Virus record (IMG/VR): IMGVR_UViG_3300021399_000100
From: a virus
Lineage: Duplodnaviria; Caudoviricetes
Direction: 5' to 3' (one strand)
Length of the DNA: 64,000 nt
A model generated the notes under the pieces. It made no database searches, was not told where the DNA came from, and saw only the letters and a list, made by a program, of their open reading frames with translations. The position numbers were made by a program, and so were the translations under genes. This document shows, piece after piece, positions 1 to 64,000 of this stretch (positions within the stretch are counted from its first letter, which is position 1; each line of letters opens with the position of its first letter).

Positions 1-2126
1 AACAATGCATCATTATGAGAACTTACATTAACTATCTCATTGCTGCTTATATCTATAGCAGGGAATTCTGTGGAATCATAATACATAGAATCTATTGCTT
101 TGAGATTATCATTGCTGACCGAGCATATAGAACCTGTTATATTATTTGAAACGATCCACGGATCATAAGTTCCTCCTTGAAGGCTTTGTACAAATTCACC
201 TGTTGTTCTTCTGAATGATATATCTGCATCTGATGTTTTCTTAACCGCGCAATGAATAAAATCAAAATCAGCAGAAATAGAATTATAATCGATTTGTGTA
301 ATGTACCCCTTCTTCAGTCGACATCCAGTAGCTACTTCTGATTCTTCACGTGTCAGATAATATCGGCCCCATGAGCATACTCTACCTTTTTCTCTGGTAT
401 TGAAGCTCATATATGCTCTAGTGTCAAAATGAGTTTTATCTGAAGGCTTCAAATATATACTTATAGCAATATCATTATTGATAGATACGAATCTAGTATC
501 GCTTTCAGCAGGTTCAAATGCATAGTCTGTGATATAATACACTTTATTAAGGAGCAGAGCACCTTTGTTTCTTAGAGACACAGCTTCGCTATACGTCACA
601 GGAATAACGCTATCGTCTCCAAATACACCTTCATATTTTGGATTAATACATCTAGACCAGAATGAACTTTGTGTCAATGTTCCGCCTTCATTGCTTCCAT
701 TGTTAGACTCTACACATATGATTTCGAATATTGGGCACCCACATTGTATATCGTCTTTCGTGAAATGTCCTACTTGGACGTCTCCTACAAAGAGATTACA
801 TCCGAATCCATTCCAGTTGATATTCTCTTTAATTACGAATTGGAAGCTTTGGCCTCGCCTGAATTTGAAATTAGGGACACTATTGAGATCTATAGAAAGT
901 TTCAGGTCTGTATTGATTGGACCTCTTGCGCTGAGATATACAGGGAATATATTTGAGAATGTGGTAGGCGTGAAAGATGTGCCTTTCTGATTTGTGGTGA
1001 AGCCTGTTCCGTCAACGATATGATATCGCTGGTTAGCATTGTTAATAATATGCGAATCACTTGTCTTTCCCAAATATATACCATCACCTGCCTGTATAGG
1101 GACATTTATATTAAGCTCAGGGCCTGCTTCTCCATTCAGTATAGCCTGCATCTGCCTGTTTATATTAGCTATCATATTGAGCAGAGAATCTTTATCCTCA
1201 ATAGCCAACATATAGTTATCAACATACGCAGACAATGCATCTAACTTAGCCATCATTGTAGCTATTGTTGTCCCAGTATCGCATAATGCCTTGAGGTTCT
1301 CTATATCGTCATACATGTGCCCAATCGTATCTGACAAGCTCTTATGCTCAGACATAACCATCTGCATTCTAGCCAATGCGTCAGTGAACATACTCATTGC
1401 GAACGAATTAGCCTTTTCGTCTACTACCGTCTGTACCACAGAGCCAGACCCCGTATTATCAGAATCCTCGACTATTCTTAAATTGATACGGAAGCCGAAT
1501 GAGTTGCCTGACTGTACGATAGAACCTCCAGCAGCATAAGCATATTTGCTAATAGGCTCTGCATTATTAGATGGCACATATATACCATAGAGGGAATTAT
1601 ATGAACGTTCACCGTCGCTGATCCCTAGATAGATAGCTACCGCGTTGAATTCAAAATCCCTGCCATCATATGCATAATCTTTGAAGCTTGCAGGCTGCCC
1701 GCTATAATCTTCCAAGTTGAAATTGATCTCATTTACATTATTGAGCAATATTTTTTTGGAGCCAAATCGATTTGGTATATGTACGAATACTTCTGTAAAG
1801 TCTGCTGTTGGTGTGATCACATGATTAGTCATATCAATCTCTCCTACAGAAGTAACATTACCTGCTTCTACTAATCCTGTGAATGCATCTCTTTCAGTAA
1901 GAGTCTGCATAACTATAGACTTATCGCTATTGGTATATTCTGTTGTAGAGTTCACCATGTTTACAATGATCTCTTTCAGAGTATCTGGAGAAACGTTCAG
2001 GGTAGCGAAGTACTTAAATGTACAGCTGTATTCGCTGCTAGCTATGCATCTAGACAGCAGACGCACACCAGTCGGAGCCACAAACATGGCACCATTAGTG
2101 CCAAATGCTATATCTTCTATTTGCAT
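1..2126 (-). CDS. large hypothetical protein, probably virion structural; 3' end runs off the window (not in the ORF track)
   Basis: Manual minus-strand translation from ATG 2126 (MQIEDIAFGTNGAMFVAPTG...) stays open to the window edge; GTAAATA motif upstream at 2153-2159. Confidence 0.8.
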   Translation of the reverse strand, partial: MQIEDIAFGTNGAMFVAPTGVRLLSRCIASSEYSCTFKYFATLNVSPDTLKEIIVNMVNSTTEYTNSDKSIVMQTLTERDAFTGLVEAGNVTSVGEIDMTNHVITPTADFTEVFVHIPNRFGSKKILLNNVNEINFNLEDYSGQPASFKDYAYDGRDFEFNAVAIYLGISDGERSYNSLYGIYVPSNNAEPISKYAYAAGGSIVQSGNSFGFRINLRIVEDSDNTGSGSVVQTVVDEKANSFAMSMFTDALARMQMVMSEHKSLSDTIGHMYDDIENLKALCDTGTTIATMMAKLDALSAYVDNYMLAIEDKDSLLNMIANINRQMQAILNGEAGPELNINVPIQAGDGIYLGKTSDSHIINNANQRYHIVDGTGFTTNQKGTSFTPTTFSNIFPVYLSARGPINTDLKLSIDLNSVPNFKFRRGQSFQFVIKENINWNGFGCNLFVGDVQVGHFTKDDIQCGCPIFEIICVESNNGSNEGGTLTQSSFWSRCINPKYEGVFGDDSVIPVTYSEAVSLRNKGALLLNKVYYITDYAFEPAESDTRFVSINNDIAISIYLKPSDKTHFDTRAYMSFNTREKGRVCSWGRYYLTREESEVATGCRLKKGYITQIDYNSISADFDFIHCAVKKTSDADISFRRTTGEFVQSLQGGTYDPWIVSNNITGSICSVSNDNLKAIDSMYYDSTEFPAIDISSNEIVNVSSHNDAL

Positions 2127-2225
2127 GTCAATCTAAAGATGTTTATTATATGTATTTACCGTGAGAATGCATTAATTCACGTGTGATTATATATATGTCA
2201 ATTTATTTAACATTTCATATTTTAT

Positions 2226-3143
2226 ATGGCAAAGAAAGAAACAAAACAGATCAAGTTGCCTAAGGTCAAGAATATCAGGCCTTCTAAGGCGCCTCAGCTG
2301 TCAACAAAAGCAATGGAGGAATCCTTACTGAGTGTAGGAAACGTAAAAGAGAACTTTCCTAAAATCGAAGCTCTTCTTTTTAAGTTAACTGGAATAGCTC
2401 CGTCAGAAAACACTATTGATGCGAGACTGCGATGCGCATTCACATCAGCGAACGCAAAATCCGTTACGAAAGTAACTCCAAGCACGTTGAGCACAATACG
2501 ACAGCTTATCGAAGCGAAGTTTAATCTAGTAATGTGCTATCCTATGGACTTGCTAGCAAAACATATTGATGAGCTCAGTGATGAGGAGTATGCATCAATA
2601 TATACTAAAGAAGACGCCAATAATGTCGAAGGCGTCATCAGAACCAGCTCTATTGCCAGTTTAGAAGCATTCCGTGCGTACGGTGTATTCACTAAAGAAG
2701 GCAAGAAATGGCCAGATTACTATGATGCAGAATATACCATGTGTGGTATGGCTGACGAATTGGTTGAATTTGCTGCTGCTACAGAAGAAGAGAAGTCTCA
2801 CGAACTAGGCGACGTTCTATGGTACTTTATGGCTATCGTAGCATTTTGGGATGCAACTGATGAAGACATCAACACCATCATTGAGGCTGGGAAGAATGCT
2901 GACAGCAACAACGAATACGACTATACCAAAGCATTCCATAAGTTCGTTAAACTTATGAGAGACGAACCTCATCTTATCGGAGATTTCTCTGTGATCACTC
3001 CAATGATGGCAGATGTATTCTGTACCCTTATCAAATATGCCGGAGGCATCGATAAGCTTTCTGAGGTTGCCCTTGAGAACATTGCAAAGATCCGAGACAG
3101 GATTGCACGCGGTGTTGTGAGAGGTAGTGGAGACAATCGTTAA
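2226..3143 (+). CDS. mazG: MazG-like nucleoside triphosphate pyrophosphohydrolase with N-terminal extension
   Basis: ELGDVLWY motif; C-terminal NIAKIRDRIARGVVRGSGDNR is typical of phage MazG. Confidence 0.8.
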   Translation: MAKKETKQIKLPKVKNIRPSKAPQLSTKAMEESLLSVGNVKENFPKIEALLFKLTGIAPSENTIDARLRCAFTSANAKSVTKVTPSTLSTIRQLIEAKFNLVMCYPMDLLAKHIDELSDEEYASIYTKEDANNVEGVIRTSSIASLEAFRAYGVFTKEGKKWPDYYDAEYTMCGMADELVEFAAATEEEKSHELGDVLWYFMAIVAFWDATDEDINTIIEAGKNADSNNEYDYTKAFHKFVKLMRDEPHLIGDFSVITPMMADVFCTLIKYAGGIDKLSEVALENIAKIRDRIARGVVRGSGDNR

Positions 3144-3159
3144 TCTTAAAACGTTAAAA

Positions 3160-4110
3160 ATGAAAGAGTTACTAATTAAGAAGCACGCACCTGTTGAGAT
3201 TGCTGAGTCATTCTGGCCTGAAGCCGTCCTTAAATCGTTGACTACAGCAGACCATAATCTTGTGATAGGGCCTCCTGGAACTGGCAAGTCTTCCACCATT
3301 CAGGCTTATTTGAAAGAGCATGGTTTTTCTTTCATTTATCTGAATGGTTCCGACAACCGTGGTCTAGACGCTGTCCGTACGACGATCCAGAACTATATCG
3401 ATTATGATACTGTCGGCGGCAGTGACAACCGTGCGGTGCTAATCGATGAGATAGATGGCTTTACTCCTGCAGCATTCAATGCATTGCGATCTGTGATGGA
3501 GCATGCTAATGGTGTGCGATTCTTCGCTACAGCCAATAATGGAAGAGTTATTCCTGCGCCTATCAAATCTAGGTTTAATGTGACAGAGATCGACATAAAC
3601 AATACTGAATTTAAACAGAAGTGGCTGCTTCGTATTCAGAAGATCCTGGAACTTGAAAATGTCACATTTAATAAGGATAACAATATGGCTCTCGCTCTGA
3701 AGAGCATATATCCTGATTTCAGAAAAGCATGCACTATACTGAGCCAAGCTATCAATGATGACAATGTTCTGGACTCTAAAACGCTGACTCAACTAGCTAA
3801 TAATAATGATATCGTCACTGACGAAGAGGCTACGTTTAAGTGGTTGATGGGTTCTGCTCCTGATAATATCTATCATACTCTGCGAAGCCTATCCTCGTAC
3901 GCAGAAATTATGCAGACATTCGCGTCGCCATTTATCAACTGGCTCCAGCCGAAGCTAGATCCTCATAAATGGAGTGAAGTCGCTTTCAAGATCAGCGCAT
4001 CTTATGGCCAACATATGGTACAGTATCAAGCAGCACCCGACCAGTTGTTAATTACTTATGCGTACTTATTGACTGTGAGGGGGTATGTGCTTCAAGCAAT
4101 GTCTAAGTGA
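3160..4110 (+). CDS. sliding-clamp loader AAA+ subunit (T4 gp44/RFC-like)
   Basis: Walker A GPPGTGKS, LNGSDNRGLDAVR, Walker B LIDEID, sensor ATAN, IKSRF, YPDFRK; likely start ATG 3160. Confidence 0.9.
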   Translation: MKELLIKKHAPVEIAESFWPEAVLKSLTTADHNLVIGPPGTGKSSTIQAYLKEHGFSFIYLNGSDNRGLDAVRTTIQNYIDYDTVGGSDNRAVLIDEIDGFTPAAFNALRSVMEHANGVRFFATANNGRVIPAPIKSRFNVTEIDINNTEFKQKWLLRIQKILELENVTFNKDNNMALALKSIYPDFRKACTILSQAINDDNVLDSKTLTQLANNNDIVTDEEATFKWLMGSAPDNIYHTLRSLSSYAEIMQTFASPFINWLQPKLDPHKWSEVAFKISASYGQHMVQYQAAPDQLLITYAYLLTVRGYVLQAMSK

Positions 4111-4159
4111 TAACTTTGCCTAATATTATACATCTCACTTATCTTTGAGCCAAGTGAGC

Positions 4160-4207
4160 TGCGGCATGGACTGATAGATTGATAAATATCTGTTCCATGC
4201 TGCTTTT
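4160..4207 (+). terminator. intrinsic terminator after the clamp loader gene
   Basis: GCGGCATGGA...TTCCATGCTGC stem followed by TTTT. Confidence 0.6.
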
Positions 4208-4657
4208 GTTTACATATAGAAATAGAGAATGCTACAAATTTTGCAAGAAAGTCATAAAAAATATGAACTACAACGAAAATATTTATAATTTTATGGCAGA
4301 AAACATGCAGATAGTTTGTTATGCAGATGTAAATATATTATTAATATCAGTACATCAATGAGAAAATATTTTACATATAATGTGTTCAACATGAGCTCCT
4401 TTGGATTTCATGCGAATTTCGCTACTACAGCCAATCCGCAAAGAGCATCTATGACATCATGAGCGCTACTGAATTAAAGATGATATACGCATTAATATAA
4501 AAAGGTAGCACATAATACGCTACCTTTTGTTTTGTATAGGGGAATATTTTCAGAAATCGGATGATTATATAATTGAACGTAATAAGATAGTTCATGATAA
4601 TCATCATGGTTCTGTTACGACGCCTTTTTAGCTCAGCTGGTAGAGCACGTGATTTGT

Positions 4658-5124
4658 TAAACAGATTCCGTACAATGTCATTGCTTATGGAAAAGAAACA
4701 AAAAGGTAATTTAGTTGAGTTGCAGTGCATCACTGCATTTTATGAATTAGGTTATCAAGTCAGCATTCCATACGGTGAAAATTCCAGGTATGATTTTGTA
4801 GCGGACATAGACAACAGACTTATAAGAGTTCAAGTCAAAGCATCTCATGAAGTTGATGAAAACTCTTTTCGATTCAGTTGTCAATCTGTTAAATCGAAAA
4901 GATCTGGGATTTCCAGACGTAAGTATACGAAAGATGAAATTGACTTTTTTTCAACTTTCTATAATGGTAAATGTTACTTGGTGCCAGTCGAAGAATGTTC
5001 AATATATAAAACACTTCGGACATCGGAGAGTAAAAATAACCAAATGCAAAACATAAATTTTGCAGATAGTTACGAGCTAGAAAAACAGATTGATAAAATT
5101 AAAAACCCGGAACATTGATTAACA
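4658..5124 (+). mobile_element. endonuclease-encoding tRNA intron/insert lacking an evident self-splicing core
   Basis: Lies between tRNA positions 36 and 37; terminal pairings GATTTGTTAA/TTAACAAATC and TTCCG/CGGAA; ORF fills nearly the whole element. Confidence 0.8.
4687..5118 (+). CDS. PD-(D/E)XK homing endonuclease, I-Ssp6803I/PDDEXK_5-like
   Basis: KQKGNLVELQCITAFYELGYQVSIPYGENSRYDFVADIDNRLIRVQVKA matches the family pattern (KG...P.G....YD........VQVK); Y...EIDFF motif; start ATG 4687 or 4675. Confidence 0.9.
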   Translation: MEKKQKGNLVELQCITAFYELGYQVSIPYGENSRYDFVADIDNRLIRVQVKASHEVDENSFRFSCQSVKSKRSGISRRKYTKDEIDFFSTFYNGKCYLVPVEECSIYKTLRTSESKNNQMQNINFADSYELEKQIDKIKNPEH

Positions 5125-5200
5125 AATCTCGGGGTCGTTGGTTCGAGTCCAACAAGAGGCTCATAAGAAATATAGATCTTTGACATGTTAAATTATATAT

Positions 5201-5272
5201 AGTCCTTTCGTATAGCGGCTAGTACACAAGATTTTGATTCTTGGAGGAGGCGTTCGAATCGCTTAGGGACTA
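5201..5272 (+). tRNA. tRNA-Gln(TTG)
   Basis: Cloverleaf; CAAGA-TT TTG AT-TCTTG. Confidence 0.9.
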
Positions 5273-5287
5273 CAAAATAAATTATAT

Positions 5288-5359
5288 AGTCCTTTCGTAT
5301 AGCGGCTAGTACACAAGATTCTGACTCTTGGAGGAGGCGTTCGAATCGCTTAGGGACTA
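5288..5359 (+). tRNA. tRNA-Gln(CTG)
   Basis: Same as the preceding tRNA except loop TT CTG AC. Confidence 0.9.
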
Positions 5360-5374
5360 CAAAACAATAATGTA

Positions 5375-5449
5375 TGCGGGGTGGACTGGAGTAGGTTCCA
5401 GCTTGGTCTCATAAGCCATATAACGTGGGTTCGAATCCCACCCCCGCCA
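5375..5449 (+). tRNA. tRNA-Met(CAT), initiator-like
   Basis: CT CAT AA loop; 1:72 mismatch; T arm GTGGG-TTCGAAT-CCCAC. Confidence 0.8.
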
Positions 5450-5537
5450 CAATGATTCAGGGGGCGTGTCACATTGCTGTAGACACCATAATATAAATCC
5501 TGGAGGTTTGGAGATTTTACCATAAAATCTCCATAAT

Positions 5538-5610
5538 GGATCTGTAGCTCAGTTGGTAGAGCACTAGACTGAAGATCTAGGTCGCGACAGTTCGAATCTG
5601 TCTGGATCCA
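5538..5610 (+). tRNA. tRNA-Phe(GAA)
   Basis: CTAGA-CT GAA GA-TCTAG; full cloverleaf. Confidence 0.95.
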
Positions 5611-5619
5611 CATAAATAT

Positions 5620-5693
5620 GGGGCTGTAGTTCAGTTGGCTAGAACGTCTGCTTTGCACGCAGAAGGTCGTGGGTTCGAGTCCCACTAGCTCCA
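5620..5693 (+). tRNA. tRNA-Ala(TGC)
   Basis: TCTGC-TT TGC AC-GCAGA; G3:U70. Confidence 0.95.
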
Positions 5694-5700
5694 CATAAAT

Positions 5701-5773
5701 GGGGTTGTAGCTCAGTTGGTAGAGCGTGTGACTGTTAATCACAAGCGCGCAGGTTCGAGCCCTGTCTGCCCCG
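5701..5773 (+). tRNA. tRNA-Asn(GTT)
   Basis: TGTGA-CT GTT AA-TCACA. Confidence 0.9.
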
Positions 5774-5957
5774 CGCAATTGCCGCCTGACGCGTCTAGTA
5801 CACGCAGATAGAGTATCTATAGGAGAGAAACATGCCTATACGCTCTGTTTTGTCGGGAAAGCATCTTAGCGGCTATGGAAGTTGGCTAAGGAGGCTTGAT
5901 AGTAAGCCTTAACAGGATAAGTTGTTTCTGTGATGATTTCTATCACGTCATCACTAT

Positions 5958-6041
5958 GGATTGTTAGTTCAGTCGGTTAGAACGCATGCATCACACACAC
6001 AAAACATGCATGAGACACGGGTTCAAACCCCGTACTTTCCT
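5958..6041 (+). ncRNA. tRNA-like RNA with an Asp-like body and an 18-nt CA-repeat anticodon loop (pseudo-tRNA or decoy)
   Basis: D arm GTTC-AGTCGGTTA-GAAC, stem CATGC/GCATG, T arm ACGGG-TTCAAAC-CCCGT; loop ATCACACACACAAAACAT; two acceptor-stem mismatches. Confidence 0.7.
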
Positions 6042-6063
6042 CAGGTCTATTTTTAGATTATAA

Positions 6064-6137
6064 CTAGGCATGGTGGAGTTGGTTAACACACCGCGTTTGG
6101 GACGCGGGGATCGGGAGTTCGAATCTCTCTGCCTAGA
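6064..6137 (+). tRNA. tRNA-Pro(TGG)
   Basis: CCGCG-TT TGG GA-CGCGG. Confidence 0.9.
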
Positions 6138-6147
6138 CATAAATTAC

Positions 6148-6220
6148 ATCGGGTTCATCTAGCGGTCTAGGATACCACCCTTTCACGGTGGCCACATGGA
6201 TTCAAATTCCATACCCGATA
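6148..6220 (+). tRNA. tRNA-Glu(TTC)
   Basis: CCACC-CT TTC AC-GGTGG. Confidence 0.9.
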
Positions 6221-6269
6221 CACAATAAAACTGTTGAAATATAAGACATAAGTCTAAAACAGTTCATAT

Positions 6270-6341
6270 GGGTATTTTAGCTCAACGGTAGAGCGCCTGA
6301 CTGTGGATCAGGATACGATGGTTCGACACCATCATTTACCC
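6270..6341 (+). tRNA. tRNA-His(GTG)
   Basis: CCTGA-CT GTG GA-TCAGG; encoded G-1 and C73. Confidence 0.9.
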
Positions 6342-6591
6342 CAAGTCTGGTGCGATGTATTGGGGCGCGGTAAGCAATGATACGTAATATGCTACATCAT
6401 ATGTAAGCCCGTGAAAAATGCCTCGGAGGGGGTGACTACAACCATGTATGAATAGGCATATATTAAGATATATGGAAGTACCACTGAGCAAGAGGTTCCA
6501 GTTAATACTGCGAGAAATCCTAACGCAGAGAACGTGACGACAGCGAATACATCAATCTATAGGTTGGCAGCTGGAAATAGACAGCAGAATA

Positions 6592-6676
6592 GGAAGTGTG
6601 GGTGAGTGGCTTAAACCGCATCTCTTGAAAAGATGAGGCCAGCAATGGTCCGGGGGTTCGAATCCCTCCGCTTCCG
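6592..6676 (+). tRNA. tRNA-Ser(TGA)
   Basis: CATCT-CT TGA AA-AGATG; long variable arm; G73. Confidence 0.9.
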
Positions 6677-6904
6677 CGATAGGGCACAGCAACGTCAGCT
6701 GTGGAGATACGAGGGAGGGCAATAATAATAACCTTGTCATCGGTGTCTAAAATCTTACACAACCTCGTGCGATTACTGCGCACTCACTACGAAGGTATCG
6801 ATGACTTGATTGACTTAAATTCCGTATCCAGGTTGATCCTCGTTAAGACTTTGGATATCTATATACCTTACATAAGAGAGCCTATCACTGCTCTCTTTTT
6901 TAAT

Positions 6905-6976
6905 GGCTCCTTAGCTCAATGGATAGAGCACCAGACTTCTAATCTGATGATGATGGTTCGATTCCATCAGGAGTCA
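6905..6976 (+). tRNA. tRNA-Arg(TCT)
   Basis: CCAGA-CT TCT AA-TCTGA; A20 in the D loop. Confidence 0.9.
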
Positions 6977-7077
6977 CTTGTATTTTGAATCAATTTAGTA
7001 CTTGTTTGGGGTAATCCATGCAGCATCTAGTGATTATATATATGTAAGAGTTCATTGATATAATAAATAAATAATAT

Positions 7078-7150
7078 GTACCTGTAGCTCAGCTGGTAGA
7101 GCTCCTGACTTTTAATCAGGAGGTCACAAGTTCGAATCTTGTCGGGTACA
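7078..7150 (+). tRNA. tRNA-Lys(TTT)
   Basis: CCTGA-CT TTT AA-TCAGG. Confidence 0.95.
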
Positions 7151-7379
7151 CAATGATGTGATTTACTGAATTATTTATACAATGTTGTTGGATGCATTGA
7201 AAAATATTCATAATTTCACATCATAATAAATAAGGCAATCCTCACAAGAGCTAGAATGTTGAGGTTTAATATGGACAAGTTCATCAATGACGTTTATGTA
7301 TGAATGAAGGCATGTTAGGTCGCACATTACGTAGGAGGCAGATGTAGGCCGAACGTATGATAACGGCATTGCCTTTTAA

Positions 7380-7453
7380 GGACCAATAGCTCAGCAGGTT
7401 AGAGCAACTGACTCATAATCAGTAGGTCGTAGGTTCAAGCCCTTCTTGGTCCA
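7380..7453 (+). tRNA. tRNA with CAT anticodon, probably Ile2 (lysidine) type
   Basis: ACTGA-CT CAT AA-TCAGT; body resembles bacterial tRNA-Ile2; elongator Met not excluded. Confidence 0.8.
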
Positions 7454-7492
7454 CTTTATTATTAATGTTTAATTTTTCACATTTTATTAATT

Positions 7493-8308
7493 ATGATGAA
7501 AATGAATACGCTGCTTGGCGTTACAGACCACGCACAAGCTGTTGCAAACAAAGAGGTGTCTGAATATACATCGCTCTTCAAAAACAAGGGTGGCCAATTC
7601 ATTGGTGAGTTGAAAACGTACGAGCCTCACGAAGGTTACCCCGACAAGCCTGCAGAACACGTTAATCGCACTGTGGCTTCAACTGTGTCTGAGCAGTTCG
7701 ACTATATGTTGAACGATAAAGACCCGCACTGTGGCGCACTCCCTAAGTATTTGAAACTTCTGTTTCAGATTGAGGCCACCAATTCAATCGGTGCCAAACG
7801 CGTTCCATTGATTGTAGATGGTGTAAATTTAGGTAGTTTGACTGCGGTAGAGTTGATGCGTTTGAAGAACGTCCTCACATCAACGAACCTAGACGAAATG
7901 CTCAAGAATATCCCAGTTCGCAGTGACTCCAAGAGATGGACCCGAGCAGGCGGTGATTATTCTGACAGAGAGGTATATGAATCGGATGTCATCCGCTCAG
8001 TGGATAGAACCACTATCAAGACCCAGGAAATCTTGAAGGATCCAAATATTGATCCATCTAACATTCCAGCGAATTACCGCTCAACCGTAGTTGAAAGGGC
8101 GCAGATTGTCGAAATGGCTGACCAGACCCGTCAGGAGTTCACCGGTGAGTGGTCACAGACTCAGAAGGCCTATCTATTGAGCCGAAAGTCATTGCTGCTT
8201 AACGCAGTAATCGCAGCTCTTAAAGAGGTTAACGATATCGAAGCATCTCCAGCAAATTTGGACGTAGACACAATGCTGAAATATCTGTTCTTTGGCAACA
8301 AGGAATAA
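7493..8308 (+). CDS. conserved hypothetical protein (DUF7873-like), coupled to a downstream structured RNA
   Basis: Recalled family pattern: F.G..KTY.P, V..TV.E, ATN, LIVDG, L.LK, IPV....W, FTG.W...K..LL.R..LL.AV..AL..VN, C-terminal YLFG. Confidence 0.65.
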   Translation: MMKMNTLLGVTDHAQAVANKEVSEYTSLFKNKGGQFIGELKTYEPHEGYPDKPAEHVNRTVASTVSEQFDYMLNDKDPHCGALPKYLKLLFQIEATNSIGAKRVPLIVDGVNLGSLTAVELMRLKNVLTSTNLDEMLKNIPVRSDSKRWTRAGGDYSDREVYESDVIRSVDRTTIKTQEILKDPNIDPSNIPANYRSTVVERAQIVEMADQTRQEFTGEWSQTQKAYLLSRKSLLLNAVIAALKEVNDIEASPANLDVDTMLKYLFFGNKE

Positions 8309-8315
8309 TAAATAA

Positions 8316-8648
8316 GGGATAAGGTTATTGGGTTAGCCTTATCTCACAAATTGACTAAAGCTTTACTTTTACTCTTTACATTTAAGCTTAACAGTCCTAG
8401 AGTGTTAGCATTGAGTCAAGAGCATTACAGTATAGCTTTATTGCAAAGCCATAGCATGTTCGTGTAATTCTTCATGAATTGTAAACACTTAGGCGCGGGT
8501 TCGAATCCCGTCCTGCCCGCAATTTTTTGATATTATATATGGGCAGGTGGTGAAGGGGTTAACACGGGTGTTCCACAGCTTTAGCATAACTTGCTATAAA
8601 GGTATTTGCACAATTCTACGGATATGCAGCAGGGATAGCTGGTATCCT
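8316..8648 (+). ncRNA. structured RNA containing a circularly permuted tRNA-like domain (core 8484-8572)
   Basis: T arm plus CCTGCCC (8495-8518) precedes GGGCAGG plus D arm (8541-8565); closed by AACACTT/GGGTGTT, GAATTGT/ACAATTC and GCATGTTCGTG/TACGGATATGC. Confidence 0.8.
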
Positions 8649-8649
8649 A

Positions 8650-8722
8650 GGGGGAGTAGCTCAAAAGGGAGAGCACACGAATCTTAATCATGGAGTTGCC
8701 GGTTCGAGTCCGGTCTCCCCTG
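8650..8722 (+). tRNA. tRNA-Lys(CTT)-like, atypical
   Basis: Cloverleaf with CACGA-AT CTT AA-TCATG (A32, one stem mismatch); G73. Confidence 0.6.
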
Positions 8723-8727
8723 CAAAC

Positions 8728-8807
8728 ATGGCGTTAGACAAATTGGTAAAGTCACACCCTTTATTCTAGGTTGGGTGAATTTGAAGGTTCGAATCCTTCA
8801 CGCCGTA
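8728..8807 (+). ncRNA. tRNA-like RNA with a 13-nt anticodon loop (identity undetermined)
   Basis: ATGGCGT/ACGCCGT acceptor, GAC/GTC D stem, CACCC-TTTATTCTAGGTT-GGGTG, GAAGG-TTCGAAT-CCTTC. Confidence 0.7.
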
Positions 8808-8832
8808 CAAATTTTAGATAATATATGGAAAT

Positions 8833-8903
8833 GTATCCTTGGTCTAATGGTAAGACGGCGGTCTCCAAAACCGCTAATCGAGGTTCGATTCCTTGAGGAT
8901 ATG
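8833..8903 (+). tRNA. tRNA-Trp(CCA)
   Basis: GCGGT-CT CCA AA-ACCGC. Confidence 0.9.
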
Positions 8904-9070
8904 CCGCCAGCATACTAACTACAGGCATGATGTGAGGTATGCATGCTTTCCACTTGTTGCCTGCAATGGAGGAAAGTACAGTTGCTAGTAAGTGTACCAT
9001 ATCATAGGCAGGTTCCTATGTCTAGCTCATGGCCAGTACTGAACAATAAAGGATGCACAAGAAGCTGACC

Positions 9071-9217
9071 AGCGAAGTAGCTCAATAGGTAGAGCACAGT
9101 AATTCATATACGGGAAGATTGCCGTTCGAACATCGCGCGCGAAGTAGTTCAACGCCATTCAGCGAGAGCACCGTATCCATATAACTGAAGATGACAGTTC
9201 GAATCTGTTCTTCGCGC
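9071..9217 (+). ncRNA. tandem tRNA-like units with cross-complementary anticodon arms
   Basis: Two GCGAAG-TA-GYTC...GAGC-A starts and two TTCGAA loops; CAGT(9097)/ACTG(9184) and ATACGG(9108)/CCGTAT(9171) pair between units. Confidence 0.7.
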
Positions 9218-9250
9218 ATAATGTAACTTGTATATTTGTGTTTTGATTGA

Positions 9251-9460
9251 ATGAATGCATATGTACCACATGAACATTACTCTAAAGGCGACTGTGTAGT
9301 TATTGATAGTACATGGGTTGTCAAAGGCTCTAAAACAATAAAAGCAAACGCGTCCGGTATAGGAATGTATGATTATCGCATATATACTATATCGAACGGT
9401 ACTGTTTCTATAGACGTTCCAGAGTGGCTCATATTGGGCAAGCTTGAAGATGATGTATAG
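9251..9460 (+). CDS. hypothetical protein
   Basis: ORF track; plausible small gene. Confidence 0.6.
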   Translation: MNAYVPHEHYSKGDCVVIDSTWVVKGSKTIKANASGIGMYDYRIYTISNGTVSIDVPEWLILGKLEDDV

Positions 9461-9532
9461 AAATGATTAGCTATGTACATCTTGACTATATAGTTAATAA
9501 TTCAATAAGTATAAGTGTAGTATATTACAATA

Positions 9533-10072
9533 ATGAAAAACTTTTTAATGATTTTAATAACGGTGGCTCTTGCTTTTTTTGCACACCATTTTTTAAGCTC
9601 ACCATCGTATTCTGCAACTACAGAAATCACGGTAGACAATTTCCTTGATATTGCTAAAGCAGATCTTGCTACAGAGTCTTCGAAATCAGAAAACGTCGTG
9701 TTCTACGAGAGTCAAATCACATTCTCTAATTTCATTACATCAGATACTGTAGGCATCGAACGAGTTATGAATGTTATTCAGGATACTTCTATGTGCATAC
9801 AGTTTCACCATCGTGGAACTAAAACATATATTACTAAAACGCATTCGTATTGGCTAGAAGATATTCCTGTTAACTTGGATAGGTTGATTACATTGGATAG
9901 TGCTATTACTAGATTGAACATGGCAAACGTACCAAAGCCTAAGACACGTATATGTATATTGCGCAACGTCTTAGGACCGACGCCTACAACCCCAGCTTAT
10001 ATTTTTGGAACGCATGGTACTGGATTCGTAAGAGTTGACGGATATACCGGAGAGGTTAGTACTATAGAATAA
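9533..10072 (+). CDS. hypothetical exported protein
   Basis: N-terminal signal/TM segment; C-terminal VRVDGYTGEV is PepSY-like. Confidence 0.7.
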   Translation: MKNFLMILITVALAFFAHHFLSSPSYSATTEITVDNFLDIAKADLATESSKSENVVFYESQITFSNFITSDTVGIERVMNVIQDTSMCIQFHHRGTKTYITKTHSYWLEDIPVNLDRLITLDSAITRLNMANVPKPKTRICILRNVLGPTPTTPAYIFGTHGTGFVRVDGYTGEVSTIE

Positions 10073-10122
10073 TAAATATAGGGAAGCAATCAATACCATA
10101 GTGTTCTGATTGCTTTTCTTAT

Positions 10123-10193
10123 GTCAGGTTGGCCGAGTGGTTAGGTAATGGTCTGCAAAACCATTTACGCAGGTTCGATTCCTGTACCTGACT
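10123..10193 (+). tRNA. tRNA-Cys(GCA)
   Basis: ATGGT-CT GCA AA-ACCAT; U73. Confidence 0.9.
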
Positions 10194-10216
10194 CTTCATT
10201 TAAAATAATATATGTC

Positions 10217-10648
10217 ATGATAGATATAGATAAACTTATTCTTTCTGCAACAAAAGAAAGAGACATAGCTAGGCGAGAGAGCTATAAGATGGTAAAGTCA
10301 AAGTTCCAGGAATGGAAGACTTCTAAGGAGAATGCTGGTAAGAAGGAGATGACTGAGGCTGATCAAATTAAGATCCTCAAGAAGCTTAAAGCCGAATACG
10401 AAGCAGATGCTAGTATGTATCGTACAAAAATGTCAGGCCAAGACATTGCGAAGCAATACGAAGAAACTGCAGTTATTATTGGCAAGCTTATCCCTGCCGA
10501 AGCTAGTGAAGCCGATATAGAAGCGTATATTAGCGAGATAGTTGGCGGTTCAAATATGCAGTTGAAAGATGTGATATGTGCTACTAAAGCGAAGTTCCCT
10601 TCGACTGATGGTAAGATCATAGCCACATTGGTAAAGAAACATTTCTGA
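10217..10648 (+). CDS. GatB/YqeY-domain protein
   Basis: IDKLILSATKERD...MVKSKF...ILKKLK...E..II..LIP...DGKII..LVK; real start ATG 10217 after tRNA-Cys. Confidence 0.8.
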   Translation: MIDIDKLILSATKERDIARRESYKMVKSKFQEWKTSKENAGKKEMTEADQIKILKKLKAEYEADASMYRTKMSGQDIAKQYEETAVIIGKLIPAEASEADIEAYISEIVGGSNMQLKDVICATKAKFPSTDGKIIATLVKKHF

Positions 10649-10752
10649 TATATAGACAAAAATGATTAAGGCTATCATACAAGATAGCCTTTTGTTTTAT
10701 ATCGTAAATAATTTGTATAACGCTACTCCAAGTGGCTTTAACTAAAACAGAT

Positions 10753-11400
10753 ATGATAGTAGATAATTTCGAAGCATTTGAGAAATGCATCATGAATTTC
10801 CAAACAGATGATTCTGGAGATCCTTATATTTACCAGATTGATCTAATTGAAAGGAAGAAAGACGGTGTGGATTGTATTGGTAGCAAAAATAGTTCGCGCC
10901 GCGTAGCATCTTTCTACCCTGAAGATATAGCTCAATGGCAGAAATACAAGAACCGTATTAAAGAGATGTGCACTAGCCGACCAGGATTGAGAGCTTACAT
11001 CAACCCATCTAGAAAGAAAGCATCTAAAGTTCTATTACATTTGAATACATTAATAGCCAAACGTTTATATGACAAGGCATATACAGGACTGAGCAAGTTG
11101 TACCCTTCTGCTATAGCATCATGCAAGCCATACAAACAGGATGCATTGTGGGTTCTTGACGTAGACGCGGATGATCCATTTTCTTCAGATGATATTTTAG
11201 AATATTTTGAAAGCGTAGGTCTTTCTTCAGTCATAGTAACATCATTGCCTTCTAAGAGTGGCTGTCATATAATAACAAAGGCTTTTGATCGACATAAATT
11301 TGACGAATGGCTAAATAATAAGTGGGGAGGAAAGAAAACTGGTGAATCTATAGTTCATATCAATTCCCTTACTAACCTGTATATTAATACAGGCATATAA
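10753..11400 (+). CDS. conserved phage protein with AEP (primase-polymerase)-like motifs
   Basis: WVLDVD (hhhDhD) and PSKSGCHII (sxxGxH). Confidence 0.55.
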   Translation: MIVDNFEAFEKCIMNFQTDDSGDPYIYQIDLIERKKDGVDCIGSKNSSRRVASFYPEDIAQWQKYKNRIKEMCTSRPGLRAYINPSRKKASKVLLHLNTLIAKRLYDKAYTGLSKLYPSAIASCKPYKQDALWVLDVDADDPFSSDDILEYFESVGLSSVIVTSLPSKSGCHIITKAFDRHKFDEWLNNKWGGKKTGESIVHINSLTNLYINTGI

Positions 11401-11437
11401 AGTTTCCTAAGATCATACTTAATTCATTTATATTATT

Positions 11438-11998
11438 ATGTTAGTATTGCATAGTGTTTCATTGGCTGCTCTTTTAGCAGTCTTAATTTATGTAGTGTGT
11501 TTTATTTGCAGATATAGAATCGTTCCGCAAAGCCTTTCTGTTACTGCAGAGTATAATGGCCGATATATATGGTGGCAGATAATGATATGTACTGTTATGG
11601 GCTGGTTGGGGTATTGGATACCTACTGTGTATGATTTTAGCACATATGGATATTGGCCCATTTTGGCTTCAGTAGGAGCTGCTGGATTGGCATTGGCTGG
11701 ATATTATTCATATTCACCAGATGAAGAGTCTAAGCATGATATGATGATACATAAGATAGGGTCTTTTTCAGGCGCGGTTCTCGTATGTCTGTTTTATGTA
11801 GCATGTTTGCATTGGTGGGCAGTACTATTTATATTGGCCATATGTGCTTTGCTAGGCCTTATCGTTCCAGGATGCAGATACGACGCTCATTATACTAGAG
11901 GTTATTCAATAAGCAACTCTATTGTCTTCTGGGAAGAGATTGGTATCATCGGCATTATAGGATTCGATATTGTCAATAGATTCATATCTTGTTTCTGA
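11438..11998 (+). CDS. integral membrane protein
   Basis: About 5-6 hydrophobic segments. Confidence 0.75.
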   Translation: MLVLHSVSLAALLAVLIYVVCFICRYRIVPQSLSVTAEYNGRYIWWQIMICTVMGWLGYWIPTVYDFSTYGYWPILASVGAAGLALAGYYSYSPDEESKHDMMIHKIGSFSGAVLVCLFYVACLHWWAVLFILAICALLGLIVPGCRYDAHYTRGYSISNSIVFWEEIGIIGIIGFDIVNRFISCF

Positions 11999-12086
11999 TT
12001 AGCAAATATATAGATGCAGCCATGTTCCTATGCAGCCTGCATCTATATTTGTAAATATACTATTAATAACAATTGATTATGCTCAC

Positions 12087-12752
12087 ATGAATATATTGCA
12101 CTTTAAGGAATGGCTTTATGTCCACGGTGGTTATAGACATACGCCCAAAACTAAAGAAGAACTATTGGATGCCATTGAAATCGAAATAAAGAAGCAAGGT
12201 CCTCATGCAAACTTAGGGTATATTGATGTATCAAATGTGACAGACATGAGCGAATTATTTATGAATAGAGAATCATTCGATTGTGATATTTCAAACTGGA
12301 ATACGTCAAAAGTAAAAGACATGTCCAGGATGTTCGCTAATACTAAGAACATAAAGGTGGATCTGTCAAGTTGGAACGTTTCTTCTGTCAAACATATGGA
12401 TGGTATGTTTGAACGCAGCGATTTCACCGGTGATTTACATAGCTGGAATGTCTCTAATGTTGTCAGCATGAGAGGAATGTTCATGTATTCTAAATTCAAT
12501 AGCAATATTTCGGATTGGGATACTTATAATGTAAAAGACATGGCCATGATGTTCATGTGTAGTGATTTCAATCGAGATATACACTGTTGGTGTATATCAA
12601 ATGTAAGAGACATGACCCGAATGTTCTACGGAGCGCATTCATTTGTTCACGATATCAGTAACTGGAATCTGAGTAAGGTCACTAATAAAGATGAGATGTT
12701 CGATGACAGTGAATATATTCGACAGCAGATAAAGATGCCATACGAAATATAA
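12087..12752 (+). CDS. DUF285/BspA-like surface-repeat protein
   Basis: Repeated IS.W.TS.V.DMS.MF units; IDVSNVTDMSELF. Confidence 0.9.
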   Translation: MNILHFKEWLYVHGGYRHTPKTKEELLDAIEIEIKKQGPHANLGYIDVSNVTDMSELFMNRESFDCDISNWNTSKVKDMSRMFANTKNIKVDLSSWNVSSVKHMDGMFERSDFTGDLHSWNVSNVVSMRGMFMYSKFNSNISDWDTYNVKDMAMMFMCSDFNRDIHCWCISNVRDMTRMFYGAHSFVHDISNWNLSKVTNKDEMFDDSEYIRQQIKMPYEI

Positions 12753-12803
12753 AAAAAAGAGAAGGTTTCTATTGAGTACCTTCTCTTTATTATTTATACA
12801 ATA

Positions 12804-12843
12804 AATGCGATTTAACGCGATATCTTTTATAAATCGATATCTT
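12804..12843. repeat. dispersed intergenic repeat, copy 1
   Basis: 38/40 identical to the reverse complement of 59463-59502. Confidence 0.85.
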
Positions 12844-12906
12844 ATACAGTTTGTTATATATATGCGATTATATGCGCGTTTATGCACGGAATTTAATATA
12901 ATAGAG

Positions 12907-12940
12907 TAAAAAGGGTGTGACAAGAATCACACCCTTTTTA
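12907..12940. terminator. bidirectional intrinsic terminator
   Basis: TAAAAAGGGTGTGA-caagaa-TCACACCCTTTTTA between convergent genes. Confidence 0.8.
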
Positions 12941-12949
12941 ATAAGTTTA

Positions 12950-14644
12950 TTAGAAATACTTAACCGTCCAGTTTTCTGGTACAGCCTCTACTGGTAAGTT
13001 AAATCCCTGCACCACAACTGGGAAGTATATAACTCCACTAACTGTTGTGTTTGTAAATAAAAACTGTTGGAAAGTAAGAGCATTTGAAGGTGAAGTGATA
13101 TTTACTACCACTGTAGTTAGTGCTGAGCAAATTGATAACCCATTTTCCAGGCCCATAGACTTTGCTGAGTCAGCTTCAAGATAAGCATATTCCAAACCAC
13201 TACATCTAGAGAAAGCATTACTCAACATTCTTCTCATAATCTTAGATGGCAGGATAGGCAGTTTCTTTAGCCCTGTACAGTTAAACAAGAAGTAAGCAAA
13301 GGTATTAGTACCATCACTGTCTCCAGGATAAGCCATGTGTCTATTCATATCAAGCTTACTAGCATCTACAATAGCTGAGTTACTACTAAACAGATTCATG
13401 AAGCAGTTCTCGCAAGGATTGACAGTTGTATTTGTTCCGTTATTCATTAGAGAAGAAACGCAACCAACCAGATCCACTTTACCTGTCATTGAGAAATTCC
13501 AGTTACCTGAATTATAGCCAGTCGTAATACCTGCTGAATTATTTCCTCTAAAAAATACAGCTCTTCCTGCTAGCAAGGAAATGACTGTATTAGGAGTATA
13601 CTCATTCCATGTGCTGTTATTTAAGCTATACTCAAATGTTCTATTTAAATCTGCCCCAGAATAATCCTCGACATAATCTTTCATGTAAAGTTTTACAGTA
13701 GACGCTTCTCTTGCAATAATACCAATAGGAAGAGGATTTGATGCAGTATCTGTTATGTTTATAGCTAGCCAATTGGAAGGAAGGGTGAATTTGTCTACAA
13801 TACTTCCCTCTACATAAAAAGTACCCGTAGTAGACAATCCTGTCATTACATTAGTACTTGCACCTGCGGTTGTACTGCCATCTACATAAAGAGAAGCCTT
13901 TACTAAAGAAGTGCATCCTTTAAACAGATTGGAATGTCCAGTAAGATTACCACTTACTTTTAAATTCGCCTTCGCAAGAGATGTGCAATTTTCAAACCAA
14001 CCTGAGAGATTAACATTTCCTGGGAAAGTTACGTCTGCTTCGGTTAATCCTGTTAATCCAGAAAGACAAGGAATAGCTCCTGCTGTCGTAGGAAAGTCTA
14101 TTCCATCTATATTGCTTATAACTCCTGCTGAATCTACTATTGTTAGATTAGGGATAGAAGATAAGCTGCCTGAAAGTTTTGCATTTCCTGATAAAAATGT
14201 CAGTGTAACATTTCCTGATGTATTCCACAAATACATTTGTTTGCCAGAAGAAACGACAATATCAGAACCTGATGTTACTGCAGTAGCATTGTTAGTAACA
14301 GTAGTGGAACCTTGTTTTACATTGCTACCTGTTACTGTAATAACTGTTCTTGAAATAGCTGTTACACAAAAAGGACTGTTTGCTTTTGCGACGCTAAATC
14401 CCTTTGCTCTTGCTACGTCAATAGTGCTTTGACTAAGAGAATCAACAACACTTTCATTAAGAGTTATTGTTTTACCACTTACTGTTCCTGCGTTACTTAC
14501 AATACCTTCAACAGATTCTGGAGTTAAAGGAGAGTCTGGTGCAGAAAAATCACGAATCAACCCAGAAAAAGAGATACTTGTAACTGACTTTCCTGGATCA
14601 TTAATCGTTATGCTTGAATTTTTTGGAATGTTGTATGTACTCAT
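12950..14644 (-). CDS. tail-fibre-associated protein with BspA/LRR-like repeats
   Basis: F.NCTSL..A and FNCTGLKKLP repeats, EYSLNNSTW..YT module; start overlaps the upstream stop (ATGA). Confidence 0.65.
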   Translation of the reverse strand: MSTYNIPKNSSITINDPGKSVTSISFSGLIRDFSAPDSPLTPESVEGIVSNAGTVSGKTITLNESVVDSLSQSTIDVARAKGFSVAKANSPFCVTAISRTVITVTGSNVKQGSTTVTNNATAVTSGSDIVVSSGKQMYLWNTSGNVTLTFLSGNAKLSGSLSSIPNLTIVDSAGVISNIDGIDFPTTAGAIPCLSGLTGLTEADVTFPGNVNLSGWFENCTSLAKANLKVSGNLTGHSNLFKGCTSLVKASLYVDGSTTAGASTNVMTGLSTTGTFYVEGSIVDKFTLPSNWLAINITDTASNPLPIGIIAREASTVKLYMKDYVEDYSGADLNRTFEYSLNNSTWNEYTPNTVISLLAGRAVFFRGNNSAGITTGYNSGNWNFSMTGKVDLVGCVSSLMNNGTNTTVNPCENCFMNLFSSNSAIVDASKLDMNRHMAYPGDSDGTNTFAYFLFNCTGLKKLPILPSKIMRRMLSNAFSRCSGLEYAYLEADSAKSMGLENGLSICSALTTVVVNITSPSNALTFQQFLFTNTTVSGVIYFPVVVQGFNLPVEAVPENWTVKYF

Positions 14645-16287
14645 TGTGCAGAAGTAATTTGAGATATACCTGAAGTTTTGAAGAAAGTCCATTGATTATT
14701 TAAACAGATGCACTTTACAACACTTTCATTGCATCCATTCAAATCTGTATTTGTATTACCATCTTTAATTGTTAGTGTATTACCACTTGTAATTGTTAAT
14801 TCGATTTCTTTTCCAGTCACTTTTGTTATATTAGTAAAGTCCAAAATAGAATTGGATCCATAAGAGTAAGTAACAATTATCTTTGGTTTATCTTCTGCTG
14901 TTATCGTCTCTCCAGAATAATTGGTAAATGTTACTATTTGTGGTTTCAAAAAATCGAACATTTTAGCAGTGACATAATCTTTCACTACTTTTAGTGAAGC
15001 CAAATAATTAGGAGCATTTGCTGAGGACATTAAATCTTCCATTATTGAGAAAGTAGATATTGATTTCACATATTCAATATCACTTCCTAATGTTACCTCA
15101 AGGGCTCCTCCAGCAATACCAAAAGTTCCTACTTCATATTGTATCGAAGCATTATCTCCAAAAGATGTATAACCAGAACGTTTCCCTTGCAAAGGATTAC
15201 TGTCACCATTTGCTGTTATCCATGAAGTTCCATTCCACCATTTAGGTATCTTTTTGAGTGCAGAGCCATCGAAAACCATATCTCCAACTTTAGGTTCCGC
15301 AGGAAATGATTCTCCTGATTTAACAACATGAGGATAAGTCAATACATAGTCAGGCAAATCCTCTCCTCTAAACTCAAAGCTTTCCAAAGTTGCATCTTGA
15401 CCTATAAATATATATAGCCAATCAGCATCGTGTTCAGCAACAAAGCTCCAAGTTCCGGCACCTGAGTCTCCTGAATTATTAACTTGTTTCAATCGGTTAT
15501 CGGGATTCTGTGTACTTTTAGCTCCTTTACCATAACCTATGTAGAAAGAACGTGCTGTTTTAGTATAATAGTACCTTTTACCCTTTTCAATAGGAAATGT
15601 TATGAACTTATATTGGTCTGTCATATTGGTTACTTTAACAGGCTCAATAGCACTTCCAAGGTCTGTAAGGGTAATGTCTACAAGATTAGAAGAGGAACCA
15701 GTGGTGAAATAGAAATACTTAGCATCGTCTACCATACAAATAAACTCATAAGTACCTGCACCGCTAGAAAAAGACGTTCTTACATCCTGTGCAATATCAG
15801 TTCTAGAATTATTAGTTCTAGTCATAAAGCCAGTGAAAGGACTCTGAGTTTTTGTTAATGAGTATTTTTCATACTTCTTAAAGTTGTATGGAATCCAAAA
15901 TTCACCACCAACATCTGTTCTAACAACAGGTTCTTCTACTGGATAGTCAGTTCTAGGATGGAAGATTTCTATGAGGTCTGGTTTATTTATGTTATTCAGG
16001 CCGCCAATATTCTTCCAACCGGCACCTGTATTCATCCAAAGTTTACCTGTATCAAGAGATGTCCATATAGCACCTTTTGCTACAGGACCTTCTTTCGTAA
16101 AAAGTTTACCTGCTTTGATAATTGGTTTATCTACTTCATTACCAAACAAATAGCGTTGATTAAACTCCCATTGGACACTGTTTAAAGCATCCAATGAGGT
16201 TCTTTTTAAGATAGCTTTAATATCTGCAACAATCTTATCTAAAGATTGTTTGTCAATTAATTCTACGTTGTCGCTCATAATTGTCAA
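14641..16287 (-). CDS. putative tail-fibre/virion accessory protein
   Basis: Co-oriented with the fibre gene; duplicated SGAGT beta-domain; PKWWNGTSWI motif. Confidence 0.55.
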   Translation of the reverse strand: MTIMSDNVELIDKQSLDKIVADIKAILKRTSLDALNSVQWEFNQRYLFGNEVDKPIIKAGKLFTKEGPVAKGAIWTSLDTGKLWMNTGAGWKNIGGLNNINKPDLIEIFHPRTDYPVEEPVVRTDVGGEFWIPYNFKKYEKYSLTKTQSPFTGFMTRTNNSRTDIAQDVRTSFSSGAGTYEFICMVDDAKYFYFTTGSSSNLVDITLTDLGSAIEPVKVTNMTDQYKFITFPIEKGKRYYYTKTARSFYIGYGKGAKSTQNPDNRLKQVNNSGDSGAGTWSFVAEHDADWLYIFIGQDATLESFEFRGEDLPDYVLTYPHVVKSGESFPAEPKVGDMVFDGSALKKIPKWWNGTSWITANGDSNPLQGKRSGYTSFGDNASIQYEVGTFGIAGGALEVTLGSDIEYVKSISTFSIMEDLMSSANAPNYLASLKVVKDYVTAKMFDFLKPQIVTFTNYSGETITAEDKPKIIVTYSYGSNSILDFTNITKVTGKEIELTITSGNTLTIKDGNTNTDLNGCNESVVKCICLNNQWTFFKTSGISQITSAQ

Positions 16288-16291
16288 TTAA

Positions 16292-19200
16292 TTAATCTTT
16301 ATTGTGTGAATAGAACGTACAATAGAAATCTTTTAGCTTCCAGTATGGAGCATTACATGCTTGAACTGCATCAAAGATGTATCTATCCATATACATAGAA
16401 ACAGCTTTAGGCATATCAATCTGACTCTTAGGTGAGTTTGAATCAGCTGACTCTATATTAGTAGGACAATAGTCCAAAGTGTTTTCTTTGTAGTACTGTA
16501 CATTACCACTTTCATCAGTTAACTTCAATTCGAGATAACCTACACCTTTAGGTCCTACTTTTACAGCTATTTCTACATCAACCCATTGATCTAATGGGAA
16601 ATAGATGTGAGGATTTGCTGGAATAACATAACCTTGTTCATTGTAATGCTCATCAGTAGAGTAATCAAGGTCACGAACTCCAAAATAAATTTCACCGTTT
16701 CTTCTCCATGAGATGTATGCTGTAAATGATTTACCACCATTATTTAAACTCAAAGCAGAAGGGAACTTAATCTCGGTCAATTGCCACCATGAAGATAGAT
16801 GATCATCCCATCTTGATTCAAGAGTAGCTATTGCAGCATCATGGAATGCTTTTGGTAAATACATCTTAAAGCTCTCGTGGAACTCGTCGCATTTTAAGTC
16901 GTAGATACTTCCTGGCAAATTAGTATTATCAAAGCTTGCATACTCCAAAGAGATTTCTGCCCTTTCGAGATTTTGATCAAGTGTTTTAACTATTTCGAAT
17001 TTACCGCAAGTGCCATCCCAACTCAAATACAAACTATCTCCAAGCTGGTCGTATGCTCTGTACCACAAACCGTACATATTAGAACGGAATGGAATAGAAC
17101 AAACTTGTTCGAGTCTTGATACAAGTTTATATTCAGCTTCTATTCTTGCAGGATAAGGTGCTGTAAATGAAGAACCTAGATGTACTAATCCTTGAGGCAA
17201 TGTAGTGAAATCATTAGTTTCAACTCCGTCAACATAAACCTTAACTGTATCATTAGTCAGGAAAGGATATGAGAATTGATACCAACCATCCGCATGTGCT
17301 ACATTGCATATTACGTTCTGCTCTCTGATTACCCGACTACCAGTAATAGGAACTAAAGATTCACGAAGAACATTGTCGGCATAATTTTCATCTACAACAT
17401 TAAGGTTTGCCGAAGACTCTGAATTAATCTCAATCTCAACAGGGGTCGTTGCAGCGTCAATCGCTGATTTTATACCCTTAGATTTCACAGGATTATCACT
17501 GCCTGCTGTAGGAGCATTGTCAAAAGTCAATGCAGATTGGTAACCTGTTAGATCAATATTGACAACTCCACTTGTAGGAGTTAAAGCTGCATTGTTGACT
17601 TTTACACCAGTAATACCAACATTCAGATCAGTAATCTCACTTGCTGTATGGGTATGAGAGGCATTAGCTTTCCCTGATAAAGCAGATGCAAGAGCATAAT
17701 CTTCAAGAGAAGAAGCTAATGCATAACCACTCAAATCAATGTTCGCAGTACCATTAGCATTTAAGACCGTCGTGCCATTTACTTTAACGTCTTTAACCTT
17801 TCCCAAGTCATCTGCATCGAAATCTGTAATCTCACTCAAAGTATGAGTATGTGATACATTTGCTTTGCCTGCGAGAGCTGTATATGTACCTCCAGAAGAT
17901 ACTGCATCAGTAGAACCTTGTGTAGGAGTTTCATCTATGCTGATATTACTTCCTCCACCTTGAGTAGTCACATTAAGCGTTACAGGAGTAGTTGCAGTAG
18001 CCAATTCTTGATCAGTAGCATAACCACTAAGGTCTGATGCTGTTACATAGCCAGCCGACTGTATTTCTGATTTGGTAGCAAAACCACTGGTATCTATATT
18101 AGCAACACCGTTGTTTACAACAGATTCGTTATTAACTGTGACGTCAGATACAGCTCCAAATTGGCTTGGATCCAAATCGGTAATATCTGATACAGTATGA
18201 GTATGACCTACATTAGATTTTCCTGCTAATGCAGTATATGTACCTCCTGACGACACTGCATTAGCAGAACCTGATGTAGGAGCTTCATCAATATCAATAT
18301 TGCTACCTCCGCCACCTTGAGTAGTAACATTAAGTGTTACAGGAGTAGTAGCCTGAGCTAATTCTGCATCAGTAACAAAATCACTTATGTCTGTTATATC
18401 TGCAGAAGTATGTTTATGCCCAACATCCGCCTTACCGCTAATGTCCTGATGTTCAGTCAGATAATTACCAATAGGCTGATATCTTTCATCTGCTTCAGTA
18501 ACAGTGAGGACACCTTCAGGAACTTCACTACCAGCAGAAACACTGCTCCATTCGGTGCCGTTATACCAACAAGGGTTATCTGTTGTAGTATTATACCAAG
18601 TAGCACCTTCGGCAACATCCCATTTAATACCGATATTCAACGAGGCAAGTCCTGCTAATTCATTTGATGTACCAGAACCAGACAGCAAGCTTAATTTACC
18701 GTTTTTGCCGAGACATACAAATGTAGCAGTGCCATCAACTAAGAATGCATTAAAGCTTGTTGGATAAGATGCAGGTTCCTCACTTCCTGTAGTACCATTA
18801 GAAACACAGTAATAAACATATTCAGAACCATTTACTGTCTTGGTAAAGTAATTATAGTTACCAAAATTGACAAAATGATTCATCCAGGTCATGTCATTAC
18901 AACTATAAGATTTGCTTGCCTCTCTTGGTGATGGAGCAAATAAAATACCACATCCACCCATATCTGTAACGGCAAAGACCATAGGTTTATTTCTATTATT
19001 CTCCCCTTGCAAGGTAGAATCCAGGTTCTTCTTAAAATCTAGATAGTACTTCTTACCAAGATGTGCATTAAACAAGATCTTCTCATTACCAGTAAGTTGA
19101 TCCAAAGAGCCCTTAAGGAACTTATACATAAAGCCCTTTTCAATATCAACACTAGCAGTTGCTTTAGGAAGCAAGGTGTAAATTCTGTCTACTAAGCCAT

Positions 19201-21703
19201 CTATATTCCATGTACTCTTTATACGAATAGCGAATCTTGTATCATTTTTAATTGATACATTTCTACGCATATCGAACGACGAGTTACCAAATCCTCCTAT
19301 CTGCATGCCAAGCCATCCGCTTCCCAAACATCTCTTGGTATTAGTTAAATCTGCAGTATAATCAGTTACAGAGAACTTAGTATCGCCACAGATATTGAAC
19401 AAACCGCTATTGTTCTTTGGGAAAGAGATACCAAAGTATGTATAGAAGTTCTGGTTATTCTTGTTGAAAGCTTCATTCAGAATTGGCTCCAGAGTATTAA
19501 GATTAATATCGAAATAATCTCTTGCAGAAGTATTCGAGATTATTCTCAATGGATTTCTCTCTCCTTCGAACGAAACATACTGCGTTCCATTCTGATGATC
19601 AAATGTTCTCTTGTAGTCAAGATAAGAATTTGGACCTACAACAGAACACTCAGACTCTTTAGTTGCATTAAATGTATTCTTAATAGTAGAAGGAGTGTTA
19701 TTGAAGAAGTTCTTCGACTGTACACACACATAATGTGTATAGCCTAAATCAGTATTATTCAGGTCGCCACACAGTATACAATGTGATGTAGTAATCAAAG
19801 GATGCTCGAAGCTATCATAAACGCCGTGGAATCTATTACCGATCAGTCTCAATACCAATCTACAGTTGTTCTCTGCAGTTTTGCCAGGAACATCTTCCGT
19901 ATAGAAGAAGTAAGCCTGCTCCCTGCCATTATTCTCTACATGGCAGTAAGAAACTTCAAGCTCAGAGAATGCCAAAGATTGACTTTCGCACCAGATGAAG
20001 TAATTACATTTTCTACCATAGTTCCACGCTACATTAGAGATCTTACCAATAACACCGCATTGGTCTCTGTAGGTATTGTTCATGTTACCAGGAACAGTAC
20101 TAAAACCAATCAGTGCTTTATAAGGTCTAGCTGGAGTTTCATTTGAACTTGGGCTTCCATCTTCATTTTGAGCGTGATCCGAGAATTGATACAAATCCTT
20201 ATATGACTTGTAGTAATCCGAAATGTTGTTGAATACCGCGGTTGTACTCATTACATTATTAAATGCTATACAAGCGGCACCTGGAACAACCATAATGTCT
20301 TCGAACGTAGACTTATTGATAACTACATTTGATATTATCTTTGTGTTATCCTCTTCCAGTTCATCCAAGTAAGCAGGAGAATCCACGCAGTTACCTCTAA
20401 TAGCAATCAACATCAATTCTCTGAATGACATACATCCTGGAGAATGTTGTCCGTGAGACTCAAACGAGATACATGCTCGAATTGAAGTTATACATAGCGA
20501 CGATATGTCAAATATAAATGAGTTTTCAATAATGATACCTTTATCCAAGAAAGCTAAACATGTTTTAGTTCTACCTACACCTTCCAGCTTACAGTTCTGG
20601 GTCCAATAGAACTCTTTGATTCTTTCTTTGAATGGATAAATTCTACGACCAAACTTAATAACCATTTGGTCACCATTGCGCTGAGTATTACCATATCTAT
20701 TGCTTATGGTGCCATAATATCTATCTCCTATAACACCTTCAACAATACATCTGATAATAGTATTATTTGTAGTAGAGACTCTATTTAACTTTTGGTAATA
20801 AGTACTTGCACTTTGTTCCCCTGCAAAAGGATTAACAGTAGTTTCCTCTCTTAAAGCAGCATACAATGATTTGTCATAATTAGATTTATGCTCATTATAA
20901 TACGTTTTCCAATTATCATAAGCAACAGAAGTAGGAACGTATTCATCATCTTTCAACTGGAATACTGTTCTACAGAAAGTAGTATAATCACTATCAGACC
21001 ATTCTTCGAACTGCCACCAATCAAAGTTTACAGTACCGCCCTTTTCAGCGAAGAAGGTAAGAGTTGTAGTAAAGCTTCGGTAGGCATTTACAAATACGAC
21101 GCTTGGGTCCTGCAACAACTGCAATCTACCATTAGTAATAGTATGGCCATTCAGGTCAATTTGAACGCCTGGATTAATAAGGAGTCTCTTTCCGTCCAGG
21201 TCGATGTCCTCAGTTAAAAGATAATGACCATTTGCTATCTGATACAAAGTGAAATTAGCATCGCCAGAACCAGGCATAAAGCCAATATAGTTCTCTGCTT
21301 CAAGAGAATCAATATAGTCCTGAGTGATTCTTACTCTATCATGATCAGCATAAGCTTTCGTAGCGTAAGTAGATAAATCAACTTCTCCACCTCCTCCTAA
21401 CTGAGCTTGTGCTATCTGCTCATTAACATAGGTTTCAGTAGCTAGTCCTGTTATAGATGGCACCGTTATATTTGCATTACCATTATTATCCACAACAGAA
21501 GAGCCATTTACTTTAACGTCTTTTACTGCATCATCACCACTGCCTTCATTGGCAACTAATTCATCAAGGGTGTCTTGTACACTTTGCTGTCTTACTTCAT
21601 CATAAACAGCAATAGCAGAGGTTAGCATCCCATCTTTAGTCTGAGGAAGAAGGTGGGAGCCAATTTTTATAGGGTTGGTTAAAGCCGATTCTGTAACTGC
21701 CAT
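16292..21703 (-). CDS. large tail fibre/spike (1803 aa) with probable beta-helix depolymerase region and HxH fibre repeats
   Basis: VKDVKVNG...ANI repeats; GHKHTSADITD/HTHTVSDITDL/SHTHTLSEITD repeats; LEGVGRTKT beta-helix entry motif. Confidence 0.75.
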   Translation of the reverse strand: MAVTESALTNPIKIGSHLLPQTKDGMLTSAIAVYDEVRQQSVQDTLDELVANEGSGDDAVKDVKVNGSSVVDNNGNANITVPSITGLATETYVNEQIAQAQLGGGGEVDLSTYATKAYADHDRVRITQDYIDSLEAENYIGFMPGSGDANFTLYQIANGHYLLTEDIDLDGKRLLINPGVQIDLNGHTITNGRLQLLQDPSVVFVNAYRSFTTTLTFFAEKGGTVNFDWWQFEEWSDSDYTTFCRTVFQLKDDEYVPTSVAYDNWKTYYNEHKSNYDKSLYAALREETTVNPFAGEQSASTYYQKLNRVSTTNNTIIRCIVEGVIGDRYYGTISNRYGNTQRNGDQMVIKFGRRIYPFKERIKEFYWTQNCKLEGVGRTKTCLAFLDKGIIIENSFIFDISSLCITSIRACISFESHGQHSPGCMSFRELMLIAIRGNCVDSPAYLDELEEDNTKIISNVVINKSTFEDIMVVPGAACIAFNNVMSTTAVFNNISDYYKSYKDLYQFSDHAQNEDGSPSSNETPARPYKALIGFSTVPGNMNNTYRDQCGVIGKISNVAWNYGRKCNYFIWCESQSLAFSELEVSYCHVENNGREQAYFFYTEDVPGKTAENNCRLVLRLIGNRFHGVYDSFEHPLITTSHCILCGDLNNTDLGYTHYVCVQSKNFFNNTPSTIKNTFNATKESECSVVGPNSYLDYKRTFDHQNGTQYVSFEGERNPLRIISNTSARDYFDINLNTLEPILNEAFNKNNQNFYTYFGISFPKNNSGLFNICGDTKFSVTDYTADLTNTKRCLGSGWLGMQIGGFGNSSFDMRRNVSIKNDTRFAIRIKSTWNIDGLVDRIYTLLPKATASVDIEKGFMYKFLKGSLDQLTGNEKILFNAHLGKKYYLDFKKNLDSTLQGENNRNKPMVFAVTDMGGCGILFAPSPREASKSYSCNDMTWMNHFVNFGNYNYFTKTVNGSEYVYYCVSNGTTGSEEPASYPTSFNAFLVDGTATFVCLGKNGKLSLLSGSGTSNELAGLASLNIGIKWDVAEGATWYNTTTDNPCWYNGTEWSSVSAGSEVPEGVLTVTEADERYQPIGNYLTEHQDISGKADVGHKHTSADITDISDFVTDAELAQATTPVTLNVTTQGGGGSNIDIDEAPTSGSANAVSSGGTYTALAGKSNVGHTHTVSDITDLDPSQFGAVSDVTVNNESVVNNGVANIDTSGFATKSEIQSAGYVTASDLSGYATDQELATATTPVTLNVTTQGGGSNISIDETPTQGSTDAVSSGGTYTALAGKANVSHTHTLSEITDFDADDLGKVKDVKVNGTTVLNANGTANIDLSGYALASSLEDYALASALSGKANASHTHTASEITDLNVGITGVKVNNAALTPTSGVVNIDLTGYQSALTFDNAPTAGSDNPVKSKGIKSAIDAATTPVEIEINSESSANLNVVDENYADNVLRESLVPITGSRVIREQNVICNVAHADGWYQFSYPFLTNDTVKVYVDGVETNDFTTLPQGLVHLGSSFTAPYPARIEAEYKLVSRLEQVCSIPFRSNMYGLWYRAYDQLGDSLYLSWDGTCGKFEIVKTLDQNLERAEISLEYASFDNTNLPGSIYDLKCDEFHESFKMYLPKAFHDAAIATLESRWDDHLSSWWQLTEIKFPSALSLNNGGKSFTAYISWRRNGEIYFGVRDLDYSTDEHYNEQGYVIPANPHIYFPLDQWVDVEIAVKVGPKGVGYLELKLTDESGNVQYYKENTLDYCPTNIESADSNSPKSQIDMPKAVSMYMDRYIFDAVQACNAPYWKLKDFYCTFYSHNKD

Positions 21704-21746
21704 ATTTAATTGATTCTGAAGTTTATATATTTAATTGATTAATTGA

Positions 21747-22679
21747 TTAATTGATTTTGAGATTAAACAGGAATTGCCCTGCACTTAATCTTTCACCCCA
21801 TCTATAAATACTGTAAGTACCGAGACCCGTCTCAGAAGGAGTGTACTTTGCAGTAGAAGACTCTAATGCGCTAAGGCCTACGATATTGTTGGCATCTCCC
21901 ATCGTTCTCGTATTAGGAATTGCAAACCACAAATAATCCTTAGTCATTGTAACAGGAGTATTACTTTCATCAATAGCATTTCTTCCAGTCTTTAAGTTAG
22001 TCCGTGTTCCGGAAATAAGATCCATAACAACCTGAGCAGGATCAGCTAAAGTTCCAGATGCATCTTCGAATACAAACCAAGGTTTAGAGAAACTAACCTT
22101 CTTCGAACTTCCTGTGGCCGTCCCAGTCTTGTCATCTGAGTTAGTTACTGAAGCTGTAATAGCACCAGAAGAAGCTGATGTTGCTGTAGGGTCTACTGTA
22201 ACTGTTTTAGTATATGTATTGCCACTCTTAGTCCATCCAGAAGTGCTTGATGTTACACTGCTGACGCTTACTGGCTGGCTTCCCGAATCATTGGATTTGG
22301 TAACAGAAAAGCTTGCAGTGAAGGTAATCTGAGTTGTAGCACTTGGTAAGCTCAAAGATGCTGGATTAGCAGCTATAGAACACGCATATCCGTATGTGTA
22401 GCTCAGCTTTCCTTCAAGATAAGCAATCATATCCGCTGTGATTCTTGGGTCTGAACCTGAAGTTTCTACATTAAGGTTGATGTTTCCGGTCTGGTCTATA
22501 CCCTGTTTTGTTCCGTCGTTTATAGACGCGGTTCTAGCATAACGAGAATCAGACTCTGCTTTTGTATATGCATCTATTGAAGATCCACTTCCTGCACCAG
22601 CATTTTGCGAATCAATATATTGCTTGATAGCCACAACAGTCTGGCGTAACTGATCGGCAGACGTGAATTTCTTCTTCAT
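21747..22679 (-). CDS. virion-associated protein (Ser/Thr-rich beta domain)
   Basis: AYTKAESDSRY motif; first gene of the fibre operon. Confidence 0.6.
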   Translation of the reverse strand: MKKKFTSADQLRQTVVAIKQYIDSQNAGAGSGSSIDAYTKAESDSRYARTASINDGTKQGIDQTGNINLNVETSGSDPRITADMIAYLEGKLSYTYGYACSIAANPASLSLPSATTQITFTASFSVTKSNDSGSQPVSVSSVTSSTSGWTKSGNTYTKTVTVDPTATSASSGAITASVTNSDDKTGTATGSSKKVSFSKPWFVFEDASGTLADPAQVVMDLISGTRTNLKTGRNAIDESNTPVTMTKDYLWFAIPNTRTMGDANNIVGLSALESSTAKYTPSETGLGTYSIYRWGERLSAGQFLFNLKIN

Positions 22680-22743
22680 ATCATATGTTCAAATATATTC
22701 TATATATTATTTACATATAACGCGAAGATATTCTTATGCTCTA

Positions 22744-23184
22744 TCAGAAATGGACAATTATTTTCTTATACAATCCGTCAGCACTCTTATAAACAATGTA
22801 TGGCTTCTTCCTCATATCATATGATATCTTGACACCTGCAGTTATCTCTCCACTTCCGTCTGTTGATATCACTGTAGCATCTATGATCGCCCTTCTATCA
22901 TCTTTATCTATCGGTGGATAGAGGTCTGACGTAGCAATTGCCTGCCATATAGGGCACGTGTTGTCTAGCTCACATTTAATAAAGCAGTTGCATCCGCATA
23001 CTCTGCAAGTATCATTTCTCCGAGCTTTGCACGCTTTGCATCTAGTTATTCTATCATATACTTTGTCAAAGCTTCTAGCTTCTCCACTCTCCATTGTGAG
23101 ATTATCTGCTATACTGTGGTATATTGCTTTTAGAAATTTCCATGCGGCTCTGGGAATTATAGCAATTGCTTCTTGAATTTTCAT
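22744..23184 (-). CDS. hypothetical protein with Cys cluster
   Basis: CKAC...CRVCGCNC..KC....CP. Confidence 0.7.
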   Translation of the reverse strand: MKIQEAIAIIPRAAWKFLKAIYHSIADNLTMESGEARSFDKVYDRITRCKACKARRNDTCRVCGCNCFIKCELDNTCPIWQAIATSDLYPPIDKDDRRAIIDATVISTDGSGEITAGVKISYDMRKKPYIVYKSADGLYKKIIVHF

Positions 23185-23221
23185 TTTAATGTTACATGTT
23201 ATGCGTTATTTACGACCGTGG

Positions 23222-23674
23222 TTACATTCCAACTACTTTCATAAATAGTTCATTGCTTGCTTTGCGAACTTGCTCCATCGATTTGACGATGTCGTTGCGA
23301 GTTTCCTCTACTTCATCTGACATATGCATAGACTTCTGCCATCTATGAATGAGTTCATCCATAGTCTTTGAAGTGTAATTTACTAGAGGCAACATGTCAC
23401 GTGCTTTCTCTTGTGCACGTACAAATTCTCTGTAATAATCTTGCATTGTGCGGATAACATCGTCTACATTATCAGTTACCTTGTCGCAGAAGGTTGCAGT
23501 TCTTCCGTCATTTAGATGGAAGAAATGCTTAATGACATATTGGCACGATGCATCGTCATAAAATACAGTAACACCTTCGGTGTGTTCTGAATTGTACACT
23601 GTGTACATCATATTATTATTAGCAGAGACGCTCATTCCTAAGGCCTCTGCTGTTGTGATCACTGTCTCATCCAT
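23222..23674 (-). CDS. hypothetical protein
   Basis: ORF track. Confidence 0.7.
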   Translation of the reverse strand: MDETVITTAEALGMSVSANNNMMYTVYNSEHTEGVTVFYDDASCQYVIKHFFHLNDGRTATFCDKVTDNVDDVIRTMQDYYREFVRAQEKARDMLPLVNYTSKTMDELIHRWQKSMHMSDEVEETRNDIVKSMEQVRKASNELFMKVVGM

Positions 23675-23858
23675 ACTGGTACAAATATTGTTGGTCTGGC
23701 TGACTCGCCAGCCATTATTTTTGAAATCAGTTCCTTTTCGGTGTGGCCGAAAAACCGTCTACCGTTGATTATGACCTCAACATCAATCATAGGTCTATCA
23801 AACTCTTGGCCTCCGATATTTGAACAGAGTACCTTTTTATGTTATTCGTCACTTTCAT
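23659..23858 (-). pseudogene. small ORF broken by a 1-nt frameshift in an A run
   Basis: Adding one A near 23834-23838 gives a 66-aa ORF MKVTNNIKKVLCSNIGGQEFDRPMIDVEV...WMRQ ending over the next gene start. Confidence 0.4.
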
Positions 23859-23988
23859 AACCCTGTGTTTTAATTATATCTTAAAGATACGCTAATTATT
23901 TCACATATCCACTCCTTATGCAACGAATTTTTTAATATACATGTGAAAATATATAGGATGTATCAACTATATACTAATAGAATCACTA

Positions 23989-25614
23989 CTATTCCTGAGA
24001 TGGAGTAGGGTCGTATTCTATATTTTTCCATTTTATACCAGTATACATTTCTGAAGGTATATGCCTAGTATATGGGTCGTTGTCACCTTCATAATATTTG
24101 ATCTTTCCGAACATATTGAAAAATATTACGTGCGACGTCAGATAATGATACTCATCCCGAATAGGCCAGTCATATAGGGTATATTCATAATTCTCCCTAG
24201 TAGGGACTTCTGTAGACGCATATATTTTATACTGCATGGTGATGCTGTTAGGTGAACCATCGTATGACTGAGGCCCTTCTGCACGGGTTCCTCCTTCTCT
24301 AAAAGAATTGCAGTAATCATTTTCATAGCCCCATGAGTTGTCGTATAGCATAGAAGATACTAACTCTGACGTACATATAACAGCATTGTTATTATGTACA
24401 ACGACATAAATGTCCATTCGATGCCCCATGCTTATTACTGCATGGATTCGGCTTGCTGCCTCTTCTGTAGCAGCATTTGCGTCAAGAACTTCTGATGAAC
24501 CATTGAAATAATGAACATTGCTGAACTCAACTCTAGGTTCATGGAACCCTCTAGAGTACATTATAAAGCAATCTGCTGATAAGTATTTATTACCATCCCA
24601 AAGCTGTATGTTGACCCAATCCCATCTAGTACCCTCCATCAGATATCTATACTCATTATTGATGCCTTCACTGTTACCAAACACACTGTTGTCAAATACA
24701 CTGCATACGTATACTCTATATCCTTCTGGGCACGATGAATCATCTACTTCTGGTCTGAATCCGACAGTTTCCGATTCAGCATCAATTACGCATCCGTTGC
24801 AACGTCGGTCAAGCCAGAAATCAGAAGAATAATACTCGTGCTCTATAGTATATGTATAATCATTGAGAGACATATTCTTCGATGTAGAATCCTCTTCTAT
24901 AAGGGCGAATTCATTAGGGAGAGCTCTTCCAGATGTGCTTATTGCTTTTTTATCATCGTCTCCGGTGATTATATGATATTTAGCAGGGTCACACGGAGTG
25001 AGCTTGCTAACATCTATCCAATGAGACATTCCTATATGATATATGTCAATATCAGGGCCGTTTACGTTCTTTGACATTATATTATATGTATTCATATATC
25101 TCAATGTCCTCACGTATGGCCCATAGACTGTTGTGAACAATCCTGCAGCCAGCATATAGTCGGTTACTTTAATATCATGGGTATACCCTAGACTGGTTGG
25201 GATAATATTTGACTGGGATAGATCTATGTATTCTTCCACTAAGCCACAATATGACAAATAATAATTATTAGACACATTATATGGCTTGCTCGGTGTATTA
25301 TATACAGTAGATCCAGATGATGAAGACACTAGCATGTGTGGTGTCCTGTCGGCTTCTGTGCTCACGCTAGATATACCGCTACATAGATAAAGTCTCAGGC
25401 ACTGAGACTCTCCTAGACTGCTCAGGCCTTTCCATGTAGTGCTAAACTTAGACGTCTCTGGATTATATATGCTATCATCTACAGCATATCTCATGCCTGC
25501 TGAGTATCCTGATGAAGGGATATCAATATCTAATGAAGAAGATATATAAGGGAACTCTATATCATCTTTAGCGTTCTGGTTTTCGAATATTCGTAATCTG
25601 TGGTATACTTCCAT
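23989..25614 (-). CDS. hypothetical protein
   Basis: Long ORF; likely start MEVYHR. Confidence 0.75.
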   Translation of the reverse strand: MEVYHRLRIFENQNAKDDIEFPYISSSLDIDIPSSGYSAGMRYAVDDSIYNPETSKFSTTWKGLSSLGESQCLRLYLCSGISSVSTEADRTPHMLVSSSSGSTVYNTPSKPYNVSNNYYLSYCGLVEEYIDLSQSNIIPTSLGYTHDIKVTDYMLAAGLFTTVYGPYVRTLRYMNTYNIMSKNVNGPDIDIYHIGMSHWIDVSKLTPCDPAKYHIITGDDDKKAISTSGRALPNEFALIEEDSTSKNMSLNDYTYTIEHEYYSSDFWLDRRCNGCVIDAESETVGFRPEVDDSSCPEGYRVYVCSVFDNSVFGNSEGINNEYRYLMEGTRWDWVNIQLWDGNKYLSADCFIMYSRGFHEPRVEFSNVHYFNGSSEVLDANAATEEAASRIHAVISMGHRMDIYVVVHNNNAVICTSELVSSMLYDNSWGYENDYCNSFREGGTRAEGPQSYDGSPNSITMQYKIYASTEVPTRENYEYTLYDWPIRDEYHYLTSHVIFFNMFGKIKYYEGDNDPYTRHIPSEMYTGIKWKNIEYDPTPSQE

Positions 25615-25705
25615 ATGGATAAGTATTATTCTTATGTCATATTTACGATAGTATACCCATAATCGAGCACAATCTACCAAATAATGTAAAAATTTCTACA
25701 AAAGA

Positions 25706-25737
25706 TTTGGCAAATATCAAAATAATTAGTATTTTTA
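25706..25737 (+). promoter_or_regulatory. Bacteroidota-type (-33/-7) early promoter
   Basis: TTTG-N20-TATTTTTA. Confidence 0.6.
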
Positions 25738-25787
25738 TATCATAAGAAAACGAGATAGTATTAACATTAAATTTTGGAGGACAGAAT

Positions 25788-26108
25788 ATGAAACCGATGG
25801 ATTTAGCACGAATAGCAGCGCACGAGTCAATCATGACGTTGATATTTATAAAGAAAGATGGCAGCATAAGAAAAGTGCTTGCTTCTAGGAGTAATTTAAT
25901 GTATGACGCAGCAAATGTAGCAGCAGGTCATACCTGGATGCACGAAGGCACTCCTTCAGGTTGCTTTTCTTTCGTAGATGTGAAAGAAAACAAATGGAAG
26001 AGGTTGACTATTGAAAATTTGATAGCAGTCAAAAGAGCAGATGGTACAGTATTTTGCACCACAAAGAAAGCTTTGAAAGCTGCTGAGAAGGTTGTAGGAA
26101 GAATCTGA
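25788..26108 (+). CDS. SH3 beta-barrel (WYL_2/DUF2693-like) protein
   Basis: FIKKDGSIRKVLASR...FVDVKENKWKRLTIENLI. Confidence 0.75.
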   Translation: MKPMDLARIAAHESIMTLIFIKKDGSIRKVLASRSNLMYDAANVAAGHTWMHEGTPSGCFSFVDVKENKWKRLTIENLIAVKRADGTVFCTTKKALKAAEKVVGRI

Positions 26109-26129
26109 TTCATTTTGATATATTATTTT

Positions 26130-26166
26130 AAAAGGCCGTATCTTGTTTATGAGATGCGGCCTTTTT
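26130..26166. terminator. bidirectional terminator
   Basis: AAAAGGCCGTATCT...AGATGCGGCCTTTTT. Confidence 0.8.
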
Positions 26167-26182
26167 ATGAGGGGTTACTTTG

Positions 26183-26368
26183 TTATTTTACCTTACATGA
26201 TGCTTCATGATAAGGAACTGTCTTGAATGGCACTTTTTGATATATATGCTTTTTGTCCACCAATTCAGCCCTAGACTTCTCTAATGATGTCTCAACATAC
26301 CAGTTGCCCCATAGAAGCATTGCTATCCCTGCTAAAATAAATAATACTGTCATATTTCTTGAATGCAC
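26183..26368 (-). CDS. small membrane protein
   Basis: One TM segment. Confidence 0.55.
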   Translation of the reverse strand: MHSRNMTVLFILAGIAMLLWGNWYVETSLEKSRAELVDKKHIYQKVPFKTVPYHEASCKVK

Positions 26369-26372
26369 TATA

Positions 26373-27692
26373 TTAGTCGAATCTACCTGTCTTGTCGTAC
26401 AAGAACACTTTGATAGGGAATCTCATGCTTTTCTCACCCTTATCATTAGTTGTCTCTTCAAAGTATTTAACTTTAAGGACTCTACCAATGAGTTGTTCTG
26501 GCTCTGATGCATAATTCTTGCGCTCATCTAAAGACCATCCAGACCCTACCGAACAAGTGTATCCCTTGTAGTATACTTCAACAGAGGCTAGTACATTATG
26601 AAGGACGGTGTTCTTGTAACGGAAATCACCTAATGTGTAACCTGTAATGGTAAACTCACCATCTTCGAAAGATTTGATTTTCAACAAGTTATCAGTCCGC
26701 TTACCTTCCCATGAAACATCCTTACGGATCATCAGGCCTTCCCAGCCAGCATCCTCTGCCTTGTTGAACTCTTCCATGAGCATGTCTTCATCAACCACCT
26801 TCTTTTGGTCAACAATAATAACATTGTCTCCTAAAACCTCTTTATTGCGATTGAAGAACTCTTGGAGTGTTTTATATCTTTCAGAGAATATAGCACTAGT
26901 CTCTTCACCATATGCGACCTCTAGTGAATACATATCGAATACCATCATAACTGGGTCAGGGATAGTGTAATCCTTTCTCTTGACTTGGGATACGATAGAT
27001 TTGAAATCATCGTGATCCAAGCCACTTTTGGTTATGACTTCTCCATCTAAGACGAAATCGCCAGGGATTTGTTGGAATATATTTTTGAGGACTTCTAGAG
27101 TAGTGAACTCTTTACCCGTACGGGAAAGGGTCAGTACCTTGTCGCTCTGCTTAATTATATTTAATCGGCAGCCGTCCAATTTGCGAGACATGTACCAGTC
27201 GTCCTTTTCGAAGTTGACCTTCTTCTTTTTGTTAAAATATGAGTTTGCTAAAGATACCCCAAGTGTCTTGTTAGTCTTGACACATGCCTTATATGTAGCA
27301 GAAGATACTCCACATTTCAGATCCTTGTCCAAGATGCATTCTAGTACTTCTGCTGCACCTTTGCTAAGAGCTTCGTGATATGTTTTCAGCAAATCCTTTT
27401 TCTGAGAAGCACTGATGCTTTGTATCTGCAAAGTGGCTAACGCAGCAGATACCTCTATGTCACTTACAGAGGATTCCTTATTATCAGTACGGGAAGAGGC
27501 TGGATGCTCAAAGATTTTAGAGGTCAGGGAGAACTTCTCAGAATTGAATATCATATCGAGAACAGTCATGACTGCCTTGTTATCTTTGTACATGCTGACA
27601 AATTCACGGAGCTTAGCCTTTTTATTGTTCGCGGAGTTATCCTCAAGCAGATCCTGTCGCAATGAGGCTACAATGTCTAATTGGTTTTCCAT
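26373..27692 (-). CDS. lig: ATP-dependent DNA ligase
   Basis: KLDG (motif I), LDGE, FD, WEGLMIR, LLKIK, VGSG, RFP. Confidence 0.95.
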   Translation of the reverse strand: MENQLDIVASLRQDLLEDNSANNKKAKLREFVSMYKDNKAVMTVLDMIFNSEKFSLTSKIFEHPASSRTDNKESSVSDIEVSAALATLQIQSISASQKKDLLKTYHEALSKGAAEVLECILDKDLKCGVSSATYKACVKTNKTLGVSLANSYFNKKKKVNFEKDDWYMSRKLDGCRLNIIKQSDKVLTLSRTGKEFTTLEVLKNIFQQIPGDFVLDGEVITKSGLDHDDFKSIVSQVKRKDYTIPDPVMMVFDMYSLEVAYGEETSAIFSERYKTLQEFFNRNKEVLGDNVIIVDQKKVVDEDMLMEEFNKAEDAGWEGLMIRKDVSWEGKRTDNLLKIKSFEDGEFTITGYTLGDFRYKNTVLHNVLASVEVYYKGYTCSVGSGWSLDERKNYASEPEQLIGRVLKVKYFEETTNDKGEKSMRFPIKVFLYDKTGRFD

Positions 27693-27693
27693 A

Positions 27694-28605
27694 TTAAATT
27701 TTGCACTCTGATATTAATTTGTTAAATTGATCAAGATTCAATCGGCCTCCGGCAGCCCCCTTATGGCCACCACCTCCGTAATTATCTTTCATGTATTGCC
27801 CGCATGAGAAATCAGTATCCTTATCTTCCATGTACATAGATACATTAAAGGTGCCTTCGATCTTATTGCTGCGTTCTACTACTACACACACGTCATAATC
27901 TTGAAAGACAGACTGGAATACTATTGATGAGAATACAGGGCATATCATAGCTATACCTCTCAGATGCCCGTCTACTTCTACTTCAAACGCAAACCGTTCT
28001 ATCCAACTCTTATATTGGGCATCAGTATATTCTATAATATCTGTACCCTTTTTAATTATGCGTGTAGGGTCTTTCATCAGCTCAGGCCATATTCCCCAAA
28101 GCTTTTCGGGGCCTATACCAACCACGGCTTGCAGACCCGTCTGCATAGGTCGTGTTTCTTTTTCCCAGTCGAATGTGCTCTTATCCCAAATGTCATATGC
28201 ACCTAGAAGCCTGATGCTGTACGGCGTTTCTGAATTAGAGACATTATGAAAATATTCATACGTAAGAACACATGCAGCTTTTGAAGTGTCTCTGACACCT
28301 TGCAGGCCATCATATTTATATTTCACAGAATCTTCTATGGCAGTGATATGATGATCAATCCAGATGGTTCTATCTGAATAATGCGACCATAGGAATTTCA
28401 TGATATCAACTGACAGTGATATGTCGCATAATACAATGTGGCAGTATTCCTCCCAATGAGGTAGCTCTACCTGATCATTATAATTGAAACCAAAGCCCTC
28501 TACAGTATATCCCTGTGATTCATAGAAATCTTTGGCCGTACAGAAACTTGACAACCCATCAAAATCTACTCTGTGATAGACAATGAGTACTTTTTCTTTA
28601 TCCAT
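27694..28605 (-). CDS. DHH/DHHA1 phosphoesterase
   Basis: YHRVDFDG, WIDHH, GGGGHKGAAG. Confidence 0.9.
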   Translation of the reverse strand: MDKEKVLIVYHRVDFDGLSSFCTAKDFYESQGYTVEGFGFNYNDQVELPHWEEYCHIVLCDISLSVDIMKFLWSHYSDRTIWIDHHITAIEDSVKYKYDGLQGVRDTSKAACVLTYEYFHNVSNSETPYSIRLLGAYDIWDKSTFDWEKETRPMQTGLQAVVGIGPEKLWGIWPELMKDPTRIIKKGTDIIEYTDAQYKSWIERFAFEVEVDGHLRGIAMICPVFSSIVFQSVFQDYDVCVVVERSNKIEGTFNVSMYMEDKDTDFSCGQYMKDNYGGGGHKGAAGGRLNLDQFNKLISECKI

Positions 28606-28616
28606 ATTGATTTTAT

Positions 28617-29084
28617 TTATAGTAAGTTTATATAACTGACGAGAGTATCAAACTCAACACTACGGTTATGCTCTTCGCTATAGAACGTCTGTAGCTTTGA
28701 TAGAGCATATTCGATCTTACTTATTCTTTGTTTATATAAAACCGTCTTGGTTAATATACCTAAATCGGTTTTCCATTCTGCAATTGTGTACCCTTCGTAT
28801 GTGTACGGTTCTGCAGGATATAAGTTGGCGATGTCCTTGTCCGCAGCCAGCCCGTGTTCACATAAGAATGACAAGAAAGAATCATGCTTCATCTCTTCGT
28901 CATAAATAATCTTATAATACTTTTCGACATCAGCAATATTAGATACTGCACGCAGACTCTCGCGCCCCATCTTCATATTAGTGGTGTACTTTGGTAGGGC
29001 GTTCAGCTTGTCCTCCAATTCATTCTTTTGTGCCGTGAGTTTATCTACATAGCTCTGTACGGCAGAATCATTTATTTTTCCCAT
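28617..29084 (-). CDS. hypothetical protein
   Basis: ORF track; operon context. Confidence 0.7.
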   Translation of the reverse strand: MGKINDSAVQSYVDKLTAQKNELEDKLNALPKYTTNMKMGRESLRAVSNIADVEKYYKIIYDEEMKHDSFLSFLCEHGLAADKDIANLYPAEPYTYEGYTIAEWKTDLGILTKTVLYKQRISKIEYALSKLQTFYSEEHNRSVEFDTLVSYINLL

Positions 29085-29096
29085 AATGATATAATT

Positions 29097-30368
29097 TTAT
29101 TTTTCTAATGTTGGTAGATCGAATTTAGATGGTTGTTCTTTTGATACGTGCACCATATAAATGTACTTGTCTAGGCTTTTACTGCGGTACCCGTCTTTAG
29201 TAATATATTCTATTGCCGGATATTTCCAACTATGAACAGATGACGGATCTGGGGCGGGCTCAAGAGACTCAAACATGGCATTGATTCCTTCTCGGGTCAA
29301 TCCGGGGTACATGTGGAAATAATAATTATATTCGTCACAAGAATAATAGTCAGCTAGTGCTCTTCCAGCTGACATTTTCAGATAATCATTTATAATTTCA
29401 TATGACATGCCTCTGTCGAACCTACAATATGTGTAATAACCTGCAATTTTATAATACCAACTTCTGCAAGTGTGTGCCAATTTTTGTGCAGCCTTCTTAA
29501 CGAAGAATCCCTTACCATCGTCAGTAACTACAGTATATGGACGTCCTTCGTTGTAACCGATTGTATAATTCTGTTCAAAATGGTCTATGATATTAGACGT
29601 AGTCCAGAACTCCTTGCTAAACGCAGTCAAATTGAATCTATACATAATATCCTGAATCTCGTCAGCTGAAAGAACGTTGTCTGATACTTTATATAGAATG
29701 CGGCTAGGATCCTTCTTATATACGATATTATGATCAGTCGGATCTGCAAACAGGCATTTAGACTCGAACTGGGTACCGTAGACGTCTGTTTTAGCTTTAG
29801 CAATCTTTGTCTTTCCAACATATACTAAATCATGAGAAGGCGCATCCCAATAATATCCTTCTTTAAATTTATACAATGAGCCCTCTATCATGTCAGATGC
29901 CTTGAAAGATGCTTTTTCGAACATCTTTGACTGTTCGCTAACATATTTGCTGTAGTCATCTGTACAGCATGGAATCAGAAACAGGTCGGTGCCATCCCAA
30001 CCATATACGAACTTCCCGTCTAGACCTTTGCCATGATAGCAATCTACCCAGTCCAAGATATATAGAAGGTTTTCTATTGAGATTTCAATCTCAAACCCTC
30101 TTGGGTCAAAGACACGGCAATAGCTCTGCCTGAAATTCCAATCAGATTTATAACCGCCCACGTGCTTATTAAGGACGAATCCCTCTGTAGGAACGTTGTC
30201 AAAATCCTGAGGATCTATCTTAGAATCTCTCCAGGAATCCCATGATTTCTGTTTGTGCAGAACACCTTTCTGGTCGTAGTATATAACGTACGCCAGCTTA
30301 TTTGTATAAGTGCCCTCCCTGTGTTGATATCCTGCCTTGATCTTTTTAGGGATAAACATATTACGCAT
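29097..30368 (-). CDS. conserved phage hypothetical protein
   Basis: KLAYVIYYD...SW..WRD...N.PTEGFVLNK.VGG...RVFDPRGFEIEI pattern. Confidence 0.75.
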   Translation of the reverse strand: MRNMFIPKKIKAGYQHREGTYTNKLAYVIYYDQKGVLHKQKSWDSWRDSKIDPQDFDNVPTEGFVLNKHVGGYKSDWNFRQSYCRVFDPRGFEIEISIENLLYILDWVDCYHGKGLDGKFVYGWDGTDLFLIPCCTDDYSKYVSEQSKMFEKASFKASDMIEGSLYKFKEGYYWDAPSHDLVYVGKTKIAKAKTDVYGTQFESKCLFADPTDHNIVYKKDPSRILYKVSDNVLSADEIQDIMYRFNLTAFSKEFWTTSNIIDHFEQNYTIGYNEGRPYTVVTDDGKGFFVKKAAQKLAHTCRSWYYKIAGYYTYCRFDRGMSYEIINDYLKMSAGRALADYYSCDEYNYYFHMYPGLTREGINAMFESLEPAPDPSSVHSWKYPAIEYITKDGYRSKSLDKYIYMVHVSKEQPSKFDLPTLEK

Positions 30369-30378
30369 ATTTTCGAAA

Positions 30379-30846
30379 TTAACTAAATTGACTTTTTATT
30401 AAATCTACAACATACGAAGATATCTCGTCATCTGCGAGGTTCGAGACTATACAGTATTTTTTATTAACAACAATGATACCCTTTCCTTTTGTAAAGTACT
30501 CGTGCCAGCAGTACCCTTCTGGTTTAGCATTGAACGATAAATAAAAGTCTTCGTCCTTATCCCATAAAGGCATATTATTGGTGTTATGGGTGTTGTATAA
30601 ATTTTCATTACCCGCAATACCCTTATATTTTGGTTTCATTTCGCCGGTAGACTCCCACCATTTGAGGAGTTCAAACCTGTTCAGGTTTGGTATACTCTCA
30701 GGTCTCTTAACAAATGGCTCGTTTTCATCACGGCACAGAATGCCATGATCCTTCGCGAATTTGAATACGTCGTCGGCATTGCTACCATTATATATAATAT
30801 AATCATATTCAATGTCTACATTTATATGTGCATTCATCGTTTTCAT
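30379..30846 (-). CDS. hypothetical protein
   Basis: ORF track; follows an early promoter. Confidence 0.7.
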   Translation of the reverse strand: MKTMNAHINVDIEYDYIIYNGSNADDVFKFAKDHGILCRDENEPFVKRPESIPNLNRFELLKWWESTGEMKPKYKGIAGNENLYNTHNTNNMPLWDKDEDFYLSFNAKPEGYCWHEYFTKGKGIIVVNKKYCIVSNLADDEISSYVVDLIKSQFS

Positions 30847-30893
30847 ATGCGTTCTGTTTTAGTAATTAATATGTCTGTTTCCTTTCTATGACA

Positions 30894-30925
30894 TAAAATT
30901 ACTAACATTTTTATATATTAGCAAC
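30894..30925 (-). promoter_or_regulatory. Bacteroidota-type early promoter
   Basis: Minus strand GTTG-N20-TAATTTTA. Confidence 0.55.
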
Positions 30926-30951
30926 TAAAGCACATAAAATTTTATATGATT

Positions 30952-31149
30952 TTAATCCCAGAAATTCTGACATTGTATCTCTTTCCATTTAGTTGCACGG
31001 AATACTTTGCCGTAAAATGGGCACGATTGAGGGTTATCAAAATGGTCGCAAGAACCACAGAACTCTTCAAAATAGTATAAATTCTGCCTATTGATGTATT
31101 CTTCCAGAGAGTCTTCATCCATAGCGTCTTCTATTCTTATTTTTGGCAT
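30952..31149 (-). CDS. small Cys-containing hypothetical protein
   Basis: MPKIRIED...CGSCDHF...CPF. Confidence 0.55.
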   Translation of the reverse strand: MPKIRIEDAMDEDSLEEYINRQNLYYFEEFCGSCDHFDNPQSCPFYGKVFRATKWKEIQCQNFWD

Positions 31150-31191
31150 GATGCAATAATTTAAATAAGTTGTGTATTTGATAGTTTTAAT

Positions 31192-31261
31192 GCGATTTAA
31201 CACAGGTAATCATATTTACTGCTTATTTATGCGCCTTGTAAAATATCCTGTGTTAAATCGC
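31192..31261. repeat. 15-bp perfect inverted repeat related to the dispersed repeat
   Basis: GCGATTTAACACAGG-N40-CCTGTGTTAAATCGC. Confidence 0.75.
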
Positions 31262-31270
31262 TTATTTTTA

Positions 31271-31819
31271 CTAAGCATGGAAAGGACCTATCTTCATGCT
31301 CAGTGCAGCTATTATATCCATCACCGCGCTAGTGGTTTTAGATGTCCTATATGGTATATCATTGGTGTCCAGTATTTCTTTAAGTGCCTTGTCTATGTTC
31401 ACCGCCTCTTCTTCAGTCTGCATCCTTCCCGTGTTCTGATATTGGGTCTCCCTCTCTATGAAGAATGTCATAGGGTTGAACCTCTTGTATTGCTCAATGA
31501 CGAAGTCATCAAACAGTTCGCTCTCTAATTTATTATAGAATACAGACAGTATGATAGGAGAATCTGTAATGATGACGTCATTATCGTCTATCAGCCTCCA
31601 TATCTTATGGAACTGCTTGCCGAATATATAGAACTGATCGGCCAAAGTCTTAAATGATTTTTCATATACCATGTCTTTGGCATATTCTGTAGCAAGCTCG
31701 ACTTTGACACCTGCCATCTTGAGGAAATAGAATACTCCAGCCGCAATAGTGCTCTTGCCAGACCCAGGTCCACCTATTAGGTTCACGACGATTGGCATCT
31801 TCTTGTTATTATTAATCAT
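31271..31819 (-). CDS. P-loop kinase/ATPase (AAA_28/NadR-like)
   Basis: GGPGSGKST, ELATEYAKD, IITDSP, GRMQTEEEA. Confidence 0.85.
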   Translation of the reverse strand: MINNNKKMPIVVNLIGGPGSGKSTIAAGVFYFLKMAGVKVELATEYAKDMVYEKSFKTLADQFYIFGKQFHKIWRLIDDNDVIITDSPIILSVFYNKLESELFDDFVIEQYKRFNPMTFFIERETQYQNTGRMQTEEEAVNIDKALKEILDTNDIPYRTSKTTSAVMDIIAALSMKIGPFHA

Positions 31820-31853
31820 ATCTGTACGTAATAGAATATATATTATAATATAA

Positions 31854-32258
31854 TCACTGCTTCATCAGCGCTGCAAGGTTAAAAGCTTCGACTGGAGAGA
31901 TATATAGTGCGGCGTCAAATGACTTTCGCTTCCACCTAGTATTCGTCTTGAAAGCAAACGTCTCTATAAGAGGTCCCACTTTCTTGTCAATGCCATTAGG
32001 GAAAATATCGAACTCACTTTCGGCTATATTCTTGAGGATTTCATAGAATAGCAGATCTATCTCGCGAAGCTTGATCTTTGACAGATCTACTCCGTATATA
32101 TATGTATCGTCCCATCGGGTTACTAGAATACACTTTGGGCCGCCTTTATAAAGGCACGCCCAAAGGTTATAATAGCTCGTAGCTTTCGATATGTCTACTT
32201 TCTCGTGCTCCCTGAAGAACTTGGGGAGACGTGCAGTGTTGTCAAATTGAAAATACAT
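31854..32258 (-). CDS. hypothetical protein, weakly like DNA end-protector protein
   Basis: MYFQFD...LP...YY...P.CILV...YGVDL; weak resemblance only. Confidence 0.4.
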   Translation of the reverse strand: MYFQFDNTARLPKFFREHEKVDISKATSYYNLWACLYKGGPKCILVTRWDDTYIYGVDLSKIKLREIDLLFYEILKNIAESEFDIFPNGIDKKVGPLIETFAFKTNTRWKRKSFDAALYISPVEAFNLAALMKQ

Positions 32259-32274
32259 AAGTCAGTCTTAGTCT

Positions 32275-35200
32275 CTACTCAGTTACAAATTTAAACTCCC
32301 AATCGTCTACAGACGGATCTGTATTATAATTATATACGCCGTATAGCACATTAGAGTTATTACCCCAGATTGCTACTGGCCAGAAATCAGGAACCTCAGC
32401 ATCACCATATGAAAAAGTTATATTAGCACTTGTTGAATTAGACATCAGTTTGTGCAAAGTTTCCATAATTCCTTTTGTATTAATATTGGAGTTGTTACAT
32501 GCTATGCTTCTTGTAGTCGCCGTCTCATACGATACAGATGGAACATCATCTATAGTTGCACCTGGATTGTTTGCAATATGTTCTTCAACATATTTTTTGA
32601 TAACAGATTGGACAAATAATTTCAGATTCATTGACAATGGATTGATGGCCTTCACGTCAAAGAACACTATACTGAACATAGGCAGACCTGTTTCTGTAGC
32701 GTCTTTGACGAATTGTTCAGAAAGCTTATTATACGATGTTGCACTTTCATCATATATATTATATGCATTTGCATAATAGAATGTGCCAGATATCTTGAAA
32801 ATATGAGTGTCTGAATGATACTCCTGGATATCTGTACTGGCAAAGTCAAGAGGTGTAACGCCTGTTCGGCTCGCAGTATGTAACAGTGGATTGCACATCA
32901 GCCAGCAACCTTTGCTCTGATATTTTGGATCGTATTGGGACACGGGATAGTCGTCGGTGCCTAACAGATAGTCGTCTGCAGGATAATTTGCTGCAGTCTT
33001 CCCCTCTTCCGGCTCTATTTTATACAGGAAGCTGAATATTCCCTGTGTCGTATTGGCTAAAGTATCATTATCGCTGCCACAGAAAGCATATGCATGTTCT
33101 TTCAATACGCGAGTCGACACTTCTTGCTGATGTGATAATTTATATCTATATGTCTGACCGTTGAATCTTCTATTTAGATATACAGGACATTTTACAGAAA
33201 TCTGCGGATTAGATGCAGAAGCCGTGCCAAATGTTATAGTATCCGTTTCTATATCATCTATAGATATATCCATGTTATCATCTCTCTTAGCATTTCTGTG
33301 GATCGTGAATATAACGTTGTAAATTTCACGATTGTAGTTAATTACATAAGACGGAATATCATTATATCCTGCAGTAAATGTCCACTTATCTACTTTATCT
33401 CTCGCAGCCCCTTCAAAATAAGGGTGACCCATATTAAAATAATACAGTTCAGAAGACACTATCTCTCCTGTCCAATTATCTAGTAATTTCTTTGCAACTA
33501 TACGGCTCAGATCAGCTTTGATAGTAGATTCACTCGTCTTATCAATAGAATTGTACTCTGCACTAGTAATACTTACCCTTCCTTCAGTTACACGTGCAGC
33601 TTCTGCATTTATGGCAGCATATGTTGAGTCACTGATAACCAATGAGTTTGTAATGTTATCTTCGATACCGTCGGATTGTTGTTTGTATTCAGCAGGTATA
33701 CGTATATATGGGAACGACCCTATAGCGTATTGGGCACTGACGCGATTGTCTCCGCTACAATAAGTATTTATCGCATTTTCTACGAATGGACTATACGCTG
33801 TACAGCTTCCGTTTAGCGAAAGGCCTAGCATGCTGGAGGCATTGTCATTATAAGAAAAAGTCTTTTGTGTTATTCCTTCAGCATTAACAGGCGATATTAA
33901 ATATGAATCCAAATCAAATCCGGTAGCATTGTAATCTGGAAAAGTATTGCTAGACTTGCTAGGCAGCACTGCATATGCAACGAAAGATATACCATCAACA
34001 CTGCTCAGATTAGCGCGTCCTCTAGTTACCATGACATCAATATCAAGCACATTATAGTCCTGTCCCCCTATAGACTCTACATTGTAGGACGAGTTAGATA
34101 ATTCTTCTATTTTATAAGATGCAGTATATTCTCTACCGTTATCAATATCTTTATAGATGAACATAAGCAATCCAGAAGGCTTCTCATATGCTGCGTCATA
34201 TATCAGTGACTTATTATCGGCTGAAACTGTAGTATATTTATAGTATTCTACACCATCTATAGACATGCTGTATGATTTCTCCTCGCTCGGGATGAAATTT
34301 GGAATATATGAAGTATATGCTGGGTTTGCCTTAATGTTGACTCTAATTGCATAAGGGAGTCCTTTAGAATGCATGATATTAGAGATATATCTTTCTTGAT
34401 GCTCACCTGCGTCAGATGGCGTATAACTATCTATAGTGACATTATTGAGGAAGCAGTCATACGATGTACCGACAACACTATGGAATCTACTAGACAGGAG
34501 CTTTGGAAACCTAGTATGGTCCAGACCTGTTATATTAGCATTACATGTCCATATATTATGAGACGGAACACTGTCGAATGTTATATTCATAAATATGGTG
34601 CTTATACCACCGTCGGTAACTGATGATATATTAATGTCCCTGTCTTCACATCCTGATCTGACTTCGCTAGATATATTCATGCCAGCAGGTGTCACAAAAG
34701 CCTTAGCCACATAATACGTGCTGCCATCTTTATATGCACTGACGACTATCTGCTGAACAGCTGCTATGTTTAAAGGGTTTGCATGAACTATTTTCGCTAC
34801 CGGGAATTTATATTGTCCTGCAGGTATATTTGAGAACTGAATCTGGGTTCCATCATCATCAAGAGCCATTTTATCAGTGTGGATGGCATAGCTGACGAGA
34901 TTGTTATCTGTATATTTTCTAACCAGATCATTATTAGTCAATACTTTGCCTAGACCCTCTATGTTATGGTTGACAGATTTCATCGTCTGTCTAAAGATCA
35001 TAGCAAGTACATTCTGGAAATCTGTTTTATACTTGTTTTCGTCACTATATAGATCACTTGTGGTTTCACCTTCATCAGTATTAGCTATATACGAATATGC
35101 AAGGTTAATACCTAGGTGTGAACTTGAAAGCAGTCTTTCATGCTTGAATGCATTATCTGCAATAGTGAACTCAAACCACTGATCCCCATTAGAATTAGAA

Positions 35201-35472
35201 TGAGGGTCTCCTCTGCCAATATCAAAAGGTTTTACTTCTGTTCCCTTATTGCTTATGATAGTGTGCGCATTATGTACATTCTGTTCTATAGGTATTGCTG
35301 GGTTGGCAAATGTATACCATTTTGTCTGGTCGGGTCTGACAGCATAATGTATTTCATCATTATATATAAAGGCCACTCTGTTGCCCGTCCTCAAGATGCT
35401 CTGAACAGCGGCATCATTGATATCTATATTAGTGTCGCATGAGTTAGCTACGAATACTCTTACCTGATCCAT
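32275..35472 (-). CDS. large hypothetical virion protein
   Basis: ORF over 1000 aa in the late region; likely start MDQVRV. Confidence 0.7.
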   Translation of the reverse strand: MDQVRVFVANSCDTNIDINDAAVQSILRTGNRVAFIYNDEIHYAVRPDQTKWYTFANPAIPIEQNVHNAHTIISNKGTEVKPFDIGRGDPHSNSNGDQWFEFTIADNAFKHERLLSSSHLGINLAYSYIANTDEGETTSDLYSDENKYKTDFQNVLAMIFRQTMKSVNHNIEGLGKVLTNNDLVRKYTDNNLVSYAIHTDKMALDDDGTQIQFSNIPAGQYKFPVAKIVHANPLNIAAVQQIVVSAYKDGSTYYVAKAFVTPAGMNISSEVRSGCEDRDINISSVTDGGISTIFMNITFDSVPSHNIWTCNANITGLDHTRFPKLLSSRFHSVVGTSYDCFLNNVTIDSYTPSDAGEHQERYISNIMHSKGLPYAIRVNIKANPAYTSYIPNFIPSEEKSYSMSIDGVEYYKYTTVSADNKSLIYDAAYEKPSGLLMFIYKDIDNGREYTASYKIEELSNSSYNVESIGGQDYNVLDIDVMVTRGRANLSSVDGISFVAYAVLPSKSSNTFPDYNATGFDLDSYLISPVNAEGITQKTFSYNDNASSMLGLSLNGSCTAYSPFVENAINTYCSGDNRVSAQYAIGSFPYIRIPAEYKQQSDGIEDNITNSLVISDSTYAAINAEAARVTEGRVSITSAEYNSIDKTSESTIKADLSRIVAKKLLDNWTGEIVSSELYYFNMGHPYFEGAARDKVDKWTFTAGYNDIPSYVINYNREIYNVIFTIHRNAKRDDNMDISIDDIETDTITFGTASASNPQISVKCPVYLNRRFNGQTYRYKLSHQQEVSTRVLKEHAYAFCGSDNDTLANTTQGIFSFLYKIEPEEGKTAANYPADDYLLGTDDYPVSQYDPKYQSKGCWLMCNPLLHTASRTGVTPLDFASTDIQEYHSDTHIFKISGTFYYANAYNIYDESATSYNKLSEQFVKDATETGLPMFSIVFFDVKAINPLSMNLKLFVQSVIKKYVEEHIANNPGATIDDVPSVSYETATTRSIACNNSNINTKGIMETLHKLMSNSTSANITFSYGDAEVPDFWPVAIWGNNSNVLYGVYNYNTDPSVDDWEFKFVTE

Positions 35473-35628
35473 TTTAATTGTATATTGTTTAGACAAATAA
35501 TTTACACGAAGCGAGAACTTTATCGTTTCAGCGTGATTATAATATTAGAAATCCACTTTTATTATTTTTTTCTGTGTTCCAAAACAAATGGAATAGAAAG
35601 GGCGCTCGGGAGAGTACCCTTTCTATAT

Positions 35629-36192
35629 TTATATTTTATACCATATGCCTTCGTATTGCATCAAAGTAACCGCACTGCCAGGCTCTATGAGGATGTGTCT
35701 TTGATTGCTCAAATTTATAGTAACATTGTTACTCATAGAATTTAACACAATATAAATCAACCCGTTAGCCCATCTACCTGGATCACTCAGATCATTATTG
35801 ACTTGAGATATATCATTATTGCTTGATATTTTATGAATAGCTTCTATAGGCATGCACATGCCATCTCTGTTCAATATGAAGCTTTTCCATTTAAAAACAT
35901 CTCTTGACATCTCAAACATTCGGCTAGGCTCCCCAGTTGTACCATAAGGTTCATATTCGTCTATGCTCTGAATATGATCAGTCTTTATATCAGCTGATTC
36001 TATCGAAGTGATATTCTCAAAGCTCAAACGTATATTATCTACACCATAGTCGTCATTGATCTTACAGAAATTCGCATATATATTATGCCATTTCTGAATA
36101 GATAAGAAATTGCTATTGATGATATCAATAGATTTCAATTGATACATATCCTCCGTAATAGGAAAGGTATCTATATTTATTGTATTAAGCAT
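35629..36192 (-). CDS. hypothetical protein
   Basis: ORF track. Confidence 0.7.
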   Translation of the reverse strand: MLNTINIDTFPITEDMYQLKSIDIINSNFLSIQKWHNIYANFCKINDDYGVDNIRLSFENITSIESADIKTDHIQSIDEYEPYGTTGEPSRMFEMSRDVFKWKSFILNRDGMCMPIEAIHKISSNNDISQVNNDLSDPGRWANGLIYIVLNSMSNNVTINLSNQRHILIEPGSAVTLMQYEGIWYKI

Positions 36193-36213
36193 ATGCGTTA
36201 TATGATTATTATA

Positions 36214-39200
36214 TTATTTCCTTCGGATAATCCATGTGTCACCACCCTGACCATTGATAGTTAGATCAACAGTGACTTTTTGCTTAGGTGCAACAACTGG
36301 AGTTACAGGTGGTTCTGCTGCACGGGTCTCTTTCTGTACATTTTTGTTGTTGCTTCCTGTACTTTGGACGTTATACACTGGGGATGCTACTTGATTATTA
36401 TTGGCATGTCCTGTGTCTATTCTATCGACCGCGCCGACAAGTGCATCTGTGCTGTCTTTGATAGCTTTGACTACTTCTTTAATAGCGCTGCTTCTTTTAG
36501 ATGCGGCTTTGGCCATAGCCTCATATACATTAGATAAAGCATCAGCTTTTTTAACATCCAAATCATTTATAGCTTCTACAGTTCTAGTGATACCGTCTGC
36601 GGTATCTTTGACATTCTCTCCTGTAATAGCAGTATCGCTACTGAGGACACTTGCCAATTTTGTAACAGCGTCTGCACCTGTTGTAACTGCCGCTGCTTTA
36701 GAGGTATCAAATTTCGTGACGTAGTCCATTATAGACTCGAATGACGTTATTTCGTCAGAACTAGGAAGATTCTTCCATCCAGCATTGCAGAAGTCTTTAA
36801 GCGGCTTGACTATATCTTCTAGGCCATCTCCTGCATCTTCTAGAATATCATCTATGTCCTCTACATTAAGTGCGTTGATCAATCCTGTAAACACACCGCC
36901 GACAGCCTGAGTATCTACAGTAAGAGCGTTACCATTTTTATCTTTACCTAGCGATGATATCATTTCCGCACATGATGATATGAACGATGCTAGAGGCATG
37001 ATATGTTGAAGGTTAACTAATCTCGTAGGAACAGTGATCTTATCCCCTCCTATACCTAAGAATCCTCCAGATGATATTTCTGTCATTCCACCTTCTTCAA
37101 ATACAGATATACCAGCATTGACACCTTCCATCAAAGCAACCATTACAGCACTGATACCTGTACCGACGTCTTTGAGATTGAATGGTCTCTTGACCATTTG
37201 TTTCTTCTCTTCATCGTATACAGAAATCTCTCCCTGCATAGTTGCTATCTTAGAGAACTCTGATACGCCAGAAGCTAACGCCCCTATAAATGATGCAAGA
37301 GGCATGAGATGACGGATAGCAGCTATCTGTTTAGGTACTTTAGTTTTAGTTGCTCCTAATCCCAAGAAGCCTCCAGTAGACACGTCTACCATATTGTCTT
37401 CTGTAAAGTCAAAGGCTTTCATAGCGTCACCTATACCCTTAACGACGGATTTGACTACTTCACCTATACCTTCCCCGACTTTAGTGAGATTGAATGGCAT
37501 CTTCTTACCTGTGCTGTCAGCTATCTCACCCTTCATCATGGCAATCTTGGAGAACTCAGATACGCCTACAGCTAGCTTCTGTACAAAGTCACATACCGGC
37601 ATGATAGCTTTGATACTATCACTCAGTTTACCTATATCATCAATATCAGATGTAGCGTCTATCATAGAGGAAACTACACCCTTGACTGTCTTAGAGAAAG
37701 GTGAACTTCCGTCCTCATCTAATTCAAATGCTCCGCTGTTTTGTGACTGTGCCCATGCATCACTTGCACTACTGATAGCCTTAGCTGCAGCGAATACAGT
37801 ACCTGATACGAGAGCTACAGCGGCGGCACCTGGAGCAATAAATGGTAAGGCAAAGCCTGCAGCAGCTATAGCAGCACCCATAGTGCCTACAGCAGCAACA
37901 AGAGCAAGTAATCCATTCACAGTAGACTCAGGATCACTTATAAGACCTTTGCATTCTGTAACTGCTTTATTAAACAGATAAGAAGCACCATATACAGTAC
38001 CTGCTACTAATAATACCGCAACAGCTCCCTTAACAACGCTACCGAGAGCCTTTCCTGTAACTTCTAACAGTTTGGTACCTCCATAAGATACAGCTGCGAT
38101 AACTCCCAATACTCCCAAAGTGTCCCATGTCAACAGATCTTTACCTACTTTAACTGTCTGTGCCAATAGATACGACGTTGCTAAAAATCCAGCAGACATG
38201 ATAACAAGTCCTAGAGTACCCTTTACGTAATCTTTAGTATTTTTAGCAGCTGCTCTGAATACTTTGCCAGATACTTTGACAAACAACCCCGTTGCGAGCA
38301 TACCTAATGAACCTAATAAGAATACTGGTGTGAGTATTATAGCAGACAACGCTGTCAATCCTAACGCGAGGATCCCTAATGTCATGGATAATATGCCTTT
38401 AGTGAATCCTTTGAACTCTTTGCTGCCGACTAGACTATTTATAGGCTTCACAACTAGAGCACCTACTGCTAGCGTGAATAATCCGAGCACAAGAACACAT
38501 GGTATAGCTAATAGTGCGACAGGCGCTGCTATTATAGCCGCACCAGCTGCTAATGTCATGTATAAGATACCCTTAGCCATAGAGCCTATAGCAGAGTAGT
38601 CTTTCTTTTTCTTGTTACCGAACAATTTCTCTACTAAGAAGTTGATACCTGCGACAGCTACTACAAATATAGACATAGGTACTAGTGCAGCGGTTCCTAA
38701 TATAAAGAAAGGTGACGCTACTGTAACGATAATAGCTGATATAGCTAAATCTCGTATACCTCTAGCCATAGCTGATACAGCTTTACCCGTTTCCTCCATC
38801 CTTTTAGAACTGAATAGCTTATCGGCTAAAGAGAACACTAGAGCGGATCCTGTCATAAATAAGCTAATAGGTACTAGCATAGGAAGAGCGAGGGTGGAAG
38901 CCAATCCCCCTATAATAGCGTGTCCTGCTGCATCTTTTATATCGTCAATAGACGAGTTGAGAGCATCTATACCTTTTTTAGACGCTTCTAGATCTTTCTC
39001 TTTGGAGGCTATGGATGCTAATAATTCTACTGCACTTGTTGTGAAGGCTTGTATAGCGGGAAAGGATGCTTTTGCAATATACGCAGAGAACAATGTCTTT
39101 ACACCTACGCTTTCAATACCTTCAGAAAGAGACTGCATGCTGGACGATATATTCTTGGAAGAGTTCACAATATCATCAGATACTCCTCCTATTTCATCAA

Positions 39201-39471
39201 GAGACTCAGAAACGCCTTTAATGCTCTTAGCCAGCATAGAGGCTCCTTGCTCTATCTTATCAGTCTCGCCAGCCAATGCGCCAGCAATCAGTCCTAATGC
39301 GGTATCTGCTCCATTAATGCTTTTGCCATCAGAAACTGTCTTGCATAATTTGTCAATCGAATCACATAATGACCCGACAGTATCAGATGTCTCTCTTTCA
39401 TGAGAATCCAATAACGCATTTATTGAATCTGCTATATTAGATATAGCACCATATAAATCATCGGTAAGCAT
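36214..39471 (-). CDS. tape-measure-like protein
   Basis: Ala/Gly-rich helical protein with many hydrophobic segments and internal repeats (GVSEFSKIA, GGFLG.G). Confidence 0.65.
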   Translation of the reverse strand: MLTDDLYGAISNIADSINALLDSHERETSDTVGSLCDSIDKLCKTVSDGKSINGADTALGLIAGALAGETDKIEQGASMLAKSIKGVSESLDEIGGVSDDIVNSSKNISSSMQSLSEGIESVGVKTLFSAYIAKASFPAIQAFTTSAVELLASIASKEKDLEASKKGIDALNSSIDDIKDAAGHAIIGGLASTLALPMLVPISLFMTGSALVFSLADKLFSSKRMEETGKAVSAMARGIRDLAISAIIVTVASPFFILGTAALVPMSIFVVAVAGINFLVEKLFGNKKKKDYSAIGSMAKGILYMTLAAGAAIIAAPVALLAIPCVLVLGLFTLAVGALVVKPINSLVGSKEFKGFTKGILSMTLGILALGLTALSAIILTPVFLLGSLGMLATGLFVKVSGKVFRAAAKNTKDYVKGTLGLVIMSAGFLATSYLLAQTVKVGKDLLTWDTLGVLGVIAAVSYGGTKLLEVTGKALGSVVKGAVAVLLVAGTVYGASYLFNKAVTECKGLISDPESTVNGLLALVAAVGTMGAAIAAAGFALPFIAPGAAAVALVSGTVFAAAKAISSASDAWAQSQNSGAFELDEDGSSPFSKTVKGVVSSMIDATSDIDDIGKLSDSIKAIMPVCDFVQKLAVGVSEFSKIAMMKGEIADSTGKKMPFNLTKVGEGIGEVVKSVVKGIGDAMKAFDFTEDNMVDVSTGGFLGLGATKTKVPKQIAAIRHLMPLASFIGALASGVSEFSKIATMQGEISVYDEEKKQMVKRPFNLKDVGTGISAVMVALMEGVNAGISVFEEGGMTEISSGGFLGIGGDKITVPTRLVNLQHIMPLASFISSCAEMISSLGKDKNGNALTVDTQAVGGVFTGLINALNVEDIDDILEDAGDGLEDIVKPLKDFCNAGWKNLPSSDEITSFESIMDYVTKFDTSKAAAVTTGADAVTKLASVLSSDTAITGENVKDTADGITRTVEAINDLDVKKADALSNVYEAMAKAASKRSSAIKEVVKAIKDSTDALVGAVDRIDTGHANNNQVASPVYNVQSTGSNNKNVQKETRAAEPPVTPVVAPKQKVTVDLTINGQGGDTWIIRRK

Positions 39472-39480
39472 GCCTGACTA

Positions 39481-40266
39481 TTATTCATATATGATATTTA
39501 TTATTTTATCACTGTCAATATCTGGGTCTATTTTTACTACTCCAGTTCTATTAGACATGTTGAAAGGTTCATATACCTGATACCATTCTTGCATGTATGG
39601 GCTATCCTGACGTATATATTTAGATAGCTCTTTCATAAAGTCTAATACAGTGATGCCGTCAACATCTTCGTGTGCAACTGTATGTCTGAGTCTGTCTAGC
39701 ATCCTGTTAGCTTTTCTAAATATAGAATTGAGCTCTTGAGGACATTCGTTTTTTGCTAGCTGATTATATTTCAACGTACATACTTTCTCATTGATAATTC
39801 TAGACAGTATATATTTATATTCAGTCTTTTCTGCTTCGTGGCCATCCGACCAATCAGACAGTCTGTCAGAATATGCAGTTATGCTATATTCATACGCATC
39901 TACACTGCTTCGCATTTTAGCTACACACCCGTTTATTCTGACGATATGATTCACCACTACGAAAGGCAATGGCTGCACGACTGATCTCTCAGCTGCTGTT
40001 CCCTGTTCACCTAGCCATAAATTAAAAAATCCCCTTTCTCTCTGGAATGGATTACACCTGGCTTCTACTGCTTTATCTACATCTGGTGTGATAGCATATC
40101 CTTTATCTTCTATGCAACGTTTCACTATACTCTTATATTGTCTATTATAACCTGATAGCAAATCATCTATGTATCCTTCTACGTTGTCCCATTTTATTAC
40201 ATTAAATTTCGTACCCTTATCTGTTCTCATCTCAACGCTGAACGACTCGAATGTTATTCCTAGCAT
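39481..40266 (-). CDS. hypothetical protein
   Basis: ORF track; start uncertain. Confidence 0.65.
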   Translation of the reverse strand: MLGITFESFSVEMRTDKGTKFNVIKWDNVEGYIDDLLSGYNRQYKSIVKRCIEDKGYAITPDVDKAVEARCNPFQRERGFFNLWLGEQGTAAERSVVQPLPFVVVNHIVRINGCVAKMRSSVDAYEYSITAYSDRLSDWSDGHEAEKTEYKYILSRIINEKVCTLKYNQLAKNECPQELNSIFRKANRMLDRLRHTVAHEDVDGITVLDFMKELSKYIRQDSPYMQEWYQVYEPFNMSNRTGVVKIDPDIDSDKIINIIYE

Positions 40267-40442
40267 CAAAGAATAATAATTCAAGAGTTCATATATGAAT
40301 ATAAGGCCATAAACGTCCATAGATAATAGTTCGTGAATATACGTTATTTACTGGAGGGCACGAATATAAACAAGAAAAGAGATGCGGTGACATCTCTTTT
40401 CTAATGGTACATTACATTATATTATGTTATATTATACACAAG

Positions 40443-41081
40443 TTACTTAATAGGTACAACGAATATAGTAGAGTCGTTCGTAACATAAGGATTCTGTTCT
40501 ATCGTTGTGATTGACATAGTCTTTACTTTCTTCTGAAACAGTCTTCCTAGCCATGTCTTTCTAGGCTTGTTGATAGGCTCTTTCTTTTCTAATGCTACTA
40601 AAGTCAGGTCGCTTTCAAAATGTGCAGATAATGCTATCAGGTTAGAATCTACACGATCCACGCAAATATTATACCATCTAACATCACCTATGCACGTATC
40701 TTTATAGCCATCTAAAGCACCTATGCTATCGTTACTATCTTTGCTGGGATAGATATATAATGGTATTCTGATGGTGTCTTTTATATCTGCATGAGATTTG
40801 CGTCCATATAATGATTGGAGTTGTTTATCTTTGACGCGAAGTTCTTTTCTTATAGAATCCATCTCGTGAATCTGCTTGTTTTTGATTCTGTCGAGGTCAT
40901 CTATATGAAGTCTCAATGCGTACACTTTGTTCGACTCAGTATTATACATTTCAACTGAGGCTATTCTATTCTGTTCAGCCATCTTAACCTCTTCACGTAA
41001 TTCAGAAACATATGATACCATAAAGGATATCAATGCTATCAGTGCGGCTATGCCTGCAATTTTTAATACTATATTTCTCAT
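40443..41081 (-). CDS. membrane-anchored coiled-coil protein, spanin-like
   Basis: N-terminal TM, coiled coil, DT-rich segment, W..RLFQKK...NPY C-terminus. Confidence 0.55.
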   Translation of the reverse strand: MRNIVLKIAGIAALIALISFMVSYVSELREEVKMAEQNRIASVEMYNTESNKVYALRLHIDDLDRIKNKQIHEMDSIRKELRVKDKQLQSLYGRKSHADIKDTIRIPLYIYPSKDSNDSIGALDGYKDTCIGDVRWYNICVDRVDSNLIALSAHFESDLTLVALEKKEPINKPRKTWLGRLFQKKVKTMSITTIEQNPYVTNDSTIFVVPIK

Positions 41082-41266
41082 ATTCTTTTGACTTTACCGA
41101 ATATCAATTTTACTTTTTTGTTATATTTACTATCGCTATCGCTTTCATTTTCACTTTCGTTTTCATTTTCATCAGAATGCTCTGATGTGGCAATTTTGTT
41201 CTTAGTAATAGCTCTGCGTCCAAATTGCCATAATTTATACACAGAGCATTTCAAGCACTTTCCCAT
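41078..41266 (-). CDS. small hypothetical protein
   Basis: Overlaps both neighbours in an operon. Confidence 0.5.
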   Translation of the reverse strand: MGKCLKCSVYKLWQFGRRAITKNKIATSEHSDENENESENESDSDSKYNKKVKLIFGKVKRI

Positions 41267-44200
41267 TAGCGTCTTAGTGACATATTATATGTAATAAATA
41301 TACCTTTCTTAGGAACATTCTTATACTCTTGTTCATAATTCTTCTTGACATCATAGTTTAACAACGAACTCTTAGGGCTCTTTTGAGCATATATTTCAAA
41401 TTCGTCAGTACTGTCAACTTTATATACGTTGAGTTCATACTCATACAAATGGAACATATATTTATCAACGTACATAATATAATCGTTATCTTTTAATAGC
41501 GGTGAGGATGGACCCCTGAATGAAAGATCTAGTCTCTTGCTCACATCAGTCAATATGCGTCTTAGCTTCTCCCCATACATGATGGATGGGTAGAACTTTA
41601 TGTCGACAGATGATCTATTCACTTTAACATTGATCCATTTACCCTCTTTGACGTACAATCTAGAAGCCAATATAGAATCTAATCTATTCGTGTTCTTGAT
41701 AACAGTATGTTCGCCTATATATGTTTTATCATATACAACGAGACTCTTGAAACGTTGAGTCCTGTAATTTAACGAAGGTGTCAGATTGTTGATGTTGTAC
41801 CCTTCTAATGGAACACGTAGAAGCTGACCATCATCAAAAATGTTCTCATTAGAAATTTTATGGTTTACTTCATTCGTATCATTATTGTAGATTGTTACTA
41901 ATTGTTTATATAACCTACCAGTAGGGTCTTCTGCCTTTAATCTAATATATGGTTCTTTAACTACATCATTGTCAACGATATCATAGGTGAACATCTGATT
42001 ACTTGATGGATAGCACTGTAATGATATTGCATTAGTAATAGCAGAATTCAACTCTCCAGATTTGGTCTGTATGAATGTATCTTTATTAGACTTATACTCA
42101 GATATTCCCTGTTGAGAAGACATCACCGCGTTGAAATAATAATATGCACTGCTATATTCTAATACGTTTCTTGCAGCTGCTATATATCCTTCGTTAGACG
42201 ATATTCTGCTAGGAATGACTGTTTCTATTACAACAGCGACGAAGGAATATTTATCTTCTCTCAATACGTCGTTATATATGTCTCTGACGTATCTGTTGTA
42301 TGAATCATCAAATGGTATCATCATAGCATCAACCGCAGTAGATACTCCATCTATAGTGATCATAGTATTAGGAGTATACATACTGATGAGCCTTTGAGTG
42401 ATACCAGATTCGTTCATCTTAGCCAGTGCTTGTGGGTGAACAAATTCATCTGCAGCATATGTTGTATAGAAATATCCTAATGGGTATTTCTTGTCTTCAT
42501 CATTTTTATCAAAGAATACTACTTTGCTAGGGTATATTTTAGATCCATCGTTACCTAAAATTACTCCATAACCTAGCATAGCTATATCTATATGCGTACC
42601 TGTTGCTATAGCACGGGCGGCTATTTTTGCAGGATAAGAATCATCATATGGCTGGCCATCAGAGTCTACTAGATTATCATGTAAATCGTTCTCTAGATCA
42701 AAATCAGCAATATAATTTATACATACAGCAGTCAGCTTACTAGTATTGTTATGTTTATATACATAGTCTCCCTCTAAATCAGCAGTACTTTGTATATATC
42801 TGATATCGAATGCTTCTATACTGTCTATATATTTAGGCCCATCGTGTTCTGGCTCAGGGATACTTGCGCCTATATATGCTAGGTAGTTTCTCTCGAAGTT
42901 ACCAAACATCGTTGCATCTTTATATACATCGCTACCTGCTACGCCCATAGAAAATGGCATGATTACAGGAATGTCGACGAATGTAGCTATAATGATCTGC
43001 TTAGCTTTATCGTTTCGAATTATTCTCGTAAGAGACTTAGGGTATACATTAGTATCTTCTTGCAGCCTTAACGTAAATCTTTGACATGGTATTATGATAG
43101 ACTTATATACATATTCTGATGTATTGATGTCAACTTTGAAAGGGACACCATAAAGCATACAGAATAATTCATCATCATAAAGCACTGGATATACTCCCAT
43201 TGTAATGTCATCTAGGATTTTAGCATCACAGTCGTCAAGATAATCCGTAAAGAATTTAGACATACTGTTTATAGATATATCTAGCATCCTATTACCTACA
43301 GCTTCTAGTAAAAGCTGCTGCTGGCTTTCTGTCAATATCTGTCCGTCGTCTCCTTTGATGATCTCTGTATCTTTTACATTTTCCCTGAATCTAGAAGCAA
43401 CGCAATCCTCTCCCTCTAGATAATCAAAGATGAGCAATGGAGCATGTTTAGTATCATCGTCATACCAGCACATGCACTTCATAACCATACGGACAAAATC
43501 AACACGGTGGCTAACATACCAAGGGTATTCGCTAAAGCAACTGTCGAATAAATACGAAATGTATTCGTCTTCCATAGTTCTCGAGCTGAAATGTGTGCTC
43601 TTGAAGTATATGTCATTGTCTCTTCTGATACTACTATTATATAATATCTGGCCGTATGACCATCCATCTGCAGACACTGCAGCAGAATACACATCTATAA
43701 GCCCAGTAGGACGAGCTACTGATGGTATGAGATTCTCTCCATGTTTATTTATAGATGAATAATCGCACCAGGCTATTCTAGTCTTGATATCTATTGGCTT
43801 ATCGTCAGTCATATCATAAACATCGTCGTCCATGATAGTACGTATATCAACGAAATCCGCTACGGGTACATGCTCAATGTTGCAGAGGAGAGTTCTTTTC
43901 ATTGTGTAGAGGCTCAGCGTATTGCCCGCGATAGTCCCTCCTTCTATATAATACGGAACGTCTTGATATGTGTTTCCTGTTCTGACATAATAGAACTCAT
44001 AATCACTGAAGCATTCATGTATATGATCATGTGCATATGTATTACCTACATCATGCAGTTCAACATATTTGCGTTTGGCTTCAGATATTAAATCTGCATC
44101 AGACCCCCTTACGATTTTAGCATAAGTATCTTTTCCAGTAAAGAAATATCTATATTGCTTTCTATATCCAATAGTTTCCTGAGGAGTAATATCCTCATTA

Positions 44201-45657
44201 TAATAGATTCCTATTAGATTCAATCTACTAGTCTTTGTAAAGGATAACTCATTGAAATTGATGACGTTATCTCCACGTGCAGTTACTGCTATTATATTAC
44301 TGCCTGTAGAATAAGTAACAATAAAGTATGGAGACAGTAAAGAACGGAACTTCGCTATCTGTTCATCCATTCGGGTATTGAGGGCTATTACATTAGTATT
44401 GTCCTCGTCGCCATATTCTCTAACCCATTTGATATATATGTCAGATGTTGCATTAACATATCTGACGAACATATCATTCAGCTTCATATGTATAGCTAAT
44501 GTACATTCAGACACTGGCCATTCGAATGACATAGACGGCAGCTTTTCTGCATAGCTGTCTATAGTATATGTCGTTCTGTTCACATCGACATACTTTCTAG
44601 CGTATGCTTTTTCTCCATGCTCGTCTACAGTTCTAGTGTTGTATTTGACATCTGCGCCGTTCTCACTATCAAATACAATAGCCTCGTAGCCTTTATCATG
44701 ATGCTTCAAAAGAACTCTGTCTGCCCCTATTAGCGGCTGAGGCTTCGTTTTGTCAAACTGAATGCGGTTATTATTAGTATCGTTCTCTGGAGTATATATG
44801 AAAATATTCTCTCTGTTATCACCTTCGCCTCCCCATGCATCTTCTATAGTGATATATCCATCAGGAACCTCATGAGTTTTAATAGGAGATACATTGGCAT
44901 AACGTCCCCAGTACACATATGCTGTAGTGTCTTTTACATCAGTGAGCTCTTCTGTAATGTTCCAATCCTCTTTATGTTCAAAGATTTTATCATCTTTGAT
45001 GACAAAGGAAAGATTTATTATATTATTGTATATTAATCTTTTATCTTTATATGATTGATATATCAGATCCTCTGTTGCAGATTCATCCTTAGGAATGTTA
45101 TCAGAATACACATCGGCTTTGACGAATTGACCAGTAGATATATCTATGCCTTTAATGTGTCTATTGTTGCCATGAATGTATGCATATGCATAATTCTTGG
45201 GCTGAATGTATTCAGATATATTATCGCTATGCAAGTCAATAACAGCGACGATCTCATCCTTCGCTTCAGATTCCTTACAGAACATGTCTTTTCTATATAG
45301 TATAAAGACATCAGGGATCTGCTCATCGGTCTTTAATATAATCGGAGCGAAGCACCTCAATTTGTTATCCTCAACACGAATGACTCTAGCGCGGTATTTT
45401 ACCGAATCTAATGAATCATATGCTTCTGACGACCCTACAGTGCTGTCAGATATGCTATATACATCAGGGTATGACTTGATCTTATATTTAGAAAACATTT
45501 CTGCAACGTCCATCATAAGAGAACCTTGCATATTAGATGCCATAGTGATACCTGGACGGTCATAATCTAAAACGTCCAGATATACTTTATTTTGTGTAGT
45601 GTCTATGACAACTGTATAGTTGCCTGCTAATTCGTGCGTAGATACTAGTTGCTTCAT
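41266..45657 (-). CDS. large hypothetical virion/baseplate protein (1463 aa)
   Basis: ORF size and late-operon context. Confidence 0.65.
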   Translation of the reverse strand: MKQLVSTHELAGNYTVVIDTTQNKVYLDVLDYDRPGITMASNMQGSLMMDVAEMFSKYKIKSYPDVYSISDSTVGSSEAYDSLDSVKYRARVIRVEDNKLRCFAPIILKTDEQIPDVFILYRKDMFCKESEAKDEIVAVIDLHSDNISEYIQPKNYAYAYIHGNNRHIKGIDISTGQFVKADVYSDNIPKDESATEDLIYQSYKDKRLIYNNIINLSFVIKDDKIFEHKEDWNITEELTDVKDTTAYVYWGRYANVSPIKTHEVPDGYITIEDAWGGEGDNRENIFIYTPENDTNNNRIQFDKTKPQPLIGADRVLLKHHDKGYEAIVFDSENGADVKYNTRTVDEHGEKAYARKYVDVNRTTYTIDSYAEKLPSMSFEWPVSECTLAIHMKLNDMFVRYVNATSDIYIKWVREYGDEDNTNVIALNTRMDEQIAKFRSLLSPYFIVTYSTGSNIIAVTARGDNVINFNELSFTKTSRLNLIGIYYNEDITPQETIGYRKQYRYFFTGKDTYAKIVRGSDADLISEAKRKYVELHDVGNTYAHDHIHECFSDYEFYYVRTGNTYQDVPYYIEGGTIAGNTLSLYTMKRTLLCNIEHVPVADFVDIRTIMDDDVYDMTDDKPIDIKTRIAWCDYSSINKHGENLIPSVARPTGLIDVYSAAVSADGWSYGQILYNSSIRRDNDIYFKSTHFSSRTMEDEYISYLFDSCFSEYPWYVSHRVDFVRMVMKCMCWYDDDTKHAPLLIFDYLEGEDCVASRFRENVKDTEIIKGDDGQILTESQQQLLLEAVGNRMLDISINSMSKFFTDYLDDCDAKILDDITMGVYPVLYDDELFCMLYGVPFKVDINTSEYVYKSIIIPCQRFTLRLQEDTNVYPKSLTRIIRNDKAKQIIIATFVDIPVIMPFSMGVAGSDVYKDATMFGNFERNYLAYIGASIPEPEHDGPKYIDSIEAFDIRYIQSTADLEGDYVYKHNNTSKLTAVCINYIADFDLENDLHDNLVDSDGQPYDDSYPAKIAARAIATGTHIDIAMLGYGVILGNDGSKIYPSKVVFFDKNDEDKKYPLGYFYTTYAADEFVHPQALAKMNESGITQRLISMYTPNTMITIDGVSTAVDAMMIPFDDSYNRYVRDIYNDVLREDKYSFVAVVIETVIPSRISSNEGYIAAARNVLEYSSAYYYFNAVMSSQQGISEYKSNKDTFIQTKSGELNSAITNAISLQCYPSSNQMFTYDIVDNDVVKEPYIRLKAEDPTGRLYKQLVTIYNNDTNEVNHKISNENIFDDGQLLRVPLEGYNINNLTPSLNYRTQRFKSLVVYDKTYIGEHTVIKNTNRLDSILASRLYVKEGKWINVKVNRSSVDIKFYPSIMYGEKLRRILTDVSKRLDLSFRGPSSPLLKDNDYIMYVDKYMFHLYEYELNVYKVDSTDEFEIYAQKSPKSSLLNYDVKKNYEQEYKNVPKKGIFITYNMSLRR

Positions 45658-45659
45658 TG

Positions 45660-47009
45660 TTATTGCAAAGTGTTGATATTAAGAACAAATGAAATGTCTA
45701 CGAATATCTTGTTATTATTATAATCAGTGACAATAGATTCTCCTGGAACTTCATAAGACCTCAAATATATATTCATAGAGGTATCTGTGAAGGAGACCAT
45801 GATATTTCTTAATCCTAAATCTCGTACAGTGCTGCCATAAAATTCGATATGTTCAGGACCATAAGAGTTTATAACATGGCCCATAATAATATCTGAGTCG
45901 CCGAGTTCTATCTGAGAGGCCGTCACATCTCCATTATAAGGGATGCTGATATAACTGCTTATAGCCCCTGCTTGCGTTCTTTCGATTAAAGCGCAATCTA
46001 TAACGCCCTTGAGATTTATGACGTTCCCTTCTATGCCTACTGTAAGAGAAGTTTGACCATCCTTAACATATGCTGTCCCGTTTACAAATGCATACTTGGG
46101 TTCTCTGTCAAACTTATCTTTATAGGCTATCACTTTAACAGCGCCATCATTATTATCTATAGGTGTAACTGATGATGATATAGTTGTACCTTTTACATAT
46201 AGGTATGGTGATATTGTTCTGCGATCTTTTCGGAGAATGTAATCCATGAACAAATGAGGCAGATTCTCACCTGCAGACTCATCTACACTTATCGTAGAAT
46301 CATGTATCTGGCCGATATAAAGGCCGGAACGCCCAAAGTCTTGATATCGCTCTCTGTAAGTTGCAGACACTACATAGTTATATGCGTCTGTTTTATTACG
46401 GTTCAAGAATGATATAGAACCATCATTGAATAACGTCATCGGCGCCGTAGCTAGCGGATCATAGAATTTATCGTATCGATTATCGCCACACAAGACAACA
46501 GTCTTTCTATTACGCGGTGTAATACCACTTCCAGATGCATATGTATTACCCTCCCAGAACGATTCTGTCTGTGTCTGTATCTGTTGCTGTTCCGCTGCTT
46601 TTGCAATGATATAGTTCATATCAGAACCAGCGTTTTCTTGTGTCCATACAAAGATGTTTTCAACCAGGCGAGAGTCATTCTCGCCGCGGTACACTTTGAA
46701 TAAGCCATATCTGTTTACGAATAAATCAGCCCCAGCAACAGAAGCATTCGTCTGTTCAACTTCTTGAGATATAACATAGTTACGTATGGATTCTTCGTCG
46801 CTATAGTCTTGGCTGTTCCCATATATACAGAAGCCTAGATCTCCTTGTGGGCCAGGATTTCCGGGCAGGCCCTGCTCACCAGGAGCTCCACCCCCGAAGA
46901 CCATAAGCTGGTCCATATTGAAATTGAATATCTTTTTTATTTCGTCAAGAGAACTGCTGTTAGAAATCTTAGCTAGCTTCAGTACTCCATTAGTCATGCC
47001 ATTACTCAT
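45660..47009 (-). CDS. virion protein with a short collagen-like repeat
   Basis: NFNMDQL...GGGAPGEQGLPGNPGPQGDLG. Confidence 0.65.
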   Translation of the reverse strand: MSNGMTNGVLKLAKISNSSSLDEIKKIFNFNMDQLMVFGGGAPGEQGLPGNPGPQGDLGFCIYGNSQDYSDEESIRNYVISQEVEQTNASVAGADLFVNRYGLFKVYRGENDSRLVENIFVWTQENAGSDMNYIIAKAAEQQQIQTQTESFWEGNTYASGSGITPRNRKTVVLCGDNRYDKFYDPLATAPMTLFNDGSISFLNRNKTDAYNYVVSATYRERYQDFGRSGLYIGQIHDSTISVDESAGENLPHLFMDYILRKDRRTISPYLYVKGTTISSSVTPIDNNDGAVKVIAYKDKFDREPKYAFVNGTAYVKDGQTSLTVGIEGNVINLKGVIDCALIERTQAGAISSYISIPYNGDVTASQIELGDSDIIMGHVINSYGPEHIEFYGSTVRDLGLRNIMVSFTDTSMNIYLRSYEVPGESIVTDYNNNKIFVDISFVLNINTLQ

Positions 47010-47038
47010 ATAGTTATACTATATCTATATATATTGAT

Positions 47039-48052
47039 TTACTTTTTTGCAAATGATGCGTCCAATTTCAGATAAAATGCATATTTGTCTCCGACCAAAG
47101 ATCTTTCAGTACATGATACTGTTATAGATAATTGAGCCATTTTTATATTATCTACTGGATGAGGATTAGTATCTGCTTCATTATTTGCATATACTGTCCC
47201 GTTCGGATTATTAATAGAGACTATTCTGATGTTTTCTATTAAAAATCCCTCATCGTGTCCATTCCCAGAATGCTCGTCTCGAACAACTATTATATTATTA
47301 TCTCCAATACTGTCAATAACCGCGGCATAATAAAATGTACGGTATGTGAAGACAAAGTGCGCCCCTATAAGAGTAGCTACATTTCCAAAAATCATGACGG
47401 ATGGAGATGCCGTAGTGGCAGATGAAAATTTTGTTATTATCTGCGAAGCACCAAATACTGGTGAATATACACTTCTGCCATTTGCATCATCTATTCTAGG
47501 TGGAAGAATTTCATGATACATAGATTTGTGCAGATAATAATATTCTTTTTCTGTATTTGATACCCAAGGTACATGTGATGGATAGAAATGACGTTTATTG
47601 AAATACCCGTCGATTTTCAACTCAGACATAGAAGCATATTGCAAAGCATCTTCTATTGTGACGTCTGTAGTACCCATAATATTAGCCAATATAGAGCCTT
47701 CTGTCGGATATTTAGGAACTATAGAATCTGCACGGAAGTCTATTTCTGCCATGCACACGAGTTCGTAGCTAGAAATTTCAGTTGATTTATCATAAGGGTC
47801 TTCTATTATTTTATCAACGTGATACTTTGCTATCGCACGTGAATAAACAGTGGACCCTCCAACGTTCGCAACAACTTCTGCCCATATCAAGCTATATAAT
47901 TTCGTACTAGTGTTATAAGTGCATGATTTACAATAGTATAAGGTTTCATTCTGGACAGCTAAACTACCCAGAACAACAGGAACTCTTGAAGAAACTACTC
48001 CTGTCAGATCCTTGCCTTGTGGCTTATATATTCTACCTTCAAAAAAGTTCAT
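47039..48052 (-). CDS. hypothetical protein
   Basis: ORF track. Confidence 0.7.
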   Translation of the reverse strand: MNFFEGRIYKPQGKDLTGVVSSRVPVVLGSLAVQNETLYYCKSCTYNTSTKLYSLIWAEVVANVGGSTVYSRAIAKYHVDKIIEDPYDKSTEISSYELVCMAEIDFRADSIVPKYPTEGSILANIMGTTDVTIEDALQYASMSELKIDGYFNKRHFYPSHVPWVSNTEKEYYYLHKSMYHEILPPRIDDANGRSVYSPVFGASQIITKFSSATTASPSVMIFGNVATLIGAHFVFTYRTFYYAAVIDSIGDNNIIVVRDEHSGNGHDEGFLIENIRIVSINNPNGTVYANNEADTNPHPVDNIKMAQLSITVSCTERSLVGDKYAFYLKLDASFAKK

Positions 48053-48057
48053 GTCCT

Positions 48058-48267
48058 TTAATTGGATTTATACCAACGTAAATTATCAATCTCATACTGG
48101 AACGATCTTAATTCTGATAGCAGCTGAGATATATATTTATCTCTATCTTGCAATTTCGTGTTCATATCTGACTTCAATTCGTCAATCTTACACTGATAAA
48201 AATATGAACACATATTTAATGCTAGTGCAATGATAATAACCATGAGAAGCAAAATTATTAGTCCCAT
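48058..48267 (-). CDS. small single-TM coiled-coil protein
   Basis: MGLIILLLMVIIIALAL followed by a coiled coil. Confidence 0.6.
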   Translation of the reverse strand: MGLIILLLMVIIIALALNMCSYFYQCKIDELKSDMNTKLQDRDKYISQLLSELRSFQYEIDNLRWYKSN

Positions 48268-48341
48268 ATTAATATAAATCAATATGTGTTATTTACACGA
48301 TGAGTAAATAATTCATCTAATTATTTAGTCGAAGAGTCAAT

Positions 48342-49619
48342 ATGGCAGTAAAATTGATGGTACCTCCTGTTAGGCAGGTGTTATATGCTACGAAAATGTC
48401 ACAGGATTTGGCAGATGTTATGCAAAACATTAAATTGCCAGATTCACCTTCTGCTGCTATTACAGAAGTACGCCAGCAAATGAACTCTATTATATCAGAT
48501 TTTCAGAATCTCGGCAAATCCAAATTACAGAAAGCTAAAGGATGGACTGATCTAAAACTGCCGGGTGGAACAGGAGGATGCTGCTGTACTAAACATAAAT
48601 TCGACAGAGCACTTCTTCATTATGAACGCAAGATGGGAACTGCTGAGAAAAGATTAAACAAACTTCAAGAAGCTAATTTCCAGTCATCTAATGACATCGC
48701 TAACGCATTGAAAGACAAGGCAATACAAGAAGCCAAAAGATTCGCAGACCAAGAGATAAAGAGATTACAGAACGAGTATCATGATCAAGTCATGATGTAT
48801 AAGACTACTGTATCTATTATCAAAGGAAACTATGATGCTAATGGAAGAAGCAGAAAAGAGATAGACTATCGATGCAACTGTATAGACTATAAATTTGAGG
48901 AGTGTCAGACACTCGCCAAAAATATTCCGAAGCATATTATCAAAATGACGGCACAAGCCCCTGTCCCTGCAACAGTCGGAATGTGTGTAACTAATCCAAT
49001 ATACTCTATAATTACATTGCTTATAAACATATGCACTGTCCTGAGTATGATAATACGCTTGCTCAAGCTGATATCACAAATAATCGAAGACATCACTTAT
49101 TTCTTCCCATTCTTTGACTTCAAATCATTAGCTGCTCTTGCGAATCTTCAGAAGAATGCCGCCGATATGATGAAAGATATCAATAAGCAGGCAGAAGCAA
49201 TAGTAGCTGAGCAGAAAAACTCTCTCACCCCAGTATATACTCTGAGGTTTAATAAGACTACTCAGAAATGGGAGGAAGATAATCTGAATGGCAAGATCAG
49301 AGGTTATAAGAGACCTTCAAAAATATCAATGAATAAAGAGAATATAGATGGCATTGATGTCATTACTGATATAGAAATAGAAACATATGAAATGTACAAC
49401 GATGCTCTAGGAACAGATATGATAGGTGAGAGCGTCGATGGATATATTTATGACGACGGTTCAATCAAATCGCAAGCAACTGCATCTGTTTCTATTACAG
49501 CAGATGGTAAACATTCTATCCTTAATCTCAGCGACGGCCGCAGAGTTACTATTGATAGGATTGTCGGCTCAGGCGACGTCGTCAAACTTAATGATGGGTC
49601 TATTATTAATGTATCATAA
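48342..49619 (+). CDS. hypothetical coiled-coil/TM protein
   Basis: ORF track; GTAAATA upstream. Confidence 0.7.
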   Translation: MAVKLMVPPVRQVLYATKMSQDLADVMQNIKLPDSPSAAITEVRQQMNSIISDFQNLGKSKLQKAKGWTDLKLPGGTGGCCCTKHKFDRALLHYERKMGTAEKRLNKLQEANFQSSNDIANALKDKAIQEAKRFADQEIKRLQNEYHDQVMMYKTTVSIIKGNYDANGRSRKEIDYRCNCIDYKFEECQTLAKNIPKHIIKMTAQAPVPATVGMCVTNPIYSIITLLINICTVLSMIIRLLKLISQIIEDITYFFPFFDFKSLAALANLQKNAADMMKDINKQAEAIVAEQKNSLTPVYTLRFNKTTQKWEEDNLNGKIRGYKRPSKISMNKENIDGIDVITDIEIETYEMYNDALGTDMIGESVDGYIYDDGSIKSQATASVSITADGKHSILNLSDGRRVTIDRIVGSGDVVKLNDGSIINVS

Positions 49620-49730
49620 ATAAAAAATAGCCCATGTCTCTCGACATAAGCTATTAAACATTGATTGTGAAAATTGCTTGTTATATCGGAACGGAATAAT
49701 TTATTTTAAGTGTTTTCTTTATTAATATAA

Positions 49731-50624
49731 TCACACAGTAAGCATGCATGGCACATTATATGATTTAATTTCTTCCTCTAGCTTCTCTAATTCTGCTCTT
49801 GCAGCATCTGCTGGAGACTTTAATGTGATGTTGCCTGGAAGAGTATAATTATATCTTTCTAATATCTCTCCAAGTTGAAGCTTGCACATACATACGCAAT
49901 ATCTATAGAATAGTTCGTCATTGAATGCGTCTATCTTATCTATATGAGAACGTACGCATATCACAACATCGCCTACAGGAACATGACCTGTGAAATAAAG
50001 CGTCTTATTGATAGGATTGAATGTTGTTGATACCGTCGGGATGGTTATCATTCGTGTAAGATCACTGAATGATAGCATGCATATTGCGTATTCTGCACAG
50101 TCAGCCAACGCATATTGAGAGTTTATACCAAAGCGCTGTGGAACGGTATAGGCAACTCCGCCCATATATCTGCTTCCGCCAGCCTCGCCGAAGTTTCTGT
50201 ACAGGTCATATACCCCATCGACATATTCTACATCTGGAGGAAGTAGAAGCTTGCCTCTACGTCTGGATTTTCGTGGAGTGCAGATAGGTTCCACACCTTG
50301 TTGATGAACCCATTTGCGCATAGTGCTAGCACTTATCAACAGAGATTCTGGATATGTATAATCTCCATGTTCTTTGACAAAATGCTTGAACGCGGTGTCT
50401 ATTATACGTTTGATCTCTTTAATTGGAACATTAAAAGGCAAGGCGCAACCTACAGTGACCTCTGAATTAATAGTTGCTATAAACCCATTCAGTGCATCTT
50501 CATATTCTGCATCGAGGTCTTCCTCATCATCCCAATCCCTTTCAGGATCACACTGGCACTCACAAGCAGAACCTACACCATTAGGGACACCATGTATGTT
50601 TTCTTTAGGCTCGAATGATTTCAT
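49731..50624 (-). CDS. neck protein, T4 gp13-like
   Basis: RYC...CKLQLG.IL.RY...LPGNITL...A..ELEKLEEE C-terminus. Confidence 0.75.
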   Translation of the reverse strand: MKSFEPKENIHGVPNGVGSACECQCDPERDWDDEEDLDAEYEDALNGFIATINSEVTVGCALPFNVPIKEIKRIIDTAFKHFVKEHGDYTYPESLLISASTMRKWVHQQGVEPICTPRKSRRRGKLLLPPDVEYVDGVYDLYRNFGEAGGSRYMGGVAYTVPQRFGINSQYALADCAEYAICMLSFSDLTRMITIPTVSTTFNPINKTLYFTGHVPVGDVVICVRSHIDKIDAFNDELFYRYCVCMCKLQLGEILERYNYTLPGNITLKSPADAARAELEKLEEEIKSYNVPCMLTV

Positions 50625-50626
50625 AA

Positions 50627-51862
50627 CTATTCTTCTTCAGTATTTTCTTCTCCAGTTTCTTCGCCATCAGCTTCTTCAGGCTCTTCTTCGTTATTATCTT
50701 CTTTCTTGTTATCCTCTTTCTTGCCTTCTTTCTTATCGTCCTCTTTCTTGCCTTCTTTCTTATCGTCCTCTACATGCTCAGCTTTCTTGTTATCTTCTTT
50801 CTTGTTGTCTTCTGTTGGTTCAGCTTTCTTCGGCTCTTCTTTCTTCGGTTCTTCTTTCTTATCGTCGTCCTCTACTGGTTCTTCTTTCCTTTCGCCTTCT
50901 AGATTTTCTGTATCCTTCGCATCATCTGCTGATAAGGACTGTCTCAAATCTTCAGGAACATTAGGTGTATTGTTAATCTTTTCTGCGACAGTTTGCTGCA
51001 GTTTCTTTATATATTCTACCGTTTCATCTCTGTCCATATGAGGGACCCCTGTGAATTTTCCGCGAAGAATAGCTACCATCAGCTGATAAGCATTGATTAA
51101 TTGTTCTGATGTGATACTAGAAGATGCGACTGCCGTCATAAATCCGGGAAGCTCTATATTATTCTTATTGTTGAAAACAACGAGCTTAGTGATCCATGAC
51201 GAACCATATGTCTTGATATATATCTGACATATGTCATCTATTGTTGCTTCAGGCTTCTGTTGGATAACATTATATGCAATACTGACCAAAGACTTCCATA
51301 CTATATCTTTGAAGGTATCGCTCATACTCCACTGATCATCAGGTATTCTCGTCATGTTAGCCGACCGTCTGTCTTTAATAAAAACATTATTGATAGTCAG
51401 TCCATATATAGGTGTGCCTGATACTGATAGTGCATTTGAAGAGAACTTCATATATTCACATATATTGACATTAGACTGCCCTATCATAATCTGCTGGATG
51501 TCCAGTACCATTTTAGGCGTGAGCATTACTCTTTGTGCCGGAGTGTATGGCAACCCACATACCGCAGATATCTGCTGAGGAGATATGTATATTGAATCTG
51601 TTATACAGAATCGCTTCTCTATACGATATATAGCACTGAACGAGTCGTCTATGACACTGACCTCACATACAGCTCTGGGATTATTCAGAAACAATCCTTT
51701 AGCAGGAGCCATCGCTTGTATAACATCGGATTTTAATGTTTCATCATCTGTACCGGTGACACAAAGGCCCATTGCATTTATACCGACGTGCAGCACTGCT
51801 GTTGATTTAATCTTTTCTTTGACAACTGCTATGCCTGGTGTTATATTAGATAATTTCGCCAT
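50627..51862 (-). CDS. hypothetical protein with a Lys/Glu/Asp low-complexity tail
   Basis: KKEG/KKEDD/KKEEP repeats. Confidence 0.7.
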   Translation of the reverse strand: MAKLSNITPGIAVVKEKIKSTAVLHVGINAMGLCVTGTDDETLKSDVIQAMAPAKGLFLNNPRAVCEVSVIDDSFSAIYRIEKRFCITDSIYISPQQISAVCGLPYTPAQRVMLTPKMVLDIQQIMIGQSNVNICEYMKFSSNALSVSGTPIYGLTINNVFIKDRRSANMTRIPDDQWSMSDTFKDIVWKSLVSIAYNVIQQKPEATIDDICQIYIKTYGSSWITKLVVFNNKNNIELPGFMTAVASSSITSEQLINAYQLMVAILRGKFTGVPHMDRDETVEYIKKLQQTVAEKINNTPNVPEDLRQSLSADDAKDTENLEGERKEEPVEDDDKKEEPKKEEPKKAEPTEDNKKEDNKKAEHVEDDKKEGKKEDDKKEGKKEDNKKEDNNEEEPEEADGEETGEENTEEE

Positions 51863-51886
51863 ATAGAACTATTAATTAGTTAATAC

Positions 51887-52414
51887 TTATATATTTACTT
51901 TGGTTTCTCTCAATTCATCTGCTTTCGCCATTACACGAGTAACAAACTGTTGAGGATCCCCTAATTCTTCAGATGTACATAAGAAATTGAACAATTGTAC
52001 AAAATCCGCCATAGAATAAATGAACACAGGGTATTGCGTACAGTAGTACATTCTATACCTAGTCTGACTGTGAGATACTTCACTATATAGATTATTAAGG
52101 ACGGATTCTCCACCTACGCCAGATACGACAAAATCATCAAAATACTTAGTCAATACATAGAATGCTATGCCGTGATCTGGTACTGCATTTTTTGAATGAA
52201 GCAGTTTGTATAACGCAGGAGTTTGCGATACCTCATTCCTATGAGTATTAGAACCTCCTTCAAAAAATCCATTAGGAGCGTTCAATAACTCAAGACCATT
52301 GTGGAGACGGATGCAATCTATATATGCTAGCAACGCTCCCCAACACAAAATGGATGATTGCGTTTCTGGATGTTGTATCTGTCCTTCACATCTATTATAT
52401 ACGTCAGATGCCAT
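51887..52414 (-). CDS. hypothetical protein
   Basis: ORF track. Confidence 0.7.
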   Translation of the reverse strand: MASDVYNRCEGQIQHPETQSSILCWGALLAYIDCIRLHNGLELLNAPNGFFEGGSNTHRNEVSQTPALYKLLHSKNAVPDHGIAFYVLTKYFDDFVVSGVGGESVLNNLYSEVSHSQTRYRMYYCTQYPVFIYSMADFVQLFNFLCTSEELGDPQQFVTRVMAKADELRETKVNI

Positions 52415-52459
52415 GTATCTCTGGTAAATAGTGTATATAACTATTTACACATATTCGAT

Positions 52460-53836
52460 ATGAATACTTTTGATGTATTTTCAGGTACCGATGTCAAAGA
52501 GCAGATGGACAAACTTCACGAATGCGTGACTCAATATATAAGTCATATCAAAGATACTATAGAGGCTGAGCATCGCAAGTCACATAATGAGCAGGGAGTT
52601 GATGTTGATAAAATATTGAACAGTCTCGGAGATATTAAATCTAAGCTTATTGATGTGTTGCTTTCCAAGAAGACGTCTAATTATGTACTGCATTCATTGA
52701 ATGTAGTGTACAATTTTGATGCGTTTTTGAACCCTATAGCAACTATCGTAGTGACTTATGCTATAAGACAGTTGTATATCAATAAGATAGGCCTAGAAAT
52801 TATCAATAACATAAATAATGTCATCAAATGTGTATGCATGGATATGATAGCAAGGAGCAAGGCTAACAGAGGACTTGCAGAAGTATCTTCTATGTCTAAA
52901 GACTATAATATGAAGATATCGGAAGTCATCAGCATTACACAGAAATACGTCGATTCACGTGATACGCAGGTTATGCAAATGCTAGATCATACTATCCAGC
53001 ATGATATCGAAGGTTTCAAAGAAAATATAGAGTCATCAGATAAACTGATAGACGCCTTCTCGCAGAACGATAAATGGGTAGCAGAATGGGGTATGACCAC
53101 TAAAGCTATTACGTTGCAGTCTGCTAACAACCTGTGTCTGAAGATACGCAAGGACATGGGAAGCTATATAACTGCCCTATCTACTTGTTTGGACCGCCAC
53201 GTAGTAGATAATATATCATTTAATGCCGATAGGGACTATTACGATGAGCGTTTTATAGATGATCAGATCATGTCTAATGAAAGAAAGATCAAGGATGCTG
53301 AAAACTCCATAGAAAGTGCTGAAGTCGATATGCATAAACTAGTAAAGAAAGGCAAGGAACTTTCTGATAGTAACCGCATCAAGTCATATAAGCAATATAA
53401 AGATATGGACGAGGACGATAAGCAAGCTCTTACTGCTTATTGGAAGCAGAATCCATCCAAAGCTCCAGATGCTGTAAGATATATATATGATAAAGATAGA
53501 TTCCGTATAGCACTCAAAGATATTTGTGAAAATATTGCAGAAACACGAAATAGAGAGAACGATTCTTATGACGTGTTCATTGGCAAAAGATTCTATGAGC
53601 TGATGGGTATAGAAGACCTCCGGATGTATATTTACGATATAATGGATTTCTCTTACTCTAATAACGTAGAGAATCTTATCAAGAATAACTATAATATATT
53701 AAAATTCGATAAGAGGGTACAAGGTAATAAACCAACTAAAAGCGAGAAGCTTGAGATCTTGAAATCTAAAAAGATCTTCGGAAACTACTTGAAAGCGCTA
53801 GAAAGTGAAAAGAAGTACGGTAAAGACGTGAAATAA
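52460..53836 (+). CDS. hypothetical coiled-coil protein
   Basis: Likely start MNTFDVF after GTAAATA. Confidence 0.7.
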   Translation: MNTFDVFSGTDVKEQMDKLHECVTQYISHIKDTIEAEHRKSHNEQGVDVDKILNSLGDIKSKLIDVLLSKKTSNYVLHSLNVVYNFDAFLNPIATIVVTYAIRQLYINKIGLEIINNINNVIKCVCMDMIARSKANRGLAEVSSMSKDYNMKISEVISITQKYVDSRDTQVMQMLDHTIQHDIEGFKENIESSDKLIDAFSQNDKWVAEWGMTTKAITLQSANNLCLKIRKDMGSYITALSTCLDRHVVDNISFNADRDYYDERFIDDQIMSNERKIKDAENSIESAEVDMHKLVKKGKELSDSNRIKSYKQYKDMDEDDKQALTAYWKQNPSKAPDAVRYIYDKDRFRIALKDICENIAETRNRENDSYDVFIGKRFYELMGIEDLRMYIYDIMDFSYSNNVENLIKNNYNILKFDKRVQGNKPTKSEKLEILKSKKIFGNYLKALESEKKYGKDVK

Positions 53837-53845
53837 TTGAAAAAT

Positions 53846-55630
53846 ATGGATATTATTAAGACATACGAGATTTCATTAAGGGGTCCTTCTGTTGATATCA
53901 GCGCTATAGGAGGGAGGCCGAATTGGGAATCTAATTCTCGATACAGATACTCTTATCATAAAGAAGCTTCTCTATGGAGTGACTGGAAAGACTTGTCCCT
54001 AGACGAGCTTAATGGAAAAACGTTCAAAGAGAAACATATCGATATAGAAATAGAGATATCTGGCGAAGCAGAAGAGGACTTCCCTACACTAGCCGTCAGT
54101 GTTCCAGATGATGCCGAATGCGGGCTTCCTTCTGTCACAGTCAATGAAAATACAACAGGTGACGGCGAGCCATGCACTGCATCTATTAGAGTAACTGACT
54201 GTGATGATGTAGATGGAAATGATAATACATTCAATCCATATGCAGTAGGGTCTGCTTCAGAGATATATAACGAACTATCAGCTATAGTTTCAGATACGTT
54301 CGGATTCACTTCTAGATATTTCAGAACATCTCCTGCAAGAAACTCCGCAGATTATATTTTCCACGAGTTCTCTCTAAAGAATGTATCTGCTGCAGATAAT
54401 ATCAAAGTAGTGATAGAAGATAATAAGCTGCCATCTAGAAGCTTCGTCATAAACAATCCATTATTAGATTATCAAGAAACCCTTACTGTCCATATAGTCA
54501 AGAGTGAGTTCCATAATGTCTTCGGTAAGAAGACCTATCCGAGAGAACATGACTATCTTGCTATAAACTTTAAGAATTTCAACAAGATGTATGAAGTCAT
54601 AGGTGTGTATAATCCCGATGACTTTTTATACGCTGCATCATATTGGATTGTCTTGCTACAACCTTACCAGGATAGAAGTATGGTAGGGTATGATAGTGAA
54701 GATAGTGATGTTATCATAGACAGAGAAAAGGCAACAGAAGTCAACCAATCAACTACATTAGACATAAATGACGGTGATCTTACAAAAGAGATAGAAACTT
54801 TCACCTTTAATAAAAAGGCAGAGGAACATAAAGAAGCCGCTAAGAATGACACTGAAAAAGCGCGTGCAGACAGCCTGCTGAATGATAAGATTCTAGACAG
54901 TTCACGCAAGCGCAGTGATTTTATGACGAACTCATATGATAATGCTGTCAAATGTGAGAAAGAGATAATATATCACATGAATATACCTATAGCTAATTAT
55001 AATTATACGCTAAAGAGTAAAGGCATAGGTTCTTGCGCGATTCTATATCACAAATTCAAAAGCAGTCCTATATGCCGTATCTCTTTCGTTTTCAAACTGT
55101 TAGCTACAGTAACTCGAAATATGCCTATACTGAGCGACGGTGAAACATCAGTATGGATCACTAGAAAGACTATATCAATAAAAAGAGGTGATTATATCAA
55201 GACATATACTGTAGAGGATCCTATGACTAATGTATGGTATGCCGCTTCTGTCATAATGGATGAAGATGAACAGTCTATGACTAGAATATCCATATGGAAG
55301 CAGGAAAAGGACCTTATACATAGCAGAGATAAATTTGTACAGGTTATTGCAGAAGGATCCACTCAGAGCGGGCTATATAGGCCATATCCGCTGCTAAATG
55401 ATGCCGACCATGGAGAAGTATGTCTCTTCGGTGGTCCCTATAGCATTACTAATATTAAGATAGCTACTGATCCACTTCCTGAAAATAAAGAATTCAGTGA
55501 AGCGATAGCCCAAGTATCTCATGATATGCATACTATGATAGTGTCAGATATGGCTGCTCCGCGCATCACTAGTGAAAGCATTATGCCTCTAGTGAAACGT
55601 CCTGATCAACAGGAGAAGAAATCAGTCTAG
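53846..55630 (+). CDS. neck/head-closure protein, T4 gp14-like, with extra domains
   Basis: FNPY...Y..L...V...FGF...YF; HIVKSEF..VFG....PREHDYL; MYEV. Confidence 0.65.
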   Translation: MDIIKTYEISLRGPSVDISAIGGRPNWESNSRYRYSYHKEASLWSDWKDLSLDELNGKTFKEKHIDIEIEISGEAEEDFPTLAVSVPDDAECGLPSVTVNENTTGDGEPCTASIRVTDCDDVDGNDNTFNPYAVGSASEIYNELSAIVSDTFGFTSRYFRTSPARNSADYIFHEFSLKNVSAADNIKVVIEDNKLPSRSFVINNPLLDYQETLTVHIVKSEFHNVFGKKTYPREHDYLAINFKNFNKMYEVIGVYNPDDFLYAASYWIVLLQPYQDRSMVGYDSEDSDVIIDREKATEVNQSTTLDINDGDLTKEIETFTFNKKAEEHKEAAKNDTEKARADSLLNDKILDSSRKRSDFMTNSYDNAVKCEKEIIYHMNIPIANYNYTLKSKGIGSCAILYHKFKSSPICRISFVFKLLATVTRNMPILSDGETSVWITRKTISIKRGDYIKTYTVEDPMTNVWYAASVIMDEDEQSMTRISIWKQEKDLIHSRDKFVQVIAEGSTQSGLYRPYPLLNDADHGEVCLFGGPYSITNIKIATDPLPENKEFSEAIAQVSHDMHTMIVSDMAAPRITSESIMPLVKRPDQQEKKSV

Positions 55631-55661
55631 GTGCAATGACTGTCGTCACGTGTGATTATAT

Positions 55662-55697
55662 AAAAATAGCAGCAGGGTTATTCTGCTGCTATTTTTT
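55662..55697. terminator. bidirectional terminator
   Basis: AAAAATAGCAGCAG...CTGCTGCTATTTTT. Confidence 0.8.
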
Positions 55698-56271
55698 ATT
55701 TTATAAGTCCTAAAGCTTTCTTTGCAATATCTAGTCTATTTTTTCTATCAGCAAATCCATTAGTCCCTCCGTTGACTCTACGCGTCACTGCTAGAATATC
55801 ATCCTTATCAGCAAGTACGTTCAGATTGTTTTTTGTCCAGAACCATACGGCAGATGCAACAGCCTGGGTTGGGTTTTCTACCAATTCAGGATGAGTTACA
55901 AACATTTTCTCATATGGACCTGGTCCAAAATACCATTTAGAAAATGCTGCATAGTTCGCCTTTCCTGTCAATTGAATAAGACCTCTGCCTTTATATACTT
56001 CGCCATCTCCATCTGCCTCTGGTGTGTTGCCTAGTGCAATAGCAAGCTTGCCTGTATCATATTTCTTGAAATACGAAGAACCTCCGAGCTCTCTGACATA
56101 ACGTAGACTTCCTGACTCTGTACCAACCTGAGCTAAGAAATGAGCAATACGTAATGGCGTGTCTATTTTGAATTTATTGCACCACTTTCTAAGAGGTTCT
56201 GCATATTTGTCTATGTTTGCTTTAGTAGCATCTGGCATACATTTAGCTAATATTTCTTTGGTCAGTTCCAT
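55696..56271 (-). CDS. endolysin, glycoside hydrolase family 19
   Basis: AHFLAQVGTESG, YKGRGLIQLTGKANY, SAVWFW, TRRVNGGTNG. Confidence 0.95.
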   Translation of the reverse strand: MELTKEILAKCMPDATKANIDKYAEPLRKWCNKFKIDTPLRIAHFLAQVGTESGSLRYVRELGGSSYFKKYDTGKLAIALGNTPEADGDGEVYKGRGLIQLTGKANYAAFSKWYFGPGPYEKMFVTHPELVENPTQAVASAVWFWTKNNLNVLADKDDILAVTRRVNGGTNGFADRKNRLDIAKKALGLIK

Positions 56272-56332
56272 ATATGTAAGTAAATATATTATTATTTACA
56301 CAGTTTGGAATCAATAATGAATAATTGAGAAT

Positions 56333-56944
56333 ATGAAAACATTTGATCAATGGATTGAAAATCCTGCCCAGAATATTGATGAAGGGACATTTGGTTTCTT
56401 GAATAATAAAAATGCAGATCGAAATTCGCATAGCATCACAGAGTTTAAGCAAACTCCCATAGTTCAACCTAAGAATAAAGAAGAACTGGAGAAGATTATT
56501 AACGATACCATCAAAGCGAAAGGCTCTAATTGTGATCTAAATTTCATCGATACGTCTCTGATAACCGATATGAGTAGGTTATTTATGGGGTCTGATTTTA
56601 ATGGGATCATCTCCAAGTGGGACGTCTCTAATGTCACGGATATGAGTGGTATGTTCGAAGAATCAAGTTTCGAGGGGGACCTCGCTGAATGGGATGTATC
56701 TAATGTTAAAGATATGAGTGAAATGTTCTATGAAGCGTATGGCTTCAATAGTGACATTGCTAATTGGAATGTCTCTAATGTAATATATATGCAATATATG
56801 TTCGCAGAATCCGGATTTAACCGTAACATTTCAAAGTGGAATGTGTCTAAGAATGCATTTGTGTATATGATGTTTGATCGCACATATCTTGAGGAAAATG
56901 GTACCCTTCCTAACTGGTATAAGTACCATCCTAATAAAAATTAG
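56333..56944 (+). CDS. DUF285/BspA-like repeat protein, paralog 1
   Basis: [14 protein letters not shown]; WDVSNV.DM..MF repeats. Confidence 0.9.
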   Translation: MKTFDQWIENPAQNIDEGTFGFLNNKNADRNSHSITEFKQTPIVQPKNKEELEKIINDTIKAKGSNCDLNFIDTSLITDMSRLFMGSDFNGIISKWDVSNVTDMSGMFEESSFEGDLAEWDVSNVKDMSEMFYEAYGFNSDIANWNVSNVIYMQYMFAESGFNRNISKWNVSKNAFVYMMFDRTYLEENGTLPNWYKYHPNKN

Positions 56945-56968
56945 ATTTATATGATAATAATTAAGAAT

Positions 56969-57919
56969 ATGAAGACATTTGATCAGTGGATTGAAAATCC
57001 TGCCCAGAATATTGATGAAGGAGTATTTGGTTTCTTGAATAATAAAAATGCAGATCGAAATTCGCATAGCATCACAGAGTTTAGGCAGACTCCCATAGTT
57101 CAACCTAAGAATAAAGAAGAACTGAAGAAGATTATTAACGATACTATCAAAGAAAAAGGTGATCATTGCGATCTAAATTTCATAGATACGTCTCTGATAA
57201 CTGATATGAGTGAGTTATTTCAGAGGTCTTCTTTTGATGGGAATATCTCTAAGTGGGATACATCGAATGTGCAAAATATGAGTCATATGTTTCAGAGGTC
57301 TTCTTTTAATGGGGTTATCTCTGATTGGGATACATCAAATGTACAAGATATGAGTTATATGTTTAATGTGTCCAAATTCAATGGGGTCATCTCTGATTGG
57401 AATACATCGAATGTGCGAGATATGAGCGGAATGTTTATGGTATCTGAATTCAATGGGGTTATCTCTGATTGGGATACATCGAATGTACAAGATATGCATG
57501 AGATGTTTTGTGGGTCTGTTTTTGATGGGGTTATCTCTGATTGGAATACATCAAATGTGCGAGATATGAGTAGCATGTTCGCTGAATCTGATTTTGAAGG
57601 AGACCTCTCTAGGTGGAATACATCTAATGTTGAGAATATGAAAGGAATGTTTTGGTCCTCTATGTTCAATAGCGACCTCGCAAAATGGAATGTCTCTAAG
57701 GTAAGAGATATGGGATTTATGTTCTCCGAATCTGAATTCAATAGTGACATCCATGAATGGGATGTCTCTAATGTAAGAAACATGGAGGAAATGTTCTATC
57801 GCTCTTGGTTCAATAAAGACATCTCAGATTGGGAGGTATCTGATGATGTATGTATGCGCAATATGTTTAAGGATTCAAAACTTGAGGAAAATGATGCCAT
57901 CCCTGAGTGGTATTATTAA
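56969..57919 (+). CDS. DUF285/BspA-like repeat protein, paralog 2
   Basis: About ten 22-aa (66-nt) repeats F.GVISDW.TSNV.DMS.MF. Confidence 0.9.
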
Positions 57920-57947
57920 ATTTATTTATATAATAATAATTGAGAAT

Positions 57948-58832
57948 ATGAAGACATTTGATCAATGGGTTGAAAATCCTGTCCAGAATATTGATGAAGG
58001 AGTATTTGACTTCTTTAAAAAGAAGAAGACGAATAATAGTGCACCTGTGATTAAAGCAAAAGACAGAGAACATCTAGAGAAGCTTATCAATAATGCTATC
58101 CATCCTGCAGGAGGAAGGATCAATTATGAAGCGGATCTTAACTTTATCGATGTCAGCAATATCACAGACATGTCTGAACTCTTCCAAAATTCAGAGTTCA
58201 ACGGCAGCATTTCTGAATGGAATACGTCCAACGTGGTGAATATGGACAAAATGTTCATGAATTCCAAATTTAACAAGGACATCTCTAAGTGGAACACTCG
58301 CAAGGTGCAGTCCATGAACAAGATGTTCGAGTCCTCTAAATTTAACAAGAACATTTCTAAATGGGACGTCGGTAGAGTTACTTCAATGAATTATATGTTC
58401 CGTAATGCTGCATTTGATGGAGACCTGTCTGAATGGAGACCTGTAAATCTCAGTGAAGCAAACGGAATGTTCCAAAACAGCAAGGTAGACTGTGATTTAT
58501 CAAAATGGCCGCTTAAAAATCTTACAACCGCAAGATATATGTTTGCTAATACTACATCGAAGTGGAAAGGAATAGGCAACTGGCCTATCAATAAAATAGA
58601 AGACACTACTTCTATGTTCGCAAGGGCTGTTAAGTTCGATGATGACATCACTAACTGGAACATGTCAAACATACGGGCTTGTTCGAGAATGTTTGATTCA
58701 GCTGAAAAATTCTCCCAGAATCTTTCTACGTGGAAGGAACCTATAGAAAAACCGTCAATTGGAGACAGAATACAAATGTTCAAAGGCTGTCCGAAGATGA
58801 AGCCTAATATGATGCCTAAATGGGCTAAGTAA
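57948..58832 (+). CDS. DUF285/BspA-like repeat protein, paralog 3
   Basis: Same leader and repeat type, more diverged. Confidence 0.9.
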
Positions 58833-58938
58833 CTAGTCATATATTATAATATAATCAGGCGGTGCATCATTTTTTGCATCGCCTTTTTAATGTCTATATA
58901 AAAAATTAATGGTTATATTATATATTTAGGTAAAATCT

Positions 58939-58970
58939 TTTGTATACGTGTAAAAATTATAGTAATTTTA
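58939..58970 (+). promoter_or_regulatory. Bacteroidota-type early promoter
   Basis: TTTG-N20-TAATTTTA. Confidence 0.6.
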
Positions 58971-59005
58971 CATCAAGAATTACGGAACAATTAAAACATG
59001 CAATT

Positions 59006-59392
59006 ATGAAACGGATTATAGTGTTGTTAGCTAGCCTTCTTATTTATATGGCTAGTTTTAGTCAGGTAGTTGTGTTGCACACCGTTGCGGCCGCTGATGG
59101 AACCTTAGATAAGAATGCTAGATATGCATTCTGTGGGTATGCCAGAGACAGCGCAAAAGTATATATCAATATGAACGATAGCACTGTGAGCTTCGGAGAT
59201 AATAAATTTATGATCATGTCTAATCCGAAGGTATGGGACATACAGCGCACATATAAGTACTGTACGTTCTGGGGTTATGACTCAGATTATCATAAAGTAT
59301 ATATCAAGTTATTTCGTTACGACGGCTCAACGCGCAGTAAGATTTGTGTGTTCAGCAAAGACAAAGCATGGAGATTCATAGGTAACGAATAG
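59006..59392 (+). CDS. hypothetical secreted protein
   Basis: Signal peptide MKRIIVLLASLLIYMASFS|Q (Bacteroidota-style Gln at +1). Confidence 0.7.
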   Translation: MKRIIVLLASLLIYMASFSQVVVLHTVAAADGTLDKNARYAFCGYARDSAKVYINMNDSTVSFGDNKFMIMSNPKVWDIQRTYKYCTFWGYDSDYHKVYIKLFRYDGSTRSKICVFSKDKAWRFIGNE

Positions 59393-59462
59393 CGATATAT
59401 TCTAGTAACTTGAATTTGCTATGTTATCTCGCGTATAAACACATATTACGTAAACTACGAAG

Positions 59463-59502
59463 AAGATATCTATTTAGAAAAGATATCGCGTTAAATCGCA
59501 TT
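59463..59502. repeat. dispersed intergenic repeat, copy 2
   Basis: Reverse complement 38/40 identical to 12804-12843. Confidence 0.85.
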
Positions 59503-59545
59503 AAAAATAAAAAAGAGAATCTGCATGAGATTCTCTTTTGTTATA

Positions 59546-59887
59546 TTATATGTTTGCCATCTTATTGAAAAACGGATTATCTTTCATATTGGCTATCACG
59601 TTTTCATATTTATGACATAGCTTTCTGAACATCTCGAGTATGTTTATGCCATTTTCATGAAAATCGAACCATTCTCCACTAGTTCTGAACTGCATCAGTT
59701 CACGGTGGAGCATCTTCTCTATATAATAGGGATGCTCCGATTCATGACTTCCTACCAGATGAAGGCAGCATCCGTTGCCTACTTGGAGTTGTTTAAGACG
59801 TTTGTCTATATCGTTTTTCGTAACTCCTATCTTATACTGGTCCGTCGTCGGATTGCATATAAGATACACATATGCTTTATTACTCAT
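59546..59887 (-). CDS. GIY-YIG-like (T5orf172/MUG113) domain protein
   Basis: YVYLI...YKIGVT...RLKQLQ.GN...IEKMLH...GEWF. Confidence 0.85.
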   Translation of the reverse strand: MSNKAYVYLICNPTTDQYKIGVTKNDIDKRLKQLQVGNGCCLHLVGSHESEHPYYIEKMLHRELMQFRTSGEWFDFHENGINILEMFRKLCHKYENVIANMKDNPFFNKMANI

Positions 59888-59939
59888 GCTCGAGAATTTT
59901 ATTGGTTTCTGATAATTACATATTATTTACTATATCTAA

Positions 59940-61088
59940 TTATGCATTACCATTACCAGAATCATCGTCGTTTAAGAGGCTGAGGATATCTGTAAGTTCT
60001 TCTTCGTCTAACTCATCAACATCTTCTGTGTGGAGATAATCAGAAAGGTCCATACTACCTAAATCAACCACACCGTTTGTTGGTGTATGTGCTGTATTGT
60101 CCAAAATAATAGTCTTAACAACTGCACTATCATTTGCTTTACTTGCTATAGCAGAGGATAATTGAAGATCTTCGCTTGATCTATTACTAGTCTCTTGATT
60201 TATTAGAGATACTAGTTCTGTACGGAGGACAGTATCTGCATTTTGTCTGGCAGTAGCTTCCTGCGTGGTCTTTTCTGTAATGCTACTCTGCGCATCTTCT
60301 AGTCCTTCTTGTACAGATGCTATATCGCCCTGAGCAGTTGCTAAATCACTTTGTATCGTTGTGATATTGTCTTGCGCAGTTGCTAAACCACTTTGTATCG
60401 TTGTGATATTGCCTTGTGCAGTTGTCAGATCACTTTGTACAGTTGCGATATTACCCTGTGCAGTTGTCAAATCACTTTGTACAGTTGATATACTTGACTT
60501 TGCATCAGTGATATCGTTCTGTGCTGCCAATATATCGTCTTGCATGCCGCTGACGCTGTCCTGGACAGTAGCAAGGTCGCTTTGTACGTCGGTTACATTA
60601 TTCTGAACAGTTGTCAAACCATTTTGTACGCCAGTCACATTATTCTGAACAGTTGCCAAACTATTCTGTACGCCTGATACATTATTCTGTACAGTTACTA
60701 AATCATCTTGCACCTCTGCAACATCACTTTCGATATTGTCTACTCTACCATCTAATGTTTCTATTGCTTGATGGATCTCTGTATCTGATGCCACACGGCT
60801 AGTCTTCTCTTGAGATACCAGAGTTCTGATCAGATCGCGTAGTTCAGTATCGGCTGCAATTCTATTAGCTATCTCGTCGTTAAGTCCGTCTATGCTAGTT
60901 CCTCCTTCATTATCTCCGATAGGAACCCACTTCTTAGTATTATCTTTCAGTACATTTATAAAAAGATATATGCTATTTCCATTGGAGCTAATCTTGATAG
61001 TATTCGCAGGATACCTAGAGGCTTCTAGATACTCTCCTGGATTCTCAATTACGATAAGAGCAGGGTGTAGTGCGTTCAGTTTACTCAT
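59940..61088 (-). CDS. heptad-repeat coiled-coil fibre protein
   Basis: 14-aa repeats TVQSDLTTAQGNI; E...R...D..L repeats; PTNGVVDLG. Confidence 0.7.
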   Translation of the reverse strand: MSKLNALHPALIVIENPGEYLEASRYPANTIKISSNGNSIYLFINVLKDNTKKWVPIGDNEGGTSIDGLNDEIANRIAADTELRDLIRTLVSQEKTSRVASDTEIHQAIETLDGRVDNIESDVAEVQDDLVTVQNNVSGVQNSLATVQNNVTGVQNGLTTVQNNVTDVQSDLATVQDSVSGMQDDILAAQNDITDAKSSISTVQSDLTTAQGNIATVQSDLTTAQGNITTIQSGLATAQDNITTIQSDLATAQGDIASVQEGLEDAQSSITEKTTQEATARQNADTVLRTELVSLINQETSNRSSEDLQLSSAIASKANDSAVVKTIILDNTAHTPTNGVVDLGSMDLSDYLHTEDVDELDEEELTDILSLLNDDDSGNGNA

Positions 61089-61125
61089 AATTCATATCAA
61101 CTAGTGCTATATATAATTTACTATA

Positions 61126-63912
61126 TTATTTTGGATTTGTCACAAATGTTATACCAATAGTCAGATCTAAATTATTTATGTATGACCCTACACATGCATA
61201 TATCTTAACAGAGCTACTCATAGGGGCAGATAATGTTATCAACTGCGGAGATTTAGTTGTATCAATAGGAGCTACGAATACAGTGATCGGTATATCTATA
61301 TGGCTTTCGTCAGCAAATGCTAATGTAGAACCTTCATTGAATAACAGTTTATCTGCATCCGATTTCATAATAGTTGCAAAACATATGTCCGTGCTGCCGC
61401 TCTGACGATACTTACTATGAGATGCACTATCTATAACTGTAGATATATTATTCGATGATGTAATAGGACTGCTCAGCGCTATTTTCATAGCCTGATTGTT
61501 GCCCTGTGTTGCTGTAGTACATACTTCATTATGTCTATATGTAGTTACATCTCCATCAGTTTCAGCCTCAGTATACATATACGTGTCAGTTTTAGTGACT
61601 CTAGAGAATCTGACATATTTCGACTTCGCAGATATGCGTAATGTATATTTGACTACACCTATATAATCAGTATTAGACATATCTGATGCATTAATAGTGA
61701 CGCCATTAATTTTTTTCAGCATCTCCATATATGTTATAGTGTTCACTGTATTGTTAGTTCCTTCTTGGATACTCTGTACGTTTCCGTCAGGGTCTATTAT
61801 AGTGAACTCAAAGTTATTTATATCTACAGCATTGAATGCATCATTCAATTGTTGTCCTACAGTGGCTATGTCTTTTAACTTTTCATATAATGATATAGGA
61901 GCCTGTTCTTCGGTCACCCATCCTGAAGCTATCTGATCCGCTGTATGAGCAAAATATTTTTCACCAGCAGTAAACGAATCAGCTATATGACGATAAACGC
62001 CGTTAGTAGCTAGCGTATTGTTGACAGATGCCTTGACTTGATCTGCTTGGTTGATATTTTGAAGGGCCTTTGTAGATGATCTCTCTAAAGTAGCATCCCA
62101 TGGTACTATTATATCACTGCTCCAACCAGATTTCTTAGGATTCTCCGGATAGCCTGCTTCAAATACATATCTGTAATTGATAACAGTATTATACCTAGTC
62201 TCTATAGGAATGACGATAGATGTCTGATCTATTGTATTAGGGTCCCATCGATATGTTCCTGATGTTTCATCTAGAGTACGTGCTCTGAGGTATAGCGGTG
62301 CATATTTCCATGCATTGAAAGGAACATTAGTTCCATCCAGGTCGTAATATTCTTTCTTCTGAATATCAGTATCGTTTCCGATGAATCTGTATCTAACTTC
62401 TACACCTATACATTCGAACCCCGTCGCTGCAGTAGATAGCTTCACTATACCGTGAATTTCATATTTAGATTCGAGTGCATTAGAGCTCAGCTCGTCAGAA
62501 ATATTGAAAACCAACGTATTGAATTCATTCTGCGCGTCCTCTAATGATTGTGTCACTTGAGACAATTCGTTCTGTGCAGCAGAACCTGTAGATGTTCCTG
62601 ACGATATGATGTTACGCAAGACGTTGATTCTATCTCTATAGTATTCGATAGAGTTCTCTACAGATTTCTTTTGTGACTCTAGCTGTGCAATCTTGTTATA
62701 GCTAGATGAAGATATGTCTTTAGATACATCTACAATAGAGAATGATATGTTTTTAGAATCTACCGGAGTAGATAACGATGTACTATTGAGATTAGCATCA
62801 TCCCAATCATCTCGCGTCTTATATGTATCTTTTCGGAATTTGTCAATGTATTTGCCTAGATCAAGAATATCTTTGATATCACTATCTATAGTCCCATTAA
62901 CATATATGCATTCACCTTCTTCATGTCTGTACCCTGATTTAGTTACGAGGGTAGGGTATATCCAATATTGATATCTGCTAGACACTGGAAACTTTACAAT
63001 AGCAGATTCTTTATTTTCATCAACATAAGGAAACAATCTAGAACCTACAGTAACTGGTTGATAACCATCAACATAACTTATTTTGATAAAGGATTTAGTC
63101 TTATCAATAATATCTACGCGGATTCTTGTATCATGGTACCCACTACTGTTATACAATGTCAGAATGTCTCCTTGACTGATAGGATATATAGACCCTTCTT
63201 TGCCTCTGAAAGCAATATCTGAAACGTAATATATTTTCTTATGTTCTACATTTTCATTAGCATCAACTGACTCTGTATCAACTGCGCGTAATACATAGAT
63301 ACCTCCGTACGCCGTCATATCTGTTGGCTCAGTTCTCATGACGCGAGTAAAGTTTCTGTATTCTTTGATGCTTCCATGCTCTACCATTTCATCAAAGACA
63401 TTCTTCATTGCAGAGCTTGGTATGTTATATTTTGAGCTGACACCAAGAATATCACTTCCATGATAAGCAAATACCTTGAGTTCAACAGTGTCTTCATTAT
63501 TATATAATACAACAGGGATGTCCACAGTAACATCAGTCTCCATCATATTTATAATGGAATCTGATTTCCTTCTAGTATTAGAAACTCCTGGAACTTTTGA
63601 CGTGGCCATAGGTATATCAAGCTTATTGATATATAGCTTTCTATAAGACCCGTCAGCCATTCTGACGATACTGTTTCCTGTAGCATTAGTCAACATAGAT
63701 ATAGTAGAGTCTATGCGATCAACACGAGACTTCATATATCCTAGGCAAGGAATCTCTATGTCCCTTGCTTCTCCATTCTCTAAATATATCTGTGTTTTAA
63801 CAGAAGGCTGATTAGAAAATATGGCTTCGTGTAATGCAGCATACATGCGCATATTGTTTGCAGTGACTTTCACTACATCGTTGAGAACACCACCAACACT
63901 ATTTTGAATCAT
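61126..63912 (-). CDS. large hypothetical virion protein
   Basis: 928-aa ORF with a central coiled coil and EAGYPENPKKSGWS motif. Confidence 0.65.
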   Translation of the reverse strand: MIQNSVGGVLNDVVKVTANNMRMYAALHEAIFSNQPSVKTQIYLENGEARDIEIPCLGYMKSRVDRIDSTISMLTNATGNSIVRMADGSYRKLYINKLDIPMATSKVPGVSNTRRKSDSIINMMETDVTVDIPVVLYNNEDTVELKVFAYHGSDILGVSSKYNIPSSAMKNVFDEMVEHGSIKEYRNFTRVMRTEPTDMTAYGGIYVLRAVDTESVDANENVEHKKIYYVSDIAFRGKEGSIYPISQGDILTLYNSSGYHDTRIRVDIIDKTKSFIKISYVDGYQPVTVGSRLFPYVDENKESAIVKFPVSSRYQYWIYPTLVTKSGYRHEEGECIYVNGTIDSDIKDILDLGKYIDKFRKDTYKTRDDWDDANLNSTSLSTPVDSKNISFSIVDVSKDISSSSYNKIAQLESQKKSVENSIEYYRDRINVLRNIISSGTSTGSAAQNELSQVTQSLEDAQNEFNTLVFNISDELSSNALESKYEIHGIVKLSTAATGFECIGVEVRYRFIGNDTDIQKKEYYDLDGTNVPFNAWKYAPLYLRARTLDETSGTYRWDPNTIDQTSIVIPIETRYNTVINYRYVFEAGYPENPKKSGWSSDIIVPWDATLERSSTKALQNINQADQVKASVNNTLATNGVYRHIADSFTAGEKYFAHTADQIASGWVTEEQAPISLYEKLKDIATVGQQLNDAFNAVDINNFEFTIIDPDGNVQSIQEGTNNTVNTITYMEMLKKINGVTINASDMSNTDYIGVVKYTLRISAKSKYVRFSRVTKTDTYMYTEAETDGDVTTYRHNEVCTTATQGNNQAMKIALSSPITSSNNISTVIDSASHSKYRQSGSTDICFATIMKSDADKLLFNEGSTLAFADESHIDIPITVFVAPIDTTKSPQLITLSAPMSSSVKIYACVGSYINNLDLTIGITFVTNPK

Positions 63913-63941
63913 AACGTATCAACTTAACATATATATATTAA

Positions 63942-63973
63942 AATAGGCAGTGAGCAGAAACCCACTGCCTATT
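63942..63973. terminator. hairpin/terminator
   Basis: AATAGGCAGTG...CACTGCCTATT. Confidence 0.55.
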
Positions 63974-64000
63974 ATATTTAACGCTTTTATATTACTCTGC

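Follow-up and report, generated by a model that had tools for sequence, protein, structure and literature searches.

The DNA studied here is a 64,000-nt stretch from a rumen phage, which is called the window below. Positions 4622-5161 are occupied by a class I tRNA-Thr(UGU) gene that is split in its anticodon loop by a 467-nt insert located between nucleotides (nt) 36 and 37. Most of the insert is an open reading frame (ORF) for a putative homing endonuclease, and the two ends of the insert can pair with each other and with the anticodon arm to form a rod composed of two helices, P1 and P2. The features are listed here, with insert positions counted forward from the 5' junction (+1, +2, and so on) and backward from the 3' junction (-1, -2, and so on).

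4622-4657, plus strand: exon 1 of tRNA-Thr(UGU), nt 1-36 (from the sequence, from ARAGORN with introns allowed, and from identity with the 5' part of the intact tRNA-Thr of viral contig L311)
4648-4664, plus strand: 5' strand of helix P1, 17 positions, made up of stem nt 27-31, loop nt 32-33, anticodon nt 34-36 and insert +1 to +7; it pairs with 5115-5131
4658-5124, plus strand: mobile insert of 467 nt, apparently without a ribozyme (absent in L311; Rfam negative; flat conservation at synonymous sites)
4665-4670, plus strand: an unpaired A (+8), then the 5' strand of P2, TTCCG (from a cofold of the two ends)
4675-5118, plus strand: predicted PD-(D/E)XK homing-endonuclease ORF, 147 aa, P0001 (Pfam PF11645, phrog_5018, 2OST)
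5108-5114, plus strand: 3' strand of P2, CGGAA, within the last codons of the ORF, then unpaired CA (from the sequence and a cofold of the two ends)
5115-5131, plus strand: 3' strand of P1, made up of insert -10 to -1 and then nt 37-43; the final three insert bases, ACA, pair with the anticodon
5125-5161, plus strand: exon 2 of tRNA-Thr, nt 37-73 (from the sequence and from identity with the 3' part of the intact L311 tRNA)

Exon 1 provides the 5' strands of the acceptor and anticodon stems, the D arm between them and then TT and the anticodon TGT, so that it ends in ...GATTTGT. Exon 2, which starts with AATCTCG, supplies AA and the 3' strands of both stems, with a variable loop of 5 nt and the T arm between these strands. 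The split gene was missed by ARAGORN with default settings and by the Rfam tRNA model. When introns were allowed, ARAGORN called a split tRNA with an intron of 467 nt. A 7-nt anticodon loop could be formed in four splice registers, giving the anticodon TGT, TGA, TCA or ACA, and ARAGORN chose TGA. The register 36/37 and the anticodon TGT are settled only by comparison with an allele in which the site is empty. This allele was found on viral contig L311, which shares 96-99% identity with the window between about 2000 and 9000 and lacks exactly the 467 nt at 4658-5124. The tRNA-Thr(TGT) of L311, called by ARAGORN, is the same as exon 1 plus exon 2 at 73/73 positions. Since L311 joins 4657 to 5125, it fixes independently both the register and the identity Thr(UGU). 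The first-pass annotation, made from the window alone, had proposed a junction at 36/37 giving TT-TGT-AA; an insert of 467 nt with 17-29 nt before the ATG, 6 nt after the stop codon and a final A; and the lack of any other Thr tRNA in the window. The first proposal was confirmed by L311 and the coordinates in the second all matched the sequence; as for the third, neither default ARAGORN nor the Rfam tRNA model called a second Thr tRNA in the 64,000 nt.

Because L311 is devoid of exactly these 467 nt and has an intact tRNA, the comparison of the two sequences identifies the insert in tRNA-Thr as mobile DNA with exact borders. The U29-U41 mismatch in the anticodon stem is also found in the intact L311 tRNA; it is thus native to this tRNA family and not a sign of decay. 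Another empty site was found among cultured phages. The closest homologue of the ORF in a cultured phage, with 46% identity, belongs to Enterococcus phage EFP01, whose insert sits exactly between T36 and A37 of a tRNA-Asn(GTT) gene. The 29 other matching records, all from Enterococcus phages (Schiekvirus relatives), cover only about 60% of the EFP01 query, and the tRNA-Asn gene was uninterrupted in those examined (H44-H53). Presence or absence at a precise site in near-identical genomes, the pattern by which homing is recognized, was thus observed both for L311 versus the window and for EFP01 versus its relatives.

Little of the insert is left outside the ORF. The first ATG (4675) is preceded by 17 nt, or by 29 nt if an alternative ATG at 4687 is used, and 6 nt separate the stop codon from the end of the insert, for a total of only 23 nt outside the ORF. 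The stop codon itself, TGA at 5116-5118, lies inside helix P1. The ORF product matched PF11645 (PDDEXK_5) over its full length, with an E value of 2.5e-28 and a score of 99.3 bits against a cut-off of 26.1, and it also matched phrog_5018. It could be aligned to I-Ssp6803I (PDB 2OST; E value of 4e-7) through the active-site motif YD..D...VQVK, and the motif residues E15, D40, Q53 and K55 were invariant in 39 homologues. Judged by these matches, the ORF encodes a nuclease of the I-Ssp6803I family with an intact catalytic motif, as had been proposed. The accompanying statement that nucleases of this family typically sit in group I introns goes back to one studied case; the phage relatives are often free-standing between tRNA genes, such as those of Pectobacterium phage My1 and Vibrio phage phi-pp2.

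The insert belongs to a large family. More than 436 homologues of the 147-aa protein were found, more than 400 of them in metagenomes, and 48 viral and 80 metagenomic loci were fetched. Among the 132 ORF copies with flanking sequences, 104 were resolved automatically inside a split tRNA, with inserts of 454-490 nt; the unresolved copies were mostly located at contig ends or associated with unusual T loops. In total, about 100 related inserts are likewise located at 36/37, in tRNAs for Thr, Asn, Met, Lys, Ile and Ser. The host anticodons are TGT (most cases), AGT, GTT, CAT, TTT, GAT and GCT, every one of which ends in T. The three nearest relatives, with proteins 84%, 76% and 66% identical to the 147-aa one, occupy different tRNA-Thr genes. 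The distance from the 5' junction to the start codon is mostly 17-30 nt in the family, and that from the stop codon to the 3' junction is 6-14 nt. Four interrupted tRNAs, namely, Met, Thr and both Lys(UUU) genes, are present in G004, a complete phage genome of 190 kb. For interrupted Thr(UGU), Lys(UUU) and Asn(GUU), no uninterrupted copy was found in G002, G003, G004, EFP01 or the window; as an exception, the interrupted Met(CAU) of G004 is accompanied by two intact CAU tRNAs. In about 70 distinct examples, the acceptor, D and T arms have been preserved, and many of the interrupted tRNAs have an encoded CCA. The number of stem mismatches was 0.47 in the exons of interrupted tRNAs versus 1.12 in neighboring tRNAs, a comparison biased toward intact exons because the filter required a good acceptor stem. 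Together with the empty sites in L311 and in the EFP01 relatives, these inserts bear out the earlier assignment of the element to a mobile class in phages. A literature search gave no published description of endonuclease inserts that interrupt phage tRNAs without a ribozyme. In the Jug-phage paper (PMC12880540), 80 PDDEXK_5 genes are listed as stand-alone. The survey of Williams (2020) required a group I match, and ribozyme-less inserts could therefore not be found by it.

The ends of the insert are complementary to each other and to the anticodon arm. In the window, GATTTGTTAA (4651-4660) and TTAACAAATC (5119-5128) are perfect reverse complements, and TTCCG (4666-4670) pairs with CGGAA (5108-5112) to give the second helix. 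Both pairings, including that of ACA with the anticodon TGT, had been noted in the first-pass annotation and were verified on the sequence. The only mismatches in P1 are 29/41 (U-U) and +4/-7 (A-A). A repeat search ranked the terminal inverted repeat first, with 21 nt and 81% complementarity. Both junctions are found inside a continuous helix, 3 bp apart, and cuts at these positions would leave 3-nt 3' overhangs. With 17 positions in P1 and at least 5 bp in P2, the terminal repeats continue a native helix into a stem of about 20 bp, as in intervening sequences of the RNase III type. The position expected for the ribosome-binding site of the ATG at 4675 coincides with the unpaired A and the 5' strand of P2 (4665-4670). 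When the two insert ends were folded alone, the rod was recovered; in a global fold of the 540-nt precursor, the rod was not part of the minimum-energy structure, though the z score was -3.67.

In all of the resolved loci, the 5' strand begins at nt 27 and extends into the insert, and it is paired without a break in register to the 3' strand read backward from nt 43. Among 72 distinct rods, positions 34, 35 and 36 were paired in 94%, 97% and 100% of the cases, respectively (97% overall), and the values for 33-37, 34-36 and +1 were all within 94-100%. Insert positions +1 to +7 were paired in 71-100% of the rods depending on the position, with an overall level of 88%, and pairing fell to 10% at +8 and 7% at +9. 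When the partners were shuffled (1000 shuffles), pairing at +1 to +7 had a mean of 66% and a maximum of 71%, compared with the observed 88%, and slid registers gave 19-42%. By these sequence controls, rod pairing at the family level is far above chance. The variable columns of the rod each contain three to five types of standard pairs, and G-U pairs are frequent: G35 faces U in 17 rods, and AGC is found opposite GTT throughout the Asn group. The G-U pairs point to RNA, not DNA, as the level under selection, and the compensatory changes together with the G-U changes indicate the same. In the nearest relatives, +1/-4 is changed from U-A to A-U, +7/-10 from G-U to A-U, and extra P2 pairs are present; among the closest relatives, L370 and L372 have P2 extended by compensating changes. 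The final three bases of the insert track the host anticodon, being ACA, ATA or ACT for TGT, ATT for AGT, AGC or AAC for GTT, ATG for CAT and AAA for TTT. The proposal that the insert masks the anticodon by pairing was thus supported by the 97% pairing of the last three bases among the 72 rods. Beyond P1, the Thr group has an internal loop with A opposite CA, located within the conserved motifs CAAA and CATTG, and CATTG (5113-5117 in the window) ends exactly 7 nt before the 3' junction in the whole group. The groups Thr, Asn, Lys and Ile all have the beginning of P2 at +9, in spite of completely different sequences. The loop of the Asn group (GCTGATG opposite TTGAC) was compared by eye only with hammerhead, kink-turn and C/D-like motifs, and none of these readings is established.

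Several tests were used to look for a ribozyme. A permissive Rfam scan of 4300-5500 gave no group I or group II intron and no self-cleaving ribozyme at an E value of <=10, and specifically no match to RF00028 for a group I core. In 20 related loci, no ribozyme was found within the inserts at the Rfam gathering score. As a positive control, the same search detected an ORF-less group I intron in another tRNA of locus L019 (61.5 bits), which indicates that the Rfam model works in these phages. The ratio of observed to expected synonymous-codon identity, calculated from 64 codon-aligned sequences that share less than 90% nucleotide identity, was 0.85-1.17 along the ORF and was raised to 1.49 in the first codons, beside P2. 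Such a flat ratio argues against a hidden RNA constraint in the ORF. The final base of the insert, which pairs with nt 34, varies as A, C, G or T with the host anticodon and is therefore not an omega-G. The lack of a ribozyme core, already suspected in the first pass, is well supported by the Rfam results and the unconstrained synonymous sites. A group I intron was rejected: U36 is present, but there is no match to a P3-P9 core and no omega-G. A group II intron was rejected as well, with no Rfam match and only 23 non-coding nt versus a six-domain RNA of several hundred nucleotides. The third class considered was the bulge-helix-bulge intron; two 3-nt bulges flanking a 4-bp helix are not found here, and both junctions lie within a perfect 10-bp helix. 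The geometry, with both junctions in a continuous helix and no omega-G, thus fits neither group I nor bulge-helix-bulge introns, as had been claimed.

RNA could still act alone if the rod of about 50 nt were by itself a cryptic small ribozyme or a self-splicing RNA, or if a group I core were hidden in the ORF. The 5' exon ends in U, like those of group I introns, and the rod has conserved bases specific to each group (CAAA and CATTG in Thr; TTGAC and GCTGATG in Asn). However, the conserved loop bases differ among the Thr, Asn, Lys and Met groups, leaving no common core, and the negative Rfam search, the variable last base of the insert and the absence of constraint on synonymous sites all argue in the same direction. 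We consider self-splicing of this kind very improbable.

The explanation that we prefer, tentatively and with slightly less than even confidence, is that the insert is a selfish homing-endonuclease cassette that is not spliced. Its rod would serve the RNA of the cassette itself through control of the nuclease, and the interrupted tRNA copy would not be restored, or only inefficiently. The cassette, without a ribozyme, would have been inserted where its own enzyme cuts, at nt 36/37 of a phage tRNA-Thr(UGU) gene. During mixed infection, the PD-(D/E)XK enzyme would cut the uninterrupted tRNA gene of related phages, and repair would copy the cassette into it; insertion would destroy the target and thereby protect the carrier. 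This homing step at the DNA level is well supported, and cleavage of the intact allele by the enzyme is predicted. At the RNA level, the ends of the cassette would pair mutually and with the anticodon to give the 17-position P1, the small internal loop and P2. The structure is the one found across the family; as to its function, we infer that the rod would limit synthesis of the nuclease and direct the processing or stability of the RNA. P2 and the end of P1 would bury the sequence immediately before the start codon, and the stop codon lies within the rod as well, so that translation and the folded rod would be mutually exclusive. The nuclease would be made only when the rod is open, for example, from a nascent transcript before the 3' strand exists, and its synthesis would be shut off later. 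The continuous helix of about 22 bp resembles a substrate for double-strand RNases such as RNase III, and cutting by RNase III would explain selection for pairing at 34-36 without rejoining. The cost of an unrestored tRNA would be tolerable because phage tRNAs duplicate host ones.

An unspliced cassette is consistent with the mobility and exact borders of the insert, with an intact catalytic motif in the absence of a ribozyme, with a rod that is real at the RNA level and encloses the start region and the stop codon, and with the frequent occurrence of free-standing relatives of the enzyme in tRNA clusters. Other observations do not favor it. The anticodon pairing (97%) is better kept than the pairing within the insert (71-100%) and follows the host anticodon; since translational control needs no helical junction and junction cutting does, this pairing speaks against an unspliced cassette. 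The constant start of P2 at +9 in four otherwise unlike groups suggests an enzyme that measures distance. Moreover, the whole phage genomes examined have no uninterrupted isoacceptor, except for Met(CAU) in G004, and the exons show no decay (0.47 versus 1.12 stem mismatches, with a filter that favored intact ones).

Evidence of splicing was sought in RNA data. In three rumen metatranscriptomes, short and very deep contigs join ...GATTTGT to AATC..., and the same form was found in a DNA run. These contigs differ from exon 2 of this phage at two letters (GAGTCCAAC in this phage versus GAATCCGAC in the common variant), and at both letters they agree with the intact tRNA-Thr that is most frequent in other large phages. 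The joined contigs were therefore ruled out as evidence of splicing because they belong to a different, intact tRNA and also occur in DNA. One contig of 741 nt from an RNA library runs from exon 1 through the insert into the beginning of exon 2, with the same low depth as the rest of the phage; it may represent precursor RNA or contaminating DNA. The metatranscriptome contigs thus provided no direct evidence of splicing.

Traces of past splicing were also sought among related sequences. No ORF-less insert with only the rod was found by ARAGORN in 2.8 Mb of tRNA-rich phage DNA. A pattern scan of viral contigs for ORF-less inserts gave at least 117 matches, and none of those listed was inside a tRNA. 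A benign intron spliced by the host should leave ORF-less relics, as group I introns do, and their absence counts against such an intron. Two coherent readings are left by the lack of relics: no splicing at all, or splicing that needs the protein of the cassette itself. RNA ligases were distributed unevenly among the carriers. RtcB was present only in EFP01 (E value of 9e-60), PF09414 was above the cut-off only in G003, and G001 had none. When 30 ORFs of the window were compared with Pfam, no RNA ligase was found; the only ligase was an ATP-dependent DNA ligase at 26373-27692. Both the missing relics and the inconsistent ligases are in agreement with an unspliced cassette.

The alternative compatible with the lack of relics is a protein-dependent mobile tRNA intron, which we regard as possible but doubtful. 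The rod would hold the two junctions in a single regular helix, facing each other across the minor groove at a distance of 3 bp. A nuclease would cut at both junctions, leaving 3-nt 3' overhangs, and an RNA ligase would reseal the exons into a working tRNA-Thr. The candidate cutter would be the PD-(D/E)XK enzyme of the cassette, with P1 as a copy of the left half and the center of its DNA target, or, alternatively, a host enzyme that measures from the helix discontinuities. I-Ssp6803I reportedly cuts DNA at the intron insertion site with 3-nt 3' overhangs, a stagger equal to that of the two RNA junctions. Protein-dependent splicing would account for the junction pairing being the best-conserved part of the rod and adapting to each host anticodon. 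It would also account for the constant, nearly two-fold symmetric layout, with 7 pairs, 3 pairs between the cuts, 7 pairs and a discontinuity at each end. The intact exons, many with an encoded CCA, are consistent with it, and so are the interrupted genes that are the sole isoacceptor copy in G002, G003, G004, EFP01 and the window (Met(CAU) of G004 excepted), the RtcB of EFP01 and the RNA ligase of G003. The absence of ORF-less copies fits as well if the protein of the cassette is needed.

Protein-dependent splicing faces several objections. The spliced product was not seen, the joined contigs being derived from another gene, and ligases are not universal in the carriers. We know of no enzyme, bacterial or phage, that makes cuts staggered by 3 nt in the two strands of an RNA helix. 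The homing enzymes of the PD-(D/E)XK type act on DNA, and RtcB would be unable to join the ends left by a metal-dependent cut. In addition, no covariation was detected between the intron half of P1 and the half-site in the tRNA of the same locus, the observed values being equal to the permuted ones. The covariation required for a symmetric RNA mimic of the DNA target of the nuclease is absent, and this version was rejected. Each junction also sits 5' of a 7-pair helix, a position comparable to the helix ends at which RNase P and RNase Z cut, by geometric analogy only. The first-pass annotation had inferred a class of mobile introns spliced by proteins. The part concerning a mobile class in phages stood; the splicing part did not gain support, since the joined RNA contigs came from another tRNA, the ligases are patchy and ORF-less copies are missing. 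That phages harbor a widespread class of ribozyme-less mobile tRNA introns, removed by proteins and followed by resealing of the anticodon loop by a ligase, seems to us rather unlikely.

A further possibility is that the split gene is retained for some other role of its tRNA-shaped RNA. In one version, it would be a tRNA-capped messenger, in which a stable nuclease mRNA is trimmed by RNase P and 3' processing enzymes. In another, it would be a decoy that, with its anticodon hidden, withstands or soaks up the anticodon nucleases of the host. Preservation of the acceptor, D and T arms in about 70 distinct examples would be explained in this way, and further genes of the same tRNA cluster have changes in the anticodon arm alone (5958-6041, 8728-8807 and 9071-9217). 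However, processing of the neighboring tRNAs would release the messenger anyway. A decoy leaves unexplained the restriction to anticodons ending in U, which is explained by the target choice of the nuclease, and no context of defense or counter-defense was found. We consider a role as tRNA-shaped RNA improbable.

According to the usual view, a homing-endonuclease gene can persist within another gene only with a self-splicing intron or an intein as its vehicle. Here, a large family is found inside tRNA genes without such a vehicle, yet with a rod that pairs with the host anticodon. If the inserts are not spliced, as we prefer to think, phages would tolerate that their own tRNAs are lost repeatedly, with four such cases in a single genome, and a selfish gene would have in the rod a new mode of self-regulation. 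If they are spliced, a protein-based tRNA splicing that has not been described in bacteria or phages would be at work, possibly with a restriction-fold enzyme acting on RNA; for tRNA splicing by proteins alone, this would be the first known case beyond archaea and eukaryotes. In either case, standard tRNA finders miss the split genes, and the tRNA repertoires of phages are therefore under-counted. For the question of splicing, a laboratory system is at hand in EFP01 and its relatives without the insert.

The system closest to the phage insert is the group I intron of tRNA-fMet in Synechocystis PCC 6803, which encodes I-Ssp6803I. Both elements home with a nuclease of the same family and motif, and both are located in the anticodon loop of a tRNA reading an A-starting codon. 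The Synechocystis intron has 655 nt with an ORF of 150 aa (PMC1995217), which leaves about 200 nt for its self-splicing core. In contrast, the phage insert has 23 nt outside the ORF, no group I match and no omega-G, and its 3' end pairs with the 5' exon, whereas the Synechocystis intron uses an internal guide. Archaeal bulge-helix-bulge introns share with the phage insert the lack of a ribozyme, the pairing in the anticodon region and an approximate two-fold symmetry of the junctions. They are spliced by proteins, EndA and RtcB, a trait that the phage insert would share only if it is spliced, and some of them carry homing-endonuclease ORFs. The phage insert differs in having no 3-nt bulges and no 4-bp central helix and in its position, 36/37 instead of 37/38. 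To our knowledge, bacteria, the hosts here, do not have EndA.

The intervening sequences of bacterial 23S rRNA are excised by RNase III without rejoining, and some carry an ORF. As in the phage insert, their end stem extends a native helix, they lack a ribozyme, and a double-strand RNase is a plausible cutter. The rRNA functions in pieces, whereas a tRNA nicked in the anticodon loop does not. The exact 36/37 junction could not result from RNase III, whose cuts leave overhangs of 2 nt. Finally, the free-standing PF11645 genes of My1 and phi-pp2 belong to the same enzyme family, are found in the same tRNA-cluster neighborhood and have the same selfish spread among related phages; segB of T4 is also a free-standing homing-endonuclease gene in a phage tRNA cluster. 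The free-standing genes leave the tRNAs whole, whereas the phage insert sits inside a tRNA and forms a rod that pairs with its anticodon.

A tRNA-Thr that differs at two positions from the exons of the window phage (compared over window 5125-5162) was found in the sequencing runs X4, X15, X16 and X18. In rumen samples, both DNA and RNA, this variant reached an extremely high abundance, with a depth of up to about 4300, and it was also found in 38 large viral contigs. Therefore, the target sequence of the nuclease encoded by the tRNA-Thr(UGU) insert is very common in the rumen habitat.

PF11645 genes, the family to which this homing endonuclease belongs, were also located in the complete 190-kb phage genome G004 (the contig of locus L043), where five are present at 121438-131887. 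Four of the five lie within tRNAs: one in a tRNA-Met, one in a tRNA-Thr and one in each of two tRNA-Lys(UUU). The fifth, at 126835-127212, does not fall inside a split tRNA recognised by ARAGORN. Inserts of about 60 to 70 nt were observed in the anticodon loops of tRNAs in two related-phage loci (L049, 1273-1415, and L024, 401-533). They carry CACCATT at the 3' end, directly before AA, and pairing with the anticodon is made by bases further upstream. Neither an ORF nor a group I match was found in these short inserts, which are a kind distinct from the inserts with a nuclease ORF. In another related-phage locus, L019, a genuine group I intron without an ORF lies inside a tRNA at 335-648 (Rfam, 61.5 bits). 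ARAGORN assigned the anticodon TTA (ochre suppressor type) to this intron-bearing tRNA; a TTA-anticodon tRNA is also present in G004, where it is uninterrupted.

Several tRNAs of the window have an altered anticodon arm. A tRNA-like gene at 5958-6041 (Rfam, 49 bits), not called by ARAGORN with default settings, has an anticodon stem of 8 bp and a CA-rich loop of 14 nt, corresponding to an anticodon loop with 11 extra nt; the rod formed by the paired insert ends and the anticodon arm needs more length than that. The tRNA at 8728-8807 has an anticodon loop of 13 nt; it was reported by ARAGORN as Asn(att) with a length of 81 nt, and the Rfam alignment placed 9 surplus bases in the loop. A 147-nt tRNA match at 9071-9217 contains an 85-nt insert in the anticodon arm that looks like portions of another tRNA. 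For the tRNA at 5375-5450, the ARAGORN output was '???' with an anticodon of two bases. Because alignment to the Rfam tRNA model gives a normal CUCAUAA loop, this is a CAU tRNA of the Met or Ile2 type.

Elsewhere in the window, DUF285 (BspA-like repeat) proteins are encoded by four genes, located at 12030-12752 and 56333-58832, of which three are consecutive. Such an expansion is unusual in a phage.

At window 5201-5360, two near-identical tRNA-Gln genes (TTG and CTG) are arranged in tandem. The counterpart in L311, the sister phage contig with an uninterrupted tRNA-Thr, is a single tRNA-Gln (TTG) at 5247-5319, the CTG copy being absent; 83 nt of this region are likewise missing from one RNA-library contig. 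After the tRNA-Thr insert, this tRNA-Gln copy is the second feature that is present in one of these phages and absent from the other. The tRNA cluster of Enterococcus phage EFP01 contains a full-length ROOL RNA (L001, 2442-3028; Rfam, 264.8 bits), with the interrupted tRNA-Asn lying about 0.5 kb upstream of it.

What the first reader, a model, noticed from the sequence alone, without database searches (positions are those of the whole stretch)
7493..8648. Protein gene plus a ~330-nt RNA with a circularly permuted tRNA domain: candidate undescribed RNP system
Seen: 7 nt after the stop of a 271-aa gene is a 12-bp hairpin (8316-8345). A mostly unpaired stretch follows, rich in AGC-core hexamers (AGCTTT, AGCTTA, AGCATT x2, AGCCAT, AGCATG, AGCATA). 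Then comes a tRNA written back to front: T arm GCGGG-TTCGAAT-CCCGT with acceptor 3' strand CCTGCCC-G (8495-8519), an AT-rich linker, then GGGCAGG-TG with D arm GTG/CAC (8541-8565). The anticodon stem (AACACTT/GGGTGTT) has no loop. It continues into long-range helices GAATTGT/ACAATTC and GCATGTTCGTG/TACGGATATGC. The linker resembles the ordinary inter-tRNA spacers of this cluster. Known: T-arm-before-D-arm topology occurs in YrlA Y RNAs and in two-piece tmRNA. This RNA lacks the tmRNA G3:U70 pair, has a real D stem, and no Ro60/TROVE gene is in the window. Inference: RNase P and 3' processing could yield a two-piece, possibly aminoacylatable, anticodon-less RNA whose hexamer repeats are bound by the adjacent protein. 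It could act as a translation-related or anti-defence RNP.
Basis: partly seen in the sequence, partly recalled or inferred. Interest (0 to 1): 0.9.

Follow-up and report, generated by a model that had tools for sequence, protein, structure and literature searches.

The report
Megaphage RNA with back-to-front tRNA core
A roughly 300-base structured RNA built around a tRNA written back to front sits in the tRNA gene arrays of Lak-type giant gut phages, almost always after the same unknown protein gene. It matches no described RNA family, so it is a strong candidate for a new phage RNA-protein system.

Summary
Window 8351-8649 encodes a structured RNA whose core is a circularly permuted tRNA: T arm, acceptor 3' strand, 21-nt insert, acceptor 5' strand, D arm, and a 5-bp anticodon-like stem with no loop.

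I found 62 distinct relatives in Lak-type megaphage contigs. They have 22 different acceptor stems in 27 lineages, and the anticodon-like stem, helix P1 and long-range helix H1 all covary. Every relative with a downstream tRNA call (most) ends directly at that tRNA.

The junction carries the same signals as the phages' real tRNA genes: C74 in 62/62, A76 in 25/27, and U at -1. This points to RNase P and 3'-end processing.

A DUF7873 gene lies directly upstream in 40 of 52 DUF7873 loci, down to 32% protein identity. Only the Lak-A/B/C clade has the two apart.

H1 and a terminal hairpin replace them.

No Rfam family reaches threshold (YrlA 20-36 bits against 69). Three complete Lak genomes lack Ro60 but carry a canonical tmRNA and SmpB, so this is neither.

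Rumen metatranscriptome contigs cover the RNA, including its insert. Function is unknown. My best reading is a tRNA-mimic RNA matured by tRNA enzymes and partnered with dimeric DUF7873.

The scan noted this same stretch before (e1-5482477), not on other DNA.

The parts
7493..8308 (+). DUF7873 gene (271 aa), the conserved upstream neighbour of the RNA
   Evidence: Pfam PF25283, 86.7 bits. AF2 model has pLDDT 89 with no fold match. Directly upstream of the RNA in 28 of 36 RNA loci and 40 of 52 DUF7873 loci. Self-association model passes.
8316..8345 (+). 12-bp hairpin after the stop codon; specific to this lineage and not part of the conserved RNA
   Evidence: Fold -16.4 kcal/mol, z -5.6. Absent in relatives such as L070, where the stop lies about 15 nt before P1. 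mRNA contigs of two RNA runs end at 8316 and 8320.
8351..8419 (+). 5' domain: helix P1 (TTGACT 8351-8356 with AGTCAA 8414-8419) enclosing a 57-nt loop of hexamer repeats and the central UCCUAGA motif (8395-8401)
   Evidence: RNAalifold. P1 covaries: U:A, C:G, G:C and A:U at the sixth pair, UUCGAC/GUCGAA in L384, and AUACCU/AGGUAU in L419.
8420..8442 (+). Linker carrying further AGCWUUA-type repeats
   Evidence: Alignments.
8443..8456 (+). H1, 5' strand (pairs with 8592-8609)
   Evidence: Compensatory pairs. Present in the minimum-energy fold. Cognate versus swapped-partner test z -5.8.
8459..8478 (+). Hairpin TTCGTG...CATGAA between H1 and the tRNA-like core
   Evidence: Hairpins of different sequence sit at the same place in other lineages, for example TAATCA/TGATTA and GATAAT/ATTATC. 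Read directly from the sequences; no formal test.
8485..8489 (+). Anticodon-like stem, 3' strand (ACACT), followed by the variable loop 8490-8494
   Evidence: 5/5 pairs in 26 of 27 lineages, with more than 20 different sequences.
8495..8511 (+). T arm (GCGGG TTCGAAT CCCGT)
   Evidence: 15 distinct T stems, with a TTCRANY loop.
8512..8522 (+). Acceptor 3' strand CCTGCCC, discriminator G8519, and CAA trailer
   Evidence: C74 in 62/62 relatives and A76 in 25/27, the same pattern as real tRNA genes of these phages.
8523..8540 (+). AT-rich insert between the acceptor strands; the whole insert is 18-131 nt in relatives
   Evidence: Bridged by RNA-library contigs in four runs.
8541..8547 (+). Acceptor 5' strand GGGCAGG, preceded by AU at -2/-1
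   Evidence: 22 distinct acceptor stems in 27 lineages, all 7 bp. -1 is U in 51 of 62.
8548..8566 (+). U8, G9, D arm (GTG / AAGGGGTTAA / CAC) and G26
   Evidence: The D arm resembles a phage tRNA-Gly(UCC). D arms differ between lineages.
8567..8571 (+). Anticodon-like stem, 5' strand (GGTGT)
8577..8589 (+). Conserved single-stranded motif AGCUUUAGCAUAA where the anticodon loop would be
   Evidence: GCN-UYA-NNN-UAA/UGA is conserved in most lineages.
8592..8609 (+). H1, 3' strand, with a conserved 3-nt purine bulge (AAA here, GAA in most)
8620..8647 (+). Terminal hairpin with GGA in its loop (AGGGAUA 8631-8637)
   Evidence: Present in the minimum-energy fold. Hairpins of different sequence occupy this place in relatives. 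Tentative loop-loop match to UCCU 8395-8398.
8650..8723 (+). tRNA-Lys(CUU), which sets the RNA's 3' end
   Evidence: ARAGORN and Rfam. All 36 unique RNA loci, and 37 of the 40 DUF7873-locus elements, are followed by a tRNA, mostly 110-117 nt after the acceptor 5' strand.

Best explanation
Window 8351-8649 encodes a conserved, structured non-coding RNA of about 300 nt, found in Lak-type megaphages of gut and rumen Bacteroidales.

Shown: its core is a complete tRNA body lacking only the anticodon loop, written in permuted order (T arm, acceptor hairpin with an insert, D arm). The anticodon-like stem continues into a junction with a hairpin and a bulged long-range helix H1. A 5' domain of UUAGNN-type hexamer repeats closed by helix P1 and a 3' terminal hairpin flank the core.

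Inferred from position: the RNA is transcribed with the DUF7873 gene and the tRNA array, and RNase P cutting at the next tRNA makes its 3' end.

Inferred from signals (about 55% likely): the acceptor hairpin is also treated as a tRNA end. RNase P cuts before G8541, and the 3' strand is trimmed and completed to CCA after G8519. This gives two pieces held together by the tRNA fold and H1, as happens to Mycobacterium smegmatis YrlA.

Inferred from gene linkage only (about 45%): the dimeric DUF7873 protein is its partner, perhaps reading the repeats.

Speculative: the particle acts as a tRNA look-alike that engages tRNA-handling factors during infection, as a scaffold or a decoy.
For: - Family and structure: 62 distinct members were collected.
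- RNAalifold found 26 of 42 pairs with compensatory changes.
- The acceptor stem has 22 distinct versions in 27 lineages.
- The anticodon-like stem pairs 5/5 in 26 of 27 lineages, against 21% for swapped partners.
- H1 cognate duplexes rank 5.3 of 27 on average, z -5.8.
- P1 covaries.
- Position: every unique RNA locus, and 37 of the 40 DUF7873-locus elements, is followed by a tRNA, mostly 110-117 nt after the acceptor 5' strand.
- Processing signals: 273 real tRNA genes of these phages have C74 without CCA (CAA 87, CTA 38, CCA 4) and AU at -2/-1 in 45%.
- The element has C74 in 62/62, A76 in 25/27, N73 = U in 48 and G in 14, and U at -1 in 51/62.
- Expression: RNA-library contigs cover 8366-8568, 8366-8547, 8387-8682 and 7482-8723 in four runs from four studies. 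One of them (X20) holds the RNA but not the protein gene.
- Protein link: DUF7873 is upstream in 28 of 36 RNA loci. The element follows 40 of 52 DUF7873 loci down to 32% identity, often as the only protein gene seen inside the tRNA arrays.
- DUF7873 self-association: model score 0.68 against a best control of 0.00. That mark was reached by 20 of 30 proteins solved as pairs of one chain and 1 of 23 solved as single chains. The runs share at least 79% of contacts, and the partner pLDDT is at least 83.
Against: - All four RNA-library contigs bridge the insert 8519-8540, so an uncut form exists. The same contigs also bridge the true tRNA-Lys 5' junction at 8649/8650, so they cannot measure processing.
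- Contigs cannot show RNA ends, and DNA carry-over cannot be excluded.
- In the Lak-A/B/C clade DUF7873 and the RNA are about 170 kb apart, so the link is not obligatory in cis.
- DUF7873 is mildly acidic (median pI 5.9) and has no known RNA-binding fold.
- Phage gene order is conserved in general, so adjacency alone is weak evidence of binding.
- No function has been tested.
Confidence: 0.5

Rival explanations
1. A Y-RNA-like molecule whose acceptor hairpin stays closed, as in Salmonella YrlA. The insert is just a variable loop, and the RNA acts whole as a sponge or tether for a host factor such as the host's own Ro60/Rsr or another tRNA-binding protein.
For: - Same topology as YrlA over the full model length, scoring 20.2 bits in the window and 35.5 bits in L384.
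- The insert is retained in RNA-library contigs of four runs.
- Insert length is free, 18-131 nt, and long inserts form their own hairpins.
- Bacteroides thetaiotaomicron carries a TROVE gene in the control search.
Against: - C74, A76, N73 and -1 U are conserved inside an otherwise free loop, which a closed loop does not explain.
- The Rsr-binding motif GNCGAAN0-1G is absent.
- No TROVE gene was found in three Lak genomes.
- All scores lie below Rfam's threshold of 69 bits.
Confidence: 0.2
2. A cis-acting element of the operon rather than a trans-acting RNA. After RNase P cutting, the upstream piece would give the DUF7873 mRNA a protective tRNA-like CCA 3' end. Alternatively, the element organises processing or anti-termination at the head of the tRNA array.
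For: - It always sits between DUF7873 and a tRNA, often at the head of arrays of 11-25 tRNAs.
- The stop codon lies only about 15 nt before P1 in many lineages.
- One RNA-library contig joins the gene, the RNA and tRNA-Lys, spanning 7482-8723.
Against: - In Lak-A/C the RNA stands alone after a divergent gene, yet keeps its whole structure.
- In three runs the mRNA contig and the RNA contig are separate.
- About 300 nt of conserved architecture with repeats is more than an end-cap needs.
Confidence: 0.15
3. A second, permuted tmRNA-like ribosome-rescue RNA. After processing it would be aminoacylated, and the short GCN-UUA-NNN-stop stretch next to the tRNA-like core would serve as a mini tag frame, using the phage SmpB.
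For: - The junction is CCA-like and N73 is conserved.
- GCN-UYA-NNN-UAA/UGA is conserved after the core, with TAA and TGA interchanging.
- Lak genomes encode SmpB.
- There are weak partial tmRNA model hits of 11.6-23 bits.
Against: - No G3:U70 pair in 27 lineages.
- It has a full D stem and an anticodon-like stem, and no pseudoknots.
- ARAGORN finds no tmRNA.
- The last tag residue would vary (A, V, D, I, S, F, L).
- The apparent frame is explained by the hexamer repeats.
- The P1 loop length varies over 55-61 nt, so no long frame is kept.
- Lak phages already have a canonical tmRNA with G3:U70 about 7 kb away.
Confidence: 0.07
4. A decaying remnant of two tandem tRNA genes with no function of its own.
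For: - The layout could arise from a tRNA dimer.
- My detector also flags adjacent real tRNAs that have matching acceptor stems.
Against: - It is kept across lineages whose neighbouring protein is only 32-50% identical, with compensatory changes in five helices and conserved flanking domains.
- It is present in RNA libraries.
Confidence: 0.02

Closest known systems
YrlA-type bacterial Y RNAs (Rfam RF02553), especially Mycobacterium smegmatis YrlA
   Same: - The tRNA-like module has the same order: T arm, acceptor-like hairpin, D arm.
- The anticodon-side stem leads into a longer helix.
- The variable insert sits at the acceptor tip.
- In M. smegmatis a 7-bp acceptor stem is cut by RNase P and receives CCA, giving two pieces (PMC4201824).
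   Different: - No Ro60/Rsr gene in the phage genomes and no Rsr-binding motif.
- CM scores are 20-36 bits against a threshold of 69.
- It has an extra 5' repeat domain, a bulged H1 and a 3' hairpin.
- It sits inside phage tRNA arrays next to DUF7873.
Two-piece (circularly permuted) tmRNA of alpha-proteobacteria, cyanobacteria and some beta-proteobacteria
   Same: - Permuted gene order, with the T arm and acceptor 3' strand before the acceptor 5' strand.
- An insert of variable length that is excised.
- The pieces are held together by pairing.
   Different: - No G3:U70 pair, and a real D stem.
- No pseudoknots and no convincing tag frame.
- The phages have a separate canonical tmRNA and SmpB.
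Large ornate phage-associated RNAs found next to tRNA genes (ROOL, GOLLD)
   Same: - Phage-borne and highly structured, with unknown function.
- They lie close to or among tRNA genes.
- Rumen and gut origin in the case of ROOL (from my own knowledge).
   Different: - No match to their Rfam models.
- It is smaller.
- It is built around a permuted tRNA.
Periodic triplet-repeat RNA targets of oligomeric proteins (TRAP with spaced UAG/GAG repeats, HutP with UAG repeats)
   Same: Runs of UAG-containing units at a fixed spacing of 5-6 nt, clearest in relatives such as L409, L424 and L428.
   Different: - DUF7873 has no likeness to TRAP or HutP.
- Its model gives a symmetric dimer interface, not a ring.
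- Binding is untested.

Membership tests
YrlA / bacterial Y RNA | Score at or above the Rfam RF02553 gathering threshold (69 bits) | tested here: not met
   20.2 bits in the window. The best relative scores 35.5 bits (L384 element).
YrlA / bacterial Y RNA | tRNA-like module in the order T arm, acceptor-like hairpin, D arm, inside a stem formed by the flanks | tested here: met
YrlA / bacterial Y RNA | Encoded beside, and bound by, a Ro60/Rsr (TROVE) protein | tested here: not met
   No TROVE match in the complete Lak-C1, Lak-A1 and Lak-B2 genomes, while the control search found it in two known carriers. None in 20 window ORFs. Binding to a host Rsr was not testable.
YrlA / bacterial Y RNA | Rsr-binding motif GNCGAAN0-1G in the 5' strand of the basal stem | tested here: not met
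   Only scattered chance matches, in 4 of 27 lineages and at inconsistent places.
tmRNA (one-piece or two-piece) | G3:U70 pair in the acceptor stem (alanine identity) | tested here: not met
   Pair 3:70 is G:C, C:G, U:A, A:U or U:G (never G:U) in 27 lineages. The Lak-C1 canonical tmRNA does have G3:U70.
tmRNA (one-piece or two-piece) | Detection by the Rfam tmRNA models or by ARAGORN | tested here: not met
   RF00023 11.6 bits and RF04321 13.7 bits. At most 23 bits in relatives. ARAGORN finds none.
tmRNA (one-piece or two-piece) | Tag reading frame with a resume codon, a conserved hydrophobic end and a stop | tested here: inconclusive
   A short GCN-UYA-NNN-stop stretch is conserved, but its last residue varies and it coincides with the hexamer repeats.
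Permuted tRNA genes (Cyanidioschyzon type) | The halves rejoin to give a tRNA with a normal anticodon loop | tested here: not met
   The anticodon-like stem runs on into other helices, and no loop halves exist.
Ordinary tRNA gene | Contiguous cloverleaf recognised by ARAGORN or Rfam RF00005 | tested here: not met
   No tRNA call overlaps 8495-8565, nor the elements in 40 related loci.
RNase P / tRNA 3'-end substrates | A 7-bp acceptor stem stacked on a T arm, with the leader and trailer signals used by the genome's own tRNAs | tested here: met
   Actual cleavage is not testable with these tools.

The most novel reading that the evidence does not exclude
A Ro60-independent ribonucleoprotein of stop-codon-recoding megaphages. 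In this reading the RNA is a two-piece, CCA-ended and possibly aminoacylated tRNA mimic. Its UAG-containing hexamer repeats are read by DUF7873 dimers. It sits beside amber-suppressor or lysine tRNAs, and it controls or protects the phage's takeover of translation, for example by timing amber suppression or by neutralising tRNA-targeting host defences.
Probability: 0.2. Interest if true: 0.9.

Novelty: new variant of a known kind. Interest (0 to 1): 0.78.

Why it matters
Giant Lak-type phages are widespread in human, primate and livestock guts and carry large tRNA arrays whose biology is poorly understood. This RNA is deeply conserved in them. The evidence suggests it is expressed and built to be handled by tRNA enzymes, and it is tied to a protein family of unknown function.

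It would extend the tRNA-mimic and Y-RNA idea to a system without Ro60. It would also give DUF7873 a first functional context. The questions it raises are directly testable: end-mapping, an RNase P assay, and protein-RNA binding.

Tried and rejected
- **Reading frame in the 5' domain.** A frame reading ALA*ASALLNPRYLA* looked conserved among close relatives. In the wider family the P1 loop is 55-61 nt (about 85 nt in one group), and the in-frame stops are not kept. I rejected it as a coding constraint.
- **Promoter motif.** ATTGASTMAAGAGC-like words are no more frequent in the window than in shuffles: 24 found against 24 expected.
- **Cas7-like fold for DUF7873.** Foldseek's weak top rows were Cas7 proteins. 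No Cas7 chain reached Z 2 on re-alignment or in the wide search. PADLOC, NCBIfam, PHROGs and the language-model atlas gave nothing.
- **Permuted group I intron-exon arrangement.** Considered from memory. There are no intron model hits, and the tRNA halves lack loop pieces.
- **Pairing between copies of AAAGCUUU.** The central W changes in both copies together, so this is not compensatory.
- **Loop-loop contact.** AAAUCCU with AGGAUUU is complementary in about 11 of 27 lineages, but each case is only marginal against shuffles. I kept it only as a tentative idea.
- **Bacterial genome scan.** This gives no information on absence.
- **Uncovered parts in RNA-library contigs.** The gap at 8321-8365 and the region 3' of 8568 in two runs cannot be interpreted.
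- **TAG recoding in the window.** The test was inconclusive.
- **Literature.** No paper mentions DUF7873. Searches for permuted tRNAs in phages, and for Y RNA, tRNA-like and megaphage terms, turned up nothing on such an RNA. The three tRNA-mimic families of a 2026 preprint are other motifs.
Full report
**Where the window comes from.** It carries a cluster of about 19 tRNA genes at 5201-10194. DNA and protein comparisons place it among Lak-type megaphages of Prevotella. Window 8348-8566 matches Lak-A1/C1 at 68% identity, and the 271-aa protein is 53% identical to Lak proteins. Public runs that hold the stretch are bovine gut and rumen metagenomes.

**The observation.**
- The ORF at 7493-8308.
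- A 12-bp hairpin at 8316-8345 (-16.4 kcal/mol, z -5.6).
- T arm at 8495-8511.
- Acceptor 3' strand at 8512-8518, with discriminator G8519.
- An AT-rich insert.
- Acceptor 5' strand at 8541-8547.
- A D arm with a 3-bp stem.
- An anticodon-like stem (8567-8571 with 8485-8489) that has no loop.

ARAGORN and Rfam call no tRNA there.

**Relatives.** Two conserved words from the element were scanned through IMG/VR and JGI metagenome contigs. A search for relatives of the protein was added. Together these gave 62 distinct versions of the element. All lie on large viral or metagenome contigs, many of them 100-550 kb long.

**Structure.** On 18 close relatives, RNAalifold gave 42 pairs, and 26 of them had compensatory changes. 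I then tested 27 lineage representatives.
- The acceptor stem is always 7 bp but has 22 different sequences, and the T stem has 15.
- The anticodon-like stem, which played no part in detection, pairs 5/5 in 26 of 27 lineages. Only 21% do so when upstream and downstream halves of different lineages are combined.
- The long-range helix H1 (window 8443-8456 with 8592-8609) forms in the cognate combination far better than in swapped ones: mean rank 5.3 of 27, z -5.8.
- H1 shows a recurring 3-nt purine bulge in its 3' strand.
- Helix P1 (8351-8356 with 8414-8419) closes the 5' domain. Its sixth pair occurs as U:A, C:G, G:C, A:U and wobble forms. L384 has UUCGAC/GUCGAA, and L419 has a wholly different AUACCU/AGGUAU.
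- A hairpin sits between H1 and the core (8459-8478), and a terminal hairpin with GGA in its loop lies at 8620-8647. Both recur with different sequences.

The window's minimum-energy fold contains H1, the T arm, the acceptor stem and the terminal hairpin. The 12-bp hairpin after the stop codon is absent from other lineages.

**Repeats.** There are three to five after the P1 5' strand, one or two before its 3' strand, two after P1, and two right after the tRNA-like core, where the anticodon loop would be. Relatives such as L409, L424 and L428 show them most clearly. The window's own copy is partly degenerate.

These repeats create apparent Ala-Leu or Leu-amber frames. A frame looked conserved among close relatives. 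In the wider family the P1 loop length varies from 55 to 61 nt, and the in-frame stops come and go. I therefore do not read it as coding.

**The junction looks like a real tRNA end.** In 273 distinct tRNA genes from these phage loci, position 74 is C in over 90%, but CCA itself is rare (CAA 87, CTA 38, CTT 30, CAT 30, CCA 4). AU precedes the first base in 45%.

The element has C74 in 62 of 62 versions and A76 in 25 of 27 lineages. N73 is U in 48 and G in 14, and U at -1 occurs in 51 of 62. The rest of the insert varies freely in sequence, and its length runs from 18 to 131 nt.

That pattern is hard to explain if the insert is only a loop. It fits cutting by RNase P before G8541, with trimming and CCA completion after G8519. 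There is a direct precedent: M. smegmatis YrlA has a 7-bp acceptor stem, is cut by RNase P and receives CCA in vivo (PMC4201824).

The core's D arm resembles a phage tRNA-Gly(UCC). In other lineages the D arm looks like other tRNA types, so no single amino-acid identity is kept.

**Position.** All 36 unique RNA loci, and 37 of the 40 DUF7873-locus elements, are followed by a tRNA. In most it starts 110-117 nt after the acceptor 5' strand. That tRNA is usually Lys, in some lineages Asn, Glu or Cys, and often an amber suppressor with a CUA anticodon. In several lineages it is the first of 11-25 tRNAs. RNase P cutting at that tRNA would therefore make the RNA's 3' end.

**The protein.** The 271-aa product belongs to DUF7873.
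- Its AlphaFold model is confident (pLDDT 89).
- The model matches no solved or viral predicted fold. The best wide-search Z is 5.8, to generic helical proteins. Foldseek's weak Cas7 rows were not confirmed.
- It is mildly acidic, with a median pI of 5.9 across 121 relatives.
- A three-copy model supports self-association through a symmetric interface. The score is 0.68 against a best control of 0.00. That mark was reached by 20 of 30 proteins solved as pairs of one chain and 1 of 23 solved as single chains. The runs share at least 79% of contacts, and the partner pLDDT is at least 83.

DUF7873 lies directly upstream, on the same strand, in 28 of 36 RNA loci. In the reverse test, 40 of 52 DUF7873 loci carry a permuted tRNA element whose T arm lies 150-190 nt after the stop codon. 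This holds down to 32% protein identity and across different D-arm types. The gene is often the only protein gene seen inside the tRNA arrays.

The clear exception is the Lak-A/B/C clade. Gene and RNA are both present there but about 170 kb apart. A few further loci escaped my strict detector.

**Expression.** Contigs from four metatranscriptome runs of four studies cover the RNA: 7482-8723, 8387-8682, 8366-8568 and 8366-8547. One run (X20) holds the RNA but not the protein gene, which suggests a stable RNA rather than DNA carry-over.

All four contigs bridge the insert. Two of them also bridge the true tRNA-Lys 5' junction, so bridging only shows that precursors or DNA are present. Contigs cannot show ends.

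**What it is not.**
- No Rfam family reaches threshold in the window or in 12 divergent relatives. YrlA aligns over its full length but scores 20-36 bits against 69, and tmRNA models score at most 23 bits.
- Three complete Lak genomes have no TROVE gene, and 20 window ORFs have none.
- The YrlA Rsr-binding motif is absent.
- The Lak genomes do have SmpB (184 bits) and a canonical one-piece tmRNA with G3:U70. In Lak-C1 that tmRNA lies about 7 kb from the element.
- The element never has the G3:U70 pair.
- It is not one of the three recently described bacterial tRNA-mimic families.
- No paper mentions DUF7873.

**Reading.** The existence of a conserved, structured, permuted-tRNA RNA family is close to certain. 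The steps beyond that are inferred:
- Two-piece maturation by tRNA enzymes, about 55%.
- DUF7873 as the protein partner, about 45%, on genomic linkage only.
- A role as a tRNA look-alike scaffold or decoy during infection, speculative.

The main rivals are a closed-hairpin Y-RNA-like sponge, a cis-acting operon element and a tmRNA-like rescue RNA.

**Closest known relative.** This is the YrlA class of Y RNAs. The element works like one in topology and probably in processing, but it fails the membership tests. I rate it a new variant of a known kind, with a real chance of being something more distinct.

Noticed in passing
window 8924-9131: An unannotated stretch between tRNA-Trp and the 147-nt tRNA-like call at 9071-9217. 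It is covered by an identical 208-nt contig in two metatranscriptomes and by a longer contig in a third. Its depth is above that of the neighbouring genes, so it may be another stable RNA.
   Followed up: partly
window 8650-8723 versus L019: The tRNA right after the RNA is Lys(CUU) here. In a near-identical contig (L019/L377) one base differs and the anticodon is CUA, an amber suppressor. Many relatives also have a CUA tRNA directly after the element.
   Followed up: partly
273 tRNA genes in the related loci and window 4000-11000: tRNA genes of these phages almost all encode C74 but not CCA (CAA or CUA instead), and AU often precedes the first base. This is a shared processing signature.
   Followed up: yes
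Lak-C1 record MK250029.1, 182229-182625 (L129) and 470839-471270 (L127): Lak phages carry a canonical tmRNA (49 bits, G3:U70, tag roughly DDEIDFRMAA) that ARAGORN misses. They also carry an SmpB gene.
   Followed up: partly
L070, L075, L076 and relatives, the insert between the acceptor strands: In one clade the insert has grown to 68-131 nt. It holds its own hairpin and a conserved AATCCTTTGTTT word.
   Followed up: no
window 4594-5118: A PD-(D/E)XK endonuclease ORF lies among the tRNA genes.
   Followed up: no
window 10148-10648: A YqeY/GatB-like domain protein is encoded inside the tRNA cluster.
   Followed up: no
L409 730-837: The YrlA model scores 36 bits on a stretch upstream of DUF7873 in another phage. 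This could be a pair of adjacent tRNAs or a second permuted element.
   Followed up: no

Follow-up and report, generated by a model that had tools for sequence, protein, structure and literature searches.

Devoto et al. (2019) described "enigmatic" introns of 79–114 nt in tRNA genes of the Lak megaphages, located after the anticodon, and noted that the intron of the Lak tRNA-Thr(TGT) may itself encode a tRNA (PMC6784885). The Lak inserts were reported to be typically identical across cohorts, and their removal by a protein-based mechanism was proposed and never shown (PMC6784885). Tandem tRNAs have also been met in searches for the bacterial Y RNA YrlA, in which Chen et al. (2014) threw them out as false positives of the YrlA model (PMC4201824), and tRNA genes whose halves are circularly permuted are known from Cyanidioschyzon merolae (Soma et al. 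2007, cited in PMC4090602).

Here we describe a 147-nt element at positions 9071–9217 of a 64,000-nt stretch of phage DNA (hereafter, the window), which consists of two paralogous tRNA units, unit 1 (9071–9136) and unit 2 (9137–9217). The window comes from a large rumen or gut phage that, judged by its genes, is unlike any cultured phage; its clamp loader is at most 28% identical to those of cultured phages. The element lies on the + strand in a tRNA array (approximately 4600–10200) in which ARAGORN identified 17 tRNAs and Rfam gave two more tRNA-model matches. ARAGORN identified no tRNA at 9071–9217, and the Rfam tRNA model (RF00005) covered all 147 nt as one tRNA, with a significant score of 38.9 bits (E = 1.1e-4 in the 64-kb window; gathering cut-off, 29 bits). 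The Rfam alignment placed the acceptor stem, the D arm and the T arm, and left 85 nt as an insertion inside the anticodon stem.

The two units were identical at 52 of 65 aligned positions (about 80%), and the top match of each among the tRNAs of the array was the other, with the tRNA at 8650–8723 only narrowly behind. Relative to unit 2, unit 1 had a 6-nt gap at the expected 3' strand of its T stem, and the D loop of unit 2 was enlarged to 15 nt. The anticodon stems of the individual units were poor, with four of five pairs in unit 1 and three of five in unit 2, and both were interrupted at position 28:42 by an internal mismatch, in unit 1 of A with G and in unit 2 of C with U. Pairing between the units instead gave A-U and C-G at this position, and two perfect helices could be formed, one of 4 bp (9097–9100 with 9184–9187) and one of 6 bp (9108–9113 with 9171–9176), with a 7 x 7 internal loop between them in the RNAfold structure of the window element. 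An earlier note on this DNA had drawn attention to these swapped strands, and its observation that the units pair poorly within and perfectly across held in every particular, including the TCA triplet (9104–9106) that unit 1 would show if folded alone and the partly deleted inner T stem.

Relatives of the window were reached through the DUF7873 protein (7493–8308), a 179-aa ORF (9533–10072) and an exact look-up of a 69-aa ORF (9251–9460). The same architecture was found in 18 further contigs of the ENA, Logan, JGI and IMG/VR collections, and as the layout recurs in all of these the element is a real genomic feature and no assembly artefact. It was present wherever the DUF7873 protein was at least 93% identical, and absent from the syntenic site of relatives in which the DUF7873 protein or the 179-aa ORF was 58–81% identical. 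Neither a homolog nor a long-insert tRNA occurred at the syntenic site of L010, L011, L014, L015 and L018–L023; a candidate at L010:1789–1897 was rejected as a homolog, being a different insert-bearing tRNA and not a dimer. Pattern scans of IMG/VR returned only a near-twin contig and, for the 5' half of the element, the contig L035 discussed below. The one JGI metagenome scan returned one contig, of haplotype H2, and the GenBank phage collection gave tRNA-Trp matches only.

The 19 sequences, including the window, represented seven haplotypes, three of them short and four long (163 nt). The short forms were H1 (147 nt; the window, L031 and L032), H5 (145 nt; L028) and H6 (145 nt; L029, L030 and L033), and the long forms were H2 (L001 and L027), H3 (L005, L007 and L008), H4 (L006, L009 and L017) and H7 (L034). 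Loss of the element, or its reduction to a single tRNA, was seen in none of the 19 sequences. Scores against the Rfam tRNA model were 36.2 bits for H4, 34.8 for H5, 40.5 for H6 and 33.3 for H7; the Rfam tRNA searches reported no match for H2, and H3 (L005, L007 and L008) lay outside those searches.

The minimum-energy structure computed with RNAfold for the window element had the same architecture as the Rfam alignment, with an acceptor stem (9072–9077 with 9210–9215), the D arm, both cross helices and a T arm (9193–9209). The earlier note had proposed comparing this swapped fold with independent ones, and the energies favored the nested structure, at -36.3 kcal/mol versus -28.6 kcal/mol for two cloverleaves with their own stems. 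Constraining the units to their own stems thus cost 7.7 kcal/mol, and in the ensemble the cross pairs had a probability of approximately 0.77 and the own pairs one of approximately 0. The nested fold was the minimum-energy structure in all seven haplotypes, with a probability of 0.78–0.99 for the outer acceptor. In the long forms the extra 15 nt paired with the would-be 3' strand of the unit 2 D stem, by which the stalk is predicted to become a mostly helical rod. The overall folding energy was unremarkable (z-score of -0.68 for the whole element), and the inserted arm was no more stable than dinucleotide shuffles (z-scores of -0.5 to -1.5).

The outer part of the element resembles a canonical tRNA body. 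Its acceptor stem is formed by the 5' strand of unit 1 (9071–9077), invariant in all haplotypes, and 9210–9216, with six of seven pairs in the window and all seven in H2, H3 and H6. The 3' strand, which extends to a discriminator C (9210–9217), is polymorphic at its last two stem bases (CG, TT or CA). The outer D arm (9080–9095), part of the Rfam tRNA match and also invariant, has a 4-bp stem and an 8-nt loop that contains A14, G18, G19 and A21, and a variable loop of 5 nt and a canonical T arm were aligned by Rfam at 9188–9209. In addition, the outer halves keep U8, A15/U48 (R15:Y48), G53-C61, the T-loop TTC (T54, T55 and C56) and A58, and so retain the full set of core nucleotides on which the tRNA L-shape depends.

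The anticodon arm of this body consists of a 4-bp stem, a 7 x 7(8) internal loop and an insert of 85–101 nt. The stem pairs the 5' strand of the unit 1 anticodon stem (9097–9100) with the 3' strand of the unit 2 anticodon stem (9184–9187). The 5' strand of the internal loop (9101–9107) carries the triplet, which is TCA in six haplotypes and TTA in H7 (L034); its 3' strand (9177–9183) is the former anticodon loop of unit 2, with CAT and with C at position 33, and contains a 1-nt indel between haplotypes. Beyond the loop, the 3' strand of the unit 1 anticodon stem and adjoining loop bases (9108–9113) pair with the 5' strand of the unit 2 anticodon stem (9171–9176). The arm thus differs from the standard one, in which a stem of 5 bp encloses a loop of 7 nt that holds U33 and the anticodon. 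The description of the element in the earlier note as anticodon-less was correct in that it has no usable anticodon loop, and because no hairpin anticodon loop is formed, the element likely does not decode as transcribed.

Between the cross helices lie a remnant of the unit 1 T arm (9120–9131), comprising the 5' stem strand and the T loop with no 3' partner, a hypervariable junction (9123–9146) formed by the end of unit 1 and the acceptor 5' strand of unit 2 (9137–9144), and the D-like arm of unit 2 (9147–9169), which has a 4-bp stem and the enlarged loop and is re-paired in the long haplotypes. The junction occurs in three length classes and has many substitutions. The inner halves thus lack one T-stem strand (3') and have no GG in the D loop, their acceptor strand is hypervariable, and one or two conserved positions of the inner T loop are mutated in the long forms. 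The earlier note had proposed that the outer tRNA leads into a permuted tRNA elbow. The order of the pieces, 3' half and then 5' half, was as described, but a real inner elbow was not found, as the GG is absent and the T arm missing or mutated; read from its sequence, the permuted inner region, with its decayed T and D arms, cannot form an elbow of the YrlA type.

Analyses of the haplotypes indicated that variation within the element was very unevenly distributed. The background divergence between the window and the relatives compared was approximately 2.5% at coding positions and approximately 0.4% across 8326–9122 and 9218–9455, and the nearby flanks (8873–9122 and 9218–9455) had 0–3 differing sites per haplotype comparison. 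The first 52 nt of the element were almost invariant, and 9123–9216 had undergone approximately 11 events in 94 nt, so that variable segments with a divergence approximately 30-fold above the local background lie next to an invariant core. The changes were concentrated at the junction (9123–9146) and at the final two bases of the 3' acceptor strand, and one further variable base closes the T stem. When the nested structure was laid over the haplotypes, 97.8% of the cells were paired and no pair had changed on both sides. The cross helices showed zero variation in the seven haplotypes, and consequently neither compensatory nor disruptive changes. The outer pair 1:72 was formed in three of seven haplotypes and mismatched in four, and the three stem changes outside it kept pairing, exchanging a Watson-Crick pair (G-C or C-G) with G-U; the two variable T-stem positions switched only in this manner. 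The 17-nt T arm of H2 and H3 was identical to that of the tRNA-Phe at 5538–5611, and the window copy differed from it at the last stem base, 9209. The short and the long junction class each occurred with both the CG and the TT allele of the 3' end, so that all four possible combinations were present, an indication of recombination or of recurrent changes inside the element. No gene-conversion donor of the window's junction was found elsewhere in the window, and a search of the window for an antisense target of the junction gave only 8–12-mers at chance level.

The surrounding array also differed between the window and its relatives. A tRNA-Thr (4622–5161) was split after the anticodon by a homing-type PD-(D/E)XK endonuclease gene (PF11645), and its counterpart in L001 was intact. 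The 7-nt anticodon loop of one array tRNA was exactly inverted between the window and L001, another tRNA scaffold had four anticodons and a fifth, enlarged-loop variant across five relatives, and a 133-aa ORF just upstream of the tRNA-Trp was present in some relatives and absent in others. The tRNA array is thus clearly in active rearrangement. No convincing promoter or terminator of its own was detected for the element, so that transcription together with the array is probable. The standard code suits the window well and gives dense long ORFs; a UGA suppressor is thus not evidently needed.

A second interrupted tRNA gene was identified with a 24-mer query that spans the D arm and runs into the beginning of the anticodon stem. 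This 24-mer occurred in one other IMG/VR contig, L035/L036 (99.9 kb), of a different large phage that has no DUF7873 gene, and was absent from the GTDB representative genomes and from any further IMG/VR contig. The L035 gene is 118 nt long and scores 46.8 bits with the tRNA model. Its 8-bp acceptor is perfectly paired, its D arm and T arm are canonical, and it shares 27 identical nt with 9075–9101; the other tRNA matches between the two arrays were only 72–85% identical. At the same place as the insert of the window element it has an unrelated insert of 56 nt.

Our best explanation for the element is a tandem duplication followed by complementary decay that left a non-decoding, tRNA-shaped and tolerated relic, a reading to which, taken as a whole, we would give about an even chance. 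Of its parts, the structure and the duplication origin are well supported. Two tandem paralogous tRNA copies, decayed in opposite halves, would now make up one gene-like unit. A normal tRNA body would be built from the acceptor strand and D arm of copy 1 (its 5' half) and the T arm and acceptor strand of copy 2 (its 3' half), with the other, degenerate half of each copy held between the two swapped-strand helices. A tandem duplicate has two folds open to it, a pair of cloverleaves or a single nested structure, and damage to the inner halves leaves only the nested body. The transcript would be a tRNA-shaped RNA of 145–163 nt, with the anticodon loop replaced by the 7 x 7 loop and a stalk of 85–101 nt. 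We suggest that the pair arose by tandem duplication or unequal recombination in the rearranging array; double-strand breaks in anticodon loops, repaired off misaligned paralogs, may have produced a chimeric tandem pair. Host RNase P, RNase Z and the CCA-adding enzyme would probably still trim the element like a tRNA, and it would persist by being tolerated rather than as a selected RNA.

The relic reading is supported by the whole-element tRNA match, the nested fold in all haplotypes, the mutual best match of the units and their asymmetric decay, as well as by the narrow distribution, a stalk no more stable than shuffles, the variable triplet, the length classes of the junction, the recombination between alleles and the flux of the array. 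Against it stand the invariant cross helices and outer body beside segments that vary so strongly, a pattern resembling a constrained core with a free apical region, the preservation of pairing by all three stem changes outside 1:72, and the retention of the element in every sequence. The interrupted tRNA of L035/L036 also argues against a relic, because usefulness would make the recurrence of an interrupted state easier to account for. The same observations favor a selected, anticodon-less tRNA mimic or natural tRNA scaffold, in which the body recruits host tRNA processing and protection and the stalk is the working part or cargo; we regard this as possible, and hold it tentatively. The stalk might then act as a decoy that diverts a host nuclease or sensor directed at tRNAs, bind a phage protein or, as a further putative role, provide a processing signal for a conserved 166-nt RNA upstream; the earlier note, too, had suggested a putative decoy or an RNA-repair substrate. 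Also in favor of such a mimic or scaffold are a permuted tRNA-like RNA 450 nt upstream in the same array and the unusual conservation of the 8326–9122 block, and the L035/L036 gene, which shares the 5' half but carries another insert at the corresponding place, is the main reason for placing a sizeable probability on a selected tRNA-shaped RNA. However, the seven haplotypes, all of one narrow lineage, offered no double-sided covariation, the stalk energy was ordinary, 1:72 was mismatched in the majority of haplotypes, no target complementarity was found in the window, and no partner protein or known family was found. The more general proposal, that large phages have a natural tRNA scaffold with an intact body for RNase P, RNase Z and the CCA enzyme and a fast-evolving stalk that acts as a decoy or partner in phage-host conflict, is in our opinion doubtful; were the scaffold reading true, the L035 gene would be a second member.

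Explanations in which the element decodes, or in which only one unit counts, appear less probable. An intron-bearing tRNA gene, from which the 85–101-nt insert is excised and the halves joined by proteins, as proposed for Lak, would yield a tRNA that decodes, its anticodon being UCA or, in the homologous register, CAU. The complete canonical tRNA body formed by the outer exons, the location of the insert in the anticodon loop, the tRNA-like Lak inserts (PMC6784885), the tRNA-Thr of the same array split after its anticodon, and an RNA ligase that L020 encodes downstream of its DUF7873 gene and flanking tRNA genes are all consistent with an intron. Nevertheless, we consider it unlikely. The insert is too short for a group I core (>200 nt, with P3–P8 helices) and gave no Rfam intron match, and in place of the bulge-helix-bulge motif (3-4-3) of protein-spliced archaeal or eukaryal tRNA introns there is a 7 x 7(8) loop flanked by the 4-bp and the 6-bp helix. 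Whichever splice boundary is chosen, a clean arm of 5 bp with a 7-nt loop does not result, and A31 and A39 would be mismatched; the triplet varies between TCA and TTA, the acceptor bases of amino acid identity (71 and 72) differ among near-identical phages, and the standard code makes no evident call for a UGA suppressor. It is improbable to a greater degree that unit 2 alone (9137/9138–9217) is the gene, with an 8-bp acceptor (G-1:C73) and a long D loop, and unit 1 a dead leader removed by RNase P. On its own, unit 2 of the window reaches 31.1 bits with the tRNA model, and 9137–9144 pairs at eight of eight positions with 9210–9217 in a fold of -35.1 kcal/mol, within 1.2 kcal/mol of the nested fold and with a probability of 0.20; moreover, its 1:72 pair changes from C-G to U-A between H1 and H4, and the acceptor of the L035 homolog is also of 8 bp. 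In the other six haplotypes, however, only 5–7 of the eight standard acceptor pairs are formed, and the fold lies 8–18 kcal/mol above the nested one, with a probability of approximately 0. The unit 2 anticodon stem, furthermore, has two mismatches in five pairs, with C33 and, in the long forms, an 8-nt loop, and its D loop has no GG. Marginally less probable again is a class II or selenocysteine-like tRNA(UCA), with the anticodon arm of unit 1 and 9114–9192 as a giant variable arm. If unit 1 folds alone, UCA does follow U in a 7-nt loop, and a long variable arm can also be drawn for the L035 homolog, but the fold with the unit 1 arm carries the own-stem cost given above and has a probability of approximately 0. 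A selenocysteine tRNA has an 8-bp acceptor, a 6-bp D stem with a 4-nt loop and G73, whereas here the outer acceptor is of 7 bp with a mismatch, a D stem of 4 bp carries a loop of 8 nt, position 73 is C and the UCA triplet is TTA in L034.

The interrupted tRNA genes of giant phages, reported in 2019, are still unexplained, and the element in the window shows one concrete route to such genes: a tandem duplicate decaying in complementary halves automatically yields an intact tRNA body with a long anticodon insert, and a nested gene of this kind can persist through several alleles. A stable, processed RNA would amount to a natural equivalent of the engineered tRNA scaffold and to a phage tRNA mimic of a new kind. 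Otherwise, the element is a clear warning that nested or permuted tRNA-like layouts, and weak YrlA-like matches, can come from ordinary tandem tRNAs with no new function.

Of the known systems with which the element can be compared, engineered tRNA scaffolds for RNA expression, reportedly a laboratory design of Ponchon and Dardel from 2007, resemble it in that an RNA replaces the anticodon loop of an intact tRNA body. The cargo of the engineered scaffold gains processing and stability, whereas a cargo role of the stalk in the window is only putative, and we know of no natural phage example of a tRNA scaffold. The permuted tRNA genes of C. merolae are thought to arise from tandem duplicates. 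As in the window element, a 3' half lies upstream of a 5' half, and tandem duplication is the best explanation for both. In the C. merolae genes the outer halves are lost and expression proceeds via a circular intermediate with bulge-helix-bulge sites; in the window element the outer halves are intact and it is the permuted middle that has decayed.

The earlier note had likened the inner topology to that of YrlA. The likeness extends to the order of the parts (anticodon-side helix, T-arm region, acceptor region, D-arm region, anticodon-side helix) and to the lack of an anticodon loop (PMC4201824), but not to membership of the family. The YrlA model (RF02553) gave no match on 8890–9300 even at E <= 10, a PHROGs and Pfam scan found no Ro60/TROVE gene, which for a YrlA locus would be expected within about 4 kb, among the main ORFs of 1–16287, within about 7 kb of the element, and the inner T and D arms are not intact; YrlA or another bacterial Y RNA was rejected on these grounds. 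The functional-looking tRNA body is here the outer one, in normal order. A YrlA-like order needs no YrlA, as any tandem tRNA pair has it, which is why Chen et al. (2014) excluded such pairs, and an ordinary tandem tRNA junction in L035 gave a weak match to the Rfam YrlA model (21 bits; cut-off, 69).

Based on our analysis, the closest published parallel would be the tRNA introns of the Lak megaphages. Both occur in the tRNA array of a large gut or rumen phage, both interrupt a tRNA body in the anticodon loop with a protein-less insert of approximately 80–115 nt that contains tRNA-like pieces, and neither has a known mechanism of removal; both were also missed by bacterial tRNA finders. By the criterion of Lak-type placement, the insert of the window element lies in the anticodon loop, and no boundary restores a standard arm. 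The Lak inserts, as read by eye from Table S6, all follow one layout, with a small 5' hairpin followed by a tRNA-like unit in normal order with its own acceptor stem and T arm, whereas the insert in the window has no 5' hairpin, runs from 3' half to 5' half and is without an acceptor or T arm of its own. Unlike the Lak inserts, it shares ancestry with the outer tRNA and is hypervariable. The comparison is one of tRNA layout between Lak and a phage of approximately 38% GC in whose window the standard code fits well.

In the tRNA-Trp gene (8833-8905) lying upstream of the two-unit tRNA-like element (9071-9217), the anticodon-stem pair at positions 8860 and 8872 has undergone a compensatory change, from G-C to U-A, with respect to all six of the relatives compared. 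As a positive control, this change shows that the working tRNAs of the array are under structural constraint. The spacer of 166 nt separating tRNA-Trp from the element (8906-9070) was nearly invariant in the relatives, and a short motif in it was also present at 4650-4690 of L023, a contig of a more distant relative. The spacer had no match in Rfam, and its folding energy was ordinary (z +1.4).

Changes in the anticodon loop were also observed between relatives. The tRNA at 6064-6138 and that at 4545-4619 of L001, from a near-identical phage, have 7-nt anticodon loops that are exact reverse complements of one another, with the anticodon UGG (Pro) becoming CCA (Trp), and their acceptor stems differ by a compensatory C-G to U-A change. 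The loop difference looks like a hairpin-loop inversion. In addition, a single tRNA scaffold (8650-8723 in the window; L001:7159-7232; L023:4470-4541; L015:1616-1690; L010:5223-5298) carried, depending on the relative, CTT, CTA (an amber suppressor), TGT or TTT, or had an enlarged-loop form.

Several protein-coding genes were located in or near tRNA genes. A PD-(D/E)XK endonuclease gene (PF11645, 98.5 bits) interrupts the tRNA-Thr(TGT) gene (4622-5161) on the 3' side of the anticodon, and a 10-bp helix could form across both insertion junctions; the same tRNA gene is uninterrupted in L001. An ORF of 133 aa with no Pfam match (L017:1181-1582, in a close relative), situated between the tRNA with a 13-nt loop and tRNA-Trp, was found in most relatives and was missing from the window (site ~8827-8832) and from three contigs of close relatives (L028, L031 and L032). 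Two such genes occur downstream of tRNA genes in relatives: one for an RNA ligase (PF09414; L020:3925-5565), ~1.4 kb past the last tRNA gene, and a TnpB-like one (IS605 OrfB; L022:3512-4711), at a distance of ~280 nt from the tRNA gene preceding it.

Other tRNA-like RNAs were identified. Within the RNA 3' of the DUF7873 gene there is a well-formed permuted tRNA module (8480-8580), ordered as T arm, acceptor 3' strand, AU-rich loop, acceptor 5' strand and D arm. Another large phage has a tRNA-like gene of 118 nt (L035:777-894, equivalent to L036:8266-8383) that ARAGORN did not detect. This gene combines an 8-bp acceptor stem and canonical D and T arms with a 56-nt insert in place of the anticodon arm. 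In L023, a minihelix (4697-4752) downstream of two tRNAs consists of an acceptor stem and T arm, without D or anticodon arms. The tRNA array of L002, a distant relative with a complete 178.7-kb genome bearing terminal repeats, is preceded by a Hatchet ribozyme (1114-1261, 91.5 bits) and a tmRNA (1755-2304, 76.2 bits).
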